Both the position numbers and the translations under genes were made by a program. A DNA stretch of 64,000 bases from a virus: the IMG/VR virus record IMGVR_UViG_3300021197_001350, positions 10,398 to 74,397 of that record; one strand, given 5' to 3'. Under the pieces are notes generated by a model, which saw only the letters and a program-made list of their open reading frames with translations, did not search any database and had not been told where the DNA came from. Shown in pieces: positions 1-64,000 of the stretch; within the stretch, counting starts at the first letter, position 1; each line of letters begins with the position of its first letter.

Positions 1-3000
1 ACTTGCTGAGTTTCCGTATTGCTGATTCTGCACGCCTTCTTCATTTATCATCAAGGGATTCTTTGCACTTGTAAACAAAGGAAGTATCATCCCTTCCGTA
101 AACATATTCTCATCAAGTATAGGAACCTGAATCGAGTCTGTAGTGGGTACAAGGTTTGAGTTTATTGCCTCATCAGACTCAACTAACCTTTTATTATATT
201 TCTTTGCTTCCTTTCTTAGGGCATTCTTATGCCTTTCGGAAAGACTTGTATCATAATATACTAGCCCACCTTGGTACTCTATTAAGTCCCTTACATCCAC
301 ATCATAGCGGTTCGCCGCATCTTGCCATGTGGGATTATTCTGACTGCTAGTCGGGATACCTGATTCAAGGTCAGCAACCTTATCCTCCGTCTGTAGTAAA
401 GTCTGAGATGATGGTATACTATTAACCTCTGCCGTAAAGGATGTGCCTGTCAGTGAGCGTTGAACATTTTCTACGCTAGCCTCAAGCAGTGTATTCATTT
501 GCTCACCCATATAACTTGCGTGGGCAGTAAACTCCTCGTGTGATACTTCCTCAAGATGCTTGCCTAGGGCTTCCGCACTTACCTCACCCGAGAACATATA
601 TGCCTTTAAAGATTCTGGGCTTGCGACTGACGCTGGCTCAACTTCACCACTAATCAACCCATTGCGGGTGATCCTTGTTTGTACAACACCAAGATCTGGG
701 TCACTATACAAGTCTGACTTGACCCTAAAGTAGGAAAGTTGCCCATCTTTTCCTTCAATGGCAATCATCCCCATAGGTTCTTTGTCGTTAGTTACAGTTG
801 CGTAATGCTTTACATTTGATATGTCCCTAATGATTACACCATTAGACACTAAATTTTCATGCGGAGCAGACACTACCCCAGGAAGATAGAACATTCTTCC
901 GATAGCTTTATTCTTCTTGTGGACAGGATAACCCCACCCGTCTTTACCTGTATTCTTGTGGTGAACATTCTGACTCAGGCTAGGCTCACCCGTAATCTCG
1001 TCATATACATAGCCCTCAGTAAACTCCTCTTCTAGTATTGAGCCTGATAGTAAGCTTGATGGAACTGGATATAACTCAGACTCATCTATGGTTGCCTCAC
1101 TAGAACTAATAACACTGGTTAAGTAGATCGGTGCTAGATTATTAAGACCCTCATTTGTCATAATCTCATCATCAAGTATGAGCTTAGCCTGAGATGAAGT
1201 TCCTGCCATAGAGAAGTTTTCAAAGTACGACTTTAAATACCTCTGCCTTAATGTAACCCGCAGTGCATCCTGAGACAGCCCCCTGTGAGCTTGCAACGAT
1301 TCAGACCAGCCAACCGCAGGTCGGGCAGTCAATGACAGGAATACACCATATTTAGTATCATCAGCCTCATTGCCTCCATCCTTCCCTGCATCGATAGATG
1401 AAAAATACTCTAGTTCATTATCAGATATATCTGGATCAAGTTGCCCCCCACCTATATCAGTCTTCTTTCCGCTTATTATTTGACTACTAGGAGCTGGCAG
1501 GTTAACGCCTATATTGTCATCGGTGACAGTAACACTTCTCCTATGCGACTGTGATGATCTTCCGTGAAAAATAAACCTTGGCTCATTTGTTTGGGCGTGC
1601 CTAAAGAACCCTACCTCTGTAGTTGGATTCTCTCCCTCAACCCCCTGAAATCCCAACATCCAATCACCATAAAAGTTTCTAAATGAAGGTGTCCTTACTA
1701 GCCTCCACATATCCTCATCAGCGGGACGCTTACCCTCTCCCTCCATTATCGCAATCATAGGATTCTTCACCTCACTTAAAGGGGGAGTTGGATTCTTCTG
1801 TGATCTAGGTTGAGAAAGCAAGTATCTCTTGTTTGGCAAAAGCCTCTCACCTAGATAGTCCTGCCCTTGGTCGGTTGTCTCCAAGTAGTGCATCGGCACT
1901 TCCTGCTCATCTATAATGGTAGTCTCTTCTATGTTTATAGACTGAGCTTCATTGAGAGTTTTTCTATTACTAACCGATGGCATTCTGGATATAATGCTAT
2001 TAACAGCAAAACCCTCTAATGTGTATAGTATCTTTTCTTCGGGCGTAATCGTTGGATCACTTAGGACTTTCATTACTGGATCAACCCTAACCCTGCTTCT
2101 CTTATTTAATGCACCAATCTCCAGCGTCTGCTTCATTAAAGCACCAGTTAATGCATGAATACTAGCCTTAGGTTGAACCACTCTACCCATTGCGTAACCA
2201 AGCCCGTCCCAAATTCTACCCTTAATCTTAAATCTTTTAGATAGGTTATTTGGAAGTGGTATAGTTTTTAGGTAAGCCTGGAACTGAGGATTGTTTCTGG
2301 CTTCAGATATAAACTCTCTTACATCAGTCAGGCCATACTGCATTGGGTCATTTGAGAATCTTTTAGCAGCCTCAAATAAAGATACCCAATCTGCTTTTGC
2401 CTGCCTTGCCTTGCCACCAAATTGAGCCTGAGCAATTCTTCCTGACATCTCAGCCTCTACAAAAACCGACTCAGTAATGTGATGGGTTAGCTCATGTCCA
2501 AGTATTTCCGCCAAGGCGTTCTTCTGTATCTCAAGATACCTTGACTTCTCAGTCTCATTTGTGGGGATCGCACTCGCTATCCCGAAGTCCTTAGATATAA
2601 ATATAACAGGTCTTGCTAGTCCAGCCGCATAGTGGTACTGAGCCACCTTGCCCTGAAACAATCTAGACATCGTACTCTTATTTAAGATGCGAATATCAGG
2701 TGCAATAAGACCTGTCTTATTCATATCCCTATATAAATTTGAGAGGGTATCATTCTCCGCAAATGCGGTTAACTCTGATACAGTTAATTCTTTATCACCG
2801 AACTCAGCCCAAAGGGAATCATTTAACCCTGCCCTTACTTCGGTTGTATATCTAGTCTCCTTGCCCGTGGTTTGATTATGTCTATTGACTACAATCGCAG
2901 TAGGTGAGGAGGGAGTTAGTTCTACATTCTTAAGGTCTCCCGTAACAGGATTAAGCAAGTCGGGTATCAAGTGAGGATCTCTTACTCTGGTTAAAGTTCC

Positions 3001-6000
3001 CGCCTTCTCGCCAGCAGTAAACTCTGGGCCTTTAAGCCATGAAAGAAATGGTGGCAAAGTTTCATTATCTCTAGCGATAAACTGCTCCATCTTAACTCTC
3101 AAGTATTTCTCCGAAAGATCTGCCGCTATCATGGGATCAAAGCCAGCTGCTTCAGCTACCGCTCTGTATATCTGATAGAATACCTCTCTGATTTTTCTTA
3201 TTACAGCCCGAATGGTTCCCTTCTTTATGTTAGTGTCGGCTAAGTTTTTAGCTACAGTTTCAACTAGCACCTCTTCGGCTGACTCAATTTCCCTAAGCTG
3301 ATCCAGGCTAAGCTTGCCCTCATCATACTTATTCCTAGCCCTCTCCATCCTTTTCTTGAGATGCTTATTCCCAAACTCCTTACTGGTCTCATGTATAGCA
3401 TTCAGTAAAGCCTGCCTGTCCATCTCTGGAAGGCTATCCAAAACGAAGTGGGTGGACTCATGGTATAGTGATAAAATATTTGTTCCGTCTGGTCTAAGGA
3501 GGTCATTCATTACCATCCTTATAATGGTGTCGGCTTCATTCGTTGATATCTCTGCATTGTTTGCATGGAGAAACCCATAAACACTCTCCATGTTTTTCTT
3601 AAACAACTGCACATCAACACCGCTCTTACTTAAAGCTTCAAGGAGTTGCGTAAAGTCTCTATCTAGTTCTATAGATTTTGATATCTCATGGTTGGTGTCA
3701 CTTATCCTACGCTTAACTTTTCCTTCTCTAGCTTCTGCTATTCTCTTGGCTCTATTGTTTACGCCATACGCCGACCGCTCGGAGGCAGGTAGGGGTGATG
3801 GCATCCAAGTTCCTTCACTTCTAAGTTCCTTCTCCGCCTGAATATAATCATTCTCTGTCACCTTTACTTCGGGTGACTCCTCGACCTCTTCTATAATCTC
3901 ATCTGATTGTATAGGTGTTGAGTCGGCTATGCTTTTATTCTGTGCATCAACAGCTGCTTCAGCTACTTTTATTAAATGCTCTGCGGGGCTAGAATTGTTT
4001 TGCGTAATTGAAATAAATACATCATCCCACATAAGGAAGTCCGATGGAAGTCGTGCATCAATTAGGGTATTTATTCTTGCAAGTATTGCATCCTTATCCG
4101 CCCCATTAAAAAGATTTGCCAAGTCCTCTGGAGACCTAGGCACATAATCTTTTCTTATGAGGGTAAGAAACCTGTCAAGCTGCCTCACTGTTAGATTGCG
4201 ATTTAATAGTACGCTAGCTATTTTTGGCACAGATTGAATGATCTCAGATCTTGGAGTATCCAGTTGGCTCTGCCTGGTTCCAGTTGAACCTGTCTTTATA
4301 GGCTCAACCCAATCCTTGTAGTCGGTTAAAGTCTTCCATGTTTTTTGCTCAGGATAACCATTGAGAGAGTCAATAGTTTTATCCTCACCCTTCATAAACT
4401 TCTCTAGTCTTATTACTGATATAGGCTTATAACCTGCATCAATAACATCCTGAAGTTTTGCGGGCTTGTTTGATCTTGATAGCTCAATATTATTTTTACT
4501 ATTAAGCATACCCAACACGCCAAGTGATCCTGCGGCAGATGAACCCTTCCTTGTGTCTGAGGTAAAATCTGAAAGGCCAGACATAACTATACTACCATCA
4601 GGGGACTCTAAGATTATAACACCTCTAGTCCTATACCTATCACCCTTCTTGCCTCCTAGGTTAGTAGTAGAGCCATTGCCTCCAGTGTCCCTATCTCTGA
4701 GAGTCGTGATTATGGATGAAGCATCTTGCCCAGCTACATCTATCTCCGTTCCCACTGTTGCCCACTGTGGGTTTTGTCCAGCCTTCGTTCGATATACTTG
4801 TATTGCTGAGTCTGATTTAGGTACAACGATTGAGTCTGGGTTCTTTACTACCTCACCCGCTGGATTAACAACCTTGATTCTCCTGCCTGTGTGATCAGTG
4901 ATATAAGTGCCATTAGCATCTTTCAGTATAAGAAAAGCTATTGGTCTACTTCCCTGACCATCATCAAAATCTTTCGAGTACCCAAGGGGCTTGTTAGTCT
5001 TAGCTCCGCCAAGCCTTATCCCGTAGTAATATTTCCGAAGTGTACTCTTCTCGTAGGAGTTTGTGTTAAACAAAACTCCCATTGACATAATTTCCCCATC
5101 GGCATTCAGTGGATTCTGTAGATTGCCTGCCTTGGTAGCCCTATCAAACTGCTCCTTATTCATTAGCCCCTGAACTCCGAGGGCGGCGGAAACAGGATTG
5201 GATGCATCAACTGAGCCAGATATAGCTATACCCTGACCGCCCCTAGTCTTTCCATCTAGGTCGGTATACTCTCTCTTGGTTACAGGGTAAAAGAATTGCC
5301 ATGTTTTTGTGGAGGTAACACCTTCAACCACTTCATGCTGAACACTAATAGGCTCCCTCCTAAAGTTATTGTATATCTCAAGCACCCTTATCCTGTGCAG
5401 CTGCTTATTAGAAGCACCGCTTCCAACCCTACGCCTCAGGTCTTGAAGTATATCATCAGCTACCTCTAGTACCCAACGCTCAGTTGTTGTCTCTACCTCA
5501 CTAAACTCTTCCTTAATAAGCTTCGTAAGCTCTTCGGGTGTTATGAATCCCTCATTAAAGTCCTGCGTTTTACTGCGGATGTCATCTACTATAGTCTTCT
5601 TCCTTGCATTATAATCTCTACCATCCTTTGACTTATAGCTCTTAATGGATCCAATGTCATCTATCTCTGTGACGCTATACTCATCCACCTGACCTGTTGG
5701 ACTACTGTGCTGTAACTTAGCACCCTTTCTTTTGGCTCCACCTCGTTGGGCTTTAACTACTTTCTTTTGCTTATCGCTATCCTGCTTCTTTATTGATGCA
5801 GTTTTTTGCGGTGAGTCTGGCTCATTGCCTAACAATCTATCTAGCTTTACTAGGGGATCAGATAGATCAATACCTTTGGCGTGATCAAGCTCCCTTTGTG
5901 CTGCACCCTGTAGTGCCTTTGCGTCCTTAAGTTTACTCTCTCTTGCTGCGAGTGGAGTGACAGATACTAACGCATCCTTGCCTGTCTTTTTGACCCTACC

Positions 6001-9000
6001 TTGTGAAGCCTGATCAACCTCAGCTTGAGCTACACGCACTGCCTCATTAGCTTTTTCTAAATCTTCTTGAGCCTTGGCAATTCTACGCTGATCAATCTTG
6101 GGGGCGGCCTTCTTCTTCTTAGGCTTAGGAGTGTCTTCTATATCCTCGTACTCGTCTTGATCTTCAGCTTGGGTAGTTGCTGGCTTTGGAGTACCTTTCT
6201 TAAAGTTCTCTATCTCCTGCTCGATACCCTTTAGCTTCTTCCTTTGCTCTTCTATCTTAACCCTGTGAGCCTTATACTTCTTAGAGTTTGCTGACTTAAA
6301 TTTACCGCCATTCTTTTGGGTTCTGCCTTCCGCTACAAGCTTGTTTAGTTTTGCCTTAGCAGCTTTCTTTTGATTAACTAAACTCTTAAGTTTTTTCGCG
6401 AGCTGATCCTTTGACTCTGTTGGTTTCTCAGGGTCTTTTTCAATTCCCTGCAACTCTTCTAGCAGTGATTCACTACCCTTTTGTGTTCTTCTTTTCGACC
6501 GAATAATTGGAGAAACAGATTCGGGTCGCTCCTTCTTTACTCTATCAGCAGCTAATTCTCTTGCACGCTTTTCTATAGCAGCGTCCTGATCTAGTTCAGT
6601 ATCAATCCCTATGTCTGCAACTTTTTGTTTAGTGATCGCTTCAAATCGCTTCTTTGCTTTTTCCGCTATTTGATCCCAGCTTAGCTTCTTAATCGCTCCT
6701 TCAAAGGATCGAGTGCCTGGATCGGGAAGTATACCAAGATCGTTATACCGATCATTGACTTCATTAAATATAGCCTTACCGTCCCATGCGCCATCAAGGT
6801 AGTAGCCAGACTGTAATCTATTTATGAGAACCTCTAGATCATATACCTGCTTTTGATCTTTCGTACTTAGCTTGGCGTATTCTTTTGTCTTTGTGTAAGA
6901 TATATTGCCTCCGCCATCCTCGATTAGAGTTCGAGTAAAATCAATGCCTTGACCTTCCACCTCATCTCTTGCCTGCCTATACTCTTCCTCGGTTGGCTCA
7001 GACTCTTTATCTTTAGCGATAGCTTCATCTAGGGAACTAAAGTCTGTCGTGGTCTTTGTTTGTTCTATCCCTATCTCTGCAGCACTTTCTGCGGTAACAG
7101 GAATATTCTCTATGCCCGCGAGGGTTGCTAGCTCATAGCGATGATTGCCATCCTTGATCTCATAGAAAGCTTCACCCGTAGCATCCTTTAAGGCTTTGTT
7201 GTGACTAACCTCAATGGGATTACTCTTCAGGAAACTTAGCAACTTTTGCTTGTTTTCTGGATCGGTAAGTAATCTCTGCAAGTCTTCAACTGTTCCAATC
7301 TCACCCTTTTGCACAGGGTATCCATTAGGATTCTTAAGCCCTATATATACAGCTAGATCAACAAGCTGACCCATCTCAGGTTTATTCGCACGGGATATCT
7401 GTGCATCCTCTTCAGCTATAGCTTTCTGGAAGCTGAAGGTCTGTACCACATCAGCACTCTCGGTACTCTCTGTTGGCTCAGTAACTTCTTCTTCTGTTAT
7501 TAAATTGGTCTCGGCATTGGGAAACTTTTCTAAAAGTTTTTCTACCTCAGCAAGCCTTGCGTTTGCATCGTAGTCAGGGTCAAGCCTTGCGTCACCTTGC
7601 GCAAGCATATCAGGCGGATTGGCTAGATCTTGTTCAATGCTATCACGCTCCCGCTCAAGAGCTTCCCTTTCTCTTTGCCTCTCCTGATTCCTTCTCTTTT
7701 CTTCAGCCTCAATAAAAGGCCCGAACTCGGCTGTAGCGGATTCAGTGCGAACATCTGCTTCAGCCTGTAGGTCAGCTTGACCTTGAGCAGAAGCCTGCTG
7801 AACCCTCATTAAATCTTCCGCAGTAGGCACACCAGTTATACTCTCAGTTGGTATAGTTACAACTGGCCCAGTCCTGCCAATGCCCGCTACTTCCCCAGAG
7901 AAATCGAAGTCTAGTATAGGCTCAATAGATGTACCCTCTCCTGTAGTCCTGACAACCCTACCTATTTGGGGCGTACCACTACTTCCAGTATAGCTAACAA
8001 TAGCACCTTGCTTAGATGTATCTATAGTTTGATCTGAATAGGATGATGTGCTTGAGCTTAAATCAGTTTGATCAGGTGCGGGAGGAGTAGACCCCTTACC
8101 TACAGCTGTAAGTCCACCACCTATGGAACCTGCAACTGCACCAATTATACTGGCATTAATTACCTTAGATTTTGTAAAGTCATCCCACTCTACATCCTCT
8201 CCTCTTTCCCATTTAGGAGCAGCCGTATTAATAAATTCCTGAAAACCTTCAGTGCTTCCTTCTAAGGCCATACCTATGCCAACCTTGCCTAGGGTTGAAT
8301 CCTTTGACCTCTGGACTTGCTTACCAAGCCAAGTTAAAGCTCCATCCTTAACAGCCTGAGATTCTCCCATTAAGTTGGCTCGCTTAAGGAATGAACGACC
8401 AACCCATGCGGGTAGTATTGAATCAGGTAATGCCGCTATACTTCCATACGCAAGTGCAGGTGCTTGAGCCTCTTCATGTGAAAAACCATCACCACGAAGT
8501 GTGTTGTATATCTCGCCACTATTTAAAGCCAGTGAGTTTAAAGTTGAAGCACCTATGCCGCCTCTCATTTTCCATAGCTGAGCTGCGTAGTCTTCAACAT
8601 CCATGATCTCGCCAGCCCGCTTTCTCCCCTCAAGGACAGCCTTGTGACCAACACCATATGTTGGATTCTTTCGAGTAACTTTCTGAGCCATAGACTTCCG
8701 CAAGTCTTGCCTCATCTTAGATGCCACGCCTTTCTTTACGGCTGCCTTACCTGAATAGATTGCTGCAGCTCCTGTTCCTGCTGTACCGCTACCAATAAAG
8801 TAAGCGGCTACACCCTCCACGAGGGATGGTATAGCTTGACCTAATATATTCGCAGAGTACTCGCGTAAAGCTCTACCACTTATCCCATTAGCTCTAAATA
8901 AATCTTCATACTTTCTTACTGATGCCCTGGGTGCATTTGTCTGCAGATCAACACCCCACTGGAATGCGGCCTCACCGCCTGGCAATCCTGTCATACCATA

Positions 9001-9375
9001 GCCACCAGACATTGAACCAACCATTCCTCGGGTTGCTTTATTGAGTCCACCACCGAACTCATCAAGCATACCACTGTCTTGACTTTGAAGATCGAGATCT
9101 AAATAGTCATCTCTAAACTCAGGGTTAACGGACTCTGCAACCAACGCACGCATCCCTGCGGATCCTTCGCTCGCCTGAGTATTTCGTAACTGATCGCCAA
9201 TGAATGCGGTTAGCTCACTATCTGACCGTGGATCATATGTTCCTTGCTCAGCAAGTTTAGCTCTATACTTTGCAACAAGCTCATTGGTTCCCGTCCTGCC
9301 GTCAAGCTTGCTAGGCAGATCATTCTGCCTAATCTCACTATATAGGCGGTTGATCTCGTCTGGAGACTGAGCCAT
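1..9375 (-). CDS. Giant virion/ejection polyvalent protein (>=3125 aa, 3' end outside window) with two zincin HExxH motifs and an ART-PolyVal-like domain
   Basis: ATG at 9375 overlaps the upstream TAA (TAATG) and begins MAQSPDEINRLY. All spot translations were stop-free down to base 1, and the track has no minus-strand ORF here, consistent with no stop in the window. Motifs: LYHESTHF (3448-3462), LGHELTHH (2482-2496) followed by YGLTDVREFISEARNNPQF, and WRLVRTPSFRNFYGDW...EPRFIFHG...GVFLS...PIYL...GVIIRD...VKS (about 1707-715). Confidence 0.9.
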   Translation of the reverse strand, partial: MAQSPDEINRLYSEIRQNDLPSKLDGRTGTNELVAKYRAKLAEQGTYDPRSDSELTAFIGDQLRNTQASEGSAGMRALVAESVNPEFRDDYLDLDLQSQDSGMLDEFGGGLNKATRGMVGSMSGGYGMTGLPGGEAAFQWGVDLQTNAPRASVRKYEDLFRANGISGRALREYSANILGQAIPSLVEGVAAYFIGSGTAGTGAAAIYSGKAAVKKGVASKMRQDLRKSMAQKVTRKNPTYGVGHKAVLEGRKRAGEIMDVEDYAAQLWKMRGGIGASTLNSLALNSGEIYNTLRGDGFSHEEAQAPALAYGSIAALPDSILPAWVGRSFLKRANLMGESQAVKDGALTWLGKQVQRSKDSTLGKVGIGMALEGSTEGFQEFINTAAPKWERGEDVEWDDFTKSKVINASIIGAVAGSIGGGLTAVGKGSTPPAPDQTDLSSSTSSYSDQTIDTSKQGAIVSYTGSSGTPQIGRVVRTTGEGTSIEPILDFDFSGEVAGIGRTGPVVTIPTESITGVPTAEDLMRVQQASAQGQADLQAEADVRTESATAEFGPFIEAEEKRRNQERQREREALERERDSIEQDLANPPDMLAQGDARLDPDYDANARLAEVEKLLEKFPNAETNLITEEEVTEPTESTESADVVQTFSFQKAIAEEDAQISRANKPEMGQLVDLAVYIGLKNPNGYPVQKGEIGTVEDLQRLLTDPENKQKLLSFLKSNPIEVSHNKALKDATGEAFYEIKDGNHRYELATLAGIENIPVTAESAAEIGIEQTKTTTDFSSLDEAIAKDKESEPTEEEYRQARDEVEGQGIDFTRTLIEDGGGNISYTKTKEYAKLSTKDQKQVYDLEVLINRLQSGYYLDGAWDGKAIFNEVNDRYNDLGILPDPGTRSFEGAIKKLSWDQIAEKAKKRFEAITKQKVADIGIDTELDQDAAIEKRARELAADRVKKERPESVSPIIRSKRRTQKGSESLLEELQGIEKDPEKPTESKDQLAKKLKSLVNQKKAAKAKLNKLVAEGRTQKNGGKFKSANSKKYKAHRVKIEEQRKKLKGIEQEIENFKKGTPKPATTQAEDQDEYEDIEDTPKPKKKKAAPKIDQRRIAKAQEDLEKANEAVRVAQAEVDQASQGRVKKTGKDALVSVTPLAARESKLKDAKALQGAAQRELDHAKGIDLSDPLVKLDRLLGNEPDSPQKTASIKKQDSDKQKKVVKAQRGGAKRKGAKLQHSSPTGQVDEYSVTEIDDIGSIKSYKSKDGRDYNARKKTIVDDIRSKTQDFNEGFITPEELTKLIKEEFSEVETTTERWVLEVADDILQDLRRRVGSGASNKQLHRIRVLEIYNNFRREPISVQHEVVEGVTSTKTWQFFYPVTKREYTDLDGKTRGGQGIAISGSVDASNPVSAALGVQGLMNKEQFDRATKAGNLQNPLNADGEIMSMGVLFNTNSYEKSTLRKYYYGIRLGGAKTNKPLGYSKDFDDGQGSRPIAFLILKDANGTYITDHTGRRIKVVNPAGEVVKNPDSIVVPKSDSAIQVYRTKAGQNPQWATVGTEIDVAGQDASSIITTLRDRDTGGNGSTTNLGGKKGDRYRTRGVIILESPDGSIVMSGLSDFTSDTRKGSSAAGSLGVLGMLNSKNNIELSRSNKPAKLQDVIDAGYKPISVIRLEKFMKGEDKTIDSLNGYPEQKTWKTLTDYKDWVEPIKTGSTGTRQSQLDTPRSEIIQSVPKIASVLLNRNLTVRQLDRFLTLIRKDYVPRSPEDLANLFNGADKDAILARINTLIDARLPSDFLMWDDVFISITQNNSSPAEHLIKVAEAAVDAQNKSIADSTPIQSDEIIEEVEESPEVKVTENDYIQAEKELRSEGTWMPSPLPASERSAYGVNNRAKRIAEAREGKVKRRISDTNHEISKSIELDRDFTQLLEALSKSGVDVQLFKKNMESVYGFLHANNAEISTNEADTIIRMVMNDLLRPDGTNILSLYHESTHFVLDSLPEMDRQALLNAIHETSKEFGNKHLKKRMERARNKYDEGKLSLDQLREIESAEEVLVETVAKNLADTNIKKGTIRAVIRKIREVFYQIYRAVAEAAGFDPMIAADLSEKYLRVKMEQFIARDNETLPPFLSWLKGPEFTAGEKAGTLTRVRDPHLIPDLLNPVTGDLKNVELTPSSPTAIVVNRHNQTTGKETRYTTEVRAGLNDSLWAEFGDKELTVSELTAFAENDTLSNLYRDMNKTGLIAPDIRILNKSTMSRLFQGKVAQYHYAAGLARPVIFISKDFGIASAIPTNETEKSRYLEIQKNALAEILGHELTHHITESVFVEAEMSGRIAQAQFGGKARQAKADWVSLFEAAKRFSNDPMQYGLTDVREFISEARNNPQFQAYLKTIPLPNNLSKRFKIKGRIWDGLGYAMGRVVQPKASIHALTGALMKQTLEIGALNKRSRVRVDPVMKVLSDPTITPEEKILYTLEGFAVNSIISRMPSVSNRKTLNEAQSINIEETTIIDEQEVPMHYLETTDQGQDYLGERLLPNKRYLLSQPRSQKNPTPPLSEVKNPMIAIMEGEGKRPADEDMWRLVRTPSFRNFYGDWMLGFQGVEGENPTTEVGFFRHAQTNEPRFIFHGRSSQSHRRSVTVTDDNIGVNLPAPSSQIISGKKTDIGGGQLDPDISDNELEYFSSIDAGKDGGNEADDTKYGVFLSLTARPAVGWSESLQAHRGLSQDALRVTLRQRYLKSYFENFSMAGTSSQAKLILDDEIMTNEGLNNLAPIYLTSVISSSEATIDESELYPVPSSLLSGSILEEEFTEGYVYDEITGEPSLSQNVHHKNTGKDGWGYPVHKKNKAIGRMFYLPGVVSAPHENLVSNGVIIRDISNVKHYATVTNDKEPMGMIAIEGKDGQLSYFRVKSDLYSDPDLGVVQTRITRNGLISGEVEPASVASPESLKAYMFSGEVSAEALGKHLEEVSHEEFTAHASYMGEQMNTLLEASVENVQRSLTGTSFTAEVNSIPSSQTLLQTEDKVADLESGIPTSSQNNPTWQDAANRYDVDVRDLIEYQGGLVYYDTSLSERHKNALRKEAKKYNKRLVESDEAINSNLVPTTDSIQVPILDENMFTEGMILPLFTSAKNPLMINEEGVQNQQYGNSAS

Positions 9376-10895
9376 TAGGGTGTTTGTTGAGATGCCTGTT
9401 GGGCTGCCGCTGCTGCTTCTTTATCTAGAATCGTCTGCACTTGCGGTCTAAGTGTGCCATCAGGGTCTCGTTGTGCAAGCATATTTTCTATATAGCTATT
9501 AAGGCTTGCGTAAGCACCTTTCGTACTTGCCTCCATAGCCTCCACATCATCGACAGTGCTAACATCCAGGAAGTTTCTAATGTTCATTCCTGTTCCATCT
9601 TTAGTAGGTGCAACAGCCTGCCAGAAGCTATCATACATACTGTCGCCTTGAGCATCATCCATTCTATCGACAAGTCCTGACATTGCACCTGCTTGCGACT
9701 CATTAAGCCTCTGCCTCAGCTCAAGCAAGTATCTCACTGCCTGCCCATCATCTGCTATGTTATCCGTTTGATCTAAAGCCATTTGAAATTCATTAGATCC
9801 ATCACCTTCATCAGGAGAAAAAGGATTACCAAATCCGACTGCACTATGCATATCTTCTATTCCAGAAAAAGCGTCACCTCCTACTTGGGTATCCTCGACA
9901 CCGCTTTCATATCTTGCAAGGGGAGCTATACCTGGCTTTAAGGAGGCAGGTATCCCCATTGCAGCATCCAAGGCATTCTTTTGTTGACCAGGTGTCGCAG
10001 GTGTAGGTGCATACATTTGCGGACGAGGTTGGGTTATCCCAGAGTAAGATGAGTAATCTATACCACCACCCTGAACACCTTTAAGTATTTGTGCTTCCCT
10101 TCCCTGTAGCTGCCTGAGTGTTCCATTGATTGAAAGTATTTGATTCTGGATCCGAGGATCCTGCAATGCCGACTGCTTCGTCTGGTTTACAAAATTTCTA
10201 TAATCGGTTATGTATTTCTCCGCCAAGTCAGTCGGTGCAGTATTCTTAAGCCAATTCATAAATGAACTAGTGCTTGCAGTAACACTACCCCGCTGCCCGC
10301 CTGGCATAGTAATATTCATACCGCTTGCGCTAAGCCTTGCAAGGAAAGCTTCATTCATCGATATGGTTCTCTCGCCAGCCTCCTTATCAAAGCCTTGACC
10401 TGGAGCCAAGGGTGTCTCAATAAGTAAACTGTTCTGTATATCAGCCAACTGCATACCTTTGGCTCGAATCTTTTCTCTAAGCTCTGGCAACTCACCTGCC
10501 ATTAATTCAGACTGACCTTGAAGGTATTCACGCTGAGCGTCCAAGTCTTCTTGAGCATAATTTCTTTGCTCCTCAAGATCTTCTTTCTTGTATGCTCTTT
10601 CCGCCTCAAGATCTTCTTTCTTGTATGCTCTTTGCGTCTCAAGATCTTCCAACTGGAATCCTCTTCGCATTTTAAGATCTTTCCTTGCTGCCCTACGCCT
10701 TGCCTCAAGTTCCATCGCAAGACGCTCGGTAGAAGCTTCGTTTCTCATACCCTGCTCAAACTGAAAATCTTCTCTACCCTGCTGCCTTTTTAACTCAGCC
10801 TGACCTTCGTTGTATCTCCTTTGCTCCTCAATCTGCTGCATAAGGAAAGGATCCATAGGCTTATTTATTAAAGGTCTTACATAATTAGCTGCCAT
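9375..10895 (-). CDS. Probable internal virion (ejection) protein, coiled-coil
   Basis: 506 aa, Q/E/R-rich helical N-terminus with 11-aa repeats; lies just upstream of the giant protein; GGAGG SD upstream. Confidence 0.6.
   Translation of the reverse strand: MAANYVRPLINKPMDPFLMQQIEEQRRYNEGQAELKRQQGREDFQFEQGMRNEASTERLAMELEARRRAARKDLKMRRGFQLEDLETQRAYKKEDLEAERAYKKEDLEEQRNYAQEDLDAQREYLQGQSELMAGELPELREKIRAKGMQLADIQNSLLIETPLAPGQGFDKEAGERTISMNEAFLARLSASGMNITMPGGQRGSVTASTSSFMNWLKNTAPTDLAEKYITDYRNFVNQTKQSALQDPRIQNQILSINGTLRQLQGREAQILKGVQGGGIDYSSYSGITQPRPQMYAPTPATPGQQKNALDAAMGIPASLKPGIAPLARYESGVEDTQVGGDAFSGIEDMHSAVGFGNPFSPDEGDGSNEFQMALDQTDNIADDGQAVRYLLELRQRLNESQAGAMSGLVDRMDDAQGDSMYDSFWQAVAPTKDGTGMNIRNFLDVSTVDDVEAMEASTKGAYASLNSYIENMLAQRDPDGTLRPQVQTILDKEAAAAAQQASQQTP
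10545..10655 (-). repeat. 33-bp coding tandem repeat (EDLExxRAYKK, about 4 degenerate units)
   Basis: ctcaagatcttctttcttgtatgctcttt occurs twice at 33-nt period; protein reads EDLETQRAYKK EDLEAERAYKK EDLEEQRNYAQ EDLDAQREY. Confidence 0.85.
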
Positions 10896-10904
10896 ATTTT
10901 CCTC

Positions 10905-13679
10905 CTATTGTTCCCAATCCATATCAAAACCATCATCAAAATCTCCAAGCCCTAGGTCTAGGTCACCGCCACCTAAGTCAAATGCATTTTGACCCCCGAG
11001 CTGTCCGTTAGCTGCGGTATACTCATCGTGTGTATATGCCTCACCAGTTAGCGGATTCAATCCATACCCTAAATCCTCTTCGGTTCCCCCGAATGATCCG
11101 TCACCCTGACCTTGGTTTTGTATATTCCCTGCAGCAGTGCCAGCTCCACCTGAGTTATTAAATGCATTTACTGCACCACCACCCGCAATCTCCACAGGAG
11201 TTAGCCCTAGGTTCTGAGACTCACTTAAGAAATTTGATGACTGCTCACCTAGATCTCCTAGTCCCCCAAGCTCAAGATCTAAACCTCCGAAGTCTAATCC
11301 TAATTCCTCATCAGACATTTGAAAGTCACCAGTGCTAGCCTCATATAAGGCAAGCTCTTCTTCGGGTATAGCAACACCAAGCTCATCCATTTCCTCTTTA
11401 GTATATACCTGTATTTTGCCCTCGGCATCAGTGACCTCAAAGTATCCCGCGTCTGCGTTCCACCTTACGCTCCCCGAAAAATCGTTCCCGTCCCCTGTTA
11501 TCGGCAAATAAGGATAGTCTTCGCCTTGTAAAGAGCCTGTGGTCGCGCCAGTATTCTGATCTCCTGGAACCCCATTCTGTCCTGCGTATAAGTCTTCAAC
11601 AAAATCATCCACTTCCCTCTCGACCTTATCCTCTTCACTCTCAAAGAATCCCTCCTCATTAATACCCTTTATGGAAAAGGAATCAATAACCCCGTCTCCA
11701 TCGGTATCTACCCCTTCGGTTCCAGGCACTGTCTCACTTAAAGGATTACCATCGTCATCGAAAAACCCTGTATCAGATCCATCAAGATACTCCCTACCCC
11801 CATTTACTGGGTTTATCTGGTAATACTTGCCTGAGTCTGGCTCATAAAATAATGTATCCTGCTCGTTGATAACTCCATCACCATTCATGTCAGTGCGGTC
11901 ATCAACCCCATTCCCGTCATCGTCAAGTATAGCACCTGGGGGGAGGCTGGGATTCATAACAACTCCACCACCGTCACCAGTTGTATTAGAGTCATCATCT
12001 GTTGTGGTTTCCGTACTGCCACCCACTACAATGGTTTCTCCATTTGAACCTACTAGATTACCGTTATCACCCGTCTTATATGTGACAGTTTCCTCATCAT
12101 CCCCACCGAATAAAGAACCTATACCACTAGCAATGCCAGCGAATCCACTCTTAATACCCGCAAGCATACTTTCAATGAGTCCATCCTTTTCCGCACCTTC
12201 ACTCTTAGTGATGCGATCTAGTAAATTACTCAACCAATCAAACTCAGGAGCGTGCATTTGCTCAGCAATGTCAGGGTCTCCAAAGTTTGCTGGGCCTACT
12301 CTATACTCAGCAAGCATATCCTGCTCAGTTTCAACACCACTTGCCAAAGCCTTATCCCTCTCTGCTATACGATCCATCTCGTACAACTCTTGCTGGTAAC
12401 CCTCAAACTTAAGCTTATCCCTTATGTTGGTTATGTAATCTTTATTCTTTATTAAATTCCCAGCCGCTGTTGCATCAGCAGCACCCTCTCTTTGGGCTTG
12501 CTCCATTCCTGATTTACGCAACCGCTCCTCTCCACGCACATTCGCGTCACCCTGCATCTGAGATGATTTAACGGCAGCTTCACCCTCAAGCCTAGCTCTT
12601 CTTACATGAGCATCTCCGAGTATCTTTGCGTTCTCTATGTTTATGTCAGACAACTGCTTAGCAAGCACAGTATTGTTGGCGAGAAACTCTCTGGCTAGAT
12701 CTCTAGTGTGGCGAGATGAAAGCCCTTGGAATCCACCCTTATAACGCTCAGCTTGAAGGTCGTTGTATATATCCAACCTTGCTTCTTTTGCTGAAGCGGA
12801 GAGTAGGTCATACTTGTCCTCATTTGCGGCCACAACCGCCATTGCTCTGTAATACTCCTGGTCAGATACAGACTCAGCTTGATCGTTGAGGGCATCACCT
12901 ACATCAACAGCCCTGCGGAAGTCAGCTTTATTAATCTCTCCAGTTCCTATAGAGTCGGCGAGATTGATTGCATCCGCAGTATCACCGAGTATAGCATTTA
13001 AGCTATTAATCAATTCAGTCCGTGCCTTTGATAGGGACTCAACCTTTACCCCATCCTCTTCTATGTCTTCATCAATTAAGGCTGATGTTATAAATGTACT
13101 TGTTCTCTCAGATTGAAGATCCGCAAACTTAGCTATCGCATCAAGGAGTGCTTTCCTTTCCTCTGGTGTCTCTAGTTGTTGTACGACTTTCCTTATTTGA
13201 TTCTGATTGGCAAGTACTACATCCTCAACCTCTCTGCTATATAATCCCTCACCTCCGTAAGTTTCAAAACTTGTTGTACCACCTATCTCCTCAACGCGAG
13301 CCTGTGCTTCAGCTTGAGTGGCGAAGCTTTCATTAACTGTGCCATCACCATTTTTATCTACGCCAAATGTTCCATCACCATTTGCTATTACAACTGCGGG
13401 ATTATAAAAGTATCCACTTCGGTCACCTTCAGGATCGCTAGTATCGTAACCCCTAGTTTTCTTGACCCATTTTTCTTTTAAGTCATTACCTTCTTTTGCT
13501 ATTTTTTGAGCGTGTGCATTCCAATCTTCTATTGCCTTCTTACCCTGCTCGGACTTCCACCAGTCCATACCCATGCCCATAGCCTCACTACCAACAACTG
13601 ACTCCATGAAGTCCATAACGGACTTACCGCTATCAATTAGGATGTCGCCGATACCTTTTACTTTTTCTTTAGTTGCCAT
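10905..13679 (-). CDS. Probable internal virion protein, acidic, with DxDxDG calcium-binding-like motifs
   Basis: 924 aa; DKNGDG, DDDGNGVDD, DMNGDGVIN, DTDGDGVID; Gly-rich hydrophobic stretch AGIKSGFAGIASGIGSLFGG. Confidence 0.55.
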   Translation of the reverse strand: MATKEKVKGIGDILIDSGKSVMDFMESVVGSEAMGMGMDWWKSEQGKKAIEDWNAHAQKIAKEGNDLKEKWVKKTRGYDTSDPEGDRSGYFYNPAVVIANGDGTFGVDKNGDGTVNESFATQAEAQARVEEIGGTTSFETYGGEGLYSREVEDVVLANQNQIRKVVQQLETPEERKALLDAIAKFADLQSERTSTFITSALIDEDIEEDGVKVESLSKARTELINSLNAILGDTADAINLADSIGTGEINKADFRRAVDVGDALNDQAESVSDQEYYRAMAVVAANEDKYDLLSASAKEARLDIYNDLQAERYKGGFQGLSSRHTRDLAREFLANNTVLAKQLSDINIENAKILGDAHVRRARLEGEAAVKSSQMQGDANVRGEERLRKSGMEQAQREGAADATAAGNLIKNKDYITNIRDKLKFEGYQQELYEMDRIAERDKALASGVETEQDMLAEYRVGPANFGDPDIAEQMHAPEFDWLSNLLDRITKSEGAEKDGLIESMLAGIKSGFAGIASGIGSLFGGDDEETVTYKTGDNGNLVGSNGETIVVGGSTETTTDDDSNTTGDGGGVVMNPSLPPGAILDDDGNGVDDRTDMNGDGVINEQDTLFYEPDSGKYYQINPVNGGREYLDGSDTGFFDDDGNPLSETVPGTEGVDTDGDGVIDSFSIKGINEEGFFESEEDKVEREVDDFVEDLYAGQNGVPGDQNTGATTGSLQGEDYPYLPITGDGNDFSGSVRWNADAGYFEVTDAEGKIQVYTKEEMDELGVAIPEEELALYEASTGDFQMSDEELGLDFGGLDLELGGLGDLGEQSSNFLSESQNLGLTPVEIAGGGAVNAFNNSGGAGTAAGNIQNQGQGDGSFGGTEEDLGYGLNPLTGEAYTHDEYTAANGQLGGQNAFDLGGGDLDLGLGDFDDGFDMDWEQ

Positions 13680-13683
13680 AGAT

Positions 13684-15195
13684 CTACTCTCCTGCGTTAT
13701 ACTTCACATGAATGAAGTCTAGTATCTCAGGGAATGTAAATCCTTTCTCCCTGGCTTCCTCGACCGCAGAAACAAGTTCGGGCGTTCTATTGAAATCACG
13801 CATAGCTCTTTTCTTATCCCGATCTTGCTCCTCTTGAATTTCCTTCTCTCTGTCAACCGCCCCCGCCTTATCTTCGCTCTTAAGCCTTTCGAGCAACGCC
13901 TCAAACTCTGGGCCTCCGCAAGCTTGCAGTTTAGCAGGATCTGTTGCCTCAAATGCGTCACCCCATCCCATAACATCTATATCTGAAGCAGCACCATCTA
14001 CACAGACAGTTAAGGTTTCCTTTTGTAAACCTAACAGCCAGTTATTAATGGTTTCAATCTCTGCTTCGTTTTCACAGACTCTAGCAGCTAGCCCTTCCAA
14101 AGTTGCAATCAAGCCCATCACCTCTGCCCATAGTTCTCCTATTTGAGTCCAAACTGCAATAGCTTGCGCGCCAAACGCTGCCCAAAGATCTGCTATCTGA
14201 ATTGCGTTATTTCCTATTTGTTGTCCGAGTGCCGCTATTGCAGCAATAAGCCCATTAAATACCTTGTTCATCCATTTCTCTAGCTCCGCTAAAGCCAGCT
14301 TGACCGCCGCAGACAGCTTCTGCATTTGCTCACTAATCTTATTAACATGACCTATTATTTGGTTAAGCCTATTCTGGAGGGTAAGAATATCCTCAGTGTT
14401 GACCGCAACATCATCAGCCAAGTCACCTAAGTCATCAGCAATCTTTTGCACAGTTGCAGCGAGATTCTGTATAGCCTCAATAATCGGGGATAAATCTATA
14501 CCATCTCCGTCAGGATTAATCAGAGCATCTAGCAACTCAAGTATAGTTTGTATAGCTATATTTATAGCATCAAGCTGAGCTTGGAATCCCGATATCGCTA
14601 CATTAATCTGAAAGTCTACATATGTCTGTATCCTGCGAACCAGTTCTTCTATATCTATCTGCTCTACCACATTAATATTAGTAATGAACTGACTTAGATA
14701 CTCATTAAATATAGTATCTGGCGACTCGAAGTATTCATTAATAATAGTCCTGAAGTCAAAAAACTCCTGTATCTCTTCAGTCACAAATATTTCATTGAAG
14801 TATGTGTTAAAATTTTCAGTGAAGAATTGTTCTATAAATTCGTTCAGGAACTCAGTAAAGGTCGGGCCTCCAATTATTGTATTTGTTATAAAGTCACCCT
14901 CGTTAACAACCCACCTCTTTAAGTTCTCGGTGAAAAACTGATTATTGAAAAGATCATTAATTGTATTCTCATTCCACTGAACATTGGTTACTTCTGTCTG
15001 CAAGTATCTAGTGTTTGCGTCCACACCAAGTATAGCTCTACGCAAAAGCTCAAGATTGTCATCAGCTTGCGTATGATTTAGAGGCTCACCATTATACCTA
15101 CGCAATGTAATAAATTCGCTCTCCGTGTAGTCAGGCGCGTTCCCAGGGTTATTATTCCTTAACCTAATTATGTCTTCGTTAAATGGTAAGCTCAT
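13684..15195 (-). CDS. Fibre-like coiled-coil virion protein
   Basis: N-terminal ITLRRYNGEPLNHTQADDNL resembles a common tail-fibre anchor motif; long heptad region follows. Confidence 0.5.
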   Translation of the reverse strand: MSLPFNEDIIRLRNNNPGNAPDYTESEFITLRRYNGEPLNHTQADDNLELLRRAILGVDANTRYLQTEVTNVQWNENTINDLFNNQFFTENLKRWVVNEGDFITNTIIGGPTFTEFLNEFIEQFFTENFNTYFNEIFVTEEIQEFFDFRTIINEYFESPDTIFNEYLSQFITNINVVEQIDIEELVRRIQTYVDFQINVAISGFQAQLDAINIAIQTILELLDALINPDGDGIDLSPIIEAIQNLAATVQKIADDLGDLADDVAVNTEDILTLQNRLNQIIGHVNKISEQMQKLSAAVKLALAELEKWMNKVFNGLIAAIAALGQQIGNNAIQIADLWAAFGAQAIAVWTQIGELWAEVMGLIATLEGLAARVCENEAEIETINNWLLGLQKETLTVCVDGAASDIDVMGWGDAFEATDPAKLQACGGPEFEALLERLKSEDKAGAVDREKEIQEEQDRDKKRAMRDFNRTPELVSAVEEAREKGFTFPEILDFIHVKYNAGE

Positions 15196-15232
15196 GTGAT
15201 ATACTCCAATTAATTATATTTTACACTTAAGA

Positions 15233-15478
15233 TCAACTATCATTTTCCATTTGATCATTGATAAAGTCTATTTGCTCTTGCGTGAGTGGCGTTATTTGGG
15301 ACTCAAGAGAGAACTGTAGTACCCCCTTAACCCTTTCCCACCATGATGCCAAAGCACTGTTATACTCTTCAGCCCACTCAAATTCTTCTGGCGGAATTAC
15401 AGGAAGCTCCATAGATGTTGGCAGGTTAACAGTCTTAGCTACACCTTTCCTTATTGGTGTTCTGATTTTTCTACCCAC
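15233..15478 (-). CDS. Hypothetical virion-module protein
   Basis: 81 aa, overlaps the end of the upstream tail gene. Confidence 0.6.
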   Translation of the reverse strand: MGRKIRTPIRKGVAKTVNLPTSMELPVIPPEEFEWAEEYNSALASWWERVKGVLQFSLESQITPLTQEQIDFINDQMENDS

Positions 15479-18400
15479 CTGCGCCTCCCGCTACCACTCT
15501 TCCGCCACCGCCACCACCACCATAACCTTCTCCTGTGGCCTGAGTCTGGGATCTACTATTAACATCTGATACCTCAAACATTCTAGATGCCAATCGCAAT
15601 GGGTTATCTTTTCCTGTGACAGTTATCTTATCCTTATAAAATAAAGCTCTCGACCAAACAGGAACCATAGTCTCGTCATCAAGATCATCAATCGAGTGAT
15701 CCACCACAAGAACTTTTTCATCAAGCAGTGATCCCTGTGTAAATAATTGCATATTAGTGCCTATGGCGGGATCTGTCTGATCAAGTAATAGTACATAAGA
15801 TCTAATGTCTTTCTCATTAAATCTATCCTTAAAGTTCATTAATGTACTTGATAATACTGAAGTGTAATCTAACCCCACCCTATTGAAGACTGACGGTATA
15901 TCTCCGTATCCATAGCCATATGTATATACAACCCCATCGTAAGATATGATTGCCATATCGTCACTCCTCTCGGTGAATGGATTATGAGGGCGGCGGATAG
16001 TTAATCCCGCAGTGAAGTGCTGATCGATATGTGATAAAGTGTTAGTTCTGTAATCAAAGGCAAGCGTTGCTTCATCTTCGAGTTCCCTTGGCAAGCAGAA
16101 CCATATCTCGCCAGTAAGTGCATTATCATAAGAAAACACTGTCTCCTGATCATACAAACTTAAATCCTTCCAGAACTGCGGGCCGACCTGAAATGCTGAG
16201 ACCCAAGAAGGTTCAGCCTCCGTTAGGTCAACCTTGAAAACTCCAGTAAGTCCAACAAATATATGATACTTATCTACGATATTTGATACTGAATGCCTAA
16301 ATAGAGCAGCGCGATTTCCAGTATACCTCTCAGTGAAACTAAATGGATCTGAGCTAGACTGCGTTAGTTGCGCCATCCAATAACCTGTTTGCCTATAGAT
16401 GATTAGCACATCCATAAGTTTCTCCATTTTTAGTATCCTACTACCATCACCCAATATCTCAGTAGAGCTTCCTCCTACTGTATTTGAGAATGCAGTAGTA
16501 TTATGAACGAAGTCAGATACCACAATAGATTGTTCATCTCCAGCTGTGGCGGATACCTTACTTGCTTGTGCTGTAAAATCCTGACTGGCAGTCACGCCTA
16601 AAGTAGATGGTTGTGTTGCTACAGTAATTCCACCACCACCACCAAACAACCCATCACCATCAACAAGTATATTGCCATCAATTTCTATAGCTGAAATGCC
16701 AGAACCAAAACCATTATTCCTTAAGGTCTTTACCTTATCAAACTCACCACCAGATATTGTTACCGTCTCCCACCTGCTTGCCACACCAGAACTATTTGGC
16801 AATACAGCTCCCACCTGCGCGCCTTCCTTAAAAAACTTCACGCCCCCATGAGCATAACCACCTGATGGAACATAAACCTTAATTACTGATCCATCTATAG
16901 TAAAGGGGAATTGTATATCTAAGTCTACACCCGCACCACTAGAGGCTATTATGGTAGCAGTATTCCCATCAAATAAGTTTTTAATATCCCTAGCTGGATC
17001 CTTCCCCGTGGTCGTAACTACATCGGAGTATATGGTGTTAGCTCCACCCTCCAGTTCAGCATTAAGGCCATCGGGTGATATTGGGCCAGGCAACTCGGTA
17101 TACTCAGCGTCAATTGATGTTGGCGATGATGGGCCAGGCTGTCTTTGTGGTGCTGCAGGTATTGGGTCAAAATGATCAGTGGCATCGAGTGATGTGGAAG
17201 CCCTTGGCGTGTCCGTTACATCATCATGTGTAGACGCTTCACCTGATGCTGAATCCGCCAGCTCAAAGTAAAGTATATTACCATCACTACCTTCAACTAT
17301 ATTTGTTATCTTAGTGACAAGGTTAGCCCCTAGTGGGCCAGCGGCGGAAATAATAAAGTTCTGCCCTACATCAAAAGATTTAGACACATTAGGTAAAGCG
17401 GGTATCCACTTGTTACTGCCTGCACTAATAGAGCCATTGGCAGAGACACCCCATTCACGAGGATCTCCTGGTGCTGACCAGACTATAGCATACTGCGTTT
17501 CGTTAATAACCAGATCATACTCTTCGACAATCTCAGGGCTTATGTTGCAGTATGGATCTATATCATTTTCAGCACAAATAGTAGACCATCGCTCTAGCTC
17601 GCCGTCTGCAAACTCAGTTAAGTCTGCACACAATAAGTAGCCTCCATGCTCAGCGATACAACCTACCCGAACAATACCTAGCTCCCTTAGTGCATAAATT
17701 TGCTCAGACTTTTCCCACTCCTCCCTGTATATATAAGGCAAGTCTATTCCGTTATTACATATAGCGTAACCATTTAATGCTACAGCCTCCCATCTGTTAT
17801 TCTCAAATAGATTAACTTTTGCTATAGCACCAGTTCCATTACCCACAGTGTCTTCGATGGTTACCTCTGGAGGTCTAGTATAGTCCTTACCTTTGTCGGT
17901 TATGGTTATCTCACCAACCCTTCTTGGTTTAGCTACCCACTGAAACCTTTCGGTTTCATATACGGCCTTAGGAAAGCTTATAGCCATTCCGTAATCAAAA
18001 TTTACTGCGGTTGAGGAAATCTCACCATTCTCTATTAATGGAGTCCTGTACTCGCCAGCTCCGCGATACAAATTAAAAGATGAGCCACTCACATCTACTG
18101 AGTAGTTCCTTCTCCTCTTTCCAGTGTACGCTCCTGTTATACTTGGCGCGCCTTCTCCTTGAGGTGGCTCAATCTCTGCGCCTACTATATTAGCCGAAGC
18201 CTTACCTACTCCATCAATACTAACTACAGGCTGAGAATCTTCACTGAAATACTCACCCTCCGATAGTAGCTCTATAGATCGAATACTTCCTGGTACAGTT
18301 ACGCCTTCTTGTATTATCTTCCAATTAAAAGAAAAGGATCCACCCTGGTGGTATCCGTCATTCTTGTTCGCATCAGGGACAATCCAGTCTCCATCTAAAT

Positions 18401-18722
18401 AGTCAGCCAGATCATTGTTAGCAAACAGCCTATACAACTTGTCGCCAGCCGCAGCAAGCAGTGCGGTGTCTCCATTTGGTCTTGAGAACTGAAAGAATAG
18501 AGTTACATCATCATCCTCATATAGAGGCATATTTAGCGGGTTCTTATCAAACTTTGGATTAAATAAAGACCAACCCTCTCTTCGCATTTCTACATCAAGC
18601 TCCCTGCGAAAGTTCTTCTTGATACTGTAATTTGGTTCAGCTCCAGTATCTTCAGCTAGCCCACCAATAAGCTTACCACCCTGAGGTGGTCTCAACTCTA
18701 CACTTTTATATCTGGACGGCAT
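15471..18722 (-). CDS. Tail nozzle/stabilisation protein (tail tubular B / P22 gp10-like) with inserted domains
   Basis: 1083 aa, beta-rich; IVWSAPGDP, LIIYRQTGYW and EIWFCLP motifs typical of podovirus nozzle proteins; position in tail module. Confidence 0.6.
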   Translation of the reverse strand: MPSRYKSVELRPPQGGKLIGGLAEDTGAEPNYSIKKNFRRELDVEMRREGWSLFNPKFDKNPLNMPLYEDDDVTLFFQFSRPNGDTALLAAAGDKLYRLFANNDLADYLDGDWIVPDANKNDGYHQGGSFSFNWKIIQEGVTVPGSIRSIELLSEGEYFSEDSQPVVSIDGVGKASANIVGAEIEPPQGEGAPSITGAYTGKRRRNYSVDVSGSSFNLYRGAGEYRTPLIENGEISSTAVNFDYGMAISFPKAVYETERFQWVAKPRRVGEITITDKGKDYTRPPEVTIEDTVGNGTGAIAKVNLFENNRWEAVALNGYAICNNGIDLPYIYREEWEKSEQIYALRELGIVRVGCIAEHGGYLLCADLTEFADGELERWSTICAENDIDPYCNISPEIVEEYDLVINETQYAIVWSAPGDPREWGVSANGSISAGSNKWIPALPNVSKSFDVGQNFIISAAGPLGANLVTKITNIVEGSDGNILYFELADSASGEASTHDDVTDTPRASTSLDATDHFDPIPAAPQRQPGPSSPTSIDAEYTELPGPISPDGLNAELEGGANTIYSDVVTTTGKDPARDIKNLFDGNTATIIASSGAGVDLDIQFPFTIDGSVIKVYVPSGGYAHGGVKFFKEGAQVGAVLPNSSGVASRWETVTISGGEFDKVKTLRNNGFGSGISAIEIDGNILVDGDGLFGGGGGITVATQPSTLGVTASQDFTAQASKVSATAGDEQSIVVSDFVHNTTAFSNTVGGSSTEILGDGSRILKMEKLMDVLIIYRQTGYWMAQLTQSSSDPFSFTERYTGNRAALFRHSVSNIVDKYHIFVGLTGVFKVDLTEAEPSWVSAFQVGPQFWKDLSLYDQETVFSYDNALTGEIWFCLPRELEDEATLAFDYRTNTLSHIDQHFTAGLTIRRPHNPFTERSDDMAIISYDGVVYTYGYGYGDIPSVFNRVGLDYTSVLSSTLMNFKDRFNEKDIRSYVLLLDQTDPAIGTNMQLFTQGSLLDEKVLVVDHSIDDLDDETMVPVWSRALFYKDKITVTGKDNPLRLASRMFEVSDVNSRSQTQATGEGYGGGGGGGRVVAGGAGG

Positions 18723-18736
18723 GGCTCATCGAGCCA

Positions 18737-18907
18737 TCAGTAACTCATTCCGCGCTTAGCTTTAGTTTTAGCTTTAGGCTTCTTAGATACAACCTTACCG
18801 CCAAGCTTCTTAGCTAGCTTCTTAGCTTTTTCCTTACCAGCCTTAGTGTACGCTGTCTTGACGGTCTTACTCTTACCGCCCTTACCCTTGTATGTTACGC
18901 TTGGCAC
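18737..18907 (-). CDS. Small Lys-rich basic protein
   Basis: GTG at 18907 overlaps the upstream TAG; MPSVTYKGKGGKSKTVKTAYTKAGKEKAKK. Confidence 0.6.
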   Translation of the reverse strand: MPSVTYKGKGGKSKTVKTAYTKAGKEKAKKLAKKLGGKVVSKKPKAKTKAKRGMSY

Positions 18908-19188
18908 TACGGTGTGATGGTTACATTTACAACTCCAGGAGAGGTGCAAAAGGTTTCCCCTGCATCATTGAATGCCGACACTCTGTAAGTGTAGTCGCCT
19001 GCGTCAACGCCAGTATCAACAAACTGAGCATCCTGAATGCCCGTAGTTCCTGTACTGTCAACTCTGTGAGTGACCGCCACTAAAGTACTCTGAAATGTAT
19101 CCGTGTCTAAAGTTCCGTTCTGACGATATACTTTAAACCCAGTCTCATTGTCTGAGTTATCGTTCCATGTTAATTTTACATTAGCCAT
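18907..19188 (-). CDS. Single fibronectin type III domain protein (virion decoration)
   Basis: LTWNDNSDNETGFKVYR...FVDTGV...YTYRVSAFNDAG FN3 pattern. Confidence 0.85.
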   Translation of the reverse strand: MANVKLTWNDNSDNETGFKVYRQNGTLDTDTFQSTLVAVTHRVDSTGTTGIQDAQFVDTGVDAGDYTYRVSAFNDAGETFCTSPGVVNVTITP

Positions 19189-19233
19189 AATTTTAATTTA
19201 ATTGTTATACTTGTTGTGTCAAATTCAATCTGC

Positions 19234-20793
19234 TTAATATCGCTGAAGAGTCGGCCCCCGACCAATGTTCGTTAGCTTCACTTTATTCACAGTGGCTATA
19301 GCCCCAAAATCTATACCTGTTATCTTAATGCTATTAAGTGCATTTGGAGTTAAGGTTCCAACCTTACCTTCTGTTAATAAGTTTATCGGTATCTTGAAAG
19401 TACCTAAGTTTGAAGTCCAATACCATGTCTTGTTTTGCTGCGCTGCATAATCAGGAAGCCTTACTTGCCTTGAAATGTTTGGGCGGCCCGTAGATGTGTT
19501 AGTATAACCACCACCGCCTGGAGGAAAACACCCCAATGTTACTGGCCCCGCATTTGAAAGTAATATTGAGGATTTTTGTGGAGCTTTAATCCTTGTTGTA
19601 TTATTGTTTGTATAGAGCATCCCTGCGTCTTTCGCGCGAATCCCCTCAACACTTGCCGATGCAAATGTCTGGCTTCCACTAACGTTAGAGGCTGCATTGG
19701 TTTTTTTTGCCTGTCCTTTATATGTGTATGATATATTACACACACCCAGCCAAATCCTTCCGCCACTTATATTTGTTAAATTTGTTTTATTTAGAATCTT
19801 CCAAGTATCACCCAGTAATTCAAGGCATCGCTTTAGATCTATAAACATCAACTTATTAGAGGCACTGCCGTAGATTCCAGCCACAACCTCATTCCTCAAT
19901 CTCTTATCACTAATCAAGTTATTGATAGTCTGAACGTTCCCCATATTATTTATGGTAAAATTGATATCAAGGTTTTCATATGGATCCATTGATTTTACTG
20001 AGACTGATGGTGGCGACATCCATGTTAATTGTAACTTTTGCCCCCCTGTACCAATAGCATCAGCCAATACAGACTTATTGATAGTAAAATATTCTTTGCC
20101 GTTATGCCTACTTATTGTGTCCTTATACTGAGATAGAGCAGTAAGTCCAGGAACTTTATCCGTATCTAGCTTACCCAAACTAGACACCTCTTTCCATTTG
20201 TTTACCGCCACATCATTACTAAGATTTCCGCCCACCAACCTATATCCTAGTATAGTGCTTCCGTTCTTTGGGCTTGCTTGAGCAACGCCATCACCAAGTC
20301 GCTTCGCTGAGTCTTCAGATAAGGCATCAGCGTCAGCTTGCGATATTTTTGTTCCCGCGTTTGCCCGCCAAGCTGCCCATTCAAACTTACCTATATCATG
20401 GCTAATATAAAACTTACCAGTAGTCTCACCTAATATAATATCCTCATACGGATCCCATCCTAGTATTCTCTGTCCATGACCTGTCGCCATTTCTACATTT
20501 AAAATCTCTGAGCTTGCAGCCACCCTTGACGAAGGCTGGTCATCTACTGGATTCCTTAGCACTATAGGAGCTTCGTCCTCTACAACCCAAACAGTCTTAT
20601 CAAAAGTGTCATCTGCATTTGTTTTCCAATACTGTCCCGTTGGCCCAACAATCTCGCTACCATCACCCCTCTGCTCGTCCGTTCGCCTTTGCCATGTTAC
20701 CTGCTGATCGGAATCATTAATCCCTGACATCCTCCAAGGTATATTGATACCCTGCTTTTTTTCCTTGGATCTTATGTATAGCTTTTTCGTCAT
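19234..20793 (-). CDS. Putative tail/receptor-binding protein
   Basis: 519 aa, beta-rich, within tail module; no family recognised. Confidence 0.4.
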   Translation of the reverse strand: MTKKLYIRSKEKKQGINIPWRMSGINDSDQQVTWQRRTDEQRGDGSEIVGPTGQYWKTNADDTFDKTVWVVEDEAPIVLRNPVDDQPSSRVAASSEILNVEMATGHGQRILGWDPYEDIILGETTGKFYISHDIGKFEWAAWRANAGTKISQADADALSEDSAKRLGDGVAQASPKNGSTILGYRLVGGNLSNDVAVNKWKEVSSLGKLDTDKVPGLTALSQYKDTISRHNGKEYFTINKSVLADAIGTGGQKLQLTWMSPPSVSVKSMDPYENLDINFTINNMGNVQTINNLISDKRLRNEVVAGIYGSASNKLMFIDLKRCLELLGDTWKILNKTNLTNISGGRIWLGVCNISYTYKGQAKKTNAASNVSGSQTFASASVEGIRAKDAGMLYTNNNTTRIKAPQKSSILLSNAGPVTLGCFPPGGGGYTNTSTGRPNISRQVRLPDYAAQQNKTWYWTSNLGTFKIPINLLTEGKVGTLTPNALNSIKITGIDFGAIATVNKVKLTNIGRGPTLQRY

Positions 20794-22961
20794 TGTATAT
20801 CCAGTGTTGCTCCAGTCCTTGGATCTATATTGACAAGATAATGCTCTTGCCTTTCAAACTCCTCGGTCTGTTCATTATACACATACTTTACCAGCACTAG
20901 CAAATTGTAATCCCTCGCCAGTCCGTCAGGTGCATTAGGAGCCTGAGCTTCCACATTTGCTAATAAATCTCTAGGTGCATCTGGAACCCATCCGCCACCC
21001 TGTATGCATTCACCGCTTGATGGCGTTCCTGTTTCAGTTGCACCAGTAAGAGTTCTTGATGATGCCGAGTCTACGCCATCCTCAATTGCCACTGAATAAG
21101 GAGCTTCTGCTAGGGGTACTAGGATAAAATAGCCTTTGCAAGGCACGTAACCTACAAGAGGACTCCTGTCATCAACCTCTTGGATAAACCCGAAAGCAAC
21201 ATACTGCTCGCCATTAAACTCAAATGAGCGATAGTTCTCATTAACATCCAGGGCAAATTCGATGGATCCTTGCCCGACAGCATATGTTGTTATAGGGAAT
21301 GCAGCGGGGTCAGTGTATGCAGGATCAAAATCAAGCACTTCACTTGTCTCTAGTACATTTTCAGGATCTGGAATTATCCATATATCATCATAGCCATCCA
21401 CATCCGTCATCTTATAGGCTACTGTATTAGTCCAACCCTGAAAGTAAGTCTCACGCTGACTCGATGTGGTTGCTCCGCTACCGCCAACAAATGGTGTCCC
21501 GATAATGGTATCAATTAATTCATTTGACACTGATAATTTTTCAGTGGGATCATTGATCACATCCCCTAGTGGATCGCTAAACTGAATTGTCAAAGTACCC
21601 CTGTCAACAGCTGATGCCTGTTGTATCTCAGCACAGCCATCATGTATAGCGTTTAAGTTAGTCGGCTCATCTGGGAAGCATATCGTGCCTGTTGCATTTG
21701 AAAAGCAATACCCTAATTCATTTGGAGCTACGGGTAGGTAGTCTAATCCAGTTGGAGCAAGAGGCTCAGTGGTTGCAGGGTTTGCACTAATATTAACCAC
21801 CAAGGTCGTTGGTGCTGACGGTGGTGTCCCTAATCCAGTTGGGCTATCTGCCAACAATCCTCGGAATACTAATATTGTTGGTGCTATAGGTTTCTGAAGC
21901 ACAAAGCTTCTAATTCCTGTAGGTGCTTGAGCTTTTAAGGTTGCCTGTAGTCCGTCAGGAGCTGAAGCCACACCAACATAAGGATGCAGACCTGTAGGCC
22001 CGTAGTAAACAGTGCCATCATCATTAAGCAAACTAAAGTCAAGAGAAGATGGGGCAATCGTTACCTGAGCGTCTGAGTTGGATATAGCACACAAATGATA
22101 GTCTGTCTGCTTGCAGTTATCTACAAGTAAACTGTCGGGTGCATTTGGAAGTATTAAATGACTTAAACCATTTGGCGGAAGCCTAGGACTAACCACATAA
22201 AAAGTAATCTGAGGAGCGTTGGGTAATCCAACTAGCCTATCTGTAGTCTCTGAATCAATGCAACAAGTATTGTAGTACCCCTCTGAAACTGAGGGCATAT
22301 CGAAAAGGGTCATGTCCTTCTCATCTAAATATAATATAGATCTCTCCTTGATATACATACCATAATACTCATTGTACAACTGTATATCTTTATCAACCTC
22401 TCTAACTATGTGAGCCTTGGCGTAGTCAGATACAACCTTAACCACCCTATGATCATATATAGTCTCATCAACATCACTGAAGTCCGTCTTAATACCCTCC
22501 CAGTCAAGTATTAATAACTCATCTGGGGTTAACTCTGGATATACATAAAATCCCCCAGGTCTTGTTTTATCCTCCATGATCTTGCCAGGAAACCTAGCTG
22601 ACCTGCAGTCACTAAGACAACCCATTGACATTGAGTTTCTCTTACTCCAAGGCCACCTGTTAAGCGGAATAGATATGACTTTATCACCCTTAGGCTTTAG
22701 CACAACAGCTTTAGTTATCTTTCCCTTACCTTTAGTGAAACCTTGTTGAAGTCCTGATAGCTCAATATCCTTAGCTTTATACATTTGGTCATAATAAAAT
22801 GTATCTCTATTTACTGACCTTAAGCTTGGAATAAATTGCTGTAACTCTATTACACCTGAAAGTATAACAGAATCAATATAGTTTTGAATACCCGCACCCT
22901 TTCGTTGTGCATCTACAGTTAGTAGAGTCCTAACAGATTCCTGAAACTCACTCCATATCAT
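20790..22961 (-). CDS. Head-tail adaptor (tail tubular A-like) with C-terminal extension of APxGL repeats
   Basis: N-terminal ~220 aa look like an adaptor (MIWSEFQESVR...FYVYP); then recurring APDGL/APTGI/APTGL/APNEL motifs. Confidence 0.5.
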   Translation of the reverse strand: MIWSEFQESVRTLLTVDAQRKGAGIQNYIDSVILSGVIELQQFIPSLRSVNRDTFYYDQMYKAKDIELSGLQQGFTKGKGKITKAVVLKPKGDKVISIPLNRWPWSKRNSMSMGCLSDCRSARFPGKIMEDKTRPGGFYVYPELTPDELLILDWEGIKTDFSDVDETIYDHRVVKVVSDYAKAHIVREVDKDIQLYNEYYGMYIKERSILYLDEKDMTLFDMPSVSEGYYNTCCIDSETTDRLVGLPNAPQITFYVVSPRLPPNGLSHLILPNAPDSLLVDNCKQTDYHLCAISNSDAQVTIAPSSLDFSLLNDDGTVYYGPTGLHPYVGVASAPDGLQATLKAQAPTGIRSFVLQKPIAPTILVFRGLLADSPTGLGTPPSAPTTLVVNISANPATTEPLAPTGLDYLPVAPNELGYCFSNATGTICFPDEPTNLNAIHDGCAEIQQASAVDRGTLTIQFSDPLGDVINDPTEKLSVSNELIDTIIGTPFVGGSGATTSSQRETYFQGWTNTVAYKMTDVDGYDDIWIIPDPENVLETSEVLDFDPAYTDPAAFPITTYAVGQGSIEFALDVNENYRSFEFNGEQYVAFGFIQEVDDRSPLVGYVPCKGYFILVPLAEAPYSVAIEDGVDSASSRTLTGATETGTPSSGECIQGGGWVPDAPRDLLANVEAQAPNAPDGLARDYNLLVLVKYVYNEQTEEFERQEHYLVNIDPRTGATLDIQ

Positions 22962-23107
22962 TTCTTGTTTTGCCTATATAGTGCTATACTTATATGCACA
23001 AGAGTAAGTATACCGCAAACTAAACCCAACCAGGGATTGACATCGGTTAGTACGAAAGTGCCTCCTGTTCCAATTACAGCACCTAATGTTTGTGGTAAAT
23101 CATTCAT
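22958..23107 (-). CDS. Small membrane protein, holin candidate (49 aa, below track cutoff)
   Basis: MNDLPQTLGAVIGTGGTFVLTDVNPWLGLVCGILTLVHISIALYRQNKK; ATGA overlap with next gene; basic C-terminus. Confidence 0.55.
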   Translation of the reverse strand: MNDLPQTLGAVIGTGGTFVLTDVNPWLGLVCGILTLVHISIALYRQNKK

Positions 23108-23127
23108 CAATTTCCATAATTAACACT

Positions 23128-23385
23128 TTACTTGCGGCCTCCACAACATCCTTTTCTTCTAGGGGGAGGTTTATTTCCTGATCCAGCGGCTGGACTTCTA
23201 AGAACGACTGTGCTTGGATTTTTTTTTTCAGGAGCATCTGGAACTTCAAATGCCTCTTTACTTGCTTTTAGTTTGCTTAACTCATCAGGATCGTTACCTC
23301 CGTAACCATACAGCCATGAGTGTCCGAGAAACTTGAGAGGTTTAAGTTCTATATCACCTATTTTTTTACTATAACTCGCTATCAT
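23128..23385 (-). CDS. Hypothetical protein
   Basis: 85 aa in operon, ends RRKGCCGGRK. Confidence 0.6.
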   Translation of the reverse strand: MIASYSKKIGDIELKPLKFLGHSWLYGYGGNDPDELSKLKASKEAFEVPDAPEKKNPSTVVLRSPAAGSGNKPPPRRKGCCGGRK

Positions 23386-23388
23386 AAA

Positions 23389-26238
23389 TTAATATCTTCT
23401 GGATGACTTTCCGAACCTTCTACCAACAGTGGGCTGATTAAGGTTAACACCACCACCAAAACCTGTCTTGCCGCTAAAGCCTGGCTTGCCGCTAAAGCCT
23501 GACTTTCTCCGAACCGAAGAAGTACCATCTGAATTCATAGTAAGCTTTTCTCCTCGATTGTTGGATTGCCTATACCTTTCCATAGCAGCTGATCGGTCTT
23601 GATGACTGATCCTTCTGTTTATATCTCTCGTATTCTTATCCAATAAATTAATTCCTCTGGTTAGCCTTCCCTTCATACCGCCATCCGCTGCCCGATTTAA
23701 CTCGTTAAGCTCACGCCTGTTTAAAGGTATCTGACCTTGTGCATTAGCAGGTATACCCTGATTGAGGGCATCAACCTCCATCATCATCATCCTTTCCCTA
23801 TCACTAAACTGAGGCTGCATTCCTCCCCTAAGTTGATTACGCTCAGCAGCAAGCTCTTGGCGAAACTGATCAGGGGTCTTGCCTGCAGCTCTCTGCTTAT
23901 TAGCCTGAGCCTGCCGCCTCTCTCTAGGACTCATGCCCAAATAAGCTAAGTCGCCCTGCATTGCCATTGTATCTGCTTGAGAAATACCCAAGTATGGGTC
24001 TGGTCTATATAGACCAAGATTATCTCCCGCTCCTGCGGCTGGTGTATTCCTAGGTTGCATCCTCCCCATAGTATCCAAGATCATGCCTGGAACCATTCCC
24101 GTGTTGCCACCAGTCTGACTCCTGATATACTCCCCTTCATTCATCACGCCTTGACCTGCACCCGCACCTCTTAATGCGGTGGGAACATTACTAGCACCAG
24201 TAGCCCTACTCTGCCTAAATCCCTCAGGGTTCCTCGCATACGCCTCGGCATTAGGATAACTGTTCTTTATGTTATTCATCCTTTTCTGCCTCATCGTCTG
24301 TGCGTCAACCTGAGTGCCACTCTGAGCAGTCGGATTAAGAGCAAACCTCCCACCTGGGATTAGCTCAGCAGCGTTCCCTCTAAATCTTTGCCCGCGTGCC
24401 TTACCGCCTGTTCGTTCTGTAACGCCAGGAGCATAAGATCTACTATCACCCACAAGATCAAGTGCGTCCCCAAATGTCTGCCGAATACCCTCCTGAGCCA
24501 CATTGCCCACAAAATTTGGCACATCAGCAACATACTGAGCTGCCATTCTTGCGTTGGCATTAGGGATAGCATCTCCAACTTGACTAGCAAGGCGACCCAC
24601 TGCATACCCTGGATTGCCTCCATATATTATATCTTCAGCACGATCCGTAACCATCTCTCCTACATTTTCCCCAACGCCCCTTCGGGAATGGGGAGATCGT
24701 GTATATCCACCACCTATATTCCTATCGTAGTCATTAGCTCGCCTGTAGTCTTTTCCAAAATTCCTAACCGCATTAATTCCACCAGCAATCATACTGCCCG
24801 TGCCTCCTGCACCAGCCATATCTGCAATAGCTCCGCCAGTTTGAATTAACCTCCCACGCTTATCCCTAGCTGACTGATCGGCTACGGAGTCCATACCTAT
24901 ACTCTTTCTGTAGTCTTGAGCCGCACGCCTATTAGCAGTACCTTGCGCGCCTTGCATATCCCTATTCATGCTGGTTATAGCCTCAGCACCTAGCTGATTA
25001 TCATACATACCCCTGAGACCAACCTTACTGTCGGAATACTTGTTTTGTGCAGCCATTATCTTATTCCTGTCCTGCATCATATGATTTTTATGCGCTTGCG
25101 TTGCAGTACCATTTTGCTGCATTTGCTTATACTTCTCAAGATTAGCCGCATAAACTTTTCTTGCGTTAGCAATCTTTCCGTGATCACTCTGAAGACTACT
25201 TCTTCCTTCACTATAAAGTCTGGCGGTCTCAGCCTGATTCTGATTTAAACTTGGATACCGCTTCTCGTAAGCCTTACGCCTAGCTGCAGCATCTGCCATT
25301 CTAGCTCCAGCACTCATCGTTCCCTGCGTAACTGTCGAAGTTGATCGCTGCCCAGTTGGACGACTCTGCGATCTCATCTGGGCATCATTCACATATCTAG
25401 TAAAAGGATTATTTACTATAGGGCTTTCAGCTACCCTCTGACCGATATTACTATTAAAAACAGTATCTACGGTATTCAAAATAGGACTATTGTTTCTCGA
25501 CAGTCCCTGAAATGCATCAGACACCCCAACAACAGGATTGCTACTTATCTGATTAGATAAGCGGGTCATTGGGCCAGTAGCACTACCTATGCCTGACCCT
25601 GGATTATTTGCCCCGTAAAGACCCTTTGTATAGGCAGCTGTTCCACTCGAAGTCATTCCAGCATTACTAGCCATCGATTGCCCGAGTCCACCACCACCAG
25701 AAATTAAAGGCCCATAGTTTCCTGTACTTTGCGCATTCCTTAACCCCGATGCAAGGCTGTTTGCGGCAAATGCCTTATTTAAGTTACTCCTTGCATTTGA
25801 TATACTAGCACCCCTATTGGACGAACCGCCCCCACTACCAGTGATACCTCCAGGTCTTAATGTATTAAGATTGGAAAAGTTACTAGTTGTTATAGGTCTA
25901 CTACTACCACCACCTTGATAACTACTGCCGCCCGAACTTCGGGGACTAATCATAGGTGAGGTTGAACCCAGGGAGTTACGCAGAGACCCTAGGTTCGTTG
26001 CCATTATTGATGACGCACCTGAGCCTCGATTAAGATTGCCACGAGATGCGGTAATTGCCGCACTTGCACTACCTAGGTTACCCCCCGCCGTAGACAAAGA
26101 CGAGGAAGACCTATTCCTCGCCATGTTCCCAACACTAGCTCCGTAACCAGAATTAAAATTTCTGTTAGCTAAACTGCCTAGATTTGTAACATTGGTGGGC
26201 GGTGTATACCCAGAGCTATAACTATTGTACCTTGACAT
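23389..26238 (-). CDS. 949-aa low-complexity, basic G/S/N/R/A/Q-rich protein
   Basis: Long ORF directly after the capsid gene; composition suggests disorder. Confidence 0.8.
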   Translation of the reverse strand: MSRYNSYSSGYTPPTNVTNLGSLANRNFNSGYGASVGNMARNRSSSSLSTAGGNLGSASAAITASRGNLNRGSGASSIMATNLGSLRNSLGSTSPMISPRSSGGSSYQGGGSSRPITTSNFSNLNTLRPGGITGSGGGSSNRGASISNARSNLNKAFAANSLASGLRNAQSTGNYGPLISGGGGLGQSMASNAGMTSSGTAAYTKGLYGANNPGSGIGSATGPMTRLSNQISSNPVVGVSDAFQGLSRNNSPILNTVDTVFNSNIGQRVAESPIVNNPFTRYVNDAQMRSQSRPTGQRSTSTVTQGTMSAGARMADAAARRKAYEKRYPSLNQNQAETARLYSEGRSSLQSDHGKIANARKVYAANLEKYKQMQQNGTATQAHKNHMMQDRNKIMAAQNKYSDSKVGLRGMYDNQLGAEAITSMNRDMQGAQGTANRRAAQDYRKSIGMDSVADQSARDKRGRLIQTGGAIADMAGAGGTGSMIAGGINAVRNFGKDYRRANDYDRNIGGGYTRSPHSRRGVGENVGEMVTDRAEDIIYGGNPGYAVGRLASQVGDAIPNANARMAAQYVADVPNFVGNVAQEGIRQTFGDALDLVGDSRSYAPGVTERTGGKARGQRFRGNAAELIPGGRFALNPTAQSGTQVDAQTMRQKRMNNIKNSYPNAEAYARNPEGFRQSRATGASNVPTALRGAGAGQGVMNEGEYIRSQTGGNTGMVPGMILDTMGRMQPRNTPAAGAGDNLGLYRPDPYLGISQADTMAMQGDLAYLGMSPRERRQAQANKQRAAGKTPDQFRQELAAERNQLRGGMQPQFSDRERMMMMEVDALNQGIPANAQGQIPLNRRELNELNRAADGGMKGRLTRGINLLDKNTRDINRRISHQDRSAAMERYRQSNNRGEKLTMNSDGTSSVRRKSGFSGKPGFSGKTGFGGGVNLNQPTVGRRFGKSSRRY

Positions 26239-26242
26239 ATCA

Positions 26243-26296
26243 TCCCCTCCCTACCCTCTCCCCCCGAAGGAGGAGAGGGATTAGAAAGGAAAGAAG
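26243..26296 (-). promoter_or_regulatory. Stable cUUCGg hairpin between the capsid gene and the 949-aa gene
   Basis: Minus strand CCCTCTCCTCC-TTCG-GGGGGAGAGGG (26254-26279); no U-tract; flanking pyrimidine and purine tracts can extend the stem over the next SD. Confidence 0.65.
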
Positions 26297-26297
26297 A

Positions 26298-28256
26298 TTA
26301 GGGAATGTTATTGAATGCGTCCCCTGAGTCCATAACACCTGAGCCGTTAATAAGATCACCGCTAGCGAACACACTGAGCTTCGGAAGCGTATCGTTGAAG
26401 TTACGCACTACGAGGTGACGCTGAGGGCGATCAAGCATCGTAGTCCAGCGTGTGGACTTGAGCTGATACTCCTTAACATTAGCCTCCATGCGGCACTTGT
26501 ATAGCTCCTGAGCTTCAACATTAGGATGTTTACGGGTAACCGAGTTGGTTCCTGCAATACCTACATTGATGTCAGACCAATCAAGGAACCATAAATGGCG
26601 ACCATTCGCAGCAGCCTTAGCTGCCGTAATAGCCGAACCTGATAGGTCTGTGGAAGACTCAGATTGCTTAGCTGCACTCAAGTGATCATCAAAGAACTGA
26701 TCATGGAACACTGCAAGCTGAACACCAATCTCAGGGATGTCATACACATTGTAGTTAAACAACACCTGATTATCAAAGGTTAGCTTTTGTCCCTGATCAA
26801 CGAATCGATTGACCTGCGCGCCATACTTAGCCTGATAGTAACGACTGAATGCAACCATTAAGTTATCGGCAGTGTAGCGGTCGGTCATGCAGTCGATGAC
26901 ATCAATTGAGTCACCATCTGATTCGCGATAGCGTTTTAAGTAGTAGATCAATTGGAAGAGTGCATCCAAATCAAGCTGTCCTCCAGCGAAGTCTGCAACA
27001 CGAGATGCCTCAACAAGCTGAGTATAGATACCAATCGCATTGGCTTTATACTCAAGCGGGCAACTTTCGCCAGAAGGCTGACCGCCTGGATACTCACCGT
27101 AACTAGTTCCTGATTCAGGATCATGCACCTGTGGAAGACTAGTATAACCCTCAACAGTTTGACTATCACTAATTGCCTGACCAAAGAAGGTCGAACGCAA
27201 CCATGCATTCTCACTGTTACCTGCAGCAATCTTATTTTGCTCAGCAAGTGGGAGATACTTAAATCCAGCAGCATAAGGATTAACCTTACCATCAAGGATC
27301 TTCTGAAGCGTATCTTTATATACTCCATCAACCTGACGGGTCTCACGGCTGGTTTGCAACCAGTTAACAATGATACGCTGATTGAAGTCGGTTGGTTGAT
27401 TCCTGCACCATTCTTCCCAGTCGGAAACATTATTTGTTCCAATCTGACAGAATCCCCCTGCTAATGCACCTGCTGTAGTCAATGAGCGATCCTTGACCTC
27501 AAGAAGAACATCTCCCTTGAGTGTGGCAGTGCCTTTGGCAGTAACCTCATAAGCATCCACGATTTCAAGATCAAGAACCTTAGATGCAGTGCCATCATAG
27601 GTATATGCAATCAATGACATACCTGGAAGGAAGTATCTATCAATGGAAGTTGGCCCACCACGATAAGTGTTCAGAACACCAAGAGTGCTATTATCCTCTC
27701 CCCATGCACCAGAAGTTACTTTAATATGATGGGTGTTCTGAACCCCAGCACCAGATGTCATCGCGGCTGGGATAGTATTGCCTGTCCATTTTGAAACAGT
27801 TGTACCCTTCTTAGCCGCATCATCTAAATTACCGCCACCATCTGCGATCTGGAAGTAATTAGAGTTCTGATGTCCGCGCTGTCTGCGCTGAATGTAAGGA
27901 AGGATGATACTTTGCTCATCTACCTTACTAGTGGACATTGCTGGCTTAATATCACGGAGTGAGCTTTTAAGAAGAGTAGCTAAACCCTTTTCTTGCACTC
28001 CCAAGATTTTTGCCTCGGCTGCTCCTGCAATTACTCGGGCGAGATCAGTCTCGACCATTGCGAGCTGCTCAAAAGTATCTGGGGTCATCCCCTGAATGTC
28101 TGCTCTTGTTAATGTACAACCAGTCGAGCTAGTTACATTAATCATGTTTGGAAGCAATGGATCCCCAGTGGATCCGAACCTACCGCTTTTTGTGTTAGTT
28201 AAGGTTCCCGCATCGGGTGCGGTTCCTGATAATTGTGTAATTTTTCCTGAAGCCAT
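26298..28256 (-). CDS. Major capsid protein (probable)
   Basis: 652 aa, follows portal and scaffold; AT-rich upstream spacer and downstream hairpin; call is from synteny. Confidence 0.7.
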   Translation of the reverse strand: MASGKITQLSGTAPDAGTLTNTKSGRFGSTGDPLLPNMINVTSSTGCTLTRADIQGMTPDTFEQLAMVETDLARVIAGAAEAKILGVQEKGLATLLKSSLRDIKPAMSTSKVDEQSIILPYIQRRQRGHQNSNYFQIADGGGNLDDAAKKGTTVSKWTGNTIPAAMTSGAGVQNTHHIKVTSGAWGEDNSTLGVLNTYRGGPTSIDRYFLPGMSLIAYTYDGTASKVLDLEIVDAYEVTAKGTATLKGDVLLEVKDRSLTTAGALAGGFCQIGTNNVSDWEEWCRNQPTDFNQRIIVNWLQTSRETRQVDGVYKDTLQKILDGKVNPYAAGFKYLPLAEQNKIAAGNSENAWLRSTFFGQAISDSQTVEGYTSLPQVHDPESGTSYGEYPGGQPSGESCPLEYKANAIGIYTQLVEASRVADFAGGQLDLDALFQLIYYLKRYRESDGDSIDVIDCMTDRYTADNLMVAFSRYYQAKYGAQVNRFVDQGQKLTFDNQVLFNYNVYDIPEIGVQLAVFHDQFFDDHLSAAKQSESSTDLSGSAITAAKAAANGRHLWFLDWSDINVGIAGTNSVTRKHPNVEAQELYKCRMEANVKEYQLKSTRWTTMLDRPQRHLVVRNFNDTLPKLSVFASGDLINGSGVMDSGDAFNNIP

Positions 28257-28402
28257 GTCTTATATATATGTTGGTTAATAAATTGAACTTAACCTTACAA
28301 TATCACAATCAAGGTTAAAACGAGTATATTAAATAATATTACCTTAACTTTTACAGAATCACAAAATCTAACCCATTTGTTTCCTATTTTAAAAATAGAA
28401 AA

Positions 28403-29710
28403 TTAATCAAGTAGCATTGAAGCTAACCCAGATTTAACCTCTTCTCCCTTATTCTCACCTACAGGGGGCGGAGTTCTTGGTGTCGCAGTACGAGGTGTGG
28501 GTTCCTGGATGTTAGAACCGACTGGAGTTGATTTAGGTGCAGCTCCATATTTTGCAACTTTTTCTTGTATGTCTTTCACCTTTTTAGAAATAGTAGCTTT
28601 ACTTGCAGACATGAAAGCACCCCTAACCCCATCAGCATCCCAAGTATAATGAGTTGCACGCTGTTCGGGTGTAAGCTTAGAGAATTCACTTCTAGTGACA
28701 AAAGATTTTCCATTCTTAGGCTTAGCAGTCTTTTTAAAAGCTTGACCGAGTGTCTCTATTCTTGATGCGAGTTGACCATGTTTTTGTGGATCGTACCTCT
28801 CAAGGCCATTATTGACACGCTCGAACTGCGAGATATACCGCTCTGCTGTCTTTAGCGTATTCTGTATGACCTCATTCTCGAATGGTCTGGCTTCTGCAAA
28901 AGCTTTCTTATCGGCATCAATCTCATTCCTTAAATCCTCAGGCACGGATTGCTCATAGTTCTTTTGACTATAATCCTTTAGTGTCTGCTTTACTTGGGGT
29001 TCGATTTTTTGCTGGTGCAGTTGACTCTTGAGTTTTGATATCTCTACCCTTTGCCTACCTATCTCCGATGACACTTCTCTTTTTAAATCCTCTCGCTCAA
29101 GTTTCCGTATCATTGTGTCAGAAACATTAGGATCTAAATCTTCTTTCAGCTTCTTATAATCATCATCCCACTCTAAACTCTCTCCGCTTTCCAGCTTCTT
29201 ACTGGCATATGCAGACTCCTTTTTATAGAAATCGAGATACTTGGAATGCATATCTTGATATACTGCAGGGGAAGACCCTGGGTTTTCCTTGTATATCTGT
29301 TCCGCAATCCTTGCCAACCTAAGCCTTTCTTTTTGCTCTGGCAGTAATCCCTCTTCAGGGTCAGGCTCTACGGGTTGCGTAACGGGCTGCTGTACAACTT
29401 GCTGTACAACCTGCTGTACGGGTTGTTGCTGCACAGGCTGAAGCGGAACCTCCCTTTCTCCTACCTTAGCAGGCTCTACCTCAGGTTCCTCATTGGGTTC
29501 CACGGCTTCCACAGTTTCCGCATTCTTTAGTTTCTCCGCATCTTCAGGCAGGGTGGTTAGAATATCCGATAGTGTTTTCACTTGAGGTAGTCCAGTGTCT
29601 GCTGGGACGGCACTGTCTGTTTCAGCAGCCTCAAATAATGCATTCATTAAAGCATTACTCTTTGCACCCTCTTCTTGTTGCTCGCTTTGTTCTTCGCTTG
29701 ATTCACTCAT
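28403..29710 (-). CDS. Scaffolding protein (probable)
   Basis: Acidic/Pro-rich N-terminus, helical body, lies between portal and capsid. Confidence 0.6.
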   Translation of the reverse strand: MSESSEEQSEQQEEGAKSNALMNALFEAAETDSAVPADTGLPQVKTLSDILTTLPEDAEKLKNAETVEAVEPNEEPEVEPAKVGEREVPLQPVQQQPVQQVVQQVVQQPVTQPVEPDPEEGLLPEQKERLRLARIAEQIYKENPGSSPAVYQDMHSKYLDFYKKESAYASKKLESGESLEWDDDYKKLKEDLDPNVSDTMIRKLEREDLKREVSSEIGRQRVEISKLKSQLHQQKIEPQVKQTLKDYSQKNYEQSVPEDLRNEIDADKKAFAEARPFENEVIQNTLKTAERYISQFERVNNGLERYDPQKHGQLASRIETLGQAFKKTAKPKNGKSFVTRSEFSKLTPEQRATHYTWDADGVRGAFMSASKATISKKVKDIQEKVAKYGAAPKSTPVGSNIQEPTPRTATPRTPPPVGENKGEEVKSGLASMLLD

Positions 29711-29716
29711 ATTTTT

Positions 29717-31891
29717 CTACTGTTGTTGTGGTGGTGGCATATCCTGAGGTGGGGGAGCTGCTCCTTGTGGAGGCGGAGCTTGTTCTTGTGGTGGCATAAG
29801 CTCTTCACTTTCACCCTCCTCAAGTTCTAGTTTAACATCAAAGCCCGCTCCCGACTTCCTGAATATCTCATTGATTAACTCAAAAAGCCTACGCTTACCA
29901 ACTGCCTCAACCACGGGTTGTATTTGAAGTATCTGCCCAAGTAGGGCAGTTAAAGTTTCAGCACTCTTAACATTGATAGAACGCTCTGGGCCATCCCTAC
30001 TGCTAAAGAGATACTCATGCACCAAGCTTGCTGGAGTACCTACGACATTCCTGACCATAGGGTCTGAGATGTCGTACTGCTCATCCGAAGGCTCAAGTCC
30101 AGCTTCTCTTATTACACCCTCCGAGTATCTGTTCTTTACGGGGACATCAAACTCACTGGTACTGCAAGAAACCAAATGCTCATAAAGCATCTTCTTCATG
30201 CCCGCCCTCATTTCATCAATACCCTCTGATACGAATGAGTATATAGACTCCACACTGGTACTCATCTCCTGAACCTCAGTAGCCGATATCTCTCTTGGAG
30301 CTGGCTGCCCAACCTCTTGCGGTGAAAGAACTAACATACGCTCAACAATACCAAGCAACTGAGATATAGCCTGTAAGCTTTGGTTTACAGTGTTACCCAT
30401 GTCTGCCTGAACCACATTCACAAAGTTCTTTGCATCTAGACCAAGGTCTCCCATCTTTTGACCAGAGTATAGTAATAGCTTTGGATTAACATAATAATCC
30501 GATGCCTTCATAGTCTGCTCAATATAATCCTTCACTTCATCATCTAAGGCATCCTTATCGACTGCCCAAATCTGAGTTAAGCCAATCTTCATATTAAGAA
30601 GCATTTGACTAAGCAAGTTACTAAGCTGATCCTGGTATGGCATTATCTCCATAGCCATACTATTATTCATTACCCTTGAGTCATTCTCATTTAAACCGCC
30701 ATAGATTGCAGGTATACTAGGCATGAACTCAGAGTAAACCACTGTGGAATCACTTGCTACAACAAGCCTGAGCCAGACATCATAAGGGTAATTACCTATA
30801 CCCCTATCCCTTGGGTTTACCTTCATAAATAAGTTGGTAAGGAACACTCCCTTGTCCCCATCCTCAGATGAGTATATACCAGTATTACTAGTTCTCTCAT
30901 TCTGGAAAGGAGTGTTAGGAACTTCTGAATGTTGAGGTGTTGGCCACCTAAGCACAGAAGGGGGATAGTAATATGAAAAGAACTGCTGGTACTGCTGGTA
31001 TACTCCAAACAATGTACTCTCATATCCTATGTCAGAAATATTATAATACTCGGGGTTATCCTGAATGGATGAATAATTAACCACATCCCAATACCCTAGC
31101 CATGTTGGGCCTGTATCTGTATTTACACCTGGCAATGGTTGGGATAAATCCCTGAATACCCGACTAGGGTGAGGGTTAATAAACTCCATACCCTCACGGG
31201 TTACATAGTTCTCAAGGTCATCTGTTTCACCAAACTCACTTCTTGCATATCTCCATTGACAATCCCGAGTCCACCTTTCGCGAGGAAAGACCACCGAATG
31301 ACCATACATGAACATATCCCTAATATACTGAGAGAAGTTATGTCTCATTCCAAACTGATCCACCATGATCTCAATCCTCTGACTCAAGGCATCACCCCTG
31401 AGTTTAGCTGGTAGTGCGGTAGACCTAGCCTCATATTTAAAATAAGGATAAAGATTATTAAACCTAGACACCTGCGCGGCAACCCGTCTGGTTACATATG
31501 AGCGAATAAGATTCATTGAGGTTTCATACAACCTCATTAGGTTTATTTTCTTAACACCGCCCGTCTCATCCCTCTCACAAAAATCGTCTGCACAACCTAA
31601 ACCTGAAAGCTTTTCACCCGCCTGATTCATGGATATCTTACCTTGTGCGTACAACAATAAAGGTATTGTGGTTTTATTTATAGCCTGACTATCCCAAGCT
31701 AGATCCACAGCCATATAGGGGTCGCTTGTAGATGCCGACCAGTTTACCCCCTCATATACTCGACTTTCTATTTCGTTCTCAAACTTTTGCTTAATAGCCC
31801 AGTCCGAACTTTCCATATCCTTACAGGTGAATATCTCTCGCAACCTTTGCTGCGTACACCCATACTTTTCGAGTATTTCTAAATTTACCAT
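29717..31891 (-). CDS. Portal protein
   Basis: 724 aa; SATEV motif, Pro/Gln tail and position after TerL, as in podovirus portals. Confidence 0.75.
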   Translation of the reverse strand: MVNLEILEKYGCTQQRLREIFTCKDMESSDWAIKQKFENEIESRVYEGVNWSASTSDPYMAVDLAWDSQAINKTTIPLLLYAQGKISMNQAGEKLSGLGCADDFCERDETGGVKKINLMRLYETSMNLIRSYVTRRVAAQVSRFNNLYPYFKYEARSTALPAKLRGDALSQRIEIMVDQFGMRHNFSQYIRDMFMYGHSVVFPRERWTRDCQWRYARSEFGETDDLENYVTREGMEFINPHPSRVFRDLSQPLPGVNTDTGPTWLGYWDVVNYSSIQDNPEYYNISDIGYESTLFGVYQQYQQFFSYYYPPSVLRWPTPQHSEVPNTPFQNERTSNTGIYSSEDGDKGVFLTNLFMKVNPRDRGIGNYPYDVWLRLVVASDSTVVYSEFMPSIPAIYGGLNENDSRVMNNSMAMEIMPYQDQLSNLLSQMLLNMKIGLTQIWAVDKDALDDEVKDYIEQTMKASDYYVNPKLLLYSGQKMGDLGLDAKNFVNVVQADMGNTVNQSLQAISQLLGIVERMLVLSPQEVGQPAPREISATEVQEMSTSVESIYSFVSEGIDEMRAGMKKMLYEHLVSCSTSEFDVPVKNRYSEGVIREAGLEPSDEQYDISDPMVRNVVGTPASLVHEYLFSSRDGPERSINVKSAETLTALLGQILQIQPVVEAVGKRRLFELINEIFRKSGAGFDVKLELEEGESEELMPPQEQAPPPQGAAPPPQDMPPPQQQ

Positions 31892-32169
31892 TTTTCTTTA
31901 TTTGCCCAGTACGCTGCAGACATCTTGCCCTTAGCGATGTTCTTGCCGTGCCTAGCCTTAAAGCTTTTGCGTTTAGCCTTCATCTTAGCTGACTCGCCCG
32001 CCTTAGGCTTGCCTGCTGTCTTAGCTCCCTTTTCGCCAAACCTAATTGTTTTTATGTTATTACCATCCTTAGCCACAACAATATGTGACTTCTTGGAGTG
32101 ACCTGGAGTTCTCTTGGGTTTGTTGTAGCCGCTCACCCCTGCCCTTGCTAGCCTTGCATCCTTCTTCAT
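31885..32169 (-). CDS. Small basic phage protein (IRFG...SFKARH...SAAYWA family)
   Basis: Widespread phage motif pattern; start moved to MKKDAR (ATGA overlap). Confidence 0.75.
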   Translation of the reverse strand: MKKDARLARAGVSGYNKPKRTPGHSKKSHIVVAKDGNNIKTIRFGEKGAKTAGKPKAGESAKMKAKRKSFKARHGKNIAKGKMSAAYWANKEKW

Positions 32170-32489
32170 GTCATCTCCTTTCCGCATACAGGGCAATCGG
32201 TTCTACCCTGCAGTGCAAATAAATGTAATGGTATAACCTTCCCCTCAGCCACATCATCAGTAGCGCCTCTTAGGAAAAGTCTTTCCATTTGTGTTAAAAG
32301 GATTTTTACTGGGCCAGGAAAAGTTCCACTCTTTATATACCTGTCCATGCTTTTTGGTGGTACTAGTATAAGAGAACCAAGTTCCGAAATTGTAATCTCC
32401 AGAAAACCACATAAACGCTCTACCCTTGTTCTGCTCCATCTTGGTAAGTTTTTCCTGTGATAGTTTTCGACTAACTTACCCGAGGTCAC
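32166..32489 (-). CDS. Hypothetical HTH-like protein with C-terminal CxxC
   Basis: ITISELGSLILVPPKSMDRY looks HTH-like; CPVC at the end. Confidence 0.55.
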   Translation of the reverse strand: MTSGKLVENYHRKNLPRWSRTRVERLCGFLEITISELGSLILVPPKSMDRYIKSGTFPGPVKILLTQMERLFLRGATDDVAEGKVIPLHLFALQGRTDCPVCGKEMT

Positions 32490-32812
32490 ACCTCTTCAAG
32501 CATCTCCTCATCATTGTAATTATCGGGAGATAGTAGCACATCATCAGCTAAATCACTTGCCTCAAACTCTGGAATAGATTCCTCGGTCTGCCCTGTAAAC
32601 TCCTCTGCTGCTGGGCTAGCCTGATAGTCGGCATATGGGTCTCTGTCCACATTTGTTATAACCCCAACAAGCCTACGCTCATCGTACTCCTGTATCCCTA
32701 TAGAAACATTAAGAGATATACTACCACCTACAGATGGTGCTAGAGCGTCTATAAATGCACGCATATCCTGGTTGTCTGCGTAGTTTAATGAAATTGTATT
32801 TTCTTGTGCCAT
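32486..32812 (-). CDS. Hypothetical acidic protein
   Basis: 108 aa, overlaps downstream gene. Confidence 0.6.
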   Translation of the reverse strand: MAQENTISLNYADNQDMRAFIDALAPSVGGSISLNVSIGIQEYDERRLVGVITNVDRDPYADYQASPAAEEFTGQTEESIPEFEASDLADDVLLSPDNYNDEEMLEEV

Positions 32813-32848
32813 ATGATTACCTTACTATTTTATTTTATAAAATCAAGT

Positions 32849-34399
32849 TTAATTAACTCCCCCTATCTCAAATATCTCACTCACGGAACTTACAGCCCCA
32901 TGTGCTGGCCCCACATCAAGGTATATCATTGGATATGTCAAGGCATCAAATGTATGAATATACCTAGATCTCCTTGGCTTGTACATTACAGTGGGGTCAT
33001 ACTTGCCATACTTAACCCTTTCGGAAACGAGATTATAGAACATAGCTTTAACCTCCTTTAAATCACGAGACATTACGAATTCATTTTCCTGTAACTTCTG
33101 AACAAGTAACCTAACCCTAGCCTCAACCGAACCCTTAAACTTAGGAGCTGCCTTCATCCTAATAGGTTCAAGCCCAAATGTTTCCGACTTCTCCTTTGAT
33201 ATTCTTTCTATATCCAAAACATCGTAAGATCCATTTTGACCACCTGGCCTAAACTGATTAAACGCTGAGTTATCCGAGTAATGTTTATAACTGAAATCCC
33301 AATTCATAACCCTGTTCCAGTATGACATCTTTCTCATAAGCCTTATAACAAGCTCATCATATGATACTTTTTCATTATTTATTATCAATTCATCAAATAC
33401 AGCCCATATGGTTTTATCACTACCTATTACTTGCTGCATGAAAACTATACCATGATTAACCAAACCTAAGTCATACCCGATAATAATTGGGAACTCAGGA
33501 TTAGGCACAACCTTCTCTTTACCCCCGCCAACTATATGGATGTTATCATGGAAGTAACTTTTAAAGATAGCATCACCAAGGGGTACATCCACCCACTCAC
33601 CCAGCACCATTCTGCGATATTCATATTCGTTATTCTTGGTGGCCTCCTTTACTCGGTCATAATATCCCTCAGGTAGGTTCTCCTCATTCTCAGCTACATC
33701 CAGGAAGTACTTCTCGTAATCATTGTTATACTCCCCTGTTTCTTTATCGAGAGGTGCTTCCCACCACCTTTTGTAAACCCAATGATTTGGCCCAGCGGGA
33801 TTGCACGCTGCACAGTACTGTTGAACTCCGTCAATACCAGGTCTTCGACCAAGTTGCTGAACCATAGCATCAAAGTACACAGAGCTATCCAAGTTAGTAA
33901 GCTCATCAACAAAAAGGTATGAAGGCTCAAACCCCTTCACCCTATTGCCAACCAAAGTTCCATGCGGTATTGATATTAAATATATCCTACTCCAGCTTCC
34001 GAATTTATTTTGAACATCAATATATATATTCTTCTGAGTGTCCTGCCTTTCTTCGGTGAACTCCATTCCTATACCATCTTTCCATATAGGTAGTACTTCC
34101 GTGATCAACTTGTGCCACACTCCACCAAGTACAGCCTGCGACCTAACCCCTACAATTATTAAACATAGTGCATTAAAGTTTTCCCATGCGTGCTTCACAA
34201 GCTTATGTCCACCAAGGACATAGGTCTTACCAGACCCACGATTACCATGTGCTAGTATATACTTTGCGTCTGAATCAAAAATCTTATCCTGTGTGGGCGA
34301 AAGTGATGGCCTCCAGTTTGGATCATAAGAATCCTCCGACTCCACCTCGTCAGCAAGCTCACTTAGTTTTCCTAGCAGATTTTCTTTTGTTACTTTCAT
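32849..34399 (-). CDS. terL: Terminase large subunit
   Basis: Walker A GNRGSGKT, Walker B LFVDE, ACNP coupling motif, nuclease IGYDLG and HTFDALTY. Confidence 0.95.
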   Translation of the reverse strand: MKVTKENLLGKLSELADEVESEDSYDPNWRPSLSPTQDKIFDSDAKYILAHGNRGSGKTYVLGGHKLVKHAWENFNALCLIIVGVRSQAVLGGVWHKLITEVLPIWKDGIGMEFTEERQDTQKNIYIDVQNKFGSWSRIYLISIPHGTLVGNRVKGFEPSYLFVDELTNLDSSVYFDAMVQQLGRRPGIDGVQQYCAACNPAGPNHWVYKRWWEAPLDKETGEYNNDYEKYFLDVAENEENLPEGYYDRVKEATKNNEYEYRRMVLGEWVDVPLGDAIFKSYFHDNIHIVGGGKEKVVPNPEFPIIIGYDLGLVNHGIVFMQQVIGSDKTIWAVFDELIINNEKVSYDELVIRLMRKMSYWNRVMNWDFSYKHYSDNSAFNQFRPGGQNGSYDVLDIERISKEKSETFGLEPIRMKAAPKFKGSVEARVRLLVQKLQENEFVMSRDLKEVKAMFYNLVSERVKYGKYDPTVMYKPRRSRYIHTFDALTYPMIYLDVGPAHGAVSSVSEIFEIGGVN

Positions 34400-34547
34400 A
34401 TCTATTTATCTGCGGACTATCCGCCATCATTTTCTTAACGCTCTTACACCAGTGGCATTGACCAAGTTTACTAACATATGTAAGCTCAGTCCAACCTAGT
34501 TTAGATGCACAGGTTCTACAAACAAAAGCACTATAAGTTTTTTCCAT
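34359..34547 (-). CDS. Small CxxC..CxxC protein
   Basis: CRTC...CHWC, 62 aa. Confidence 0.55.
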   Translation of the reverse strand: MEKTYSAFVCRTCASKLGWTELTYVSKLGQCHWCKSVKKMMADSPQINRYESNKRKSARKTK

Positions 34548-34691
34548 GTATATAGCCGTAGAAATAAGCCAGTCTAACGAAGTATCTCATTTTCATAATA
34601 GAAAGTTCGGTAGATGCGTCATGCCTTTCGTCAAACAACTCCCATCCTAAATTCATATCTTCAAGCTGTTCATCGGTTAACTCAGGTATAT

Positions 34692-35345
34692 CTACTGATT
34701 CTTCTCTTTCAATGGAGCGAATCCAGGTTTTGCCTTCTTCTTCGGCGTTGTGCTTTCTGCCATCTTCACAGAGGCTAGCGTTCCGCTCAATACTCTGTCG
34801 TAGGTGTTTATCAATGTTTTGCATATTTCGTTATAATGTTTCTGTGCCGCCATTCGCTGATCCCACTCTATACCATCATCCTCCAACTCCTCACCCCTGC
34901 AACGCTCAGCCTCCTGAAATAAAGCTGCAGCCTGATACAGGAGCATTCGGTGCATAAGGTCAAGCCCCCCAATAAGCATTCGCCATCCATTGTCATCCAT
35001 CTTGGAGAACAACTCTAACTTTTTGCAAGTCTCCTCACTTATCCCAGCTTTCCTTAACCCCTCATTAAGTAACTGAGAGTTCATCTTCTGCATAGCATCA
35101 GCCAACTTTGCATCCTGCGTATCTGTCTTAGGCTGCCTAATCATAGCCTCGATTTCGTCAGGCACTGGAGAAGAGGGTGACTCCTTGATATACAAGGATC
35201 TAAGTTGCTTGTCTGAACTAATTCTTTTCCTAAGTGATGTCTCGCTTACATTTAAAGCTTCTGCTGCCAGCTTTATACTACCAACCTGACTCATGGCATC
35301 CATGATTAAGTCATTCGGTATAGAGATCTTTTTTATTTTCGGCAT
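34692..35345 (-). CDS. Probable terminase small subunit (N-terminal HTH)
   Basis: GSIKLAAEALNVSETSLRKRI HTH; helical body; upstream of TerL. Confidence 0.5.
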   Translation of the reverse strand: MPKIKKISIPNDLIMDAMSQVGSIKLAAEALNVSETSLRKRISSDKQLRSLYIKESPSSPVPDEIEAMIRQPKTDTQDAKLADAMQKMNSQLLNEGLRKAGISEETCKKLELFSKMDDNGWRMLIGGLDLMHRMLLYQAAALFQEAERCRGEELEDDGIEWDQRMAAQKHYNEICKTLINTYDRVLSGTLASVKMAESTTPKKKAKPGFAPLKEKNQ

Positions 35346-35668
35346 TTCGTTTTCTTATATTTCTTAAATTTTAATACTTTAAATAACTCCCAAACCCTTT
35401 GTGTCCAACTGTTTTTGAGTTTTATATCCTTCTCCTTCTTCCTTATCTTTATCTTACAAAGCTTAGCTTCCGCTTTATACAAACCCCAGAAAGATTTCTT
35501 GTGTATATCTTTAAGCTCAGCAACATCTTCTCTTATCTCCTTAAGTTGTTCCTCAAGAGCTATCCTTTGTGCTGCTATCTCTATAAGTCTCTCATCAGTA
35601 TCCATAGCTTTCTTTAATTCTGATTCACTTATTATACCGTACTTAATTCCCTTTGGCGGCTTGAACAT
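35333..35668 (-). CDS. Hypothetical coiled-coil protein
   Basis: 111 aa, overlaps both neighbours. Confidence 0.55.
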   Translation of the reverse strand: MFKPPKGIKYGIISESELKKAMDTDERLIEIAAQRIALEEQLKEIREDVAELKDIHKKSFWGLYKAEAKLCKIKIRKKEKDIKLKNSWTQRVWELFKVLKFKKYKKTKCRK

Positions 35669-36005
35669 GATGTATTAATGGTTTGAAGAATGTATTCCAG
35701 TGTGAATGTTTTTTTAGATATGCAAAGGTTGGGCCTGAGTTTAAGTATGCACTCGCCCTATTCCTGTCTGCTGCATTGCATGGATCAAACGCACAGGCAT
35801 CACAGAAAGCCTTTGCCTCCCCCACCTTAACATTGTCCCACTCCCTGGACATTGATATCTCTATAATTCGGTCTACAGGCATCCTTGACAGGACTGCAAT
35901 CTCCTGATTGGATATAGCCTCAACCTTAGACTTTGAGTTGTTGATACTTCGCCTCGCGAGTAACCTGACGAGTGAAGGCGAAAATTTTTCTAAATAAATC
36001 CACAT
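35643..36005 (-). CDS. Putative HTH regulator, divergent from the replication operon
   Basis: ISNQEIAVLSRMPVDRIIEIS looks HTH-like; start set at MWIYLEK because 36037-36066 looks like a promoter. Confidence 0.5.
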   Translation of the reverse strand: MWIYLEKFSPSLVRLLARRSINNSKSKVEAISNQEIAVLSRMPVDRIIEISMSREWDNVKVGEAKAFCDACAFDPCNAADRNRASAYLNSGPTFAYLKKHSHWNTFFKPLIHHVQAAKGN

Positions 36006-36036
36006 ATTTTCTTTTTTAAAATATATTTTTAGATAC

Positions 36037-36066
36037 TTGACAAGCATAAAGTTTATACCTTAATAT
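36037..36066 (+). promoter_or_regulatory. Sigma70-like promoter for the replication operon
   Basis: TTGACA-N18-TAATAT, 30 nt before ATG 36096. Confidence 0.55.
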
Positions 36067-36095
36067 CCCTTACTTTAATCTAACCCACAAAAATT

Positions 36096-36356
36096 ATGGC
36101 ACAAAAAAAAGATATGGTTCAAGTTTCCGTATCAATCAGGCGAGACAAACATGACTTCCTAAAAGCATGGTCTGATGAGCGAGACGAAAGTATAGCGACA
36201 ATCTGCAGAGGCTGGATATATACAGGCATTGCAGACCTACAGGATGCATTAGGGCATTTTAATGTTGGGCCTCAGCAGACAGCTGAAGAGCCAATGGAAT
36301 TGGAAATACCTGAAGGAGATATCCCTGATGAAGGAAGCGTGGAACAAACTCAGTAG
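36096..36356 (+). CDS. Ribbon-helix-helix-like regulator
   Basis: VQVSVSIRRDKHDFLKAWSDERDESIATICRGWI has the RHH pattern. Confidence 0.55.
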   Translation: MAQKKDMVQVSVSIRRDKHDFLKAWSDERDESIATICRGWIYTGIADLQDALGHFNVGPQQTAEEPMELEIPEGDIPDEGSVEQTQ

Positions 36357-36954
36357 TGTTGACTGCTCTAAGCATATAGAAAAGAAAGGAAACCTTTCTT
36401 ATTTGTCTTGGGCTTGGGCTTGGTCACAACTATGCGACAACTATCCTGACTCAACTTTTGAGTTTGAAAAGACAGATACAGGCTCTGAGTTTTGGCCAAT
36501 GCCTGATGGATCAGGAGAGGTAAGATGCTCACTCACCGTGTCAGGTATTACAAGAACCTGCTGGCTTCCAGTGATGGACTACAAGAATAAAGCCATCCCC
36601 AACCCTAACGCAAGAGATGTCAATGATGCTAAAATGCGTTGTTTAGTTAAGGCGATAGCGTTGTTTGGATTGGGTCTATACATCTATGCAGGTGAGGATA
36701 TTCCAAATAATAAACCATCGTCCGATGTTAAAACAACAACACCACTGCCCAAGGAGGAGCATGATGACTTCATGCTTGAGTCTGAACCTCAGGCTAATTG
36801 GAAGAAGGGTGTTGTTCCTATTGGGAAAAGCCAAGGTAAGACCCTTGGAGACCTGAATAAAGAAACGATGGAAAAGATCTGGGAGCATAGGGAAATGGTA
36901 AAAGATTACCCTGACTTCATGGGTAGCCTTCAGGAGTGGAGGAAGTCTCTGTGA
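36328..36954 (+). CDS. Sak/Rad52-like single-strand annealing protein (DUF1071)
   Basis: KKGNLSYLSWAWAW, LPVMDYKNKAI, MRCLVKAIALFGLGLYIYAGED; GAAGGAG SD before 36328. Confidence 0.9.
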   Translation: MKEAWNKLSSVDCSKHIEKKGNLSYLSWAWAWSQLCDNYPDSTFEFEKTDTGSEFWPMPDGSGEVRCSLTVSGITRTCWLPVMDYKNKAIPNPNARDVNDAKMRCLVKAIALFGLGLYIYAGEDIPNNKPSSDVKTTTPLPKEEHDDFMLESEPQANWKKGVVPIGKSQGKTLGDLNKETMEKIWEHREMVKDYPDFMGSLQEWRKSL

Positions 36955-37148
36955 AGATTGAATGGGCTGATATATTTATCGTACTATTCTGCACCGCATT
37001 GATGGTACTTGTCATGTCCTTCATATTCGGTTGCTCTTCAACTTGTAGGAAAAAGGTCTGTTGCCCCGAACAGGGGCATGGGCCTTGTCCTATATGCACT
37101 AATATAATATACGACTCAGGAGATATAATCTATGGACGAAAGAGGTAA
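36951..37148 (+). CDS. Small Cys-rich putative lipoprotein
   Basis: GTGA overlap; hydrophobic signal ending in IFG-C, then CRKKVCC...CPIC. Confidence 0.5.
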   Translation: MKIEWADIFIVLFCTALMVLVMSFIFGCSSTCRKKVCCPEQGHGPCPICTNIIYDSGDIIYGRKR

Positions 37149-38202
37149 CGCACCTTCAGCTTCAGGTATAGGCAGGCTACAGCTATGCCCTGGCAGTTGG
37201 AATCTAGAAAAACAGTTTCCTGAGGTTGAATCAGCAGAGGCTACCGAGGGTACGATTAGGCATGAACTTATTGCTGATGAAGAACTAAAGGTTGATAGCC
37301 TTGAGCCTGAGCGTAGGTTTGTTGTTTCTAAAGCAAGGAGCCTTACGGAAAAAGCGCGCAAAGAAGTTGGCTTTACTGAATCCTCAAAGATACATAAGGA
37401 GGAAAGGTATTGGTTACTGAATGAAGCAGGGGCTAGGGTACTGAGTGGTAAGTTCGATTATGCTGAGTATGAAGGCAAGACTGGTCTGATTATAGATTAC
37501 AAGACATTAGGCGGTTACCAAATAAATGCATATGACAACCTACAGCTTAGAGCCTATGCAGTCCTGTTTGCTGAGAAGCATGACCTTGATTGTGTTTATG
37601 TTTCACTAGTGCAACCACTGGGTATTGAAGCTTACTCGATAGATATGCTTAATAAGCAGGATCTAAGAAAAGCACGGGTAAATATACTTGATATACTAAA
37701 GGATGCCCTGCATCCCAATGCACCAAGAAGACCGCACCCTAATGCCTGTAAGTATTGCAAAGCATTGGTACACTGCCCTGAAGTCAGGAATGTTATGGAC
37801 ACCATAATAGAAATCGACTTAGACAAGCTTGAGGAACCCTATGAGATTGAAAGGTTAATAGGCGTTGCTCAGATAGCATCCAAGTGGTCAGACAGGTTGA
37901 CTAAGTGGGTCAAGGAAAGACTCAAGGAGGATGATGAGTATCTCCCTAACTATAAGCTAAGGAAGACAGGCTCAGTTAAATCCATAAAGGATATGCCTAA
38001 AGCGATAAAGATCATTATGGATAAGCTAGGTATAAAAGATAAAGACCTTAGTAAGTACCTTAAGATAACCCTGTCCGATATTACAAAGCTATACGAGGAG
38101 AAGACAGGAGATAAGAAGGGATCACGCAAGGCGGTAGAGGAGATGCTATCAGAAGTTATTGTTGCCAAAGAGAAGTCTCCCTCTTTACAAAAGTCTAAGT
38201 GA
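37132..38202 (+). CDS. Cas4-like/DUF2800 PD-(D/E)XK exonuclease
   Basis: SAS...CPGS, EGTIRH, GKFD...IIDYKT, QLRAYA, CKYC...CP. Confidence 0.85.
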   Translation: MDERGNAPSASGIGRLQLCPGSWNLEKQFPEVESAEATEGTIRHELIADEELKVDSLEPERRFVVSKARSLTEKARKEVGFTESSKIHKEERYWLLNEAGARVLSGKFDYAEYEGKTGLIIDYKTLGGYQINAYDNLQLRAYAVLFAEKHDLDCVYVSLVQPLGIEAYSIDMLNKQDLRKARVNILDILKDALHPNAPRRPHPNACKYCKALVHCPEVRNVMDTIIEIDLDKLEEPYEIERLIGVAQIASKWSDRLTKWVKERLKEDDEYLPNYKLRKTGSVKSIKDMPKAIKIIMDKLGIKDKDLSKYLKITLSDITKLYEEKTGDKKGSRKAVEEMLSEVIVAKEKSPSLQKSK

Positions 38203-38555
38203 ATGACAAAGAGGAAGGAACCAAACCATCTGCTAGACAAAGGTCAAGTGCTTACCCTAACGCTAAAGGACTACAGAGTCCCAAGCCTCAACGTAGTGTT
38301 AGGGTCAAACCGATGGGCAAGGGTGAAGGCGAAGAAGGAATGCGGGCTGAGTATTCTATCTGCATTGAAAGCACTAGAGTCAACCTACTCGACCCAGACA
38401 ACTACTACATTAAAGATCTCATCGATCAACTCCGCTACGCTCGCATTATCCCTGAAGATGATCCGCAAACAGTCGAAATCGAAATCATCCCCAAAAAGGT
38501 CGCGGGCTACAAACAAGAAGAAACGAAAGTAAAAATAAAAAGAAATGGGAACTAA
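38199..38555 (+). CDS. RusA-like resolvase, catalytic half
   Basis: LDPDN..IK.LID.L...IIPEDD catalytic Asp motifs; lacks the N-terminal PSxN motif; alternative start ATG 38340. Confidence 0.75.
   Translation: MNDKEEGTKPSARQRSSAYPNAKGLQSPKPQRSVRVKPMGKGEGEEGMRAEYSICIESTRVNLLDPDNYYIKDLIDQLRYARIIPEDDPQTVEIEIIPKKVAGYKQEETKVKIKRNGN
38203..38532 (+). CDS. Overlapping frame carrying the RusA N-terminal half
   Basis: LTLTLKDYRVPSLN...NRWARVKAKKE matches the RusA beta1-PSxN-alpha1 pattern; ATG directly after upstream TGA. Confidence 0.55.
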   Translation: MTKRKEPNHLLDKGQVLTLTLKDYRVPSLNVVLGSNRWARVKAKKECGLSILSALKALESTYSTQTTTTLKISSINSATLALSLKMIRKQSKSKSSPKRSRATNKKKRK

Positions 38556-39285
38556 AGGAAAAAGACCAGCAATGTTATTCTATCCCCGTGATTGGTTAGT
38601 AGATCCAAATCTAAACTCATGCAGTCTATGCGCGCAAGGGTTATGGGTTAGGATGCTATGCTATATGTGGGAGTCCGAAAAAAGAGGCTACCTAATGGTA
38701 GGAAATAAAGCACTTCATGCAGAACAAATAGTAAGGTTAGTAGGTGCAGGCAACCCTGAAAATGAAGTACTTTATTGGCTGTCAGAACTAAAAGATGCAG
38801 GGGTTTATTCAGTCACCGATGAAGGGGTTATTTATTCCCGTAGGATGGTTGATGATGAAGGAGATACGAAAACATCTAAAGCTAAGAATAAAGTAAAGTC
38901 TTCCTCGCGTACGCGCACGCGGGCGGAAGATGAAGATGAATATGTAAATAAAAAGTTTAAGACTAAGAGGGCTGTTGAAGATGCCCTTCAGTCAGAGAGG
39001 ATTTCCTATGATCACTATCCAAGCTTTAAAATTTTTTGGGATATCTATCCTCCAAGGAATGGAGTGAGGCAGAACAAGAAAGAGGCTTTTGTCACATGGG
39101 TATTCCAAGCGTTGGAAGATAAAGGAAATTTAATTATTGACTCAGTTAAGAAATTAAAAGATACAGAGAGTTGGATTAAGGAGAATGGCAGATTTGTCCC
39201 AATGGCTACAACCTTTCTAAATGGAAACAGATGGGAAGATGAAGTCGAAGAGTTTGCCCCCTCCGCGTGGGGAATGAATGCGTAA
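38545..39285 (+). CDS. Replication initiator
   Basis: PAMLFYPRDWL (YdaU/DUF1376-like) N-terminus; FWDIYPPR...KKEA...ATTFLNGNRWEDE C-terminus; precedes DnaB. Confidence 0.8.
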   Translation: MGTKGKRPAMLFYPRDWLVDPNLNSCSLCAQGLWVRMLCYMWESEKRGYLMVGNKALHAEQIVRLVGAGNPENEVLYWLSELKDAGVYSVTDEGVIYSRRMVDDEGDTKTSKAKNKVKSSSRTRTRAEDEDEYVNKKFKTKRAVEDALQSERISYDHYPSFKIFWDIYPPRNGVRQNKKEAFVTWVFQALEDKGNLIIDSVKKLKDTESWIKENGRFVPMATTFLNGNRWEDEVEEFAPSAWGMNA

Positions 39286-39345
39286 TGGATCTCATTACTC
39301 TATTCAGCTTCACGATGGTAATGTTAATAGGAATATGTTGGTTAT

Positions 39346-40635
39346 ATGATTGGATCTAATTTAAGCGAGAATGATTATGAAAGCGGAGTCCTCAGCTCAT
39401 GCCTGAGAGACATACAATGGCCCACGGCTTATAGCCGAGCTTGTGACATAATATCCCCTGAGCATTTTGCAGATGCTAACAAGGGTAAAGTGTTTGAGGT
39501 GATGGGTAAGTTAACCGAGCCACCTGATGAATTTGTATTAGCTAATGAATCAGGAGTAGACATGATAGACATAATGGGTTGGTGCGAAAGGACAGAGACA
39601 TCAACTTATGTAGTCACCTTTGCCGAAGGAGTTATGAAGTGCTGGTCTAAAAGACAGGCAGAGCATATCGCTAGGGAAGTAATGGATAAGGTTTCCAACC
39701 AAGAGGATCCCAACGAGATCCTCTCTAACGCAAGTAAAAGAATTACGGATGCCCTTGGGTCTCATAGCAATGAGATTAAAGAAGTGCATGATGGCATAGA
39801 TGAAACCCTACAGAATTGTTATGACCTTGATGAGGGTAAGGTGGAGCCAGGAATAAACACAGGGTTGCCTGACTTAGATAAGGTCTTAGGTGGTTTCAAG
39901 GTGGGAGAGTTTGCAACTATAGCCGCCCGACCCTCACATGGTAAGACGGCATTGGCATTATCCATAGCGGCTAATATAGCATCCACTGGCAAGAAGGTTT
40001 TATTCTGTAGCCTTGAGATGACAACTGAACAGCTGAGAAAAAGATTAATGCACGCTGAGGCACGAGTACCTATTATCAATAGACCCAATCACTACAATGG
40101 TGAAGACAGGCATAAGCTTGAAGATGCGGTTGGTAGGATTAAGGGTTGGAGCCTAAAGGTGGATCAGACTTGTGGAGTCACAGTACCTTATCTCCTTTCA
40201 AAAGCAATGGCTGAGAAAACACGGAACGGACTTGATATACTATTCATTGATTACATTGGTATAATGAATGGGCCAGGCAAGGATATATACGAGAGGGTAT
40301 CAGGGATATCCCGTGGCATTCAGCAAATAGCAAAGAAGGTTGAGATACCTGTGGTTGCATTATCCCAACAGAACAGGGATTCCGAAAAGGACAACAATGC
40401 AAAGATGAGTCACCTTAGAGACTCAGGTAGTGTAGAGCAGGATGCCGATCAGGTGATCATGCTTAGGCGTTCTAAGGATATGGGCGATAAGCCTTTTGAA
40501 CCCGTAGAGATAATGGAAGTGACCATCGCCAAGAATCGGAATGGTTGCACAGGTAAAATACCCTTGACATTTTGTAGAAGCTTTGCACGATATGAAAGCA
40601 CAGCGAAAGAAAACAGCGAACCCAGATTAAACTAA
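39346..40635 (+). CDS. dnaB: Replicative DNA helicase
   Basis: AARPSHGKT, SLEM, IDYI, LSQQNR, LRDSGSVEQDAD, KNRNG. Confidence 0.97.
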   Translation: MIGSNLSENDYESGVLSSCLRDIQWPTAYSRACDIISPEHFADANKGKVFEVMGKLTEPPDEFVLANESGVDMIDIMGWCERTETSTYVVTFAEGVMKCWSKRQAEHIAREVMDKVSNQEDPNEILSNASKRITDALGSHSNEIKEVHDGIDETLQNCYDLDEGKVEPGINTGLPDLDKVLGGFKVGEFATIAARPSHGKTALALSIAANIASTGKKVLFCSLEMTTEQLRKRLMHAEARVPIINRPNHYNGEDRHKLEDAVGRIKGWSLKVDQTCGVTVPYLLSKAMAEKTRNGLDILFIDYIGIMNGPGKDIYERVSGISRGIQQIAKKVEIPVVALSQQNRDSEKDNNAKMSHLRDSGSVEQDADQVIMLRRSKDMGDKPFEPVEIMEVTIAKNRNGCTGKIPLTFCRSFARYESTAKENSEPRLN

Positions 40636-40636
40636 T

Positions 40637-40876
40637 ATGGAAAGAAAAAACAATACCGCCGCTCTCTTCAAAGAAGAAGAGAAGAAAAACGAAAATGGCC
40701 CCGACTACACAGGGATGGGTCTTATAGAAGGAAAAGAACTTCGACTTGCAGCTTGGATCAATGAAGCTAAATCTACTGGGAAGAAATATCTTAGTATAGC
40801 TTTCTCTGAACCAATGGAAAAAAAGGCTCAAGAACCTAAGTCATCAAAGGAGGATGATGACGACATTCCTTTCTAA
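40637..40876 (+). CDS. Small ssDNA-binding-like protein (DUF736-like)
   Basis: PDYTG, LAAW, KYLS and acidic DDDDIPF tail. Confidence 0.7.
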   Translation: MERKNNTAALFKEEEKKNENGPDYTGMGLIEGKELRLAAWINEAKSTGKKYLSIAFSEPMEKKAQEPKSSKEDDDDIPF

Positions 40877-40901
40877 TACCAATTAGATTCCATAACATTA
40901 G

Positions 40902-40935
40902 GGAGTAGGTGCGGGATACACCTGCTCCTTTTTTA
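40902..40935 (+). terminator. Rho-independent terminator
   Basis: GGAGTAGGTG-cgggata-CACCTGCTCC followed by a T-tract, between convergent genes. Confidence 0.85.
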
Positions 40936-41349
40936 TTTCTCAATAAATATATCCCAGTTATCTTTGTACTTCTCGTACTGACCTTTATTCCCCTGTGGGT
41001 ACAACCATACACACCTGCTTTTTATTTTTCCACATGGTATGATATACCAGATATCCCAACTAGCTATGTAGCACGCCAGGATATCTGCCTGCGAGCAGTC
41101 TATACTTTTCTTACTACTCCCTGAGGCTGCAGTTATTCTAAACCTAGCAGTTGTGTTATACCTGCGGTCGTAGACCTGAGTGTGGGTTCCTTTGATTTGA
41201 ACCTTATAGCAAACACCATCGGCGTACACGACAAGATCATGTGGCAAGTAATCTCCTATAGGCACATGGGGCTGTAACCCACGCCTTAGGGATTCTGCTA
41301 TGAAGAGCTGCTCGTAGAGGGTTCCTGCTTGCTTTGAGCTGAACTCCAT
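40933..41349 (-). CDS. PD-(D/E)XK endonuclease (group I intron-associated type)
   Basis: G..YE..F, PIGDYLPHDLVV, VQIK, ADILACY..WYIIP. Confidence 0.8.
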   Translation of the reverse strand: MEFSSKQAGTLYEQLFIAESLRRGLQPHVPIGDYLPHDLVVYADGVCYKVQIKGTHTQVYDRRYNTTARFRITAASGSSKKSIDCSQADILACYIASWDIWYIIPCGKIKSRCVWLYPQGNKGQYEKYKDNWDIFIEK

Positions 41350-41813
41350 GGCGTTAACGCCTCCTGAGGCAGTATATAGGCTTCGGGTGCGTCTTCTGAT
41401 AGTTTCCCTATGTTGACCTCTTTAAGGAAGTCCTCGGTCTTTATATAGCCCCTTAAGGTCATGTGTGGTGGATTACCTGTTACCAGCACATAGTAGTCAC
41501 TGTCCCTAGGTGAGGCTTTCAATCTAGCTACAAGCTTACCAGAGTGATAGCGAGTTGTTTTAACTTCAACTCTATTTCCCTGAGGTGACCTTAAATCAAA
41601 GCCGCCGCTGCGTGATCTTATACTAAGATCAGGGAAAACATTCATCACCTTAGCTACAGCTACCTCTCCAGCCATACCGACATACTCTACTTCAAAGTCA
41701 TCTTCTTCGGATATCTTCTGGTTGGGTACGCCGTCTTTTCTGGATATGGCAGTTCTTGCTTTGGCAACCTGCTTAATTAATTCGTCTTCTATTTCGTTTA
41801 ACTTTACTTTCAC
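41298..41813 (-). CDS. PD-(D/E)XK nuclease-fold protein
   Basis: GMAGEVAVAK...GFDL...VEVKTT. Confidence 0.65.
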   Translation of the reverse strand: MKVKLNEIEDELIKQVAKARTAISRKDGVPNQKISEEDDFEVEYVGMAGEVAVAKVMNVFPDLSIRSRSGGFDLRSPQGNRVEVKTTRYHSGKLVARLKASPRDSDYYVLVTGNPPHMTLRGYIKTEDFLKEVNIGKLSEDAPEAYILPQEALTPWSSAQSKQEPSTSSSS

Positions 41814-41833
41814 TTACTCTTTCGCTTATGGGT

Positions 41834-42007
41834 TTAACTCGCTTCCCCAAGTTTTTCAGGGGGCATATACTCTAATACACCAGATGGATCCCTACTAGTC
41901 AAGCGGATGAATACATCCAGCACCTCAAGTAGGTCACAAGTAGGTATAGAATCGTCAACAGATAACTCTATATCCTGTCCACCGCCCTCCCATTTTAAAG
42001 TAATCAT
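41834..42007 (-). CDS. Hypothetical 57-aa protein (not in track)
   Basis: MITLKWEGGGQDIELSVDD...; ATGA overlap with the upstream gene. Confidence 0.5.
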   Translation of the reverse strand: MITLKWEGGGQDIELSVDDSIPTCDLLEVLDVFIRLTSRDPSGVLEYMPPEKLGEAS

Positions 42008-42315
42008 TCCCATCCCAGGTTCTCAGTCTCCACTTTACCCCAGCATGAACCTTTTGTCATAGCAAGGAATGGTGTATAGCAACCGCAACCCATCTTTTTA
42101 TTCCATAATGGGCGGCACTGTCGTAGATCTTTATTATATATTGGGCATTTCATACAGGTACGCAATCGCGTACGCCATCTTTTCCTACCCACTCCTAGCA
42201 TAAAACCCTTATGCAGCATCTTAAATAGGGGGAGGATTCCATTTGCACCACCCTCAAGTTTGACGATGGCCCACCATTCTCGGAACCTAGAAGGCTTTAA
42301 GCCCAGTATCTTCAT
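42004..42315 (-). CDS. Cys-rich hypothetical protein
   Basis: RLRTCMKCP...C...GCGC; start placed at MKILG just after the promoter. Confidence 0.65.
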   Translation of the reverse strand: MKILGLKPSRFREWWAIVKLEGGANGILPLFKMLHKGFMLGVGRKRWRTRLRTCMKCPIYNKDLRQCRPLWNKKMGCGCYTPFLAMTKGSCWGKVETENLGWE

Positions 42316-42325
42316 GCTGTACGGC

Positions 42326-42354
42326 ATACTACCCTTAAAGTACATGAATGTCAA
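42326..42354 (-). promoter_or_regulatory. Sigma70-like leftward promoter
   Basis: TTGACA-N17-TAGTAT on the minus strand; gives a near-leaderless mRNA for ATG 42315. Confidence 0.65.
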
Positions 42355-42496
42355 GTATATACAAAGTAAAGCCACAAGGGGGTTAATATATTTCAGATTC
42401 TTGGAAACTAGAGAAACGGTATATATATACTGATATCACATCGCGTGCGTTCCCCCCTCCCCCCGCCCCCCAACTATACAAGTGCAGTTGTATAGC

Positions 42497-42536
42497 ATGA
42501 CAGCCGTAAACCCTTGAATGACAGCCAGTTGCTAGG
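42497..42536 (+). repeat. ATGACAGCC direct-repeat pair, copy 1
   Basis: ATGACAGCC at 42497 and 42518 (21-bp period), then AGTTGCTAGG. Confidence 0.85.
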
Positions 42537-42628
42537 TTGAATTTCGATTGTCGAATTTCACTGAGTCATTGGATGTCACCTCTCCAACCGCTCGGAACTA
42601 CACTCAGAGGTGAAGGAGGAAATGCAAA

Positions 42629-43033
42629 ATGCAAAACCCATTCGCAAACGATAACACCCATCCGCAAGAAAAGACCAACATCGCTCCTCTCCTTACAGGA
42701 GATAAGTTAATCACTCTGCTAGCAAAGCTAGCTGAGAAGGGATTGATGGAGTGGGACGCTGAGCGTAGCTTAGCAATGGTTGCAAAGCGTGTGTTAACAC
42801 AGACAGCAGGAAGCACTGAGGAAGCTCAAGGACTTCGTGGTTGGCTTTCAAGCCAAGGCTTCAGAGGTTCCCGTAGAAGCAGAAGCTTCTACCTTTCTCT
42901 CAGCGACTTGGAAAGTCGTGGCGTTACCATCACCGATGGTAAACCACAAGTTTGTGAACCAAAGGTTCAACAGGCTAAAGGTCGTAGCAAAGCTACACTG
43001 AACTTTTCCGACATCATGGGGCTTACTGAGTAA
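42629..43033 (+). CDS. Early hypothetical protein
   Basis: AAGGAGG SD; followed by a terminator. Confidence 0.8.
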   Translation: MQNPFANDNTHPQEKTNIAPLLTGDKLITLLAKLAEKGLMEWDAERSLAMVAKRVLTQTAGSTEEAQGLRGWLSSQGFRGSRRSRSFYLSLSDLESRGVTITDGKPQVCEPKVQQAKGRSKATLNFSDIMGLTE

Positions 43034-43044
43034 GCCTTGTGATT

Positions 43045-43084
43045 GGGGTAGCCCTTCGGGGCTACCCTACCTTTTTTTTCTTTT
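43045..43084 (+). terminator. Rho-independent terminator (cUUCGg)
   Basis: GGGTAGCCC-TTCG-GGGCTACCC then TACC and a T-tract. Confidence 0.85.
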
Positions 43085-43117
43085 CGTTCAACAACAACAA
43101 CATAGGAGGATATATAT

Positions 43118-43726
43118 ATGTCTATCGACACAGCAGTATCAGCAACATCAACAATACAAACACCATCCAATATGGATGATGCAGATTGGAGTCACTTTCG
43201 TAAGCTCGACAAGTTAGAGCTTGATTGGTCACCTCGTTCCATCTTGGATCATCTCAAGATTAGCCCTAACACTGTCCGTAGGATATTGGGCTACTCCGAG
43301 ACCAAGGTGGCTAATGCTGAAAGGCATCTTCGTTATAAGTCTTCAACTTATAAGCCACAACCTTGCAGTTATGTTGTCCGTCCCATAAGGGAGGATGAGA
43401 TAAATGGTGAGGATGTTAGGATGAAAGTGGTTGACTACTATGATGGTGACAGGGTTAAGCCTGGCTATAAGCCATCACCACTAAAGGTTGACCGAGGTGG
43501 TATAGGTTATGAGGATGCCTTCTACGAAGCAGTAGGTTTGGGAGGTGACAAACATAGATTTCCAATCGTTGATGTTGAACAGGGTAATGATGATGAAGTT
43601 GCCACTATGTCTTACGAACATAAGACAGGTGGTGCTATAAGCTTCGTCAAGAAAGCAGTAGCCAAGATGACTCGCCGTAGGAACTACGGAACTTGCTTGT
43701 CTACTATCAGTCCTTACAGATCGTAA
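43118..43726 (+). CDS. Early protein with HTH-like motif
   Basis: WSPRSILDHLKISPNTVRRIL; CAA-rich leader with AGGAGG. Confidence 0.7.
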   Translation: MSIDTAVSATSTIQTPSNMDDADWSHFRKLDKLELDWSPRSILDHLKISPNTVRRILGYSETKVANAERHLRYKSSTYKPQPCSYVVRPIREDEINGEDVRMKVVDYYDGDRVKPGYKPSPLKVDRGGIGYEDAFYEAVGLGGDKHRFPIVDVEQGNDDEVATMSYEHKTGGAISFVKKAVAKMTRRRNYGTCLSTISPYRS

Positions 43727-44207
43727 GGCTGAACCGACCCACTTGGGGGTCGTTAAACATACCAAGACACTTTTTCGGATGGTAGTATGGCTACTATGCT
43801 TCGCCAAAAGCATGGAGAAATCCAAGTTATGAGGTTAGGAAGATTGACCACGGCATCCATATGGATGACTAGGTTGGCTTACTCATGGTAACCCTATCTA
43901 TGGGGTTTGATACCGAGGCTGAGTCTCATGTCGTTGATTATTCAGTCGGGCTTTATATGCATAGATTATCCTGTAATACAGGGTGTCGGTCTCTCCTTCA
44001 TGAGAGGCATAGGAATCCCAAGTATAGATGAACGATCTATTGAGGCTTATCACCTTTCTATACTCCAAGATCAGGCATAGGGGATAACAGCATCGTGGTT
44101 TACCAGTCGGTGCTAAGGTGGGGATCATCGTATGGTGTGACCACCAAGAACGGGGACAACATTTATACGGAGGGTTGTCATGCAGTATGGCGGTAGGGGG
44201 CTATACT
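43727..44207 (+). ncRNA. Putative large structured ncRNA, module A (~480 nt)
   Basis: No credible ORF; more than 12 nested helices with G-U pairs on the plus strand (e.g. 43917-24/43940-47, 43908-14/43982-88, 44021-28/44057-64, 44184-91/44200-07). Confidence 0.6.
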
Positions 44208-44219
44208 AATATTTACTTT

Positions 44220-44344
44220 TGAACAACGATATACATCACGCTGCAGATGGTCACTATATCGGGGTCGGTTTGGTAAGAGCTTGGACTAGTGACGGCTAGT
44301 CTACATTACCTTAACTCTCGGTGTTAGAGAGGCTGACCTGTTCA
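44220..44344 (+). ncRNA. Putative structured ncRNA, module B (~125 nt)
   Basis: Closed by TGAACA/TGTTCA; internal CGATATA/TATATCG, GGTCGGT/GCTGACC, GGTAA/TTACC, GACTAGT/GCTAGTC, CTCT/AGAG; followed by a T-tract. Confidence 0.6.
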
Positions 44345-44374
44345 TACCTTTTTTTATTTACATTTTCAAAGAAA

Positions 44375-44413
44375 ATGACAGCCGAAAATTGGCGAATGAC
44401 AGCCAGTTGGTAG
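44375..44413 (+). repeat. ATGACAGCC direct-repeat pair, copy 2
   Basis: ATGACAGCC at 44375 and 44396 (21-bp period), then AGTTGGTAGG. Confidence 0.85.
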
Positions 44414-44500
44414 GGCGAGCAGTTGATTTGCTGTTTCACTTGTGTATTATATTTATAAAATCAATGGATGCTTCCGCATCCATGTGTTGGAGGAACTGCT

Positions 44501-44608
44501 ATGAAGATAAAGATACGGAAGCCTATATTGTTTACCAAGTCTAGACCATTCAAGGTTAAGGCTAAGGTGTTGCATCGTAAGATGAAATACAAGGAGAGGC
44601 TAGCTTGA
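44501..44608 (+). CDS. 35-aa highly basic peptide within the RNA array
   Basis: GGAGGA SD; MKIKIRKPILFTKSRPFKVKAKVLHRKMKYKERLA. Confidence 0.6.
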   Translation: MKIKIRKPILFTKSRPFKVKAKVLHRKMKYKERLA

Positions 44609-44643
44609 TAGGGCAAGCAAATAATCCCTAACAATTTACTTTT

Positions 44644-45039
44644 GATGGATTGATCATCCATCATGGGACGCTAGTAGAAGTCACAACCTTAGTGACACTA
44701 GCACTCATGTCCGAGTGATGCTCGGGGTCAACGGCTAAGTAGCTGAGGCTAGGTGAAGGACACCGATGTAGGGTAACGCCTACCATGAGGTACTGATCTG
44801 ACAATCCTATAAACTGAACTATAGGTATGTCTCCTGCAGGTGAGGGTTCACAGCCCAAGTCCTGTCATTGTCGCATAATAATGGACTTAGGAACATAGTG
44901 CGAACAAGGTCTGCAATGTTGCAGGTTCAACGAGCAAGTGCTTGAGAACGGGTTAAACACCTACCAAGTTGCGGAGATATCATGTCGTTAACTAAGGATC
45001 AGTTGGGAGAAGGCTGAAGAGTAATCTCCCCCCGACCAT
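44644..45039 (+). ncRNA. Putative large structured ncRNA, module C (~395 nt)
   Basis: GATGGAT/ATCCATC, GCTAGT/ACTAGC, GTAGG-GTAA-CGCCTAC, CCTATA/TATAGG, AAGTCC/GGACTT, CTGCAA/TTGCAG, long-range ACTGATCT/GGATCAGT, GGGAGA/TCTCCC. Confidence 0.6.
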
Positions 45040-45046
45040 TTTACTT

Positions 45047-45179
45047 TAGCCGTGTGGCAAGTTCGTTGTAAAAAGAACTAGAATGATGAGTTGGTAGAAC
45101 AGAACGCTCTGCAAGAAAATCTACCATGAAATAGTGCGAATCATAGGGTAACGACCTTGAGGCCAATCATCCACGGCTA
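45047..45179 (+). ncRNA. Putative structured RNA, module D (~133 nt)
   Basis: Closed by TAGCCGTG/CACGGCTA; internal AGTTC/GAACT, TGGTAGA/TCTACCA, AGG-GTAA-CGACCT. Confidence 0.6.
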
Positions 45180-45211
45180 TTCATTTTCACCAACAATAAC
45201 AAGGAGGAAAT

Positions 45212-45490
45212 ATGAATGACGATACATTAAGACAAGCGGTAAGAATGAAGCAAGGTATTGAATGCCTTAGCATAAGAGATCTCAACAAGTTAGTAGGTGC
45301 TTATATACTAGGCACTCAACCTAGCTATATTGTTAGGTCTGCTATCAGTGATGTCGCTAAAGAAGAGTTCGTCAAGGAGTATGGAAAGGCTCAGCTATCT
45401 TGGGTAGATAATGCCGAGCAATACTCCAAAGGTACGGAAGCCAACTTCATCCTGGAGTCAATGCATGGCGACAGGATAGAGCGTTTATAA
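45212..45490 (+). CDS. Early hypothetical protein
   Basis: AAGGAGG SD. Confidence 0.75.
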   Translation: MNDDTLRQAVRMKQGIECLSIRDLNKLVGAYILGTQPSYIVRSAISDVAKEEFVKEYGKAQLSWVDNAEQYSKGTEANFILESMHGDRIERL

Positions 45491-45498
45491 TACCCATA

Positions 45499-45529
45499 AG
45501 TCTGACGGGGCAGACTATAAACAACCCCG
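45499..45529 (+). promoter_or_regulatory. H-type pseudoknot in an intergenic leader
   Basis: S1 AGTCTG/CAGACT, L1 = A, S2 CGGGG/CCCCG, L3 ATAAACAA. Confidence 0.55.
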
Positions 45530-45571
45530 ACTATTTATTTCTAATCAACAATAACAAAACAAGGAGGATAT

Positions 45572-45943
45572 ATGTTAAAATCAAAACCATTCGCAGGGCT
45601 TAAGACAGGCAAGGATACAGAGGGTCAAACCTTTTTCAAGTTCGATGCCAACCATAAGCCTAAGCAGTTTAAGCCAAGGCGTAAGCGTAACAAACCAAGG
45701 TTTGCTTTCGTGCTTCAGGCTTTCGATGGTGAGAAATGGAAGGTGATCCGCAAAGATGGATTGCTTATTCACTCCAAGTCATGCAAGGAGGTACGGACTA
45801 AGGAGTTTGTTAAGTGTCTACAAGATGGAGGCTTTGTATCTCAGATGAAGATACAAGTATTCGGTAAGCGTAGCATAACTGACAAGGAATTCTTTTCAAC
45901 CCCCGTCAGATGGAGGAGTATCGATGCCGTATCAATCGTCTGA
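45572..45943 (+). CDS. Early basic hypothetical protein
   Basis: AAGGAGG SD; K/R-rich. Confidence 0.75.
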   Translation: MLKSKPFAGLKTGKDTEGQTFFKFDANHKPKQFKPRRKRNKPRFAFVLQAFDGEKWKVIRKDGLLIHSKSCKEVRTKEFVKCLQDGGFVSQMKIQVFGKRSITDKEFFSTPVRWRSIDAVSIV

Positions 45944-45956
45944 AACAAACAAACAA

Positions 45957-45986
45957 GGCAGGGGGGAGGTATACTTCCCTCCTGCC
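45957..45986 (+). terminator. Strong hairpin (terminator or stabiliser)
   Basis: GGCAGGGGGGAGG...CTTCCCTCCTGCC; weak U-tract. Confidence 0.5.
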
Positions 45987-46021
45987 CACTTTAAACTAAC
46001 ACCAAGAGAAAGGATAATATT

Positions 46022-46288
46022 ATGGATGATAGCAGGCTCACCAGTGCAGAAGAAAAAGCATTAGATATTATGCTCACAGCAGAGCGTAACTTTTATATGC
46101 AGTTCATTAAGAGTAAGAGTGGTGCATTCTGCAACACGGAGTATGAACTTGATGGCGAGTATATCAATGTGAAGATAACACATGGTGTACAGAATGATGC
46201 GGAAGACACGAAGGATGTAGTCTGTGATAGGTTAGTGCGATCCACAATGAAGTGGGATAATGAAAACGGAGAACAAGGAGGATATTAA
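46022..46288 (+). CDS. Hypothetical protein
   Basis: AAGGA SD, operon position. Confidence 0.7.
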   Translation: MDDSRLTSAEEKALDIMLTAERNFYMQFIKSKSGAFCNTEYELDGEYINVKITHGVQNDAEDTKDVVCDRLVRSTMKWDNENGEQGGY

Positions 46289-46289
46289 T

Positions 46290-46370
46290 ATGAGTATCGA
46301 TGGATTGATTGTCTATGGTTGCTTTGCAATCGGATGGCTAGCAGTGGTCATTGATATGTTTACACAATGA
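46290..46370 (+). CDS. 26-aa membrane peptide
   Basis: AAGGAGG SD; MSIDGLIVYGCFAIGWLAVVIDMFTQ; ATGA overlap with next gene. Confidence 0.55.
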   Translation: MSIDGLIVYGCFAIGWLAVVIDMFTQ

Positions 46371-46636
46371 AACTACATAGAGATTTAAGTAAGGACGAAG
46401 AGCCAGAGTTCAGGCAATGGGCAAGGGACAACTTCAAGTTCTTTAATACGAACGATTACAAGAAGCATATCGGTTCAACATGGCATCCTGCAGTGCAGGA
46501 TGAGTGTGAAAAGATGAGGCTTGAGTACAAGATGGGACTGAAGATGCGACTAGCAGGTGTACCATCTAAGGATGTTGAGTCACATATTCGTGCCATGAGG
46601 CAGGGATACGAGGTAATGAATAACACTATAGTATAA
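46367..46636 (+). CDS. Hypothetical protein
   Basis: EFRQWARDN...WHPAVQDEC; translationally coupled. Confidence 0.75.
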   Translation: MKLHRDLSKDEEPEFRQWARDNFKFFNTNDYKKHIGSTWHPAVQDECEKMRLEYKMGLKMRLAGVPSKDVESHIRAMRQGYEVMNNTIV

Positions 46637-46887
46637 TGGAATTAAGTTTTAATAACAACATGACACCAGGGCAGAACTTTCTGCGTATGGCTGTCGAATT
46701 ACAGGAGGAAAAGAAAGTGGAGAGACGATATACAAATCTGCTACTCGATCTAGTTCAAGATGGCTCACTAGATAAGGATCATGTCATCAATGCATTCATT
46801 AAGTATATGTCAGAGGATGATGTGCAGGACATGATGGAGTATAACGAATTCATTGAGCCTGATCAACTAGATAAGGAGGTAGAATAG
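46636..46887 (+). CDS. Hypothetical protein
   Basis: TAATG coupling. Confidence 0.7.
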   Translation: MELSFNNNMTPGQNFLRMAVELQEEKKVERRYTNLLLDLVQDGSLDKDHVINAFIKYMSEDDVQDMMEYNEFIEPDQLDKEVE

Positions 46888-46889
46888 AT

Positions 46890-47261
46890 ATGGGGTTAGA
46901 TCAATTTGCATATGCAAAGAAGGGTGACGAGAAGCTAGACATTATGACATGGCGTAAGCATCCTAACTTGCAAGGTTACATGGAGGAATTGTGGGAGTCA
47001 AAGGATAGACCACTACCTGAAGACTCAGAGATTGACGAGGGTAATATTATGGGTGACTTCAATTGCATACCTGTGTCCCTCACTATGGAGGACATTGAGG
47101 AACTTGAAAGCTGTATGAAAGATGACAAGCTACCTCATACTAGTGGGTTTTTCTTTGGTGAGTCAGCGGATTGGCACAAGGAGAGTGATGAAGAGTTTAT
47201 AATCCTAGCCAAGAAGTATCTGCTTGATGGGTATGAAGTATATTATGACAGCTGGTGGTAA
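46890..47261 (+). CDS. Conserved phage protein (MGLD...WRKH...GFFFG...YDSWW family)
   Basis: Recognisable widespread early-phage motif set; function unknown. Confidence 0.85.
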   Translation: MGLDQFAYAKKGDEKLDIMTWRKHPNLQGYMEELWESKDRPLPEDSEIDEGNIMGDFNCIPVSLTMEDIEELESCMKDDKLPHTSGFFFGESADWHKESDEEFIILAKKYLLDGYEVYYDSWW

Positions 47262-47267
47262 GTATTT

Positions 47268-47432
47268 ATGTGGGTCAAAGTTGAGCAAGGAAACTTCTCC
47301 AATTGGTACGATGTTCGTGTCAATGGGGAGCTTATTAACAACGCAAAATCTAAAGCTGAAGCTGACAAGATAGCCGAAGTTATTAGAAGTAAATCAAAAA
47401 CAAGGAGGAGATATGGCAAAGTGGTCAGATAG
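47268..47432 (+). CDS. 54-aa hypothetical protein (not in track)
   Basis: MWVKVEQGNFSNWYDVRVNGELINNAKSKAEA; fills the operon gap. Confidence 0.55.
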   Translation: MWVKVEQGNFSNWYDVRVNGELINNAKSKAEADKIAEVIRSKSKTRRRYGKVVR

Positions 47433-47643
47433 TTATCACAATGGAGTAGTCGATGGTGCAACAGCTATCACTAGTCTGATTGATGGTATGGTGCTAGGAA
47501 GTATGTCGGCGCGGGATCGTGGTGGTGATCAGTGGAGATACAAACTAATAAGAACAATGGAGATAAGCATACTGCTTGAACTTAAGGAGAAGATTAAACC
47601 ACACTTAGTAAAGGAGGAATTAGGATATGGCAAAGAGGGGTAA
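47413..47643 (+). CDS. Hypothetical protein
   Basis: AAGGAGG SD. Confidence 0.65.
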   Translation: MAKWSDSYHNGVVDGATAITSLIDGMVLGSMSARDRGGDQWRYKLIRTMEISILLELKEKIKPHLVKEELGYGKEG

Positions 47644-47959
47644 AGCGAAAGAGGATAAGCGATTTAATGAGGGGTTTCAGAGTGGGCTAGAGTTTGGTAA
47701 GTCAAGGGCATTCTATTTGCTAAGGCAAATCAAGGAAGGCTTTGATGATGCCATCAATGATGCCACTATGTGGGACGATATGAGTGATGGTAAGGCAAAG
47801 AAGGCAACAGCTATGGTGCAAAGGGAGACGGCAGTGTTCATTACTACATACTTCCTAGACATATGGGATGATAATGGTGAGGAAGAGAAGATGCCTGACC
47901 AAAATTCAGCACCAAATATAGTACCATTTAAGGAGGAATCTACCGATGATGACACCTGA
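47627..47959 (+). CDS. Hypothetical protein
   Basis: SD upstream, overlaps neighbours. Confidence 0.65.
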   Translation: MAKRGKAKEDKRFNEGFQSGLEFGKSRAFYLLRQIKEGFDDAINDATMWDDMSDGKAKKATAMVQRETAVFITTYFLDIWDDNGEEEKMPDQNSAPNIVPFKEESTDDDT

Positions 47960-48164
47960 TATTGAGACCGAAGATTACTTTGGTATGTCACCGCAAGCAG
48001 TGCAAGAGATAATGCACAAGGAACACAAGTCACTGATAGATGCTAGGAATTACGCACAAGAGATGATGAAGGAAGCAGAAGGTGAGGACTGGTCTTACAA
48101 AGCATTTCATTATCTTGGTGCGGTATCAATATTAATAAGAGCAATAGATGAACAGGTTAAATAA
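47946..48164 (+). CDS. Hypothetical protein
   Basis: AAGGAGG SD. Confidence 0.65.
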   Translation: MMTPDIETEDYFGMSPQAVQEIMHKEHKSLIDARNYAQEMMKEAEGEDWSYKAFHYLGAVSILIRAIDEQVK

Positions 48165-48669
48165 TCAAACACTATTCGATATGGATGAATACACAGAGAA
48201 GGATCGTGTCGCTTCTGTAGCTAGGAGATTGTACTCCGAGTATAAAGATGTAAGACGACCCGATAGAACTAGGCTATGGAAAACTTACACTGCTATGCAG
48301 AGTGTACTTAGTGTAGCCATAAGAGAGAACGCTATCCCTTTCTTTAGTAAAGGTAGGGCTAAGTATTGTAAGGACAATGATGCTAGAAGATTCCTAGATG
48401 AGTATATCGATACAAGGATACACTCTAATGGTAACACTAGATCACCTATTGAGGAGATAGAAGTAGCGAAGCCAAGTAAGGTAAGATTTAATATTATCCA
48501 AAGGCTATTAGGGATTAACAAAATTGTTGGCTCAATCAATCACTTGGTTGATGTTCAACTCAGAATGCTGGAGCAAACCAATGAGCTTAATGAAGTATGG
48601 AAACCATCCTCTAGAAGCAACACTTCCAATGGATCAACTGTTGGAGCTGATGCGCAAGGAGGCAATTGA
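48148..48669 (+). CDS. Hypothetical protein
   Basis: 173 aa in operon. Confidence 0.6.
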   Translation: MNRLNNQTLFDMDEYTEKDRVASVARRLYSEYKDVRRPDRTRLWKTYTAMQSVLSVAIRENAIPFFSKGRAKYCKDNDARRFLDEYIDTRIHSNGNTRSPIEEIEVAKPSKVRFNIIQRLLGINKIVGSINHLVDVQLRMLEQTNELNEVWKPSSRSNTSNGSTVGADAQGGN

Positions 48670-48674
48670 GATAG

Positions 48675-48887
48675 ATGCGTGGAGATTACGAGGGCAAGGT
48701 GGTGTTAGCGAAGCAGGTCTTCAAGAGGTTCTTGAAGGATGTGAAGTTGCACCCCGAGTTAGTACCTCGATTGACTCAGGTAGCTATGGACATGAACAAA
48801 CAGGGTAATGGCAGGAGTATACTTGTCATACATGATAACGATAACAAGAAAACGGAGGTATATATAGATGGCGAAACTACTAGTTAA
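48675..48887 (+). CDS. Hypothetical protein
   Basis: AAGGAGG upstream. Confidence 0.6.
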   Translation: MRGDYEGKVVLAKQVFKRFLKDVKLHPELVPRLTQVAMDMNKQGNGRSILVIHDNDNKKTEVYIDGETTS

Positions 48888-50307
48888 AGAATTTGTAGAT
48901 TGTGCGAGAGCATTAGGTCTAGCAAGTGCATCAATTAAGTCAGCGTTCAGTAAGTTTCTTGGTGAAGCAGGGTACGAATCACTTAATGATTACAAGGCGA
49001 GAGCAAGTGAGGTAAAGCAAGCTGAGAACTTTAAGCTTTGGACTGCATTACTTACAGAGAATATGAGTGTGTTCAAGTGGGCTACTGATAGCGGTGATAT
49101 CATTGATGACTTCGGTAGTGGTAAGAAGTCCAGGATTGCTGAAGTCCTAGATGAGGAAGATGAAGAAGGTTTCCCAACGCCCCACCCTATGGAGGAAGAG
49201 GTTACTATCGGAGATCTTACGGAGGACAATGAGTTGCAATTGCCTATGACAAATAAGGAGGAGAAGTTTGACAAGCTCTTAGATGTACTAGGTAACATAG
49301 GTAAAGAGGGACAGAAGCAGGCGGTGTATGATGATGCATTGGTTGAGCGTGTTGATGAGGCGTGTGAAGTAACGCATCAGAATACCAAGGTTGTTAATCG
49401 TATGGTGACGCAACTTGCTACACATATAGCTGATGAGAACTTGCACAAAGGTGGTGCAGTTCCATCGTTTAAGTTGCAGTTCGCTGAAGCACCCGAAATA
49501 CAGCACGAAGCACCGCTTCACTACAAGTTTCCACTTGTTGCAGCTGCTGTAGCCAACAGGATACCAACCATGATCGTTGGCCCAGCAGGTTGGGGTAAGA
49601 CTTCAACCATCAAGGCGTTGGCTGAGGTGATGAAGCAATCATGGTATAACGGCAAGCAGGATGTCGAGTATATCATTCAATCTATCGGCCCACAGACATC
49701 GAAGGCTGATATACTTGGGTACATGGATGCCAATGGTAAGTATGTCGAGAGTCAGTTTCGCAAATGCTTTGAGCATGGACTGATCTATGCTTGTGATGAG
49801 GCAGATGCAGGCAGTGCAGGTTCATTGACCCTGCTTAATCAAGGCTTTGCTAATGAAGAGTGTAGCTTTCCTGACAATGGTATGGTTCAGAGAAGCAAGG
49901 ACTTTGTTCCTTTGTTTCTTGCCAACACTTATGGTCAAGGTGCTAACGCTACTTATGTAGGTAGGAATCAGTTGGATGCAGCTACCCTAGACAGATTCGC
50001 AGTTGTTGAATACGACTACGATGAGGCATGGGAGGGTAGGATCTGCGGAGTAGACAGAGAAGGTAACCAACTAAAGATGGAGGCAGGTGGTAAACGCACC
50101 AAAGAAGAGTGGGTTGATTATGTGTGCCGTGTTCGTGCCGCTGTTGATTCGCTTGCTGTTCGATGTGTTGTATCACCGAGAGCATCCATCAATGGTATCA
50201 AACTATTGGAGGCAGGAGTAGGGTTTACTCATGTCAGTAATATGTGTGTGTGGAAGGGTATGGACTCTGCCACTCGTGCAAAAATCACTAACGAAATGGA
50301 TAATTAA
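48868..50307 (+). CDS. AAA+ ATPase, MoxR/CobS-like
   Basis: GPAGWGKT, ACDEAD, ANTYGQG, YVGRNQLDAATLDRF, SPRA. Confidence 0.9.
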   Translation: MAKLLVKEFVDCARALGLASASIKSAFSKFLGEAGYESLNDYKARASEVKQAENFKLWTALLTENMSVFKWATDSGDIIDDFGSGKKSRIAEVLDEEDEEGFPTPHPMEEEVTIGDLTEDNELQLPMTNKEEKFDKLLDVLGNIGKEGQKQAVYDDALVERVDEACEVTHQNTKVVNRMVTQLATHIADENLHKGGAVPSFKLQFAEAPEIQHEAPLHYKFPLVAAAVANRIPTMIVGPAGWGKTSTIKALAEVMKQSWYNGKQDVEYIIQSIGPQTSKADILGYMDANGKYVESQFRKCFEHGLIYACDEADAGSAGSLTLLNQGFANEECSFPDNGMVQRSKDFVPLFLANTYGQGANATYVGRNQLDAATLDRFAVVEYDYDEAWEGRICGVDREGNQLKMEAGGKRTKEEWVDYVCRVRAAVDSLAVRCVVSPRASINGIKLLEAGVGFTHVSNMCVWKGMDSATRAKITNEMDN

Positions 50308-50308
50308 T

Positions 50309-50956
50309 ATGGGAGTTAAAGGAAGACCAAAGAAAAAGACTAAGTATTTTACATACAGAGTCAGTTATGATGTCACTGCACAAGCAGAAGGCACAGTATA
50401 TGTAACGCTAAGCGATGATGATATTGATGTGGTGGACGGCAAGCCTGTCGCCACAGATATAATGCCCACAATGAAGGAGATCATTGAGCAGAACGCTGAA
50501 GGTGATCAGAAGATATGTATAGACAATCCGTATGGTGGTATATCATATCACGAAGTTGAGGATGGTAACATCACGCCAGACTATGAGGATTCACAGGATG
50601 AGTGGACTTACTATCCATCCAATGTGGAGATTAAGGACTTCGAGCCTGTTACTGACAGGATAGAACGAAGGACGCAATCAGATCCATTCGTAACTAGGAT
50701 GGAAATATATCACCCACTGAATCACAAGCTAGATGATTCAGCAGCCTATACAATTAAGGTAGGCAAGCATACAGTGAGGATATGGGCTGAGCCTAATCAA
50801 CATACAAGGACTGAGATCGAGGGATCAGGTCTGAACTCAAGCGTAGTTAATAACATAATAGATAGTATAGCAGATGGGGACTTCAAGTTCCCAGGCTTTG
50901 AAGGTGAACACACAGATACAGATAACATAAGGAGATTATATAATGGCATTCTATAA
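50309..50956 (+). CDS. Hypothetical protein
   Basis: Start MGVKGRP directly after the AAA stop. Confidence 0.65.
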   Translation: MGVKGRPKKKTKYFTYRVSYDVTAQAEGTVYVTLSDDDIDVVDGKPVATDIMPTMKEIIEQNAEGDQKICIDNPYGGISYHEVEDGNITPDYEDSQDEWTYYPSNVEIKDFEPVTDRIERRTQSDPFVTRMEIYHPLNHKLDDSAAYTIKVGKHTVRIWAEPNQHTRTEIEGSGLNSSVVNNIIDSIADGDFKFPGFEGEHTDTDNIRRLYNGIL

Positions 50957-51863
50957 AGCAGGACATGAAACTTGTAGACGAGAGCTTGAGGATATCAAGC
51001 GTGGTGATACTGAATACACCTTAGTTCGTAGGCATAGTAAAAACTTCAACGACTTCCTTACATTCTGTAAGGATCAACCCGATCTATGTACATACTTCGA
51101 GAGCAGGAAGGAAGATAGATCTAGTAGGAGAGAGGAGGATGATGATGATAGTTGGACAGGTACACCAAACTATGCCAAGTGTCAGGAACTAGCAGAGAAC
51201 GGATGGTCAGATGGTCTTAGGTATGTCGAGGAAGTTCGTGAGAAGATGAGCCGAATCGTTGCATCCAAGATCAAGGCATTCCATCCTAGGCTTGCTGATG
51301 CAGGTGACGAGATTGACATCGGTGCATTCGTAGAGGGTGACCCCGAACATTGGATTGAGTTCCATGAGATAGATAAGGATGGGCCAGGTGGTAAGATTGT
51401 GCGAGTGCTTGTTAATGTTGCAGTGTCATGTAGTGTTGATAAGAAATACTTCATCCATCGTGGTGCTGCTGTTGTTGGATTGATGGAGGCACTGCAGAAC
51501 TGCGGTTACTCTGTCGAGCTAACGCTTCTGTCTACTACAGAGCATGGCAATCACATACACCAATATGAAATACCAGTGAAGCGACCAGACGAACACCTTG
51601 ATGGTGACCGCTGTTCATTCATGGTGATTCATCCATCTATACTCAGACGCTTAGTGTTCTCTGCGAAAGAGCAAGAGGAGACTGATGATTACACATCGGG
51701 CTATGGTATACCGACCGAGATTGTAGGTGCTACCGATAAGGACTTCGTGTTCGACAGGATGCATGGTGGTGATGACTTCGAGCCATTCGAGTCTGTCGAA
51801 AGCTCAGCTGACTATATGCTTAAGATGCTTGTCGATAGAGGATTGGTATCGGTGGAAGAATGA
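50943..51863 (+). CDS. vWA-like partner of the AAA+ ATPase
   Basis: GDEIDIGAFVEGDPE, VLVNVAVSCSV, HPSILRRL, GYGIP; adjacent to a MoxR-type ATPase. Confidence 0.65.
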   Translation: MAFYKAGHETCRRELEDIKRGDTEYTLVRRHSKNFNDFLTFCKDQPDLCTYFESRKEDRSSRREEDDDDSWTGTPNYAKCQELAENGWSDGLRYVEEVREKMSRIVASKIKAFHPRLADAGDEIDIGAFVEGDPEHWIEFHEIDKDGPGGKIVRVLVNVAVSCSVDKKYFIHRGAAVVGLMEALQNCGYSVELTLLSTTEHGNHIHQYEIPVKRPDEHLDGDRCSFMVIHPSILRRLVFSAKEQEETDDYTSGYGIPTEIVGATDKDFVFDRMHGGDDFEPFESVESSADYMLKMLVDRGLVSVEE

Positions 51864-52075
51864 GAAACCTATTAATGAAAGTGTTTGGTAGTATATTGTT
51901 TGCTTGGTTCTTAAGGCTGGGCAAACTTTTCTACAACACGATAGCGATAAGAAGTGATGTGAGTGCGGCACACTTCGCCCATAGTGATTGGGATATGTAC
52001 CACTCAATGGAAGAGTACATCAGTGATGATGACTTCATAACAAACGAAAAACAAAAACCAAAAACAAATGATTGA
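51860..52075 (+). CDS. Small membrane-anchored protein
   Basis: Hydrophobic N-terminus; ATGA overlap. Confidence 0.5.
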   Translation: MRNLLMKVFGSILFAWFLRLGKLFYNTIAIRSDVSAAHFAHSDWDMYHSMEEYISDDDFITNEKQKPKTND

Positions 52076-52691
52076 TTTAAGTGACTTACAAGGTGGCGGT
52101 GGTAAAAAACCTGCCAAGAAGAAACAAGACAAACCCTTACTTAATGGTGTGACCGCCGATGTGGTGGACATATTCTGCCAAGGTAATGGTATAAAGAAAG
52201 AGGGTGAAGCATTAAAGAAGCAACCCGAAGCAGAGATTAAGGAAGCATACCTCGATGAATTATTCCATAGGAATGCAGGGGTAGCTGAAGCAGCCAAAAC
52301 ATTCCAAGCTTCTGGATCTGCACCTCAAGATAGAGTTACTGTATATCACAGCTCAGCTTGGGCGAGGGCAGTATTACAGGATGGCACTGAGGCAGACCCG
52401 AAGGGTGAAGCAAAGCTCAGGGCATTGAAGGATATAACCGACAAGAAATTCAACAAGTGTTTCGAGGAGCATTTGGAAATCAAGATGGACACAGGTGAAG
52501 TACCCAAAGGTCTTCGCGATGAGTTCATTCTAGATATGATTGCTGTACTTAATAAGTATAACCAAGCACATACTCTCCGAAAGATACTGAAACTGACACC
52601 TGCATTTGAGGCAGGGAGGTATGAGTTGCTTAGCCCATCTCAAAACCTGCAAGTCAATCAGCATATGCCAATCAGCGTTATCTGCAAATGA
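52068..52691 (+). CDS. Hypothetical protein
   Basis: 207 aa in operon. Confidence 0.7.
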   Translation: MIDLSDLQGGGGKKPAKKKQDKPLLNGVTADVVDIFCQGNGIKKEGEALKKQPEAEIKEAYLDELFHRNAGVAEAAKTFQASGSAPQDRVTVYHSSAWARAVLQDGTEADPKGEAKLRALKDITDKKFNKCFEEHLEIKMDTGEVPKGLRDEFILDMIAVLNKYNQAHTLRKILKLTPAFEAGRYELLSPSQNLQVNQHMPISVICK

Positions 52692-52975
52692 GTATATACG
52701 AAGGAGTAATGGACTGCTATGGTGTCGAGTCATTCGTACCAAAAGAAAAAGCAGATGGGTTTCTAAAGATCAGAGCAATGGCAAACGCACAGCGTCATGC
52801 CTTATTCTATCAGGTGGATCTGACTGATGACGAGAAGAAGCAGGTTGATGAATACCTTGCCGACCAAGATTGGGAGAAGGCTTGTGTGTATATAAAGAAC
52901 AAGCAGACCTTTGTTAATCATGGGCCAGGCAAAGATAAACTAATACCTAACAAAGAACTAGACCCTTGGGGATAA
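52688..52975 (+). CDS. Hypothetical protein
   Basis: ATGA coupling. Confidence 0.7.
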   Translation: MSIYEGVMDCYGVESFVPKEKADGFLKIRAMANAQRHALFYQVDLTDDEKKQVDEYLADQDWEKACVYIKNKQTFVNHGPGKDKLIPNKELDPWG

Positions 52976-52980
52976 CAGCT

Positions 52981-53355
52981 ATGTCATTTGAACACGCATT
53001 TGAACACCTTGAGGTGGAGCATAACAATAAATACTATTCAGTGTTTGGTTGCTTGGAGATTGAACCCGAAGACAATTCATTCTCGTATGATTATGGAGAG
53101 CAGACCAACCTAACACATGATCCTGGCACAAGCTTTGACATAGAGAATGTTGTCATTGATTGCATCAAGGATGAAGATGATAAAGATATTGAACTAACCA
53201 AAGGTACACTGCTAGATTTTGCGGATATCATAAAGGATTGGTTCAATGAAAACGGATACGATTCACTGATGGCTACTCTTAATAGCCACATTGAATCAGC
53301 GAAAGAAGAAGCAGCAATTGCTAGATATGAATCACAAATGGAGGACGACAGATGA
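52981..53355 (+). CDS. Hypothetical acidic protein
   Basis: ATG at 52981. Confidence 0.65.
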   Translation: MSFEHAFEHLEVEHNNKYYSVFGCLEIEPEDNSFSYDYGEQTNLTHDPGTSFDIENVVIDCIKDEDDKDIELTKGTLLDFADIIKDWFNENGYDSLMATLNSHIESAKEEAAIARYESQMEDDR

Positions 53356-54008
53356 TAACAGAACTATCTAAGATACGAGGAATTATCCCACCATCATACC
53401 CTGCACGACCACATAAAGGTGGCGTGCCTTTGGGTGTTGCATGGAAACAAATGAACCACAAAGAGATTGTGTATACACCAAAGTATAATGGTTGGCGTGT
53501 GCTACTTAATGTACCGACAGGTGTGTGCTACAATCGGAAGCTTGAGCTACTAACAATAGGTGATGAGTTCAAGGAAGCTATATACAAGATACAGAAATGT
53601 TGCCCTCAAGATATAGAGTGGCTTGATTGCGAGGGGTTAGAGCGAAGGCATGGTATAGGTAAGGGTACATTAATTGTGCTAGACTTTATACCTACTCCTG
53701 TTGTTCAGCATGAAGCACTTGACATATCCTATGAGGATAGGCAGTCGGTACTTGGTGTTGCCTTGCATAAGGTTAACGACCTTGATGTAATGTCCAAGCC
53801 ATCTGAGGATTCAGTATACTTCGCACCTCATTTCAATAGTGATGAGGTTAGGGTGCTTAATTCAATGCTCAAGTCTCGCAATGAGAAATGGGATGCCGAG
53901 TTCTATGAGGGTTGGGTTGGCGTAAAAGCTAGCAGTAAGTATCCGCTTCAGCTAGTTAGTGACGACAAGAAAGCTTTGAATTGGACAAAGCATAGATGGG
54001 ATAGTTGA
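53352..54008 (+). CDS. ATP-dependent ligase-type nucleotidyltransferase (adenylation domain only)
   Basis: Motif I PKYNGWR, NRK, motif III LDCEG, VLDF, motif IV EGWVG, motif V WTKHR at the very C-terminus; no OB domain. Confidence 0.75.
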   Translation: MITELSKIRGIIPPSYPARPHKGGVPLGVAWKQMNHKEIVYTPKYNGWRVLLNVPTGVCYNRKLELLTIGDEFKEAIYKIQKCCPQDIEWLDCEGLERRHGIGKGTLIVLDFIPTPVVQHEALDISYEDRQSVLGVALHKVNDLDVMSKPSEDSVYFAPHFNSDEVRVLNSMLKSRNEKWDAEFYEGWVGVKASSKYPLQLVSDDKKALNWTKHRWDS

Positions 54009-54009
54009 T

Positions 54010-54381
54010 ATGTGGTTACTTACACCTCAAGGTATGCTGAGTTGCACTGAGTATCCTAAAGACTCTGACTACATACAGGTCAGAGCAAGAGATAAGAAGC
54101 AACTATTAGCATGGATAAGAAAAGTAGATGTTGATATTGAGTATGACAGCAAGGATGTAATCGAGAATCCAAGAAAGGATTATCAGTTCAGAGTAATAGT
54201 AAAGCGTGATCTGTTTGCAGATTGGATGTGCAGATACGCAGGGAATATAAACTATACAAACTTCAAGACCAAAGCTACGAACGAGAATGGATATGGTGAT
54301 TATGTGAGGATGCTTGGTAGGATATGGGAAGATGGTATGGAAACACTAGGACAAAACAAGGAGGAATATTGGGGACAATGA
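54010..54381 (+). CDS. Conserved hypothetical protein (MW..GF-like, VRAR, DY.FR, Y.NFK family)
   Basis: Recognisable motif set; function unknown. Confidence 0.75.
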   Translation: MWLLTPQGMLSCTEYPKDSDYIQVRARDKKQLLAWIRKVDVDIEYDSKDVIENPRKDYQFRVIVKRDLFADWMCRYAGNINYTNFKTKATNENGYGDYVRMLGRIWEDGMETLGQNKEEYWGQ

Positions 54382-56903
54382 GTTATGACTTAAGCATTAG
54401 GAGAGACGGCACACTTAGCGTAAGCGAAGTTCGCCTTTCGAGTTTAAATAAATGGCAACATATCAATGTGTTGCGCAGGTTGAAGGACGAAACACCTGTG
54501 GCTTTGTTAACCGAAAGCCATAGTAGATCGGCAATGAAAGATGCATTGCGATTGAGTGATGAAGGTGAAGTTAATATCGAACCTCTTGCTAGGGAAGGAA
54601 TCAATGCTTCACTTAAGCAGGGTGAAGAATACAATGCACCGATAAGACCGCCGACAGATCAGGAGTTAGTGGCATATGCCGATGAACTAGGTAAGCTTAA
54701 ATGCATTACGCAGTTTGGTGAAGGTGAAGGTATATCACTGCAGGTAGGTAAGGAGTATGACATAAGGACAGGGTCAACTCAGTTCACAGAAAGGTTTACT
54801 CGTAAGAAACCTTACTATGATGAGGAGGAGGGCGTGATGAAAGTCATCGAGCATACCTGTGAACTAACAGGTGTGGATAGGTATATCAGAATGATGGATG
54901 ACGATGGTCAGTATCACTTCTTTAGAGATAGACCTGGCAAGCATGAGAACCAACACCATGAGTCTGAGCTATGGAGATACTTCAGTAAGCCCGAAGTTAA
55001 GACAGTAAAGGAAGCATCTCCTAAGAAGTATGAAGAGAATCTGCTAGAGATGTCAGCATTCGAGGCGATGGCAGGCTTCCAATACTATGAGGGACAGCGT
55101 GATTACTATGCAAGAATGGGCATCAAAGACTATGGACTTGTGGCGGCTGATGTTGGCACGGGTAAGACACTTGGTGCATTAACCCTTGCTTGGCTTAAGA
55201 AAGCAGAGCGTATACTTATCATGGCTCCAAAGGGTACTGTTGAGAATGAGATGGGTGATAAGCAGGAGTTTGATCCTGCTCAATGGGTGGGTGAGATCCA
55301 AAAGTTCTGCCCGTATTACCCTGTACGAACCCTGTTCAATGCTGATGATTACAAGAAAGCATATGCTGAGCGTGATGAAGATGGCAAGCTACCAAGTGGT
55401 ATATATATTACATACCCATCAGCATTCCTTCGCAACAACGCACTTGAATGTCAGCCTGGAACATGGAAGAAGAAGACTTCAGTGCAAAGAGAGTATGACT
55501 TCAGGGATAGGATGAAGATGGATACTAAGTTCGATCATGATGGTGATCATTTTTGGCGTGGTCTTGGTGTGTCTGACAAGAGGACAGGCATTCAGTGTAT
55601 CGCTAAACCTTCACTTGCTACTCAATGCGGTAGTCATTTTGATATGGTCATCATAGATGAGGCACACTTAATGCGTTCACTGCATTCAATTCAAACCAAA
55701 ACATTACTTAAGTTACAACCAAGATATAAGTTCTGTCTGTCTGCTACACCAATACCGAATCAGGTTACAAACATATTCCCTATACTTGGATGGCTCTCTG
55801 TTCCTGAGTGGTACATGGGGGACAAGAGGAACGCAGCATTCCCCTATTCTATTAATGAGCATAGTCAGTTCGAGAGGCAGTTTATGTCGCAAGAGTTTGA
55901 TAGCTCGGAAGAGAAGAAGAGAAAGCGTGAAGATCCTAATTGGAATGGTAGGATTAAATCCAACTCTGCTGTGATATCATCACCATCTAGGTTACTCAAG
56001 TTAATCAAGCCTATACTTGCATACATTGGTAAGGAGGAATGCAATCCCGACATTGTGAAATGTAATGTGCAGGACATCAGAGTGCCAATGGGTGCTGAGC
56101 AGATGGCTCTGTATGCCAAGTATATCAACAGGAAGATGTTTGTCCCGAAGGATATGCCCAAGAAGGAGAAGCGTGAGAAACAGAATGCACTTATGGCTGC
56201 CGCATTACGGCAGACCAATGCACTGCGTTCTATATGTGCCTCACCAAAGGATGGGTTTAAGGGTATCAAGGATGAGGATGCTGATATCTGCACTAGTAAC
56301 TTCAACCCTAAGATAGTTACCGCATTAGAAATAGTTAAGCAGAATCTAGATAAGGGAGAGCAGACTGTTATTGTATATGCTAGAACAGGACAGGGCAATG
56401 AGCTTGCCTCTAGGTTATCTCATGCTGGCGTTAAGTTTAGCAGGATTGATGGCACGCAAAGTAAGCACGCCGTAGAATCATCCCACTTTAAGAAGGGTAA
56501 CACTAAGGTTATGCTCATGGGTATAAGTTGCGCGCAAGCTTACAGCTTTGAGAATTGCCCTAACCTTATAGTTACATCATTGGATTGGGGATACGGAACA
56601 TTGTATCAAGCACTTGGTCGCATCTATAGACTGAACTCACCGAAGGAATGCAATGTATATGTGTTGCTATTCGAGAACACTATCGAGGAAGCTATCTTCG
56701 ACAGGGTATCAACTAAACAGGATGCGGCTACGCTGTGCTTGCATGGCAAAAGAATTGATAAGGATTACAAACAGATGGATGCAAGTGAGGTACTTGCTGA
56801 ACATATAATAAGCTTCACCAATAATGGTAGAGCTAAACCAGAGTCAGTATGCGAGCTTGAATGGGATAAGCTAAGCACTGCAATTAAGGAGGCAAATGTA
56901 TAA
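54378..56903 (+). CDS. SNF2-family helicase/ATPase
   Basis: AADVGTGKT, IIDEAH, LSATP, RIDG, QALGRIYR, TIEE; start MSYDL (ATGA overlap). Confidence 0.9.
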   Translation: MSYDLSIRRDGTLSVSEVRLSSLNKWQHINVLRRLKDETPVALLTESHSRSAMKDALRLSDEGEVNIEPLAREGINASLKQGEEYNAPIRPPTDQELVAYADELGKLKCITQFGEGEGISLQVGKEYDIRTGSTQFTERFTRKKPYYDEEEGVMKVIEHTCELTGVDRYIRMMDDDGQYHFFRDRPGKHENQHHESELWRYFSKPEVKTVKEASPKKYEENLLEMSAFEAMAGFQYYEGQRDYYARMGIKDYGLVAADVGTGKTLGALTLAWLKKAERILIMAPKGTVENEMGDKQEFDPAQWVGEIQKFCPYYPVRTLFNADDYKKAYAERDEDGKLPSGIYITYPSAFLRNNALECQPGTWKKKTSVQREYDFRDRMKMDTKFDHDGDHFWRGLGVSDKRTGIQCIAKPSLATQCGSHFDMVIIDEAHLMRSLHSIQTKTLLKLQPRYKFCLSATPIPNQVTNIFPILGWLSVPEWYMGDKRNAAFPYSINEHSQFERQFMSQEFDSSEEKKRKREDPNWNGRIKSNSAVISSPSRLLKLIKPILAYIGKEECNPDIVKCNVQDIRVPMGAEQMALYAKYINRKMFVPKDMPKKEKREKQNALMAAALRQTNALRSICASPKDGFKGIKDEDADICTSNFNPKIVTALEIVKQNLDKGEQTVIVYARTGQGNELASRLSHAGVKFSRIDGTQSKHAVESSHFKKGNTKVMLMGISCAQAYSFENCPNLIVTSLDWGYGTLYQALGRIYRLNSPKECNVYVLLFENTIEEAIFDRVSTKQDAATLCLHGKRIDKDYKQMDASEVLAEHIISFTNNGRAKPESVCELEWDKLSTAIKEANV

Positions 56904-57814
56904 TGGGAGATAAGATAGATAACAATGAACCTGAGTGGCCTTGGGGTTTCTTTAACACCGAGTATAGGGAATGGGCAGAGCATAATCGTGCTGCCAATAC
57001 AGCTGAGTCACAAGGTAGTGCAATTAAAAAATGGATATCCGAATACCTAGATGTAAGGCATAAGCTTAATGATATTAAGCCAGAAGATGTTAGCAAGTAT
57101 ATCAATGCTAATGATGGCGTTGGTTTATCACAGCGTAAGTTTAGGCTTGCTTCTGTCAGTTCGTTCCTGTCGTTGGCTAAGTCTCGTGGGTACTGCAAGG
57201 GTAATGTAGCTGAAAAGCTCAGGGTAAACATGAAGAAGCTTACGACCAAGCAAAAGGAGAAGAGACTAAAGATTCCTTTTTCAAGGAAGGAGTTTCAGTA
57301 TGTGCAACTTCACTTACATGATATGCAGCATCGTGGAAACAATAGGTTCTGGCACTATGCAACTACTCTGTCTTATTGGACGGGGCTTAGGTTGATAGAT
57401 TGCGCAAGCTTGGAGTGGGAGGATGTGATGGCTGTCGATGATCACTTGGTTGTGTGGACAGCTAAGGCAGGTGATAAGAATCATGCAAGGGTTGCCCTTC
57501 CGTTAAAGCATGAGATGCTTGGTAGTGGTCAGCTTATTGATGTGTTTAATGGATTGCTTGATCTGTATGACCCAGAGTGTCCACACATCTGGCCTAAGCA
57601 GGAGATGATGATGAACGATGTAAAGAAAAGATCGCTATTACCTCAAGAGTATATCCGCAATCTGAGAAGGATTAAGATCATGGATAAATCTTTTCACTGC
57701 CTTCGTCATTCATTTGTTACTCGACTTCGCAAGAACAAGGTATCACTTGAGGACATCGGCAAGTTAGTTGCACATACTTCGACAGGAACCACAGAGGTAT
57801 ACGACCATGCATGA
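56903..57814 (+). CDS. Tyrosine recombinase/integrase family protein
   Basis: TGLRLID, K, HCLRH, AH, catalytic Y in EVYDH. Confidence 0.92.
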   Translation: MGDKIDNNEPEWPWGFFNTEYREWAEHNRAANTAESQGSAIKKWISEYLDVRHKLNDIKPEDVSKYINANDGVGLSQRKFRLASVSSFLSLAKSRGYCKGNVAEKLRVNMKKLTTKQKEKRLKIPFSRKEFQYVQLHLHDMQHRGNNRFWHYATTLSYWTGLRLIDCASLEWEDVMAVDDHLVVWTAKAGDKNHARVALPLKHEMLGSGQLIDVFNGLLDLYDPECPHIWPKQEMMMNDVKKRSLLPQEYIRNLRRIKIMDKSFHCLRHSFVTRLRKNKVSLEDIGKLVAHTSTGTTEVYDHA

Positions 57815-58013
57815 TGAAGATTTAATGGAGCAGGCACTGCACTGCTTTGAAAAGAGAGCAAGGCGTAAGTTCTTGCAAGGAGTAAAAGAACATAATCCAG
57901 ATGGCAATAAAGGACTTGAGAAGATGACGCTCAAACAAAAGGTTCAAGCTTGTCAGGAGGAAGTTATGGACTTGTGGTTTTACTTAGCCTCTATAGAACA
58001 AGAGGACGAATAA
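57807..58013 (+). CDS. Small all-alpha NTP-pyrophosphatase-like protein
   Basis: KFLQGVKEH...QEEVMDLWFYL. Confidence 0.5.
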   Translation: MHDEDLMEQALHCFEKRARRKFLQGVKEHNPDGNKGLEKMTLKQKVQACQEEVMDLWFYLASIEQEDE

Positions 58014-58246
58014 CTTTCGGTGTAAAGATGCAGGAGCATAACAAACAAGTACGACTGACACGGGGTGTGTTCCTCCGAACGAACAAGATATTGCATCCTA
58101 GAAGGGATAAAGCGTGTAAGGTTTTCTTATTTTCTCCTTACTAAGCCCAACCTGCTTGATGCTCTTGTATCTGTAGCCGACATTACAACAGGGAGTATGT
58201 ATTGCTCCCTGCCTCTCCCTCTGTCAGGAGGGAGGGGAAACTTTTT
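58014..58246 (+). ncRNA. Structured intergenic element E, ending in terminator-like hairpins
   Basis: ACAAGA..GCATC/GATGC..TCTTGT, GTAAGG/CCTTAC, CAGGGAGTA/TGCTCCCTG, CCTCTCCCTC/GAGGGAGGGG then a T-run. Confidence 0.45.
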
Positions 58247-58250
58247 AAGA

Positions 58251-58396
58251 CTCCGCTAACCCCTTGGAGGTGGACAGCGTGGTTCAGTGCTGTGAAAGGA
58301 TATACCAGCCGCTCGGTGAGTAGACCATAAGCGATCCAAGTTGGGGGATCTCATATGAAAGATGAACGACTCAACTACCAATCAGTAGCGGGAGCT
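58251..58396 (+). ncRNA. Structured element F (~145 nt multibranch)
   Basis: CTCCGCTA/TAGCGGGAG closing stem; ACAGC/GCTGT, CGCT/AGCG, GATCC/GGATC, TCAT/ATGA. Confidence 0.5.
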
Positions 58397-58417
58397 ACAT
58401 AACACCATGACATAACT

Positions 58418-58846
58418 ATGCAAACATTCTTACCTTACCCAGACTTTTACGACTCACATATGTGCCTCGATAAGAGTAGGCTGGGTAATCAAGTATATCG
58501 TGAGGGTCTCACCCTTCTCAATGGGGGGTGGGGCAATCATCCCGTATCTAAGATGTGGGTAGATTACAAACCTGCACTCGCACTGTACTGCTTAGCAGGT
58601 GCTTTAGCCATGAAGGATCGTGGCTGGTATTCTGAGGAAGTAACCAATCGATGGATGGATCGGTTCAGCAGTGTGTATAGACAGCTAGAAGAGGCAATAC
58701 CTTTTGAGTATCCACCTTGGCTAGGCAATATGCAACTGCACATGAGTCACCGATCAAACCTAATCAGGAAAGACCCTGAATGGTATGGTCAATTCAGCTG
58801 GAAGGTAGGCCCAGGATGGGACTACTGGTGGCCTAGCGTCTGTTAG
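58418..58846 (+). CDS. Pyrimidine dimer DNA glycosylase / MSMEG_6728 family protein
   Basis: MQTFLPYPDF, LD..RLG.Q..E, GW.NHP...MW, PPWLG, HMSHRSNLIRKDP, YWWP. Confidence 0.9.
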   Translation: MQTFLPYPDFYDSHMCLDKSRLGNQVYREGLTLLNGGWGNHPVSKMWVDYKPALALYCLAGALAMKDRGWYSEEVTNRWMDRFSSVYRQLEEAIPFEYPPWLGNMQLHMSHRSNLIRKDPEWYGQFSWKVGPGWDYWWPSVC

Positions 58847-59018
58847 GATTGCGAGGACTAAGCTTTGCGTTTAGTAGCTGTTGAATCCTACGCTGCTGTG
58901 CCTCGTTGTAGTTATTTTTAATAACTTCAATTAACTGCCACGGTGGAAGTTTCTTATCCACTGGCTTATCCATTTTTGGTTCATTATTGCTCATAAGTTT
59001 CTTCAGTATATTTTTCAT
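58833..59018 (-). CDS. Hypothetical protein
   Basis: 61 aa, end of the minus-strand operon. Confidence 0.45.
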   Translation of the reverse strand: MKNILKKLMSNNEPKMDKPVDKKLPPWQLIEVIKNNYNEAQQRRIQQLLNAKLSPRNPNRR

Positions 59019-59179
59019 TGTATATCAGTGCAAGGTTTTTTTATTCGCCACGGGCGAGGGGAATTGTTTCTGTTGATGTGGGTGGGGAGGGCAAGTTACA
59101 TCCTGAGTATCCCACATCCATGCTAGGGCAAGTGCATGATCGACTTCTATCTCCTCCTTGCACCCATTGATGGGTAGAT

Positions 59180-59410
59180 CTAGGGTCTGTCTAATAGCTC
59201 CTTCGATAATCGAGTATCCCTTATTATGTTCTTTACCCACACCCTGTTGTTTGTCTTTTTGTTCTCGCATATAAAACAATTAAGCTTTGCGTCATGGTAG
59301 TGCAAGACAATCCATCCCATGTCGGTAGCACATTTGCTACACACTGGGCGTGTGTCGGATTCATTTAACCAAGCAGGCCACCTATTCCACCAGGGTTCTT
59401 CTTCTACCAT
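59180..59410 (-). CDS. Small CxxC..CxxC protein
   Basis: CSKC...CFIC. Confidence 0.55.
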   Translation of the reverse strand: MVEEEPWWNRWPAWLNESDTRPVCSKCATDMGWIVLHYHDAKLNCFICENKKTNNRVWVKNIIRDTRLSKELLDRP

Positions 59411-59413
59411 AAA

Positions 59414-59995
59414 TTATGTTCCGAAAGTATACCCAAAATACTCAATGTCCTTTGCGTATTTTTCAGAAACAATCTCACGAGTCTCATCATCATAGTATTC
59501 GGTGTAATGTTTGCGGTTATCGCTTGAATTGTAATGGGGGAGTTGATGGCGAGGCATACCAATTTCATCACAAGCTATATTAAAATCCTCTTGGAGGTTT
59601 TCAAATTTACCAACAAAATCAATGTCACAAGTTTCCCCGTCTATAGATAGGTAGTTAAACTGTGGTAGGAAATCATTACGCTGCCACCCTGTCCGCTTAC
59701 TTGAGCAATAATACTTAACAAATTCAGGGAATGAACCACGAGTATCGTGTCCAGGTATGTGGGTTTTTTTTATAAAAAATGTATAATGTGATAAGATTCT
59801 ATCGAAAGGATTTCTGACAAACGAAAAAGTAAAATAATCTTTTACCATTTTATCCTTCAGTTGGCTATGCTTCCCTACATAATGTATACACATACCTTCT
59901 TTGCCTATTGTTTCTGGCATAAATAAATACTCGATACTAGACCCACCTGTCTTGGGTATATGTATGAAAACAAACTTATGCTCATGGTTAATCAT
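59414..59995 (-). CDS. Sulfotransferase family 2 protein
   Basis: FIHIPKTGGSS (5'-PSB), FVRNPFDRILSHY (3'-PB), DIEYFGY; start MINH (ATGA overlap). Confidence 0.9.
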   Translation of the reverse strand: MINHEHKFVFIHIPKTGGSSIEYLFMPETIGKEGMCIHYVGKHSQLKDKMVKDYFTFSFVRNPFDRILSHYTFFIKKTHIPGHDTRGSFPEFVKYYCSSKRTGWQRNDFLPQFNYLSIDGETCDIDFVGKFENLQEDFNIACDEIGMPRHQLPHYNSSDNRKHYTEYYDDETREIVSEKYAKDIEYFGYTFGT

Positions 59996-60738
59996 AAGCT
60001 TCTCATGATCCTTCCAAAGAGTGTGTGAGGATATCTTTCTGCCCAGCTCCAATCATTTGGCAGGTTGCTCAGCTTATTTGCGAAACTATTCCACCAATGA
60101 AGCGTAACTAAGTTATCAGGTATATCAAAGTCATCAATAAATATTTTATTGACCTGCGTACAGCCAGGTTTAAAAAAATAATCAGAAGGCAATACCTTTA
60201 TATCGTGGCCGCCAGCTTTGTGCATTTGCATTGGGAGTATTAAGGAAGCCTCACTCCAACCATCGGGATTAAAATTCGATTCGTATTTATTCCACCACTC
60301 TATAAAAAAACTTGATCGTGGTTTTGTGAGCATGATTGCATTGCAGATCTTGCTTGGATTCTCTACACCAAGCACTACATTATTATTCAGTAGATCTCCG
60401 TACGGCTTAACGCATATGGTATCAATGTCGTGGTATATTCCGCCATCCCTGCAAAGTATATCCATCCTTAGGGCATCTGCTTTATGCGCGCGTTTTTTAA
60501 TTTTCTTTTTCCCAATATATTCAGGAGTTTTTACCTGATGAAACTTAATGGGCATCTCCTTTATTAAATCCCACCATCTACCATAAGGCTCATGGCAGTA
60601 ATAAAAGTTTACTTCAATCGGTTTGTTTACCAATATTGCGGAGTACACAGACAGGTAGTGAGGAAATGAAATCTCCTCCCTTCCTGTCAATCCATATATG
60701 AAGTGAAATTTATTTGGTATTTCTTTTTTTTCTACCAT
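59992..60738 (-). CDS. Glycosyltransferase, DXD sugar-binding (GT32-like)
   Basis: IPNKFHFIY, HKADALR, GGIYHDID. Confidence 0.88.
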   Translation of the reverse strand: MVEKKEIPNKFHFIYGLTGREEISFPHYLSVYSAILVNKPIEVNFYYCHEPYGRWWDLIKEMPIKFHQVKTPEYIGKKKIKKRAHKADALRMDILCRDGGIYHDIDTICVKPYGDLLNNNVVLGVENPSKICNAIMLTKPRSSFFIEWWNKYESNFNPDGWSEASLILPMQMHKAGGHDIKVLPSDYFFKPGCTQVNKIFIDDFDIPDNLVTLHWWNSFANKLSNLPNDWSWAERYPHTLFGRIMRSL

Positions 60739-61450
60739 AAATGGTTGTGGGTGTGTTAAATAATTTAAAAAAGGTATACTCTTTTGTATGGTCAGTGTAG
60801 TTTCCAGTGGTCATCCAAACTAATTTTTCCCCCGTTTGTTTTTCATGGTTGGCAATGCTATGCTTATGTATATAACCATCAGCCGCAGCGAGCCAGTCTT
60901 TTTCATTGTACATACCATATAGCCACTTCATGGATCTTTGTGAGTATAGCCATGCCTTAGTGTTACCCTGCCCGCCAGTCAGGTCAGTTACTATATCAAG
61001 GTAGGGCTTTTCAGATATGACCTTACGCTTACACTGGGGGTCGCCTTTTTTATACCCCTTTCTTTGTAGTAAAGTTAGTATATCAGGAGGGCTATCGGGT
61101 ATACTCATCAACTCCTGAAGATCATACATCCACCCATCCCTGTATTTTAACTCATCCTCAAGTATCAATGTGTAATCATGCTCCTCACGCACCGCTCTGT
61201 CTGTAATTGCGTGGTGTGAAAGCAGGCAGCCCATCTCACCAGACGATAGAGACCACCCAGAACACCCCTTGGCATGCGAAGAAGCCCCTAATTGTTTTAT
61301 CATATATTCTGGTGGCACTTCTTCAGACTTCCATTTGGGTGGAACTATGGCATCAAAAATATTTACATCTTTATCGCTCAGCCATCTAGGGTCGATCTTG
61401 TCTCTCCTGCTTGGGTGGAGGATTAGGTAGGTATGTATTTTAAAATTCAT
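60710..61450 (-). CDS. Glycosyltransferase family 25-like
   Basis: RR...FDAI, LSSGEMGCLLSH, LILED. Confidence 0.8.
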   Translation of the reverse strand: MNFKIHTYLILHPSRRDKIDPRWLSDKDVNIFDAIVPPKWKSEEVPPEYMIKQLGASSHAKGCSGWSLSSGEMGCLLSHHAITDRAVREEHDYTLILEDELKYRDGWMYDLQELMSIPDSPPDILTLLQRKGYKKGDPQCKRKVISEKPYLDIVTDLTGGQGNTKAWLYSQRSMKWLYGMYNEKDWLAAADGYIHKHSIANHEKQTGEKLVWMTTGNYTDHTKEYTFFKLFNTPTTIYGRKKRNTK

Positions 61451-62030
61451 AACCGAACTCCTCTATGTCGTCAGCGTACACCAGCTCAATAATTCTTTTT
61501 GTTCTTTCATTATAGTATTCCCTGTATGGGTCATGGACACTCTTGTTCTTATGGGGTAGCTCGACACTAAAGTCCGAGTTAAACTTCTGCCTGTCATACT
61601 CTAACCTATACACCCTGTCCGCATAGCACTTACCTTTATGGCAGATCCATCGCATTTGAGACCACTTCCATATGTCATCATAGCATTGCAGTAATGAATA
61701 AACCACCTCCTCGAAATCCCTGTCATCAATACCCTTAGCTTTATTATAGTGATACTCAGACACTAGCCTAGCCCAAGGGTTACGAACGAAGGTTATCCTT
61801 AGTGAGTTCCAGTTGCTCTTTATTCTATCAAGGTATCTTGTTGGCTTGAAGTCTTTACGCTCCTCGAAAAGATCAAGCTGCTTCGCATATGTCTGCCTGA
61901 AGTTATCATCAAGTATAGCTGACGCTGGCGTGTGCCTCTTCTGTGGGGAATCCAATGCCTCAAGTACACTCTCACCTCCCGTCTTCGTGAGGTGCATGAA
62001 GATAACCTTATGCTTGTCTATATATATCAC
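61440..62030 (-). CDS. Sulfotransferase family 2 protein
   Basis: FMHLTKTGGES, FVRNPWARLVSEY, DIEEFGYEF. Confidence 0.88.
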   Translation of the reverse strand: MIYIDKHKVIFMHLTKTGGESVLEALDSPQKRHTPASAILDDNFRQTYAKQLDLFEERKDFKPTRYLDRIKSNWNSLRITFVRNPWARLVSEYHYNKAKGIDDRDFEEVVYSLLQCYDDIWKWSQMRWICHKGKCYADRVYRLEYDRQKFNSDFSVELPHKNKSVHDPYREYYNERTKRIIELVYADDIEEFGYEF

Positions 62031-63807
62031 TTTGCTTTACCTCCTCGATAAATCTATTCATGGTAAACCTGCCCGACTTTCTTATTTCGGATAGATACTT
62101 AGATGCTTCTTCGATATGACTGAGCAAACCATGAACCTCGCTCAGGTCATTGAAGTATAGTGGGTAGTCATCTCCAAGGTACTCTCGTACTGCAGGATGA
62201 TCCTTAACTACAATAGGAACCTCTCTTTGGATGCACTCAAGCACTGTATTGTTTGCACTAGTATCCCATAGATCTAGCAGTACAACTGAGTTGCATAATA
62301 GATTATCATAATCTTCGTTGGATAAATTATACTGGTGATCTATCTCGGGCAGTTGGATATTCAGTTGGTCTACCTCAAGGTTAAGTCTTTCATTTACATA
62401 CTGTATAGGCTTACTATCTTTCTTGTAAGGCCACAGCTTAATCTTCGCCCATCCTTTTGGAACCTGCACTGTATATATTGATGACTGCTTTCTCAGCCAC
62501 CAACCAATGCTAACTAATTGATTGGCGTTCCCCCTCCATTTGGCAACATCCTCATCAGGGTATGGGTGTAGTATAGACTCAAAGGTTTTACCTGGATACC
62601 TTTCCCTTAGTCCCTGTGCATGATACTCAGACATGGTGTATATACCAATGCAAGACTCAAGGCTTTCCTCAAATAGCTTGTCGTCATTGCCGTCCCATGC
62701 TGGCTTGTACCAGTCAGGCATATTGTGCGGGTTATGTATGAAGCCAACCCAAGGTTCAGTAATTGGTATATGGTTATGCTTCTCATTCTTAAATCTAAAC
62801 CAATCGAATACACTCTCAATAAAAGTCTCACAGTAAACACCACTGTCATTATGAAGTGGTTGCATTGCTTCAAGAACTTTCAACCACCCTCCTCTGTGTG
62901 TCTTTAGTGCAGGCTGATGCCCTAAATTAAACTTACCATCAGGGTGTGATTTACTGAATATAGCTTCGCAGTTACCCCAGTCATCTTTTGTTTCAGTCGT
63001 TTCTATGCTGTGCTTATCCTTATTGTTGACCCACCTGCTATCCTTGGTGTCGATTTTCATATCCTTAATAAAACTAAGTATATCTTCTGGCAATCGCTTG
63101 AGCCACCAGTCCCTGCGCTTATCATATCTATTCTTAAGCTGAGCAAATGCATGGCTGTATGTCGCGGGATCAAAGTGTTGGTGTATAGATATGGCGAGGT
63201 CGGGATGAAATCCATTCCTCCATATACCTATGTTGTGCTGCTTGCTAAACTTTCCGCAGTCAAAATTCTCGGTGAGTAAAGCTATGCACTCCTGCTCATA
63301 GAACCTTGACCGATTGGTATACAACCATCTCCACCTGTCAGGAAGGTATGGGTCTTCAGTAAACAGATAGCCTGCGTTGAACCCCCCGTATTTATCTGAT
63401 GACTCCTGGCTTCCGTAGTGAGGGGAAAGCATATTCGGGTAGTTGATTTCATAATCAAAATCCCTGAGAAAAAGAATATCAGAGTCTACAAACATAGTGT
63501 TGTCACACTCATTGATGGCCCACTGCATGGCATCCATCTTCTTTAGTATTATATCGGAGCGATGAAATGTATTCTTTTCTTTTACGATAACCTTCTGCAG
63601 CTGCTCAGGGTTGGCTTCTCTTTTTGTTATTACATTAGGGAATCTAAACTGCCTAAGGTAATTTGCTACAATATCATCACACACCAACAGGATCGGGCAT
63701 TGGTATCCCGCCCTTCTTATTGAGTATATCAGTAGGGCAACCTCTTTCTCGCAAGGATGCGTGCCAACTAAGCTAAACGATTTTACTCCCCGCAATTTCT
63801 CTCGCAT
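62008..63807 (-). CDS. Two-domain glycosyltransferase (GT-A plus GT-B-like)
   Basis: N-terminal MFVDSD and FNAGYL; C-terminal DTSANNTVLECI...HPAVREYLGDDYPLYF. Confidence 0.75.
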   Translation of the reverse strand: MREKLRGVKSFSLVGTHPCEKEVALLIYSIRRAGYQCPILLVCDDIVANYLRQFRFPNVITKREANPEQLQKVIVKEKNTFHRSDIILKKMDAMQWAINECDNTMFVDSDILFLRDFDYEINYPNMLSPHYGSQESSDKYGGFNAGYLFTEDPYLPDRWRWLYTNRSRFYEQECIALLTENFDCGKFSKQHNIGIWRNGFHPDLAISIHQHFDPATYSHAFAQLKNRYDKRRDWWLKRLPEDILSFIKDMKIDTKDSRWVNNKDKHSIETTETKDDWGNCEAIFSKSHPDGKFNLGHQPALKTHRGGWLKVLEAMQPLHNDSGVYCETFIESVFDWFRFKNEKHNHIPITEPWVGFIHNPHNMPDWYKPAWDGNDDKLFEESLESCIGIYTMSEYHAQGLRERYPGKTFESILHPYPDEDVAKWRGNANQLVSIGWWLRKQSSIYTVQVPKGWAKIKLWPYKKDSKPIQYVNERLNLEVDQLNIQLPEIDHQYNLSNEDYDNLLCNSVVLLDLWDTSANNTVLECIQREVPIVVKDHPAVREYLGDDYPLYFNDLSEVHGLLSHIEEASKYLSEIRKSGRFTMNRFIEEVKQSDIYRQA

Positions 63808-63997
63808 AAGTTACGGCTTCCTCTAGGTTAGAATATTGTTTAACTTCCGTGGGTTCAAGTTCGTAAGTGTGGGGATCTGTCTTCTTATATGTAGTCACAT
63901 TCCAATTTTGGGACTCAAAGTGTAGGTCAATGTTAACCTCATTCTCGCCTGTAACTTTTATATTAAACTGATTACATTTAATCTTTGGGGTCATCAT
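63773..63997 (-). CDS. Hypothetical protein
   Basis: 74 aa at the window edge. Confidence 0.5.
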   Translation of the reverse strand: MMTPKIKCNQFNIKVTGENEVNIDLHFESQNWNVTTYKKTDPHTYELEPTEVKQYSNLEEAVTYAREIAGSKIV

Positions 63998-64000
63998 CAG

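Follow-up and report, generated by a model that had tools for sequence, protein, structure and literature searches.

The viral DNA analysed here (64,000 nucleotides, positions 10,398 to 74,397 of IMG/VR record IMGVR_UViG_3300021197_001350, hereafter the window) encodes a RusA-like Holliday-junction resolvase in what appear to be two almost fully overlapping genes, both of them presumably translated. As the first-pass annotation of this sequence had described, the fold is split over two reading frames. ORF A holds beta1, the PSLN motif and alpha1, and ORF B, in the -1 frame, holds beta2, DPDN, alpha2, beta3 and beta4 together with the catalytic Asp and Lys residues. That annotation left a choice between a two-chain enzyme made from dual-coding DNA and a -1 recoding event. 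The choice proved well framed, and the evidence favours the two-chain enzyme, because the stretch 38349-38376 is under selection in both frames, both ORFs are open, neither a slip site nor an RNA structure is conserved, and the two products are predicted to dock. We consider it probable that the locus yields two polypeptides, each with its own start, which together form a single RusA-like protomer. The features of the locus are the following:

38199..38205, + strand: twin starts GTGAATG; the GTG of ORF B overlaps the TGA of the nuclease gene (GTGA) and the ATG of ORF A comes directly after it
38199..38555, + strand: ORF B, 118 aa, in the -1 frame of ORF A, containing EYSICIESTRVNLLDPDNYYIKDLIDQLRYARIIPEDD
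38203..38532, + strand: ORF A, 109 aa, containing LTLTLKDYRVPSLNVVLGSNRWARVKAKKECGLSILSALKA
38281..38292, + strand: PSLN motif in frame A, residues 27-30 of ORF A, invariant in 20 loci
38340..38342, + strand: internal ATG, Met48 of frame B, inside the invariant AAGAAGGAATGCGG (38332-38345)
38349..38376, + strand: doubly selected stretch, read as residues 50-58 of A (SILSALKAL) and 51-59 of B (EYSICIEST)
38391..38402, + strand: DPDN motif in frame B (Asp65, Asp67, Asn68)
38412..38414, + strand: Lys72 of ORF B, the invariant Lys 3' of DPDN
38454..38462, + strand: Glu86-Asp87-Asp88 of ORF B, the second acidic motif, with D87 invariant in 148 sequences
38530..38532, + strand: stop codon TAA of ORF A, at the first GTA-AAA codon pair of ORF B

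A RusA-like domain divided between two reading frames

The locus belongs to a recombination/replication module whose neighbouring genes encode a Sak annealing protein, a PD-(D/E)XK nuclease and a DnaB helicase. The nuclease gene (37132-38202) lies upstream, and the coupling of both starts to its stop codon, already noted at first pass, holds: the GTG of ORF B at 38199 forms GTGA with the TGA at 38200-38202, which the ATG of ORF A at 38203 abuts. Residues ~14-58 of ORF A make up the RusA-like N-half (beta1, PSLN, alpha1), and the ~50 aa that follow are a tail rich in Ser, Thr, Lys and Arg, which includes SSINSATLALSLK and is the +1-frame shadow of the C-half of ORF B. Conversely, residues 1-47 of ORF B are a linker that is predicted to be disordered and that shadows the N-half of ORF A, and residues 48-118 make up the RusA-like C-half (beta2, DPDN, alpha2, EDD, beta3, beta4). 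ORF A ends 7 codons ahead of the stop of ORF B. The first 47 residues of ORF B are not unrelated noise, being the -1 frame shadow of beta1-PSLN-alpha1, and a shadow motif, P[EKQ]P[EKQ]R.VR.EPLG, was present in every frame-B family protein that was read (~50 of the hits).

The elements follow the same order as in E. coli RusA (PDB 1Q8R; PF05866; phrog_34, phrog_1682), namely beta1-PSxN, alpha1, beta2, DxDN...K, alpha2, DD, beta3 and beta4; a total of ~120 residues and the setting in a phage recombination module are further likenesses. E. coli RusA, however, is one polypeptide read in one frame, whereas the halves described here are read in two frames that overlap, and their junction is coded twice. 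Frame B contains the acidic residues (DxD, DD) and the Lys in the E. coli RusA order. In an alignment of 148 frame-B sequences (A9), D67, K72, D76 and D87 do not vary, and conservation is at least 90% at D65 and N68. DPDN would correspond to DLDN, the catalytic motif in E. coli RusA, and we take D65/D67, K72 and EDD of ORF B to be the counterparts of RusA D70/D72, Lys76 and Asp90/Asp91, and a colinear fold alignment (model residues 49-117 against RusA residues 52-118) agrees with the assumed D70/D72 equivalence. Lys72 and Glu86-Asp87-Asp88 would then have catalytic roles, and all catalytic residues are located on ORF B.

Support for the RusA-like identity comes from PHROG profiles, from the motifs and from a weak fold match of a predicted model, and not from PF05866. 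The PF05866 search put forward in the first-pass annotation did not bear its assignment out: neither frame matched any Pfam profile at E<=10, a single one of 30 family members matched PF05866 (E=0.067), and L023, a relative with an unsplit gene, had no Pfam match. Frame B of the window matched the RusA-like phrog_34 weakly (E=0.0087). Across the family, 27 of 30 members matched phrog_34 (best 8e-8) and 21 of 30 matched phrog_1682 (best 1.7e-8), and L023 matched phrog_34 over residues 1-118 (E=5.8e-8). Products of frame A alone had no PHROG match. In an AF2 model of ORF B alone, residues 1-50 had a pLDDT of ~50 and residues 51-118 a pLDDT of 84-89, the latter forming a beta-alpha-beta-beta unit that is devoid of beta1 and alpha1. 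This C-half model aligned to 1q8r_A with Z 4.4 and an rmsd of 3.4 A over 65 residues at 22% identity, a match that ranked 5th in the fold search and stood within Z 1 of 4-OT/MIF-type folds. A Foldseek search of the PDB gave nothing at E<=0.001. When PDB sequences were searched with a profile of each half, the C-half matched none of them and the N-half gave nothing beyond spurious matches to repeats.

Conservation of the split across viral relatives

The split layout was found in 148 related loci from IMG/VR and metagenomes. These comprise 124 unique sequences from many metagenomes, at ~30-96% identity. Frame B is the exact -1 frame of A in all 148, and the spacing between PSxN and DxDN in that frame is fixed, at exactly 110 nt in 120 loci (measured from PSxN to the Asp codon of DxDN) and 122 nt in 28. 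The first-pass annotation had made its reading hinge on close homologs and on the fate of the PSLN frame. All 12 relatives at 69-96% identity are split, as are more than 130 distant ones, and the PSLN frame is kept family-wide. The N-half of ORF A is conserved in 20 loci (alignment A5), with PSLN, K33 and L44 of frame A invariant at ~30% family divergence. A sequencing error in a single contig is very unlikely, since the same layout occurs in more than 120 different phage contigs.

A profile search recovered 1294 proteins of the frame-B family at E<=1e-3 (cluster representatives at 50% identity), and gene callers report frame B as an ordinary protein of ~118 aa in hundreds of clusters. Meanwhile, a tblastn search of 50,697 GenBank phages found no relative, and hence no cultured example in that set, and pattern-limited scans of GTDB representative genomes found none either. 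The Sak gene was the only match when the neighbourhood was compared with phages by blastn. As far as these searches reach, the family may be large and purely viral, which is part of the reading of an undescribed architecture that is set out below. L017-L022 were rejected as relatives, as they encode an unrelated 254-aa protein in which LLDPDNYY occurs by chance.

Five relatives carry PSxN and DxDN in one frame (listed as L023, which is P0161, P0162-P0164 and L080-L083). There the motifs are 165 nt apart, exactly 55 nt more than the 110 nt of split loci. Their C-half is up to 56% identical to that of split members, and the motifs PSLN..HW and LLDPDN are shared. In hhalign comparisons of split against unsplit forms, the C-half matched at E=1.8e-14 and the N-half (A5) at E=1.3e-4 over 38 columns. 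The unsplit forms have a separate alpha1 end, loop and beta2, and their other frames are full of stops. An AF2 model of the unsplit relative from 4 sequences was poor (pLDDT 57). We considered and rejected a recent 55-nt tandem duplication as the source of L023, which contains only a 15-nt imperfect repeat with its copies 75 nt apart. In a FastTree tree of 64 residues the unsplit forms fall in two spots with weak support, and we claim no direction of change between split and unsplit forms. The split layout saves only ~55 nt relative to the unsplit relatives, and the ~50-residue tail of A has no evident reason to stay open.

Openness and selection in both frames

That both frames remain open over a long distance had been remarked at first pass, and resampling of synonymous codons places this double openness beyond chance. 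With the frame-B protein held fixed, the probability that A stays open for the further 53-54 codons is ~0.001-0.015 in the window's clade. ORF B is open over PSxN in 124/124 unique loci and over beta1 in 122/124, and the product of per-clade chance probabilities for its openness, by our own calculation over ~10 clades, is ~4e-8. The stop of ORF A falls 40-59 codons past DxDN in 113 of the 124 unique loci and within the last ~10 codons of the B domain in 102 of them; it comes earlier in two loci (L034 and L137).

Selection was assessed in 12 clade representatives by synonymous-codon shuffles in which the protein of one frame was fixed and the other frame was scored. With B fixed, frame A columns up to A47 were conserved beyond the shadow of B, with p<=0.003 for A37, 39, 40 and 42-45. 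With A fixed, frame B columns B-14, -13, -11, -9, -7 and -5 were conserved (p<=0.005). It had been proposed that bases ~38340-38380 code for both the end of alpha1 and beta2; the shuffles bear this out and place the double selection at 38349-38376. Outside this stretch the constraint comes mainly from one frame, of which the other is largely a shadow, and the signals in the B linker and the A tail are weaker. The pattern of substitutions changes along the locus: upstream of ~38340 variation falls at third codon positions of frame A, changes that are synonymous in A alter residues of B up to ~38367, and codon switches that preserve B, for Ser (AGC/TCG) and Arg (AGR/CGC), begin at 38370. Leu55 of ORF A is TTR in 20/20 loci shown, including phages with 53-65% GC. 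Since the end of alpha1 and beta2 are both read from the same 28 nt, the product of a single shift cannot hold both. With both ORFs open beyond chance and amino-acid selection in both frames, the two would qualify, on the sequence evidence, as an overlapping gene pair.

Predicted docking and initiation of the two chains

Structure prediction of the two chains together, also suggested at first pass, docks the halves with a score of 0.80 against 0.01 for the best control; this mark is reached by 58/80 solved complexes and 2/110 mismatched pairs, and the score may partly be model memory of solved single-chain RusA structures. The model was run on our own alignments. At least 98% of contacts recur from one complex run to another, with a partner pLDDT of 86-87 and a pLDDT of 86-90 for the two-chain model. 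In the prediction, strand beta1 of A is paired with beta4 of B, residues 47-55 in helix alpha1 of ORF A pack against beta2 and alpha2 of B, and the doubly coded end of alpha1 sits in the A-B interface.

The starts of ORF A are well marked. Its first start is ATG in 104/123 loci and lies 0-3 codons from the upstream stop in 83/123, against 17.5% expected. The starts of B are less gene-like than those of A, with ATG in 67/123 loci and modest enrichment beside the upstream stop. Among the 122 loci scored, the first start of B precedes that of A by 4 nt in 14 loci, 7 in 10, 10 in 6, 13 in 12 and 16 in 4, so that 46 loci have it 4-16 nt upstream. The AAGTGAATG junction also occurs in distant loci of the 122-nt type (L102, L129, L147). 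Many B ORFs carry conserved N-terminal modules that begin upstream of the A start, such as ELxRRFPNASxSTIxRN, which points to an initiation of its own for B. No SD-like motif precedes either start in the window; many genes of the window carry AGGAGG. The internal ATG at 38340 was tried as the start of B for the family and rejected, being absent in distant members. The codon of Met48 is ATG in 13/13 clade DNAs and encodes Val (presumably GTG) in P0007 and P0008; because the Glu-Cys of frame A (GAR TGY) forces RTG at this position, its conservation is not independent evidence of a start.

Collectively, these data suggest the following scheme. Ribosomes that finish the nuclease gene would probably restart in either frame at GTGAATG, since both ORFs of the window start at this junction with the nuclease stop. 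ORF A would give beta1-PSLN-alpha1 with a basic tail, and ORF B a disordered linker followed by beta2-DPDN-alpha2-EDD-beta3-beta4. Chains A and B would assemble in the cell and restore a single RusA-like protomer. By analogy with RusA, this protomer presumably forms a dimer on junction DNA and would there act as a resolvase.

Alternative explanations

Programmed -1 recoding is the alternative that deserves most attention, and we regard it as unlikely, though a serious contender. Ribosomes would start in A and a fraction of them would slip to B before beta2, for example at GCG AAG AAG GAA (38329-38340), so that a fusion running from beta1 through a shortened alpha1 into beta2 is made in addition to unshifted A. 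The exact -1 relation of B to A in every split locus, with its fixed 110/122-nt offset, speaks for such a mechanism, as do the weakly defined starts of B. Within the window's clade AAGAAGGAATGCGG is invariant, including three frame-A wobble positions; a tetramer A_AAG, A_AAA or T_TTY occurs somewhere in A20-A52, where alpha1 is Lys-rich, in 76/101 loci of the 110-nt type; and in distant members the codons for KEK contain an SD-like AAGGAG. Bases 38344-38353 and 38386-38395 can form a 9-bp stem that begins 6 nt past AAG AAG, a typical spacing between slip site and stem. We nevertheless rejected this stem as a conserved frameshift stimulator, as it has a z of -0.54, lacks covariation and is invariant within the window's clade; in distant loci 1-5 of its 10 pairs form, and the family as a whole shares no conserved RNA structure. 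The absence of a canonical X XXY YYZ heptamer from frame A in the window, as stated at first pass, was confirmed, and such heptamers occur in 8 of the 124 unique loci at five different, scattered codon positions. In a fusion protein one of the two selected segments, the end of alpha1 or beta2, would be lost, and 34 residues would separate PSLN from DPDN, compared with 51 in the unsplit relatives. Recoding also leaves unexplained that B is open over beta1-alpha1 (124/124 loci), that A reaches the end of B, and that conserved N-terminal modules of B lie upstream of A. Of the marks of a programmed -1 frameshift, the locus has neither a heptamer or other shift site at a conserved position nor a conserved stimulatory structure or SD-like element with constant spacing, and no single shift point would give a trans-frame product that explains the conserved coding.

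The remaining explanations appear much weaker. That ORF B alone matters, as a self-sufficient short nuclease or DNA-binding protein beside which A is the relic of a frameshifting deletion (or, conversely, that A alone matters), is improbable: gene callers do give a normal B of ~118 aa that has every catalytic residue, but a relic would have decayed and gained stops, whereas the N-half of A is strongly selected, with PSLN/K33/L44 invariant and variation at frame-A wobble positions, and B alone, according to the prediction, misses two fold elements and begins with 50 disordered residues. We give still less credence to one full-length chain made by a ribosome that reads A to the end of alpha1, backs up ~30-55 nt and re-reads in B, or to some other double use of the overlap. 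The unsplit relatives are longer by exactly the 55 nt that would be read twice, and both readings of the overlap are selected; however, no conserved take-off or landing sequences or structure were seen, and the open linker of B and the tail of A would go unexplained. To our knowledge, no backward repositioning of a ribosome over ~30-55 nt has been described. Least credible of all is that this contig carries an indel from sequencing or assembly, or a pseudogene that broke recently. One missing base would look alike in a single contig, but the homologs refute it: the frame relation recurs at a fixed spacing in 124 unique sequences that come from independent metagenomes, and both frames are selected.

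Comparison with known systems and implications

The proposed assembly of two separately started chains would differ from each of the known arrangements that it resembles. In programmed -1 frameshifting, as in the tail chaperone G/GT, dnaX and the IS3-family transposases, the downstream part likewise lies in the -1 frame across the family. There, the frames overlap briefly, a slippery heptamer and usually a stimulatory element are present, and the product is a continuous fusion, whereas no slip site is conserved here, the overlap is near-complete and the junction is selected in both frames. In overprinted phage genes (phiX174 A/B/K/E, the MS2 lysis gene), too, one stretch of DNA serves two frames that are both selected, but there the second frame is a new, unrelated protein, and here the frames encode homologous halves of one ancestral domain that are predicted to co-fold. 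Two-polypeptide phage endolysins, CTP1L and its relatives, make two chains that form a working enzyme from one gene region (PMC4777826, PMC9430671). In these the second chain arises from an in-frame internal start and repeats a part of the first, whereas here the frames differ and the chains are complementary. In the literature searched, no precedent came up for a frameshifted RusA or for an enzyme split over overlapping frames; the 'RusA/RuvC' mention in the PRFect paper cites only the 1991 paper identifying ruvC.

On balance, we lean towards the view that this is a viral family with an undescribed architecture, in which a single-domain enzyme is made as two chains from two frames that overlap almost completely, ~28 nt serving both as the end of a helix and as a beta strand. 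The shadow segments would remain translatable and may have acquired a role, as a basic tail on chain A and as the flexible linker of chain B. Should both frames be translated, two halves of one fold are naturally encoded on top of each other in an arrangement that is stable over deep divergence in more than 120 phage lineages. Overlapping genes would here have arisen by splitting an existing gene and not by inventing a new one. The arrangement would also bear on how far one sequence can satisfy two sets of structural constraints. If -1 recoding operates instead, it would be a widespread frameshift devoid of canonical signals, which would also be new.

There are also consequences for annotation. 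Gene finders see frame B only, so that the protein sets in which this family was searched for lack the N-half of the enzyme. What current pipelines deliver is a 'hypothetical protein' of 118 aa that opens with 50 residues of out-of-frame shadow. At ~360 nt, the locus is a small and easily expressed test system.

Organization of the locus

The two halves of a putative RusA-like resolvase occupy overlapping reading frames of the window, both of them open, as the first-pass annotation had described. ORF A carries the N-half (beta1-PSLN-alpha1), while ORF B, in the -1 frame relative to A, carries the C-half (beta2-DPDN-alpha2-EDD-beta3-beta4).

Features of the locus (window positions)
37132-38202: PD-(D/E)XK nuclease gene (DUF2800), upstream of ORFs A and B; TGA stop at 38200-38202
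38199-38555, + strand: ORF B, 118 aa; Gly/Glu/Lys/Pro-rich stretch, then ...MRAEYSICIESTRVNLLDPDNYYIKDLIDQLRYARIIPEDDPQTVEIEII...
38203-38532, + strand: ORF A, 109 aa; contains ...LTLTLKDYRVPSLNVVLGSNRWARVKAKKECGLSILSALKA..., then a Ser/Thr/Lys/Arg-rich tail

Both starts adjoin the upstream stop, again as first annotated: in the junction GTGAATG, the TGA of the nuclease gene is overlapped by B's GTG and directly followed by A's ATG. The window comes from a viral contig of 74 kb in IMG/VR, and the neighbors of the two ORFs (a Sak single-strand annealing protein, the PD-(D/E)XK nuclease, a 246-aa protein, and a DnaB helicase) form a recombination and replication module. The 246-aa protein (38545-39285), located between the resolvase locus and DnaB, has no Pfam match, yet the window's clade (L003-L006) conserves it well and in a syntenic position; judged from position only, it may be a replication organizer or helicase loader. 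Its ATG (38545) lies in the phase of frame A, four codons past A's stop. Among related loci, the downstream ORF is reached stop-free from frame A in L032 and L037 (to 2930) and from frame B in L024 (to 542) and L027 (to 2992), and carries ...ELIEAYWxxCxxSWNRxAFDVF...; thus, which half shares its phase with the downstream gene varies between phages.

Conservation of the split across relatives

Twelve relatives, located on different contigs of IMG/VR and metagenomes, keep the two-frame layout and align without gaps at 69-96% frame-A identity. Among 1.84 billion cluster representatives, a frame-B profile matched 1294 proteins at E<=1e-3, and the N-terminal parts of the matches contain P[EKQ]P[EKQ]R.VR.EPLG, which is the -1-frame reading of PSLN....NHW[AG] (e.g., CCN AGC CTN AAC becomes xCC NAG CCT NAA C). 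The PSLN frame is itself conserved: in the DNA of distant members (~30-35% frame-B identity), the +1 frame was open in 15/15, reading ..VPSLNALFGMNHWxRxKEKxxxQxAFxSAL.. Two more scans contributed 125 further loci, and the split loci comprise 124 unique sequences. From PSxN (variants PSWN and TSLN included) to the Asp codon of DxDN, the spacing is exactly 110 nt in 120 loci and 122 nt in 28, the latter having four extra codons and the same -1 relation. A further motif variant, ISWN, occurs in the +1 frame of L062. Five loci are unsplit: a single frame holds PSxN and DxDN, at a distance of 165 nt. Judging from these relatives, the split layout is not an artefact. Soil metagenome contigs L017-L022, retrieved via the pattern LLDPDNYY, were rejected as relatives: they encode an unrelated 254-aa protein whose hydrophobic N-terminal segment resembles a signal peptide.

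Family assignment and structure prediction

A Pfam search for RusA (PF05866), suggested in the first-pass annotation, detected neither frame. Meanwhile, PHROG RusA-like profiles matched 27/30 family members (best 8e-8); they also matched the unsplit L023 over its full length (5.8e-8) and, weakly, frame B of the window (0.0087). With hhalign, the C-half matched L023 (1.8e-14) and the N-half aligned with the unsplit group along 38 columns (1.3e-4). Across 148 sequences, ORF B shows no variation at D67, K72, D76, or D87. Collectively, these matches and residues lead us to predict that the locus derives from a RusA-like resolvase and that its product acts in the same way. RusA is a single chain, whereas the present locus is spread over two frames; hence, we do not consider it a standard RusA member. 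The family was absent from the GenBank phages searched and from pattern scans of GTDB representatives, its Atlas clusters are labeled "hypothetical protein, Viruses 100%", and no description of it was found in the literature searched. In L023, the bases encoding FDHDI in the loop after alpha1 (2451-2465) and those encoding LDPDN 75 nt downstream in the same frame (2526-2540) are identical at 13/15 positions, which may reflect an internal duplication or a coincidence.

Folded with the 148 sequences, frame B was predicted to lack secondary structure in residues 1-50 (pLDDT ~50) and to form strand-helix-strand-strand in residues 51-118 (pLDDT 84-89). Residues 49-117 of the C-half model aligned colinearly with residues 52-118 of E. 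coli RusA (1q8r_A; Z 4.4, rmsd 3.4 A, 65 residues, 22% identity), with other beta-alpha-beta folds tied within Z 1. The N-half (48 residues of frame A, 20-row alignment) and C-half (69 residues of frame B) were predicted to pair, scoring 0.80 against 0.01 for the best control; the 0.80 mark was attained by 58/80 solved complexes and 2/110 mismatched pairs. This shows compatibility of the halves, not binding, and likeness to solved RusA can carry two parts of a known fold through the test. The modeled complex has beta1-beta4 pairing, with ORF A residues 47-55 at the interface, partner pLDDT of 86-87, and contact agreement of at least 98% between runs.

Openness of and selection on both frames

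Frame B is open over PSxN in 124/124 unique loci and over beta1 in 122; calculated chances of this are 0.009-0.54 per locus, with a product of ~4e-8 over about ten clades. Frame A stops 40-59 codons past DxDN in 113/124 loci, usually within the ten codons that end B's domain, and earlier in L034 and L137. The chance of frame A staying open for so long is 0.001-0.015 in the window's clade and 0.03-0.39 in each distant locus. On this sequence evidence, both ORFs are kept open.

Within the window's clade, changes upstream of ~38340 fall at frame-A third positions, A-synonymous changes that alter B persist to ~38367, and B-preserving Ser AGC/TCG and Arg AGR/CGC switches appear from 38370 onward; DYRVPSLNVVLGSNRWAKVKAKKECG is invariant. 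Shuffle tests were run on 12 representatives of different clades, fixing one frame's protein, drawing synonymous codons according to the codon usage of the locus itself, and scoring conservation of the non-fixed frame. With B fixed, frame-A columns A29-A47 were conserved far beyond the expectation for an out-of-frame shadow of B (p<=0.003 for A37, 39, 40, 42, 43, 44, and 45; L44 invariant). With A fixed, frame-B columns B-14, -13, -11, -9, -7, -5, -2 and onward were conserved (p<=0.005). The selected segments share 38349-38376, bearing out the earlier proposal that 38340-38380 encodes the end of alpha1 in one frame and beta2 in the other. The Leu at A44 (Leu55 of ORF A) is coded TTR in all 20 loci shown, phages of 53-65% GC among them; TTR is what encoding Leu in A and, over the same bases, Ile/Val ([AG]TT) in B demands. 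Read in this way, the end of alpha1 and beta2 cannot both be present in the product of one frame shift; the unsplit relatives encode the two apart, using 55 additional nt.

In the frame-A tail (38448-38530), several columns, mostly Ser, Arg, and Lys (e.g., A77-A84, A89), are conserved above the prediction from the shadow of frame B. As long as frame A remains open, ATA and GTA codons are avoided in frame B. This pattern suggests that the composition of the tail is selected, or that stops are selected against.

Separate initiation or recoding

The most economical reading, which we hold to be probable, is that the two almost fully overlapping ORFs are separately initiated and both translated, their chains assembling into one RusA-like protomer. 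The main rival, an unlikely one, is -1 recoding that yields a B-containing product alongside the A product. It agrees with the constant -1 relation of B to A, and is at odds with the double selection and with B being open upstream and A downstream. Recoding signals are also missing. As first annotated, frame A of the window lacks an X XXY YYZ heptamer; one occurs in only 8/124 loci, at scattered positions. AAGAAGGAATGCGG is invariant in the window's clade, as is a possible 9-bp stem that starts 6 nt past the invariant AAG AAG, in which GGGCTGAGTA (38344-38353) pairs with TACTCGACCC (38386-38395; 9/10 pairs). This stem displayed no covariation and a z-score of -0.54, and it is not retained at these positions in distant loci.

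The starts bear on separate initiation. A's first start is ATG in 104/123 loci and lies 0-3 codons from the upstream in-frame stop in 83/123, versus an expectation of 17.5%. For B, the first start is ATG in 67/123 loci, and in 46 it precedes that of A by 4, 7, 10, 13, or 16 nt; junctions like AAGTGAATG recur in unrelated subfamilies. In several subfamilies, B starts 20-40 codons ahead of A and opens with a conserved peptide module, which argues that B would have its own initiation. At least three module types were seen (ELxRRFPNASxSTIxRN, WTxxDLxxYExR, and KKGFxxxxxGxWYK); the window's own clade is without them.

Upstream B modules (proteins P0030, P0032, P0034, P0038, P0041, P0135)
L031:2390-2477
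L027:2483-2516
L032:2411-2459

AGGAGG with a 7-9-nt spacer is absent at both the A and B starts, though present at many window genes; for the window, we propose that ribosomes finishing the nuclease gene restart at these ORFs. In L026 (2278-2292), A's ATG lies behind an SD-like motif, GAGGGGGG, and ten consecutive A's separate it from B's ATG (ATGAAAAAAAAAATG); a homopolymer of this length could allow transcriptional or translational slippage between frames in that one lineage.

Follow-up and report, generated by a model that had tools for sequence, protein, structure and literature searches.

A stretch of about 1.45 kb (positions 43727 to 45190) in the genome of an uncultured marine phage raises the question of what it encodes, if not protein. 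The first-pass annotation had described it as non-coding except for one open reading frame (ORF) of 35 aa, and had read it as four structured RNA modules, A to D. We analysed these modules within the window, the whole 64,000-nucleotide stretch of DNA, which represents bases 10398 to 74397 of a 74.4-kb IMG/VR record that CheckV estimates to be 85% complete. The array lies in a plus-strand block of replication-type genes that includes an exonuclease, a DnaB-like helicase (39346 to 40635) and further helicases, and gene direction switches approximately 1.3 kb before the start of the array. No cultured phage is close. In the GenBank phage collection (50,697 records), the stretch had no DNA match, the protein encoded by the preceding gene, ORF202, had no relative, and the best matches to the terminase of the window were only about 25% identical. 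The sequencing runs in which the stretch occurs are of marine, seawater or estuarine origin. The elements of the locus are as follows.

43118 to 43726, plus strand: ORF202, a 202-aa gene with a weak HTH signal
43727 to 44211, plus strand: module A, a multibranch RNA of about 480 nt that starts directly after the ORF202 stop codon
44212 to 44219, plus strand: U-rich linker TTTACTTT before module B
44220 to 44344, plus strand: module B, 125 nt, made up of a closing stem, a single hairpin arm and a stem bearing two hairpins
44349 to 44355, plus strand: T-run of seven T directly after the closing stem of B, conserved in relatives L003, L009 and L011
44375 to 44404, plus strand: pair of ATGACAGCC boxes with a spacing of 21 bp, immediately before the -35 hexamer
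44423 to 44450, plus strand: sigma70-like promoter TTGATT-16-TATTAT, a consensus match only
44464 to 44483, plus strand: 5'-UTR hairpin, with an invariant stem and a loop that varies among relatives
44501 to 44608, plus strand: gene for a very basic 35-aa peptide, with a Shine-Dalgarno site of its own; present in conserved form in L009 and L011
44635 to 44642, plus strand: U-rich linker TTTACTTT before module C
44643 to 45038, plus strand: module C, about 395 nt and about 20 helices
45040 to 45047, plus strand: U-rich linker TTTACTTT before module D
45048 to 45179, plus strand: module D, 132 nt, with a long closing stem and three hairpin arms
45212 to 45490, plus strand: first gene 3' of the array, 92 aa, without a family hit, on the same strand as the modules

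Homologous loci were fetched via the flanking 202-aa protein and its relatives. L003 is a relative of about 96% identity. L009, from a 36-kb metagenome contig and with a flanking protein that is 73% identical, contains the whole array; L011, with a flanking protein of 46% identity, has module B and the peptide gene; and L007 is a contig end. Scans of IMG/VR with neighboring proteins recovered only the 96% relative and one contig end, and a protein scan of genome contigs gave no match. The last 36 or so codons of ORF202, immediately before module A, hardly vary, even in relatives that share 46% identity overall. Relatives differ typically by the gain, loss or replacement of whole hairpins, with the neighboring structure left undisturbed. 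A variable hairpin of module A differs in L003 and L009, and one entire hairpin arm of module D is cleanly absent from L009. At a larger scale, the lineage of L011 and L007 has a different module of approximately 230 nt in place of A, and L009 has an additional module of 168 nt between C and D. A core of 29 nt in module B is invariant in four sequences.

Mechanical translation of positions 43727 to 45190 yields many ORFs, all of them short, the longest being 76 aa (minus strand) and 57 aa (plus strand). The 35-aa ORF is the sole conserved one, and its changes in L009 and L011 are mainly synonymous; a Pfam search with the peptide returned no hit. Substitutions in modules A, B and C favor none of the three codon positions (33/33/32 for module C against the copy in a jumbo phage described below), and their indels are mostly of 1 to 2 nt and not multiples of 3. 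ORF202, used as a coding control, showed substitutions of 77/39/27 by codon position and indels of 15, 9 and 3 nt. Because they display no codon periodicity and carry indels of 1 to 2 nt, unlike this control, the modules are considered to be non-coding, and the same two properties rule out coding under an alternative genetic code. The stretch is therefore non-coding save for the one 35-aa ORF, as the first-pass annotation had it.

Evidence that the modules fold came from the way in which they change among relatives. A pair was scored as compensatory when both sides had changed and pairing was kept, and controls with slid partners were run for A, B and C. The sequence sets comprised three to four sequences per module, two of them near-identical. 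Module C yielded 28 compensatory pairs out of 123 (four sequences; 0 to 4 in slid controls), module A yielded 12 out of 130 (three sequences; 0 to 1) and module B 6 out of 40 (four sequences; 0 to 1). In module C, 98.8% of cells were paired, the observed values were reached in 0 of 500 shuffles, and the compensatory changes included the long-range helices that close domain II. Module D, with a single compensatory pair among 30 in three sequences, is weak and the least secure of the four. Consensus folds of the homologues bore out the boundaries of four separate modules. The closing stems proposed for B and D were also recovered, the former with one compensatory pair and the latter present and invariant. 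Folding energy contributed less. Single-sequence z-scores for the plus and minus strands, respectively, were -1.5 and -1.4 for A, -2.9 and -2.8 for B, -3.7 and -3.8 for C, and -2.6 and -2.6 for D. Folding was only moderately better than that of shuffles (-1.5 to -3.7 on the plus strand) and the same on both strands, so that the case for structure rests on covariation and not on folding energy.

The strand can be read from the kind of pairs that are used. Between 11 and 14% of pair cells are G-U, which indicates plus-strand RNA, as had been suggested; folding the same structures on the minus strand would lower the paired share from about 98% to 84 to 88%. Genes, sigma70-like promoter and T-run are all on the plus strand as well. 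Of the three G-U helices cited originally, GGCTGAGT/ATTCAGTC recurs as the invariant helix 10 of the consensus fold of module A. The other two, TGATACC/GGTGTCG and AGTATGGC/GCTATACT, are lost in the 78%-identical relative L009 according to our reading of alignment A8. Taken together, the stretch contains at least three, and probably four, independently folding plus-strand non-coding RNAs.

Module C was the most informative of these. Its parts are listed below.

44644 to 44662, plus strand: 5' hairpin
44664 to 44667 with 45031 to 45034, plus strand: closing stem of 4 bp, which encloses domains I and II and the 3' hairpin
44670 to 44789, plus strand: domain I
44792 to 45003, plus strand: domain II
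45005 to 45030, plus strand: near-invariant 3' hairpin

Between the window and L009, module C is approximately 92% identical (our own count in alignment A7), compared to 73 to 75% for the adjacent protein. Its invariant single-stranded or loop segments are 16 to 21 nt long, and it contains two look-alike hairpins of the form CAACG-NNN-AAGU-NNN-UGAG. Both features point to constraints beyond pairing, such as binding partners or tertiary contacts. One DNA contig apparently lacks precisely the sub-domain bounded by helix 5 (44704 to 44709 with 44784 to 44789), with a joint from 44712 to 44784, a weak observation from a single contig. Several readings of the modules were tried and dropped. RNase P and tRNA-like readings of C were prompted by a GGUAACGCC loop, by the organization into two domains and by an NCCA tail that follows the closing stem in three of the four sequences, but found no model support in Rfam or ARAGORN. 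For a CsrA sponge, a by-eye count of GGA motifs in C was at about chance level. Paralogy between A and C or between B and D came down to chance matches of 10 nt, and a covariance model of part of C (R1, see below) found no second copy.

A second, full-length copy of module C was located in a different phage. Diverged C-like fragments in one RNA run supplied a degenerate 17-base word, which led to G002 (IMGVR_UViG_3300021964_009390), a CheckV-complete jumbo phage of 222,461 bp. The copy is 75% identical to that of the window (BLAST alignment; loci L023/L024) and had no DNA match in the GenBank phage collection. All other word matches were due to chance in unrelated coding DNA, as were the exact-word matches to the cores of B and C in L012, L013, L022, L028 and L029, which fell in GC-rich coding DNA. 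The covariance model R1, built from domain II of C (210 positions, 64 pairs), found one copy each in G000 (247.6 bits) and G002 (226.1 bits) and none in G001; these scores are partly obtained by construction, because both matching sequences are in the seed alignment. Independent support for homology comes from the pattern match and the BLAST alignment. The G002 copy belongs to the same family, with a full-length match to R1 and helices kept by the 28 compensatory pairs.

The two phages have little else in common around this module. Their DnaB proteins are 27% identical, and the genes near C in G002 encode glycosyl- and sulfotransferases, a 68-aa protein and a DnaB-like helicase, none of which resembles the neighbors of C in the window. 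In G002, a sigma70-like promoter, TTGACT-16-TATACT, is followed by a short hairpin, GTTCTTTCACAA and module C, which is flanked by AAUUUA-type U-rich linkers similar to those of the window. A small gene comes after C on this transcript, which ends at a clear terminator. The occurrence of C in an unrelated phage beside unrelated genes argues for a stand-alone RNA gene that is exchanged, and not for the leader of one particular gene. GTTCTTTCACAA resembles the boxA antitermination signal, a resemblance only, as its 12-mer count was not above the control. The boxA reading was dropped since the window has no such word and the second match in G002 lies inside a gene.

The four modules had been assigned to one polycistronic cassette. 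This part of the proposal did not hold, as modules A and B are parted from C and D by the T-run, the promoter and the translated 35-aa gene. Instead, the arrangement suggests two transcription units, one consisting of ORF202, A, B and the T-run and the other of the promoter, the peptide gene, C, D and the downstream genes. The transcript of ORF202 would continue into module A, with A and B forming its 3' part. The T-run probably ends this first unit, judging by its position and conservation, although a simple terminator scan did not flag it. The pair of ATGACAGCC boxes ahead of the second promoter also occurs at 42497 to 42536. The linker TTTACTTT is found 10 times in the window versus 3.4 expected, and three of these copies stand exactly before B, C and D. 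It precedes the same modules in L003 and L009; L011 has no such linker before B.

Parts of the stretch were also present in RNA libraries. Of the 24 runs listed, 20, from 19 studies, contained part of it, and 6 of these 20 runs were metatranscriptomes with 14 to 19% of its words. Three RNA runs from three studies, chosen because they contain the stretch, were placed on positions 41500 to 47500. Their contigs mapped only to module A (43796 to 44115) and module C (44662 to 44974) and were absent from B, the peptide region, D and the flanking genes, whereas a DNA run covered the genes too. In another indication of expression, one RNA run contained fragments of G002-type C at a word depth of 37 to 52 in a library of 117 million letters. 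The data are assembled contigs with a depth of 2 to 4, unstranded and free of end information, and since they are contigs and not reads, the missing cover of B, D, the peptide region and the genes is a weak hint. Overall, we take these contigs as a hint of moderate strength, and not as proof, that RNAs of A and C accumulate.

None of the modules belongs to a catalogued (Rfam 15) family. A cmscan of the whole window with Rfam 15 (4227 families) gave nothing at gathering score, and positions 43500 to 45400 at E <= 10 gave only one chance-level snoRNA hit. Across the window and its relatives, only chance-level hits to snoRNAs, sRNAs and leaders were obtained, well below gathering scores. ROOL (RF03087) and GOLLD (RF02032) stayed below gathering score in the window and L023, with no match at E <= 10 in 43500 to 45400 or at E <= 5 in L009, L011 and L024. 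RNase P RNA, group I and II introns, self-cleaving ribozymes, riboswitches, 6S, IMES and other marine motifs of Rfam 15 had no match, and ARAGORN detected no tRNA or tmRNA in the window or L023. The first-pass annotation had not recognised the modules as tRNA, tmRNA, RNase P or intron, and the Rfam 15 and ARAGORN searches agree. As for RNAs that accompany mobile elements, no IscB/TnpB-type nuclease (OMEGA/HEARO) was found among the neighboring ORFs of 134, 202, 92 and 123 aa, and there were no HEARO or IS605-type Rfam hits in 43500 to 45400. The four ORFs flanking the array gave no hit to reverse transcriptase. In the literature, leaving aside the tables of a 10,006-candidate phage RNA survey (PMC10690425), no description of the module family was found.

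How can these observations be explained? The reading that we favor, with about half of our confidence, is that A and C are stable, trans-acting RNAs produced from two units by the host polymerase, and that C is a stand-alone gene of unrelated marine phages. Host polymerase would read both units from sigma70-like promoters, which would imply early or middle transcription; the timing at the start of infection that was proposed initially would be compatible with host-type promoters and the neighborhood of replication genes. A and C would probably be freed by cleavage of the primary transcripts in the single-stranded U-rich linkers (AUUUACUUUU), which resemble RNase E sites; the most likely enzyme is a host endonuclease of this type. 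The two large modules would then accumulate as stable RNAs and act in trans during the replication phase as protein-binding scaffolds, decoys or self-assembling RNA particles, rather than as switches for adjacent genes. Module B, which adjoins the T-run, may be the 3' end structure of its own transcript, and module D, which adjoins the next ribosome-binding site, may be the leader of its own. Module C would have been exchanged or retained by unrelated marine phages as an RNA gene in its own right. An unlikely extension of this scheme is that A and C are subunits of a phage-borne RNA machine or particle, with C moving horizontally for general host takeover or anti-defence and the linkers serving as processing or antitermination signals in an rrn-like operon. 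Such a particle could be an RNA-only multimer of the ROOL/GOLLD type or an RNP with the basic 35-aa peptide or a host protein.

Alternatively, the modules could act in cis, with C and D as a long regulatory leader (riboswitch, attenuator or protein-binding operator) of the downstream early genes, and A and B as a 3' UTR that stabilizes or terminates the ORF202 message. The spacing would suit such a role, since the end of D is 20 nt from the next Shine-Dalgarno site in both the window and L009 and the T-run follows directly after B. In addition, C is upstream of protein genes on the same transcript in both phages, the G002 transcript of C and the small gene ends in a clear terminator, and the conserved 35-aa ORF might encode a leader peptide. 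However, C is followed by unrelated genes in the window and in G002, so that it does not travel with a regulated gene. At 395 nt, with about 20 helices, near-invariant loops and about 92% identity against 73 to 75% for its neighbors, C is also much more elaborate than the leaders known, and the RNA contigs map to A and C while leaving the neighboring coding segments of these transcripts uncovered. We therefore regard cis action as rather unlikely.

Less probable by far is a replication origin, whose transcripts would be structured primers or R-loop RNAs such as ColE1 RNA II or the T4 origin transcripts. The array does lie in a replication module, with DnaB, exonuclease and helicases nearby, at about 1.3 kb from a divergent strand switch that is the cumulative GC skew minimum, and in G002 module C is about 1.1 kb upstream of the DnaB-like gene. 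Yet the turn in GC skew tracks the change in gene direction, as in most phages; inspection of the modules revealed neither iterons nor repeats nor an AT-rich unwinding element; primer transcripts have no need of about 20 covarying helices and invariant loops; and the high share in RNA libraries fits a stable RNA better. This leaves an origin very unlikely. That the stretch has no function, being a decayed coding region or an intergenic stretch with chance helices, is hardly credible. Although z-scores of only -1.5 to -3.7, equal on both strands, would be in line with it, compensatory changes far exceed the controls, codon periodicity is missing, the conservation of C exceeds that of the adjacent protein gene, and the unrelated G002 has C as well.

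To our knowledge, there are only a handful of large phage or bacterial RNAs of unknown function (GOLLD, ROOL, OLE, raiA and HEARO), and every one of them has opened up unforeseen biology. With A and C, two further large families join this group, together with smaller companions; Rfam contains none of them. The family of C is likely to be abundant and ecologically widespread because it is common to unrelated marine phages and occurs in ocean RNA libraries. The layout of serial structured RNAs with a repeated linker and a conserved mini-peptide is unusual for phages, and makes the locus well suited to studies of the synthesis and processing of phage non-coding RNAs. Concrete sequences are now at hand for cryo-EM, pull-downs and covariance-model searches.

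Three known systems resemble the array in part. Bacterial rrn operons contain several structured RNAs per transcript, separated by spacers and shielded by boxB/boxA antitermination leaders. They share with the window the serial arrangement of untranslated structured RNAs and promoters of the host type, and the window repeats a spacer motif before its modules. The G002 copy of C comes closer still, with its succession of promoter, hairpin and boxA-resembling GTTCTTTCACAA. Unlike in rrn operons, no boxA-like word is present in the window, and the TTTACTTT linker is not a recognised boxA. The second system is formed by rnaC and rnaD (species 1 and 2) of phage T4, stable RNAs with no known function that are cut from a polycistronic tRNA-cluster transcript with short spacers. 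Like the RNAs of the window, they are phage encoded, and they derive from a multi-RNA precursor, as is presumed here. They are about 120 to 140 nt long and lie among tRNAs, whereas the large modules of the window are 3 to 4 times bigger and have no tRNAs around them.

The nearest kind is the large ornate RNAs ROOL and GOLLD, even though matches to their models fail. Both occur in phages and prophages and assemble into multimeric cages made of RNA only (Kretsch et al. 2025, PMC12286853). The modules of the window are arrayed with small modules and a peptide gene, whereas ROOL and GOLLD are found beside tRNA genes. A (about 480 nt) and C (about 395 nt) are smaller. They nevertheless share with ROOL and GOLLD a length of several hundred nucleotides, a multibranch fold of many helices, strongly conserved loops and a phage-borne setting.

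Each of the two transcription units bearing the RNA modules is preceded closely on its 5' side by a pair of short boxes, and the sequences around these units contain several further elements. Those located in the window are as follows.

42443-42472: C-rich tract, approximately 20 C per 24 nt, in the intergenic space that separates the plus-strand gene block from the divergent minus-strand one
42497-42536 and 44375-44404: paired ATGACAGCC boxes, one pair per site, spaced at a 21-bp period
44501-44608: conserved gene for a 35-aa peptide, just 5' of module C and on one transcript with it
44725-44749 and 44925-44949: two look-alike hairpins within C, both following the pattern CAACG-NNN-AAGU-NNN-UGAG and containing an internal loop AA/A

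The second box pair directly adjoins the -35 hexamer. Both pairs are kept, with changes, in L009, a related locus with the whole array, and in L011, one with module B and the peptide gene. The pairs are likely to represent a regulator binding site, and the regulator is perhaps the HTH-like product of ORF202, the gene whose transcript runs into module A. The final ~36 codons of ORF202 (region 43620-43745) are near-invariant, even in relatives with 44 to 46% overall identity, and its stop codon is spanned by the hairpin CCTTACAGATCGTAAGG in the same region. Protein constraint and RNA constraint may overlap at this 3' end. The C-rich tract, whose intergenic region holds the cumulative GC skew minimum, could represent a promoter or origin region. 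At the edge of the window, a giant ORF on the minus strand (1-9375; >3,125 aa) extends past the window start.

A comparison of L009, L011, L007 (a related locus at a contig end), and the window revealed that accessory RNA modules vary among lineages. Coordinates below refer to the respective locus.

L009, 1830-1975: 140-nt insert 3' of B
L009, 2699-2866: additional 168-nt module between C and D, with closing stem TGCACC...GGTGCA (z = -2.2)
L011, 1648-1876: module of ~230 nt at the place of the window's A, different from A (z = -4.1)

L007 also carries this ~230-nt module at A's place. L009 and L011 both retain the peptide gene, with synonymous substitutions; no counterpart lies in the neighborhood of C in the jumbo phage G002. 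Approximately 13 residues of the peptide are Lys or Arg, and no family match was obtained. The peptide may act as a mini-protein that binds RNA or, alternatively, as a leader or arrest peptide.

Within C, the stem sequence of the look-alike hairpins is nearly equal between both copies in G002. These hairpins could form twin binding sites. In the region 45031-45038 and its equivalents in L003, L009, and L023, the tetranucleotide after the 4-bp closing stem of C reads ACCA, CCCA, and CCCA in three cases and AUCA in G002, and the 3' strand of the stem is directly abutted by a hairpin. This geometry resembles a tRNA acceptor; ARAGORN detected no tRNA-like element. In G002, a further ~280 nt of GC-rich, non-coding sequence lies 3' of the C copy, with fold z values of -3.2 for one part and +0.6 for the other. 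The elements 5' of this copy are as follows.

L024, a locus around the G002 copy of C, 1397-1466 (G002:C1 ~69208-69277): TTGACT-16-TATACT promoter, GCCGC...GUGGC hairpin, and GTTCTTTCACAA

This layout of promoter, hairpin, and box ahead of C resembles the boxB/boxA arrangement of rrn leaders.

Follow-up and report, generated by a model that had tools for sequence, protein, structure and literature searches.

The joints between the structured RNA domains of a novel multi-module phage locus carry a short U-rich motif that is real, conserved and predicted to be single-stranded. The locus belongs to the early region of an uncultured marine phage and lies in the window analysed here, a 64,000-nt stretch covering bases 10398–74397 of a 74.4-kb IMG/VR phage record, in which ~1.5 kb without long ORFs separates a 202-aa ORF (43118–43726) from a 92-aa ORF (45212–45490) and contains the RNA modules A1, A2, B and D (Table 1). 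A role of the joints in RNA processing is plausible.

The genes of the phage include those for a terminase, a portal-like protein, a DnaB helicase, an exonuclease, a Sak-like annealing protein and an integrase. The phage has no close cultured relative; its helicase shares at most 33% identity with those of cultured phages, and a DNA similarity search of 50,697 phage records found nothing. A giant ORF of >3125 aa on the minus strand (1–9375), open at the window start, contains no domain of Pfam or PHROGs. The last 126 nt of the contig (window about 63875–64000) repeat genome positions 40–165, which suggests a circular or terminally redundant genome, though IMG/VR calls it linear. Carriers of the locus fall into four lineages: (i) the window; (ii) L003/L005/L012, a 96% identical contig; (iii) L009, about 78% identical over the RNA stretch and 73% identical in the amino-acid sequence of the 202-aa ORF; and (iv) L011/L007, a distant pair with 43–46% amino-acid identity. 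A search for further lineages by RNA patterns returned only the 96% relative from IMG/VR and none from prokaryote genomes, and a literature search for a described counterpart of the locus found none.

Table 1. Coordinates of the joints, RNA modules, pseudoknots and neighbouring features in the window.
Feature	Position	Strand	Description
Pseudoknot PK1	43735–43766	+	H-type; 8 nt past the stop of the 202-aa ORF
Joint J1	43767–43776	+	U-rich GACACTTTTTC between PK1 and A1; predicted unpaired; ACTTTT core after structure
RNA module A1	43777–44208	+	Multi-helix, about 430 nt; 125 predicted pairs
Joint J2	44209–44222	+	Copy 1 of the 12-mer (44211–44222); 44209–44219 unpaired, TGA 44220–44222 paired
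RNA module A2	44220–44344	+	Closing helix 44220–44224 with 44340–44344
Joint J3	44345–44368	+	T7 tract, then ATTTACATTTTC (44356–44367); unpaired
Pair of ATGACAGCC boxes	44375–44414	+	21 bp apart, from a repeat search; same pair at 42497–42536
Candidate promoter of transcription unit 2	44423–44450	+	Sigma-70-like, TTGATT-16 nt-TATTAT; consensus scan only
35-aa basic peptide ORF	44501–44608	+	77–80% identical at the amino-acid level in L009 and L011; synonymous changes are many
Pseudoknot PK2	44603–44629	+	H-type; overlaps the stop codon of the 35-aa peptide ORF
Joint J4	44630–44645	+	Copy 2 of the 12-mer (44634–44645); 44634–44642 unpaired (p 0.90–0.98), TGA 44643–44645 paired
RNA module B	44643–45034	+	Hairpin 44643–44663 and multi-junction domain closed by 44664–44667/45031–45034
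Joint J5	45035–45049	+	ACCATTTTACTT unpaired, TAG 45047–45049 paired
RNA module D	45047–45179	+	Conserved closing stem of about 8 bp
J6, leader of the 92-aa ORF	45180–45211	+	Pyrimidine tract, predicted to base-pair with the start codon and Shine-Dalgarno sequence of the ORF
Pseudoknot PK3 and U-rich tract J7	45499–45545	+	After the 92-aa ORF, before the next Shine-Dalgarno sequence

The modules are genuine, independently folding structured RNAs, in agreement with the preliminary description, which had spoken of non-repetitive structured payloads. The support comes from covariation across three or four sequences: in A1, 13 pairs are compensatory, where shuffles gave 4.2 ± 1.7 and slid controls 0–3; 7 of the 41 pairs of A2 are compensatory across the four lineages, L011 included; and B has 4 compensatory among 133 predicted pairs. 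The many G-U pairs assign the RNAs to the + strand. The inner hairpin of module D is missing in L009, as is an A1 hairpin at 44116–44150, a variable peripheral arm that also differs in sequence between the window and the 96% relative. Neither the window nor its relatives contained a match to Rfam 15 at gathering or permissive (E up to 10) thresholds, or a tRNA or tmRNA gene in an ARAGORN search (0 genes), so that a tRNA array was rejected. A CRISPR or other repeat array was likewise rejected, there being no repeat families beyond short motifs and no similarity among the modules. Nor are the modules paralogues of one another: only a motif of ~20 nt is common to B and D. These two modules share two 10-mers in differing order, TAGGGTAACG and ATAGTGCGAA (44769/45144 and 44895/45131), which may be tertiary-contact or protein-binding motifs. 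GOLLD and ROOL are likewise big, highly structured non-coding RNAs carried by phages with no assigned function, but the present locus matches no Rfam model and forms a chain of smaller separable domains.

The 12-mer ATTTACTTTTGA occurs exactly at 44211–44222 and 44634–44645 and nowhere else in the window, with close variants at 44356 (ATTTACATTTTC), 45038 (ATTTTACTTTAG) and 45178 (TATTCATTTTC). All five sites had been given in the preliminary description with correct positions and sequences; a sixth, at 45532, reads TATTTATTTCT and not TATTTATTTTC. The exact repeat is by itself poor support for a motif: under a Markov model, a 12-mer would recur within 1.5 kb with P about 0.06, and when up to 2 mismatches are allowed the window holds no more copies than chance predicts (9 versus 9.9 expected). 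The exact copies have unrelated flanks and hence do not belong to a larger duplication. The core gives better support, being clustered: TTTAC[AT]TTT occurs six times in the 74.4-kb genome (both strands), three times within 430 nt of the ORF-free locus (44212, 44357 and 44635) and three times in coding DNA.

Partition-function folds of the two presumed transcripts predict that J2, J4 and J5 are single-stranded, with 44209–44219, 44634–44642 and 45035–45046 unpaired at p 0.63–0.98. The three nucleotides after each linker (TGA at 44220, TGA at 44643 and TAG at 45047) are paired at p 0.8–1.0 with the 3' strand of the closing helix of the next module, and an AU-to-GC covariation backs the pairing of the first nucleotides of A2. 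The repeated "U-rich linker" of the preliminary description thus stands as a conserved, predicted single-stranded U-rich joint, but its 12-mer is too long: because the last three nucleotides are paired, the functional linker comprises 9–12 nt ending in UUUACUUU.

The exact copies had also been placed just before a module start, and the variants at the other boundaries. A module does follow at 44211 (A2), 44634 (B) and 45038 (D), but not at 44356, 45178 or 45532. The 44356 copy lies downstream of the T7 tract at the end of A2 and upstream of an operator/promoter region and a small ORF, with no RNA module following, and transcription unit 1 probably ends at J3. Two of the six sites, 45178 and 45532, belong to ORF leaders, where they precede Shine-Dalgarno sequences, and are not boundaries of RNA modules. 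The ORF at 45212 is predicted to have its Shine-Dalgarno sequence and start base-paired to 45180–45191 with probabilities of 0.6–0.9, and these pairs also appear in the alifold prediction.

Comparison with L009 showed that the joints are constrained as sequences. The octamer UUUACWUU is identical at 32 of 32 positions across all four joints. The whole linkers are identical at 49 of 54 positions, which exceeds the 75.7% identity of the other unpaired columns (binomial P = 0.0045), and the paired columns are 88.7% identical. Because the core boundaries were picked after inspection of the data, these figures are somewhat flattering. All four copies of TTTAC[AT]TT in the 6.25 kb of L009 are on the + strand and at homologous joints. 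The J4 sequence TTTACTTTTGA is identical across L003 and L009, and a 17-nt stretch of J3 is identical in L009 despite the 135-nt insert immediately upstream there. Joint copy 1 admits pyrimidine changes, reading ATTTACCTTTGA in L003 (U-to-C) and ATTTACTTTCGG in L009. The homologous tract of L011, ATTTCTTTGA, is displaced by 5 nt and predicted to pair within module Y of that lineage. The linkers are nearly G-free.

Every gain, loss or swap of a module between lineages breaks at the joints. A1 is absent from L011/L007, where an unrelated, strongly structured module Y (z = −6.2) takes its place and A2 is kept. L009 carries the 135-nt insert at J3 with a T-rich tract on either side, as well as an extra 166-nt module X (z = −2.9, closing stem UGCACC/GGUGCA) at J5, between the motif copies CTTTACTTTTG and ATCACTTTAG. 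L009 also lacks a cassette of the 92-aa ORF and PK3, which in the window has a copy of a shared leader on either side. The expectation that linkers would be conserved while modules vary is therefore borne out, the same kind of linker being found in L009 with its extra module and insert and in L011/L007 with another first module.

These breakpoints bear on the possibility that the joints are passive insulating spacers or recombination joints, G-poor so as to prevent misfolding between neighbours, and without a trans-acting reader; their mutual similarity would permit module swaps by short-homology recombination, like the sequences at the boundaries of phage gene modules. That similar U-rich or T-rich tracts bracket every lineage indel, including module X and the 135-nt insert, that the cassette lies between two leader copies and that the linkers contain almost no G are all consistent with such spacers. 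Neutral drift, however, predicts an identity of 76%, as in other unpaired positions, and the cores are fully identical, although gene conversion could mimic this. On balance, passive spacers are considered unlikely, while deserving serious weight. In lambdoid and other mosaic phages, short conserved boundary (linker) sequences are found where gene modules are exchanged between relatives. The present joints resemble these in being conserved short sequences at sites of module exchange, and differ in that the modules are RNA domains in one non-coding stretch and the joint is constrained as single-stranded RNA.

On the + strand of the early operon, each of the six ACTTT[AT] sites outside ORFs comes after stable structure, as would be expected if the joints were the U-tracts of weak terminators or pause sites between modules, passed via antitermination or coupled translation. 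This explanation is also consistent with a scan that called 44184–44207 plus its tail terminator-like, with the T7 tract at 44350–44355/6, a plausible terminator before the promoter region, and with a canonical terminator at 43044–43069 in the same operon. Against it, the U-rich core at J4 and J5 begins as far as 5–8 nt past the helix or pseudoknot, AC interrupts the tracts, and L009 does not retain the hairpin preceding J2 (helix 20: 83% of cells paired, 4 broken). A G+C-rich hairpin followed within 0–2 nt by a U-tract of 7–9 nt, the layout of an intrinsic terminator, was found at none of J2, J4 and J5; at J3, a single site, the T7 tract lies 4 nt after the closing helix. Termination or pausing at the joints is rated as improbable. 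The Nus-factor boxA sequence GCUCUUUAACAA is matched by J2 at 9 of 12 positions, but the window contains 61 such matches versus 73 expected, and a boxA site was rejected. Elsewhere, strong G+C-rich inter-ORF hairpins at 45955–45995 and 58205–58250 are followed by CACTTTAAAC and AAACTTTTTAAG.

It is very doubtful that the joints are promoter elements giving one transcript per module, with TACTTTTG as a −7 box or TTTACT as a −35 box. Both copies of the 12-mer contain TACTTTTG, a perfect TAnnTTTG, but no joint has a −10/−35 partner at a spacing of 16–18 nt, and the final TTTG is broken in copy 1 of L009 (TTTCG), at J5 (TTTAG) and at J3. The strong AAGGAGG Shine-Dalgarno sites also contrast with the weak Shine-Dalgarno context in which the −7 box of Bacteroidetes phages occurs, and no phage RNA polymerase was detected in searches that included Pfam and PHROGs. 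A scan for sigma-70 promoters found no hexamer pair at the joints; the sole nearby pair seen by eye, TTGTCA-21 nt-TATACT before J2, is wrongly spaced and missing in L009. Sigma-70 promoters and the −7 box were both rejected. Since the joints lack promoter hexamers, the modules are taken to be co-transcribed, and separate RNAs would need processing.

Pairs of ATGACAGCC boxes lie upstream of both early transcription units (ATGACCG in L009) and look like operator or activator sites. In L014/L015, which lack the RNA modules, a relative of the highly basic 35-aa peptide comes first in an early operon, downstream of a TTGACA-17-TATGAT promoter. A genome scan for H-type pseudoknots whose third loop is A-rich gave exactly three (43735, 44603 and 45499), all on the + strand, against about 0.2 per strand in shuffles. 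Each of them (43735–43766, 44603–44629 and 45499–45528) has two 5-bp stems, lies at or 8–9 nt past an ORF stop and is followed by a U-rich tract, and covarying versions are present in L009 (that of PK2 at 2251–2281). The stop codon of the 35-aa ORF sits inside stem 1 of PK2, and the final codons of the 202-aa ORF form a hairpin with its stop codon. The pseudoknots may link translation termination to RNA fate.

Tentatively, and with somewhat less than even confidence, the joints are read as accessible endonuclease joints of the RNase E type. On this reading, a row of unrelated RNA domains (A1, A2, B and D, with extras in relatives) would be co-transcribed with early genes in two units, and a single-strand-specific endoribonuclease, most likely a putative host enzyme of the RNase E type, would enter or cut at each joint; both the cutting and the identity of the enzyme are what we infer. 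Cleavage at AC|WUU would release each structured RNA from its neighbours and from the adjoining mRNAs. The flanking pseudoknots and closing helices would then block exonucleases and set stable ends, and the pseudoknots could cap the 3' ends of the upstream mRNAs once the joint is cut.

The RNase E consensus is RN|WUU (PMC5222698), and the core fits it, as AC|UUU at J2, J4 and J5 and as AC|AUU at J3, the single variable core position (U/A) coinciding with the W of the consensus; the consensus is very loose, and AU-rich spacers generally tend to fit it. A single-stranded AU-rich segment, as at RNase E sites, is predicted at J2, J4 and J5. Among the 21 RNWUU sites of the two window transcripts, five are predicted to be accessible and four of these five lie in linkers, but the accessibility prediction for L009 does not single out the linkers among its RNWUU sites. 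The shifted and predicted-paired tract of L011 and the U-to-C change in copy 1 of L003 also argue against RNase E.

RNase E would not need so specific a sequence as the octamer, whose strong conservation may therefore point to another reader. One such reader could be a non-cutting protein (Hfq, S1, the 202-aa protein or the 35-aa basic peptide) that chaperones or assembles the RNAs. Hfq and S1 bind U-rich single strands, the octamer conservation is sequence-specific beyond the need of RNase E, and every lineage with the RNAs also has the 202-aa ORF and the basic peptide. However, the 202-aa ORF has no family, no recognisable RNA-binding domain and no relative among PDB sequences, its fold prediction was uninformative (pLDDT 33), and the peptide is also found in L014/L015 without the RNAs; a non-cutting reader is held to be rather unlikely. 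The last ~35 residues of the 202-aa protein are almost invariant, even in relatives with 44–46% identity. The chance is judged slimmer still that a phage-encoded factor, again the 202-aa protein or the 35-aa basic peptide, reads UUUACWUU and excises or assembles interchangeable RNA modules.

Precursors with a comparable layout are known: those of the E. coli tRNA operons and of the phage T4 tRNA cluster, which also includes two small stable RNAs, are cut by RNase E at AU-rich spacers. The present locus shares with such precursors the arrangement of structured RNAs in a row on one transcript and the short AU-rich single-stranded spacers beside closing helices, and its spacer core fits RN|WUU (PMC5222698). 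It differs from them in its payloads, which are 130–430 nt long, mutually unrelated and neither tRNAs nor members of an Rfam family, in the interleaving of modules with ORFs and pseudoknots, and in the specific conserved octamer of the spacer. CRISPR arrays and the ToxI arrays of type III antitoxins are similar in that a short repeated element punctuates the transcript, processing being only proposed here. In those arrays the repeat either makes up most of the array or is itself its structured portion, and the gene for a dedicated nuclease lies close by, whereas here the repeat is an unstructured tract of 9–12 nt between long structured payloads, and the searches of the phage genes turned up nothing resembling Cas6 or ToxN.

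If the joints are processing sites, several large, unrelated stable RNAs would be made early from one transcript, in a tRNA-operon-like layout with entirely new payloads. Should a phage-encoded factor read the octamer, the locus would represent a new RNA-processing or assembly system and not the reuse of host RNase E. The joints provide a handle for defining the mature RNAs and then probing their function, and, since modules come and go there, phages may be able to shuffle RNA domains as they do genes.
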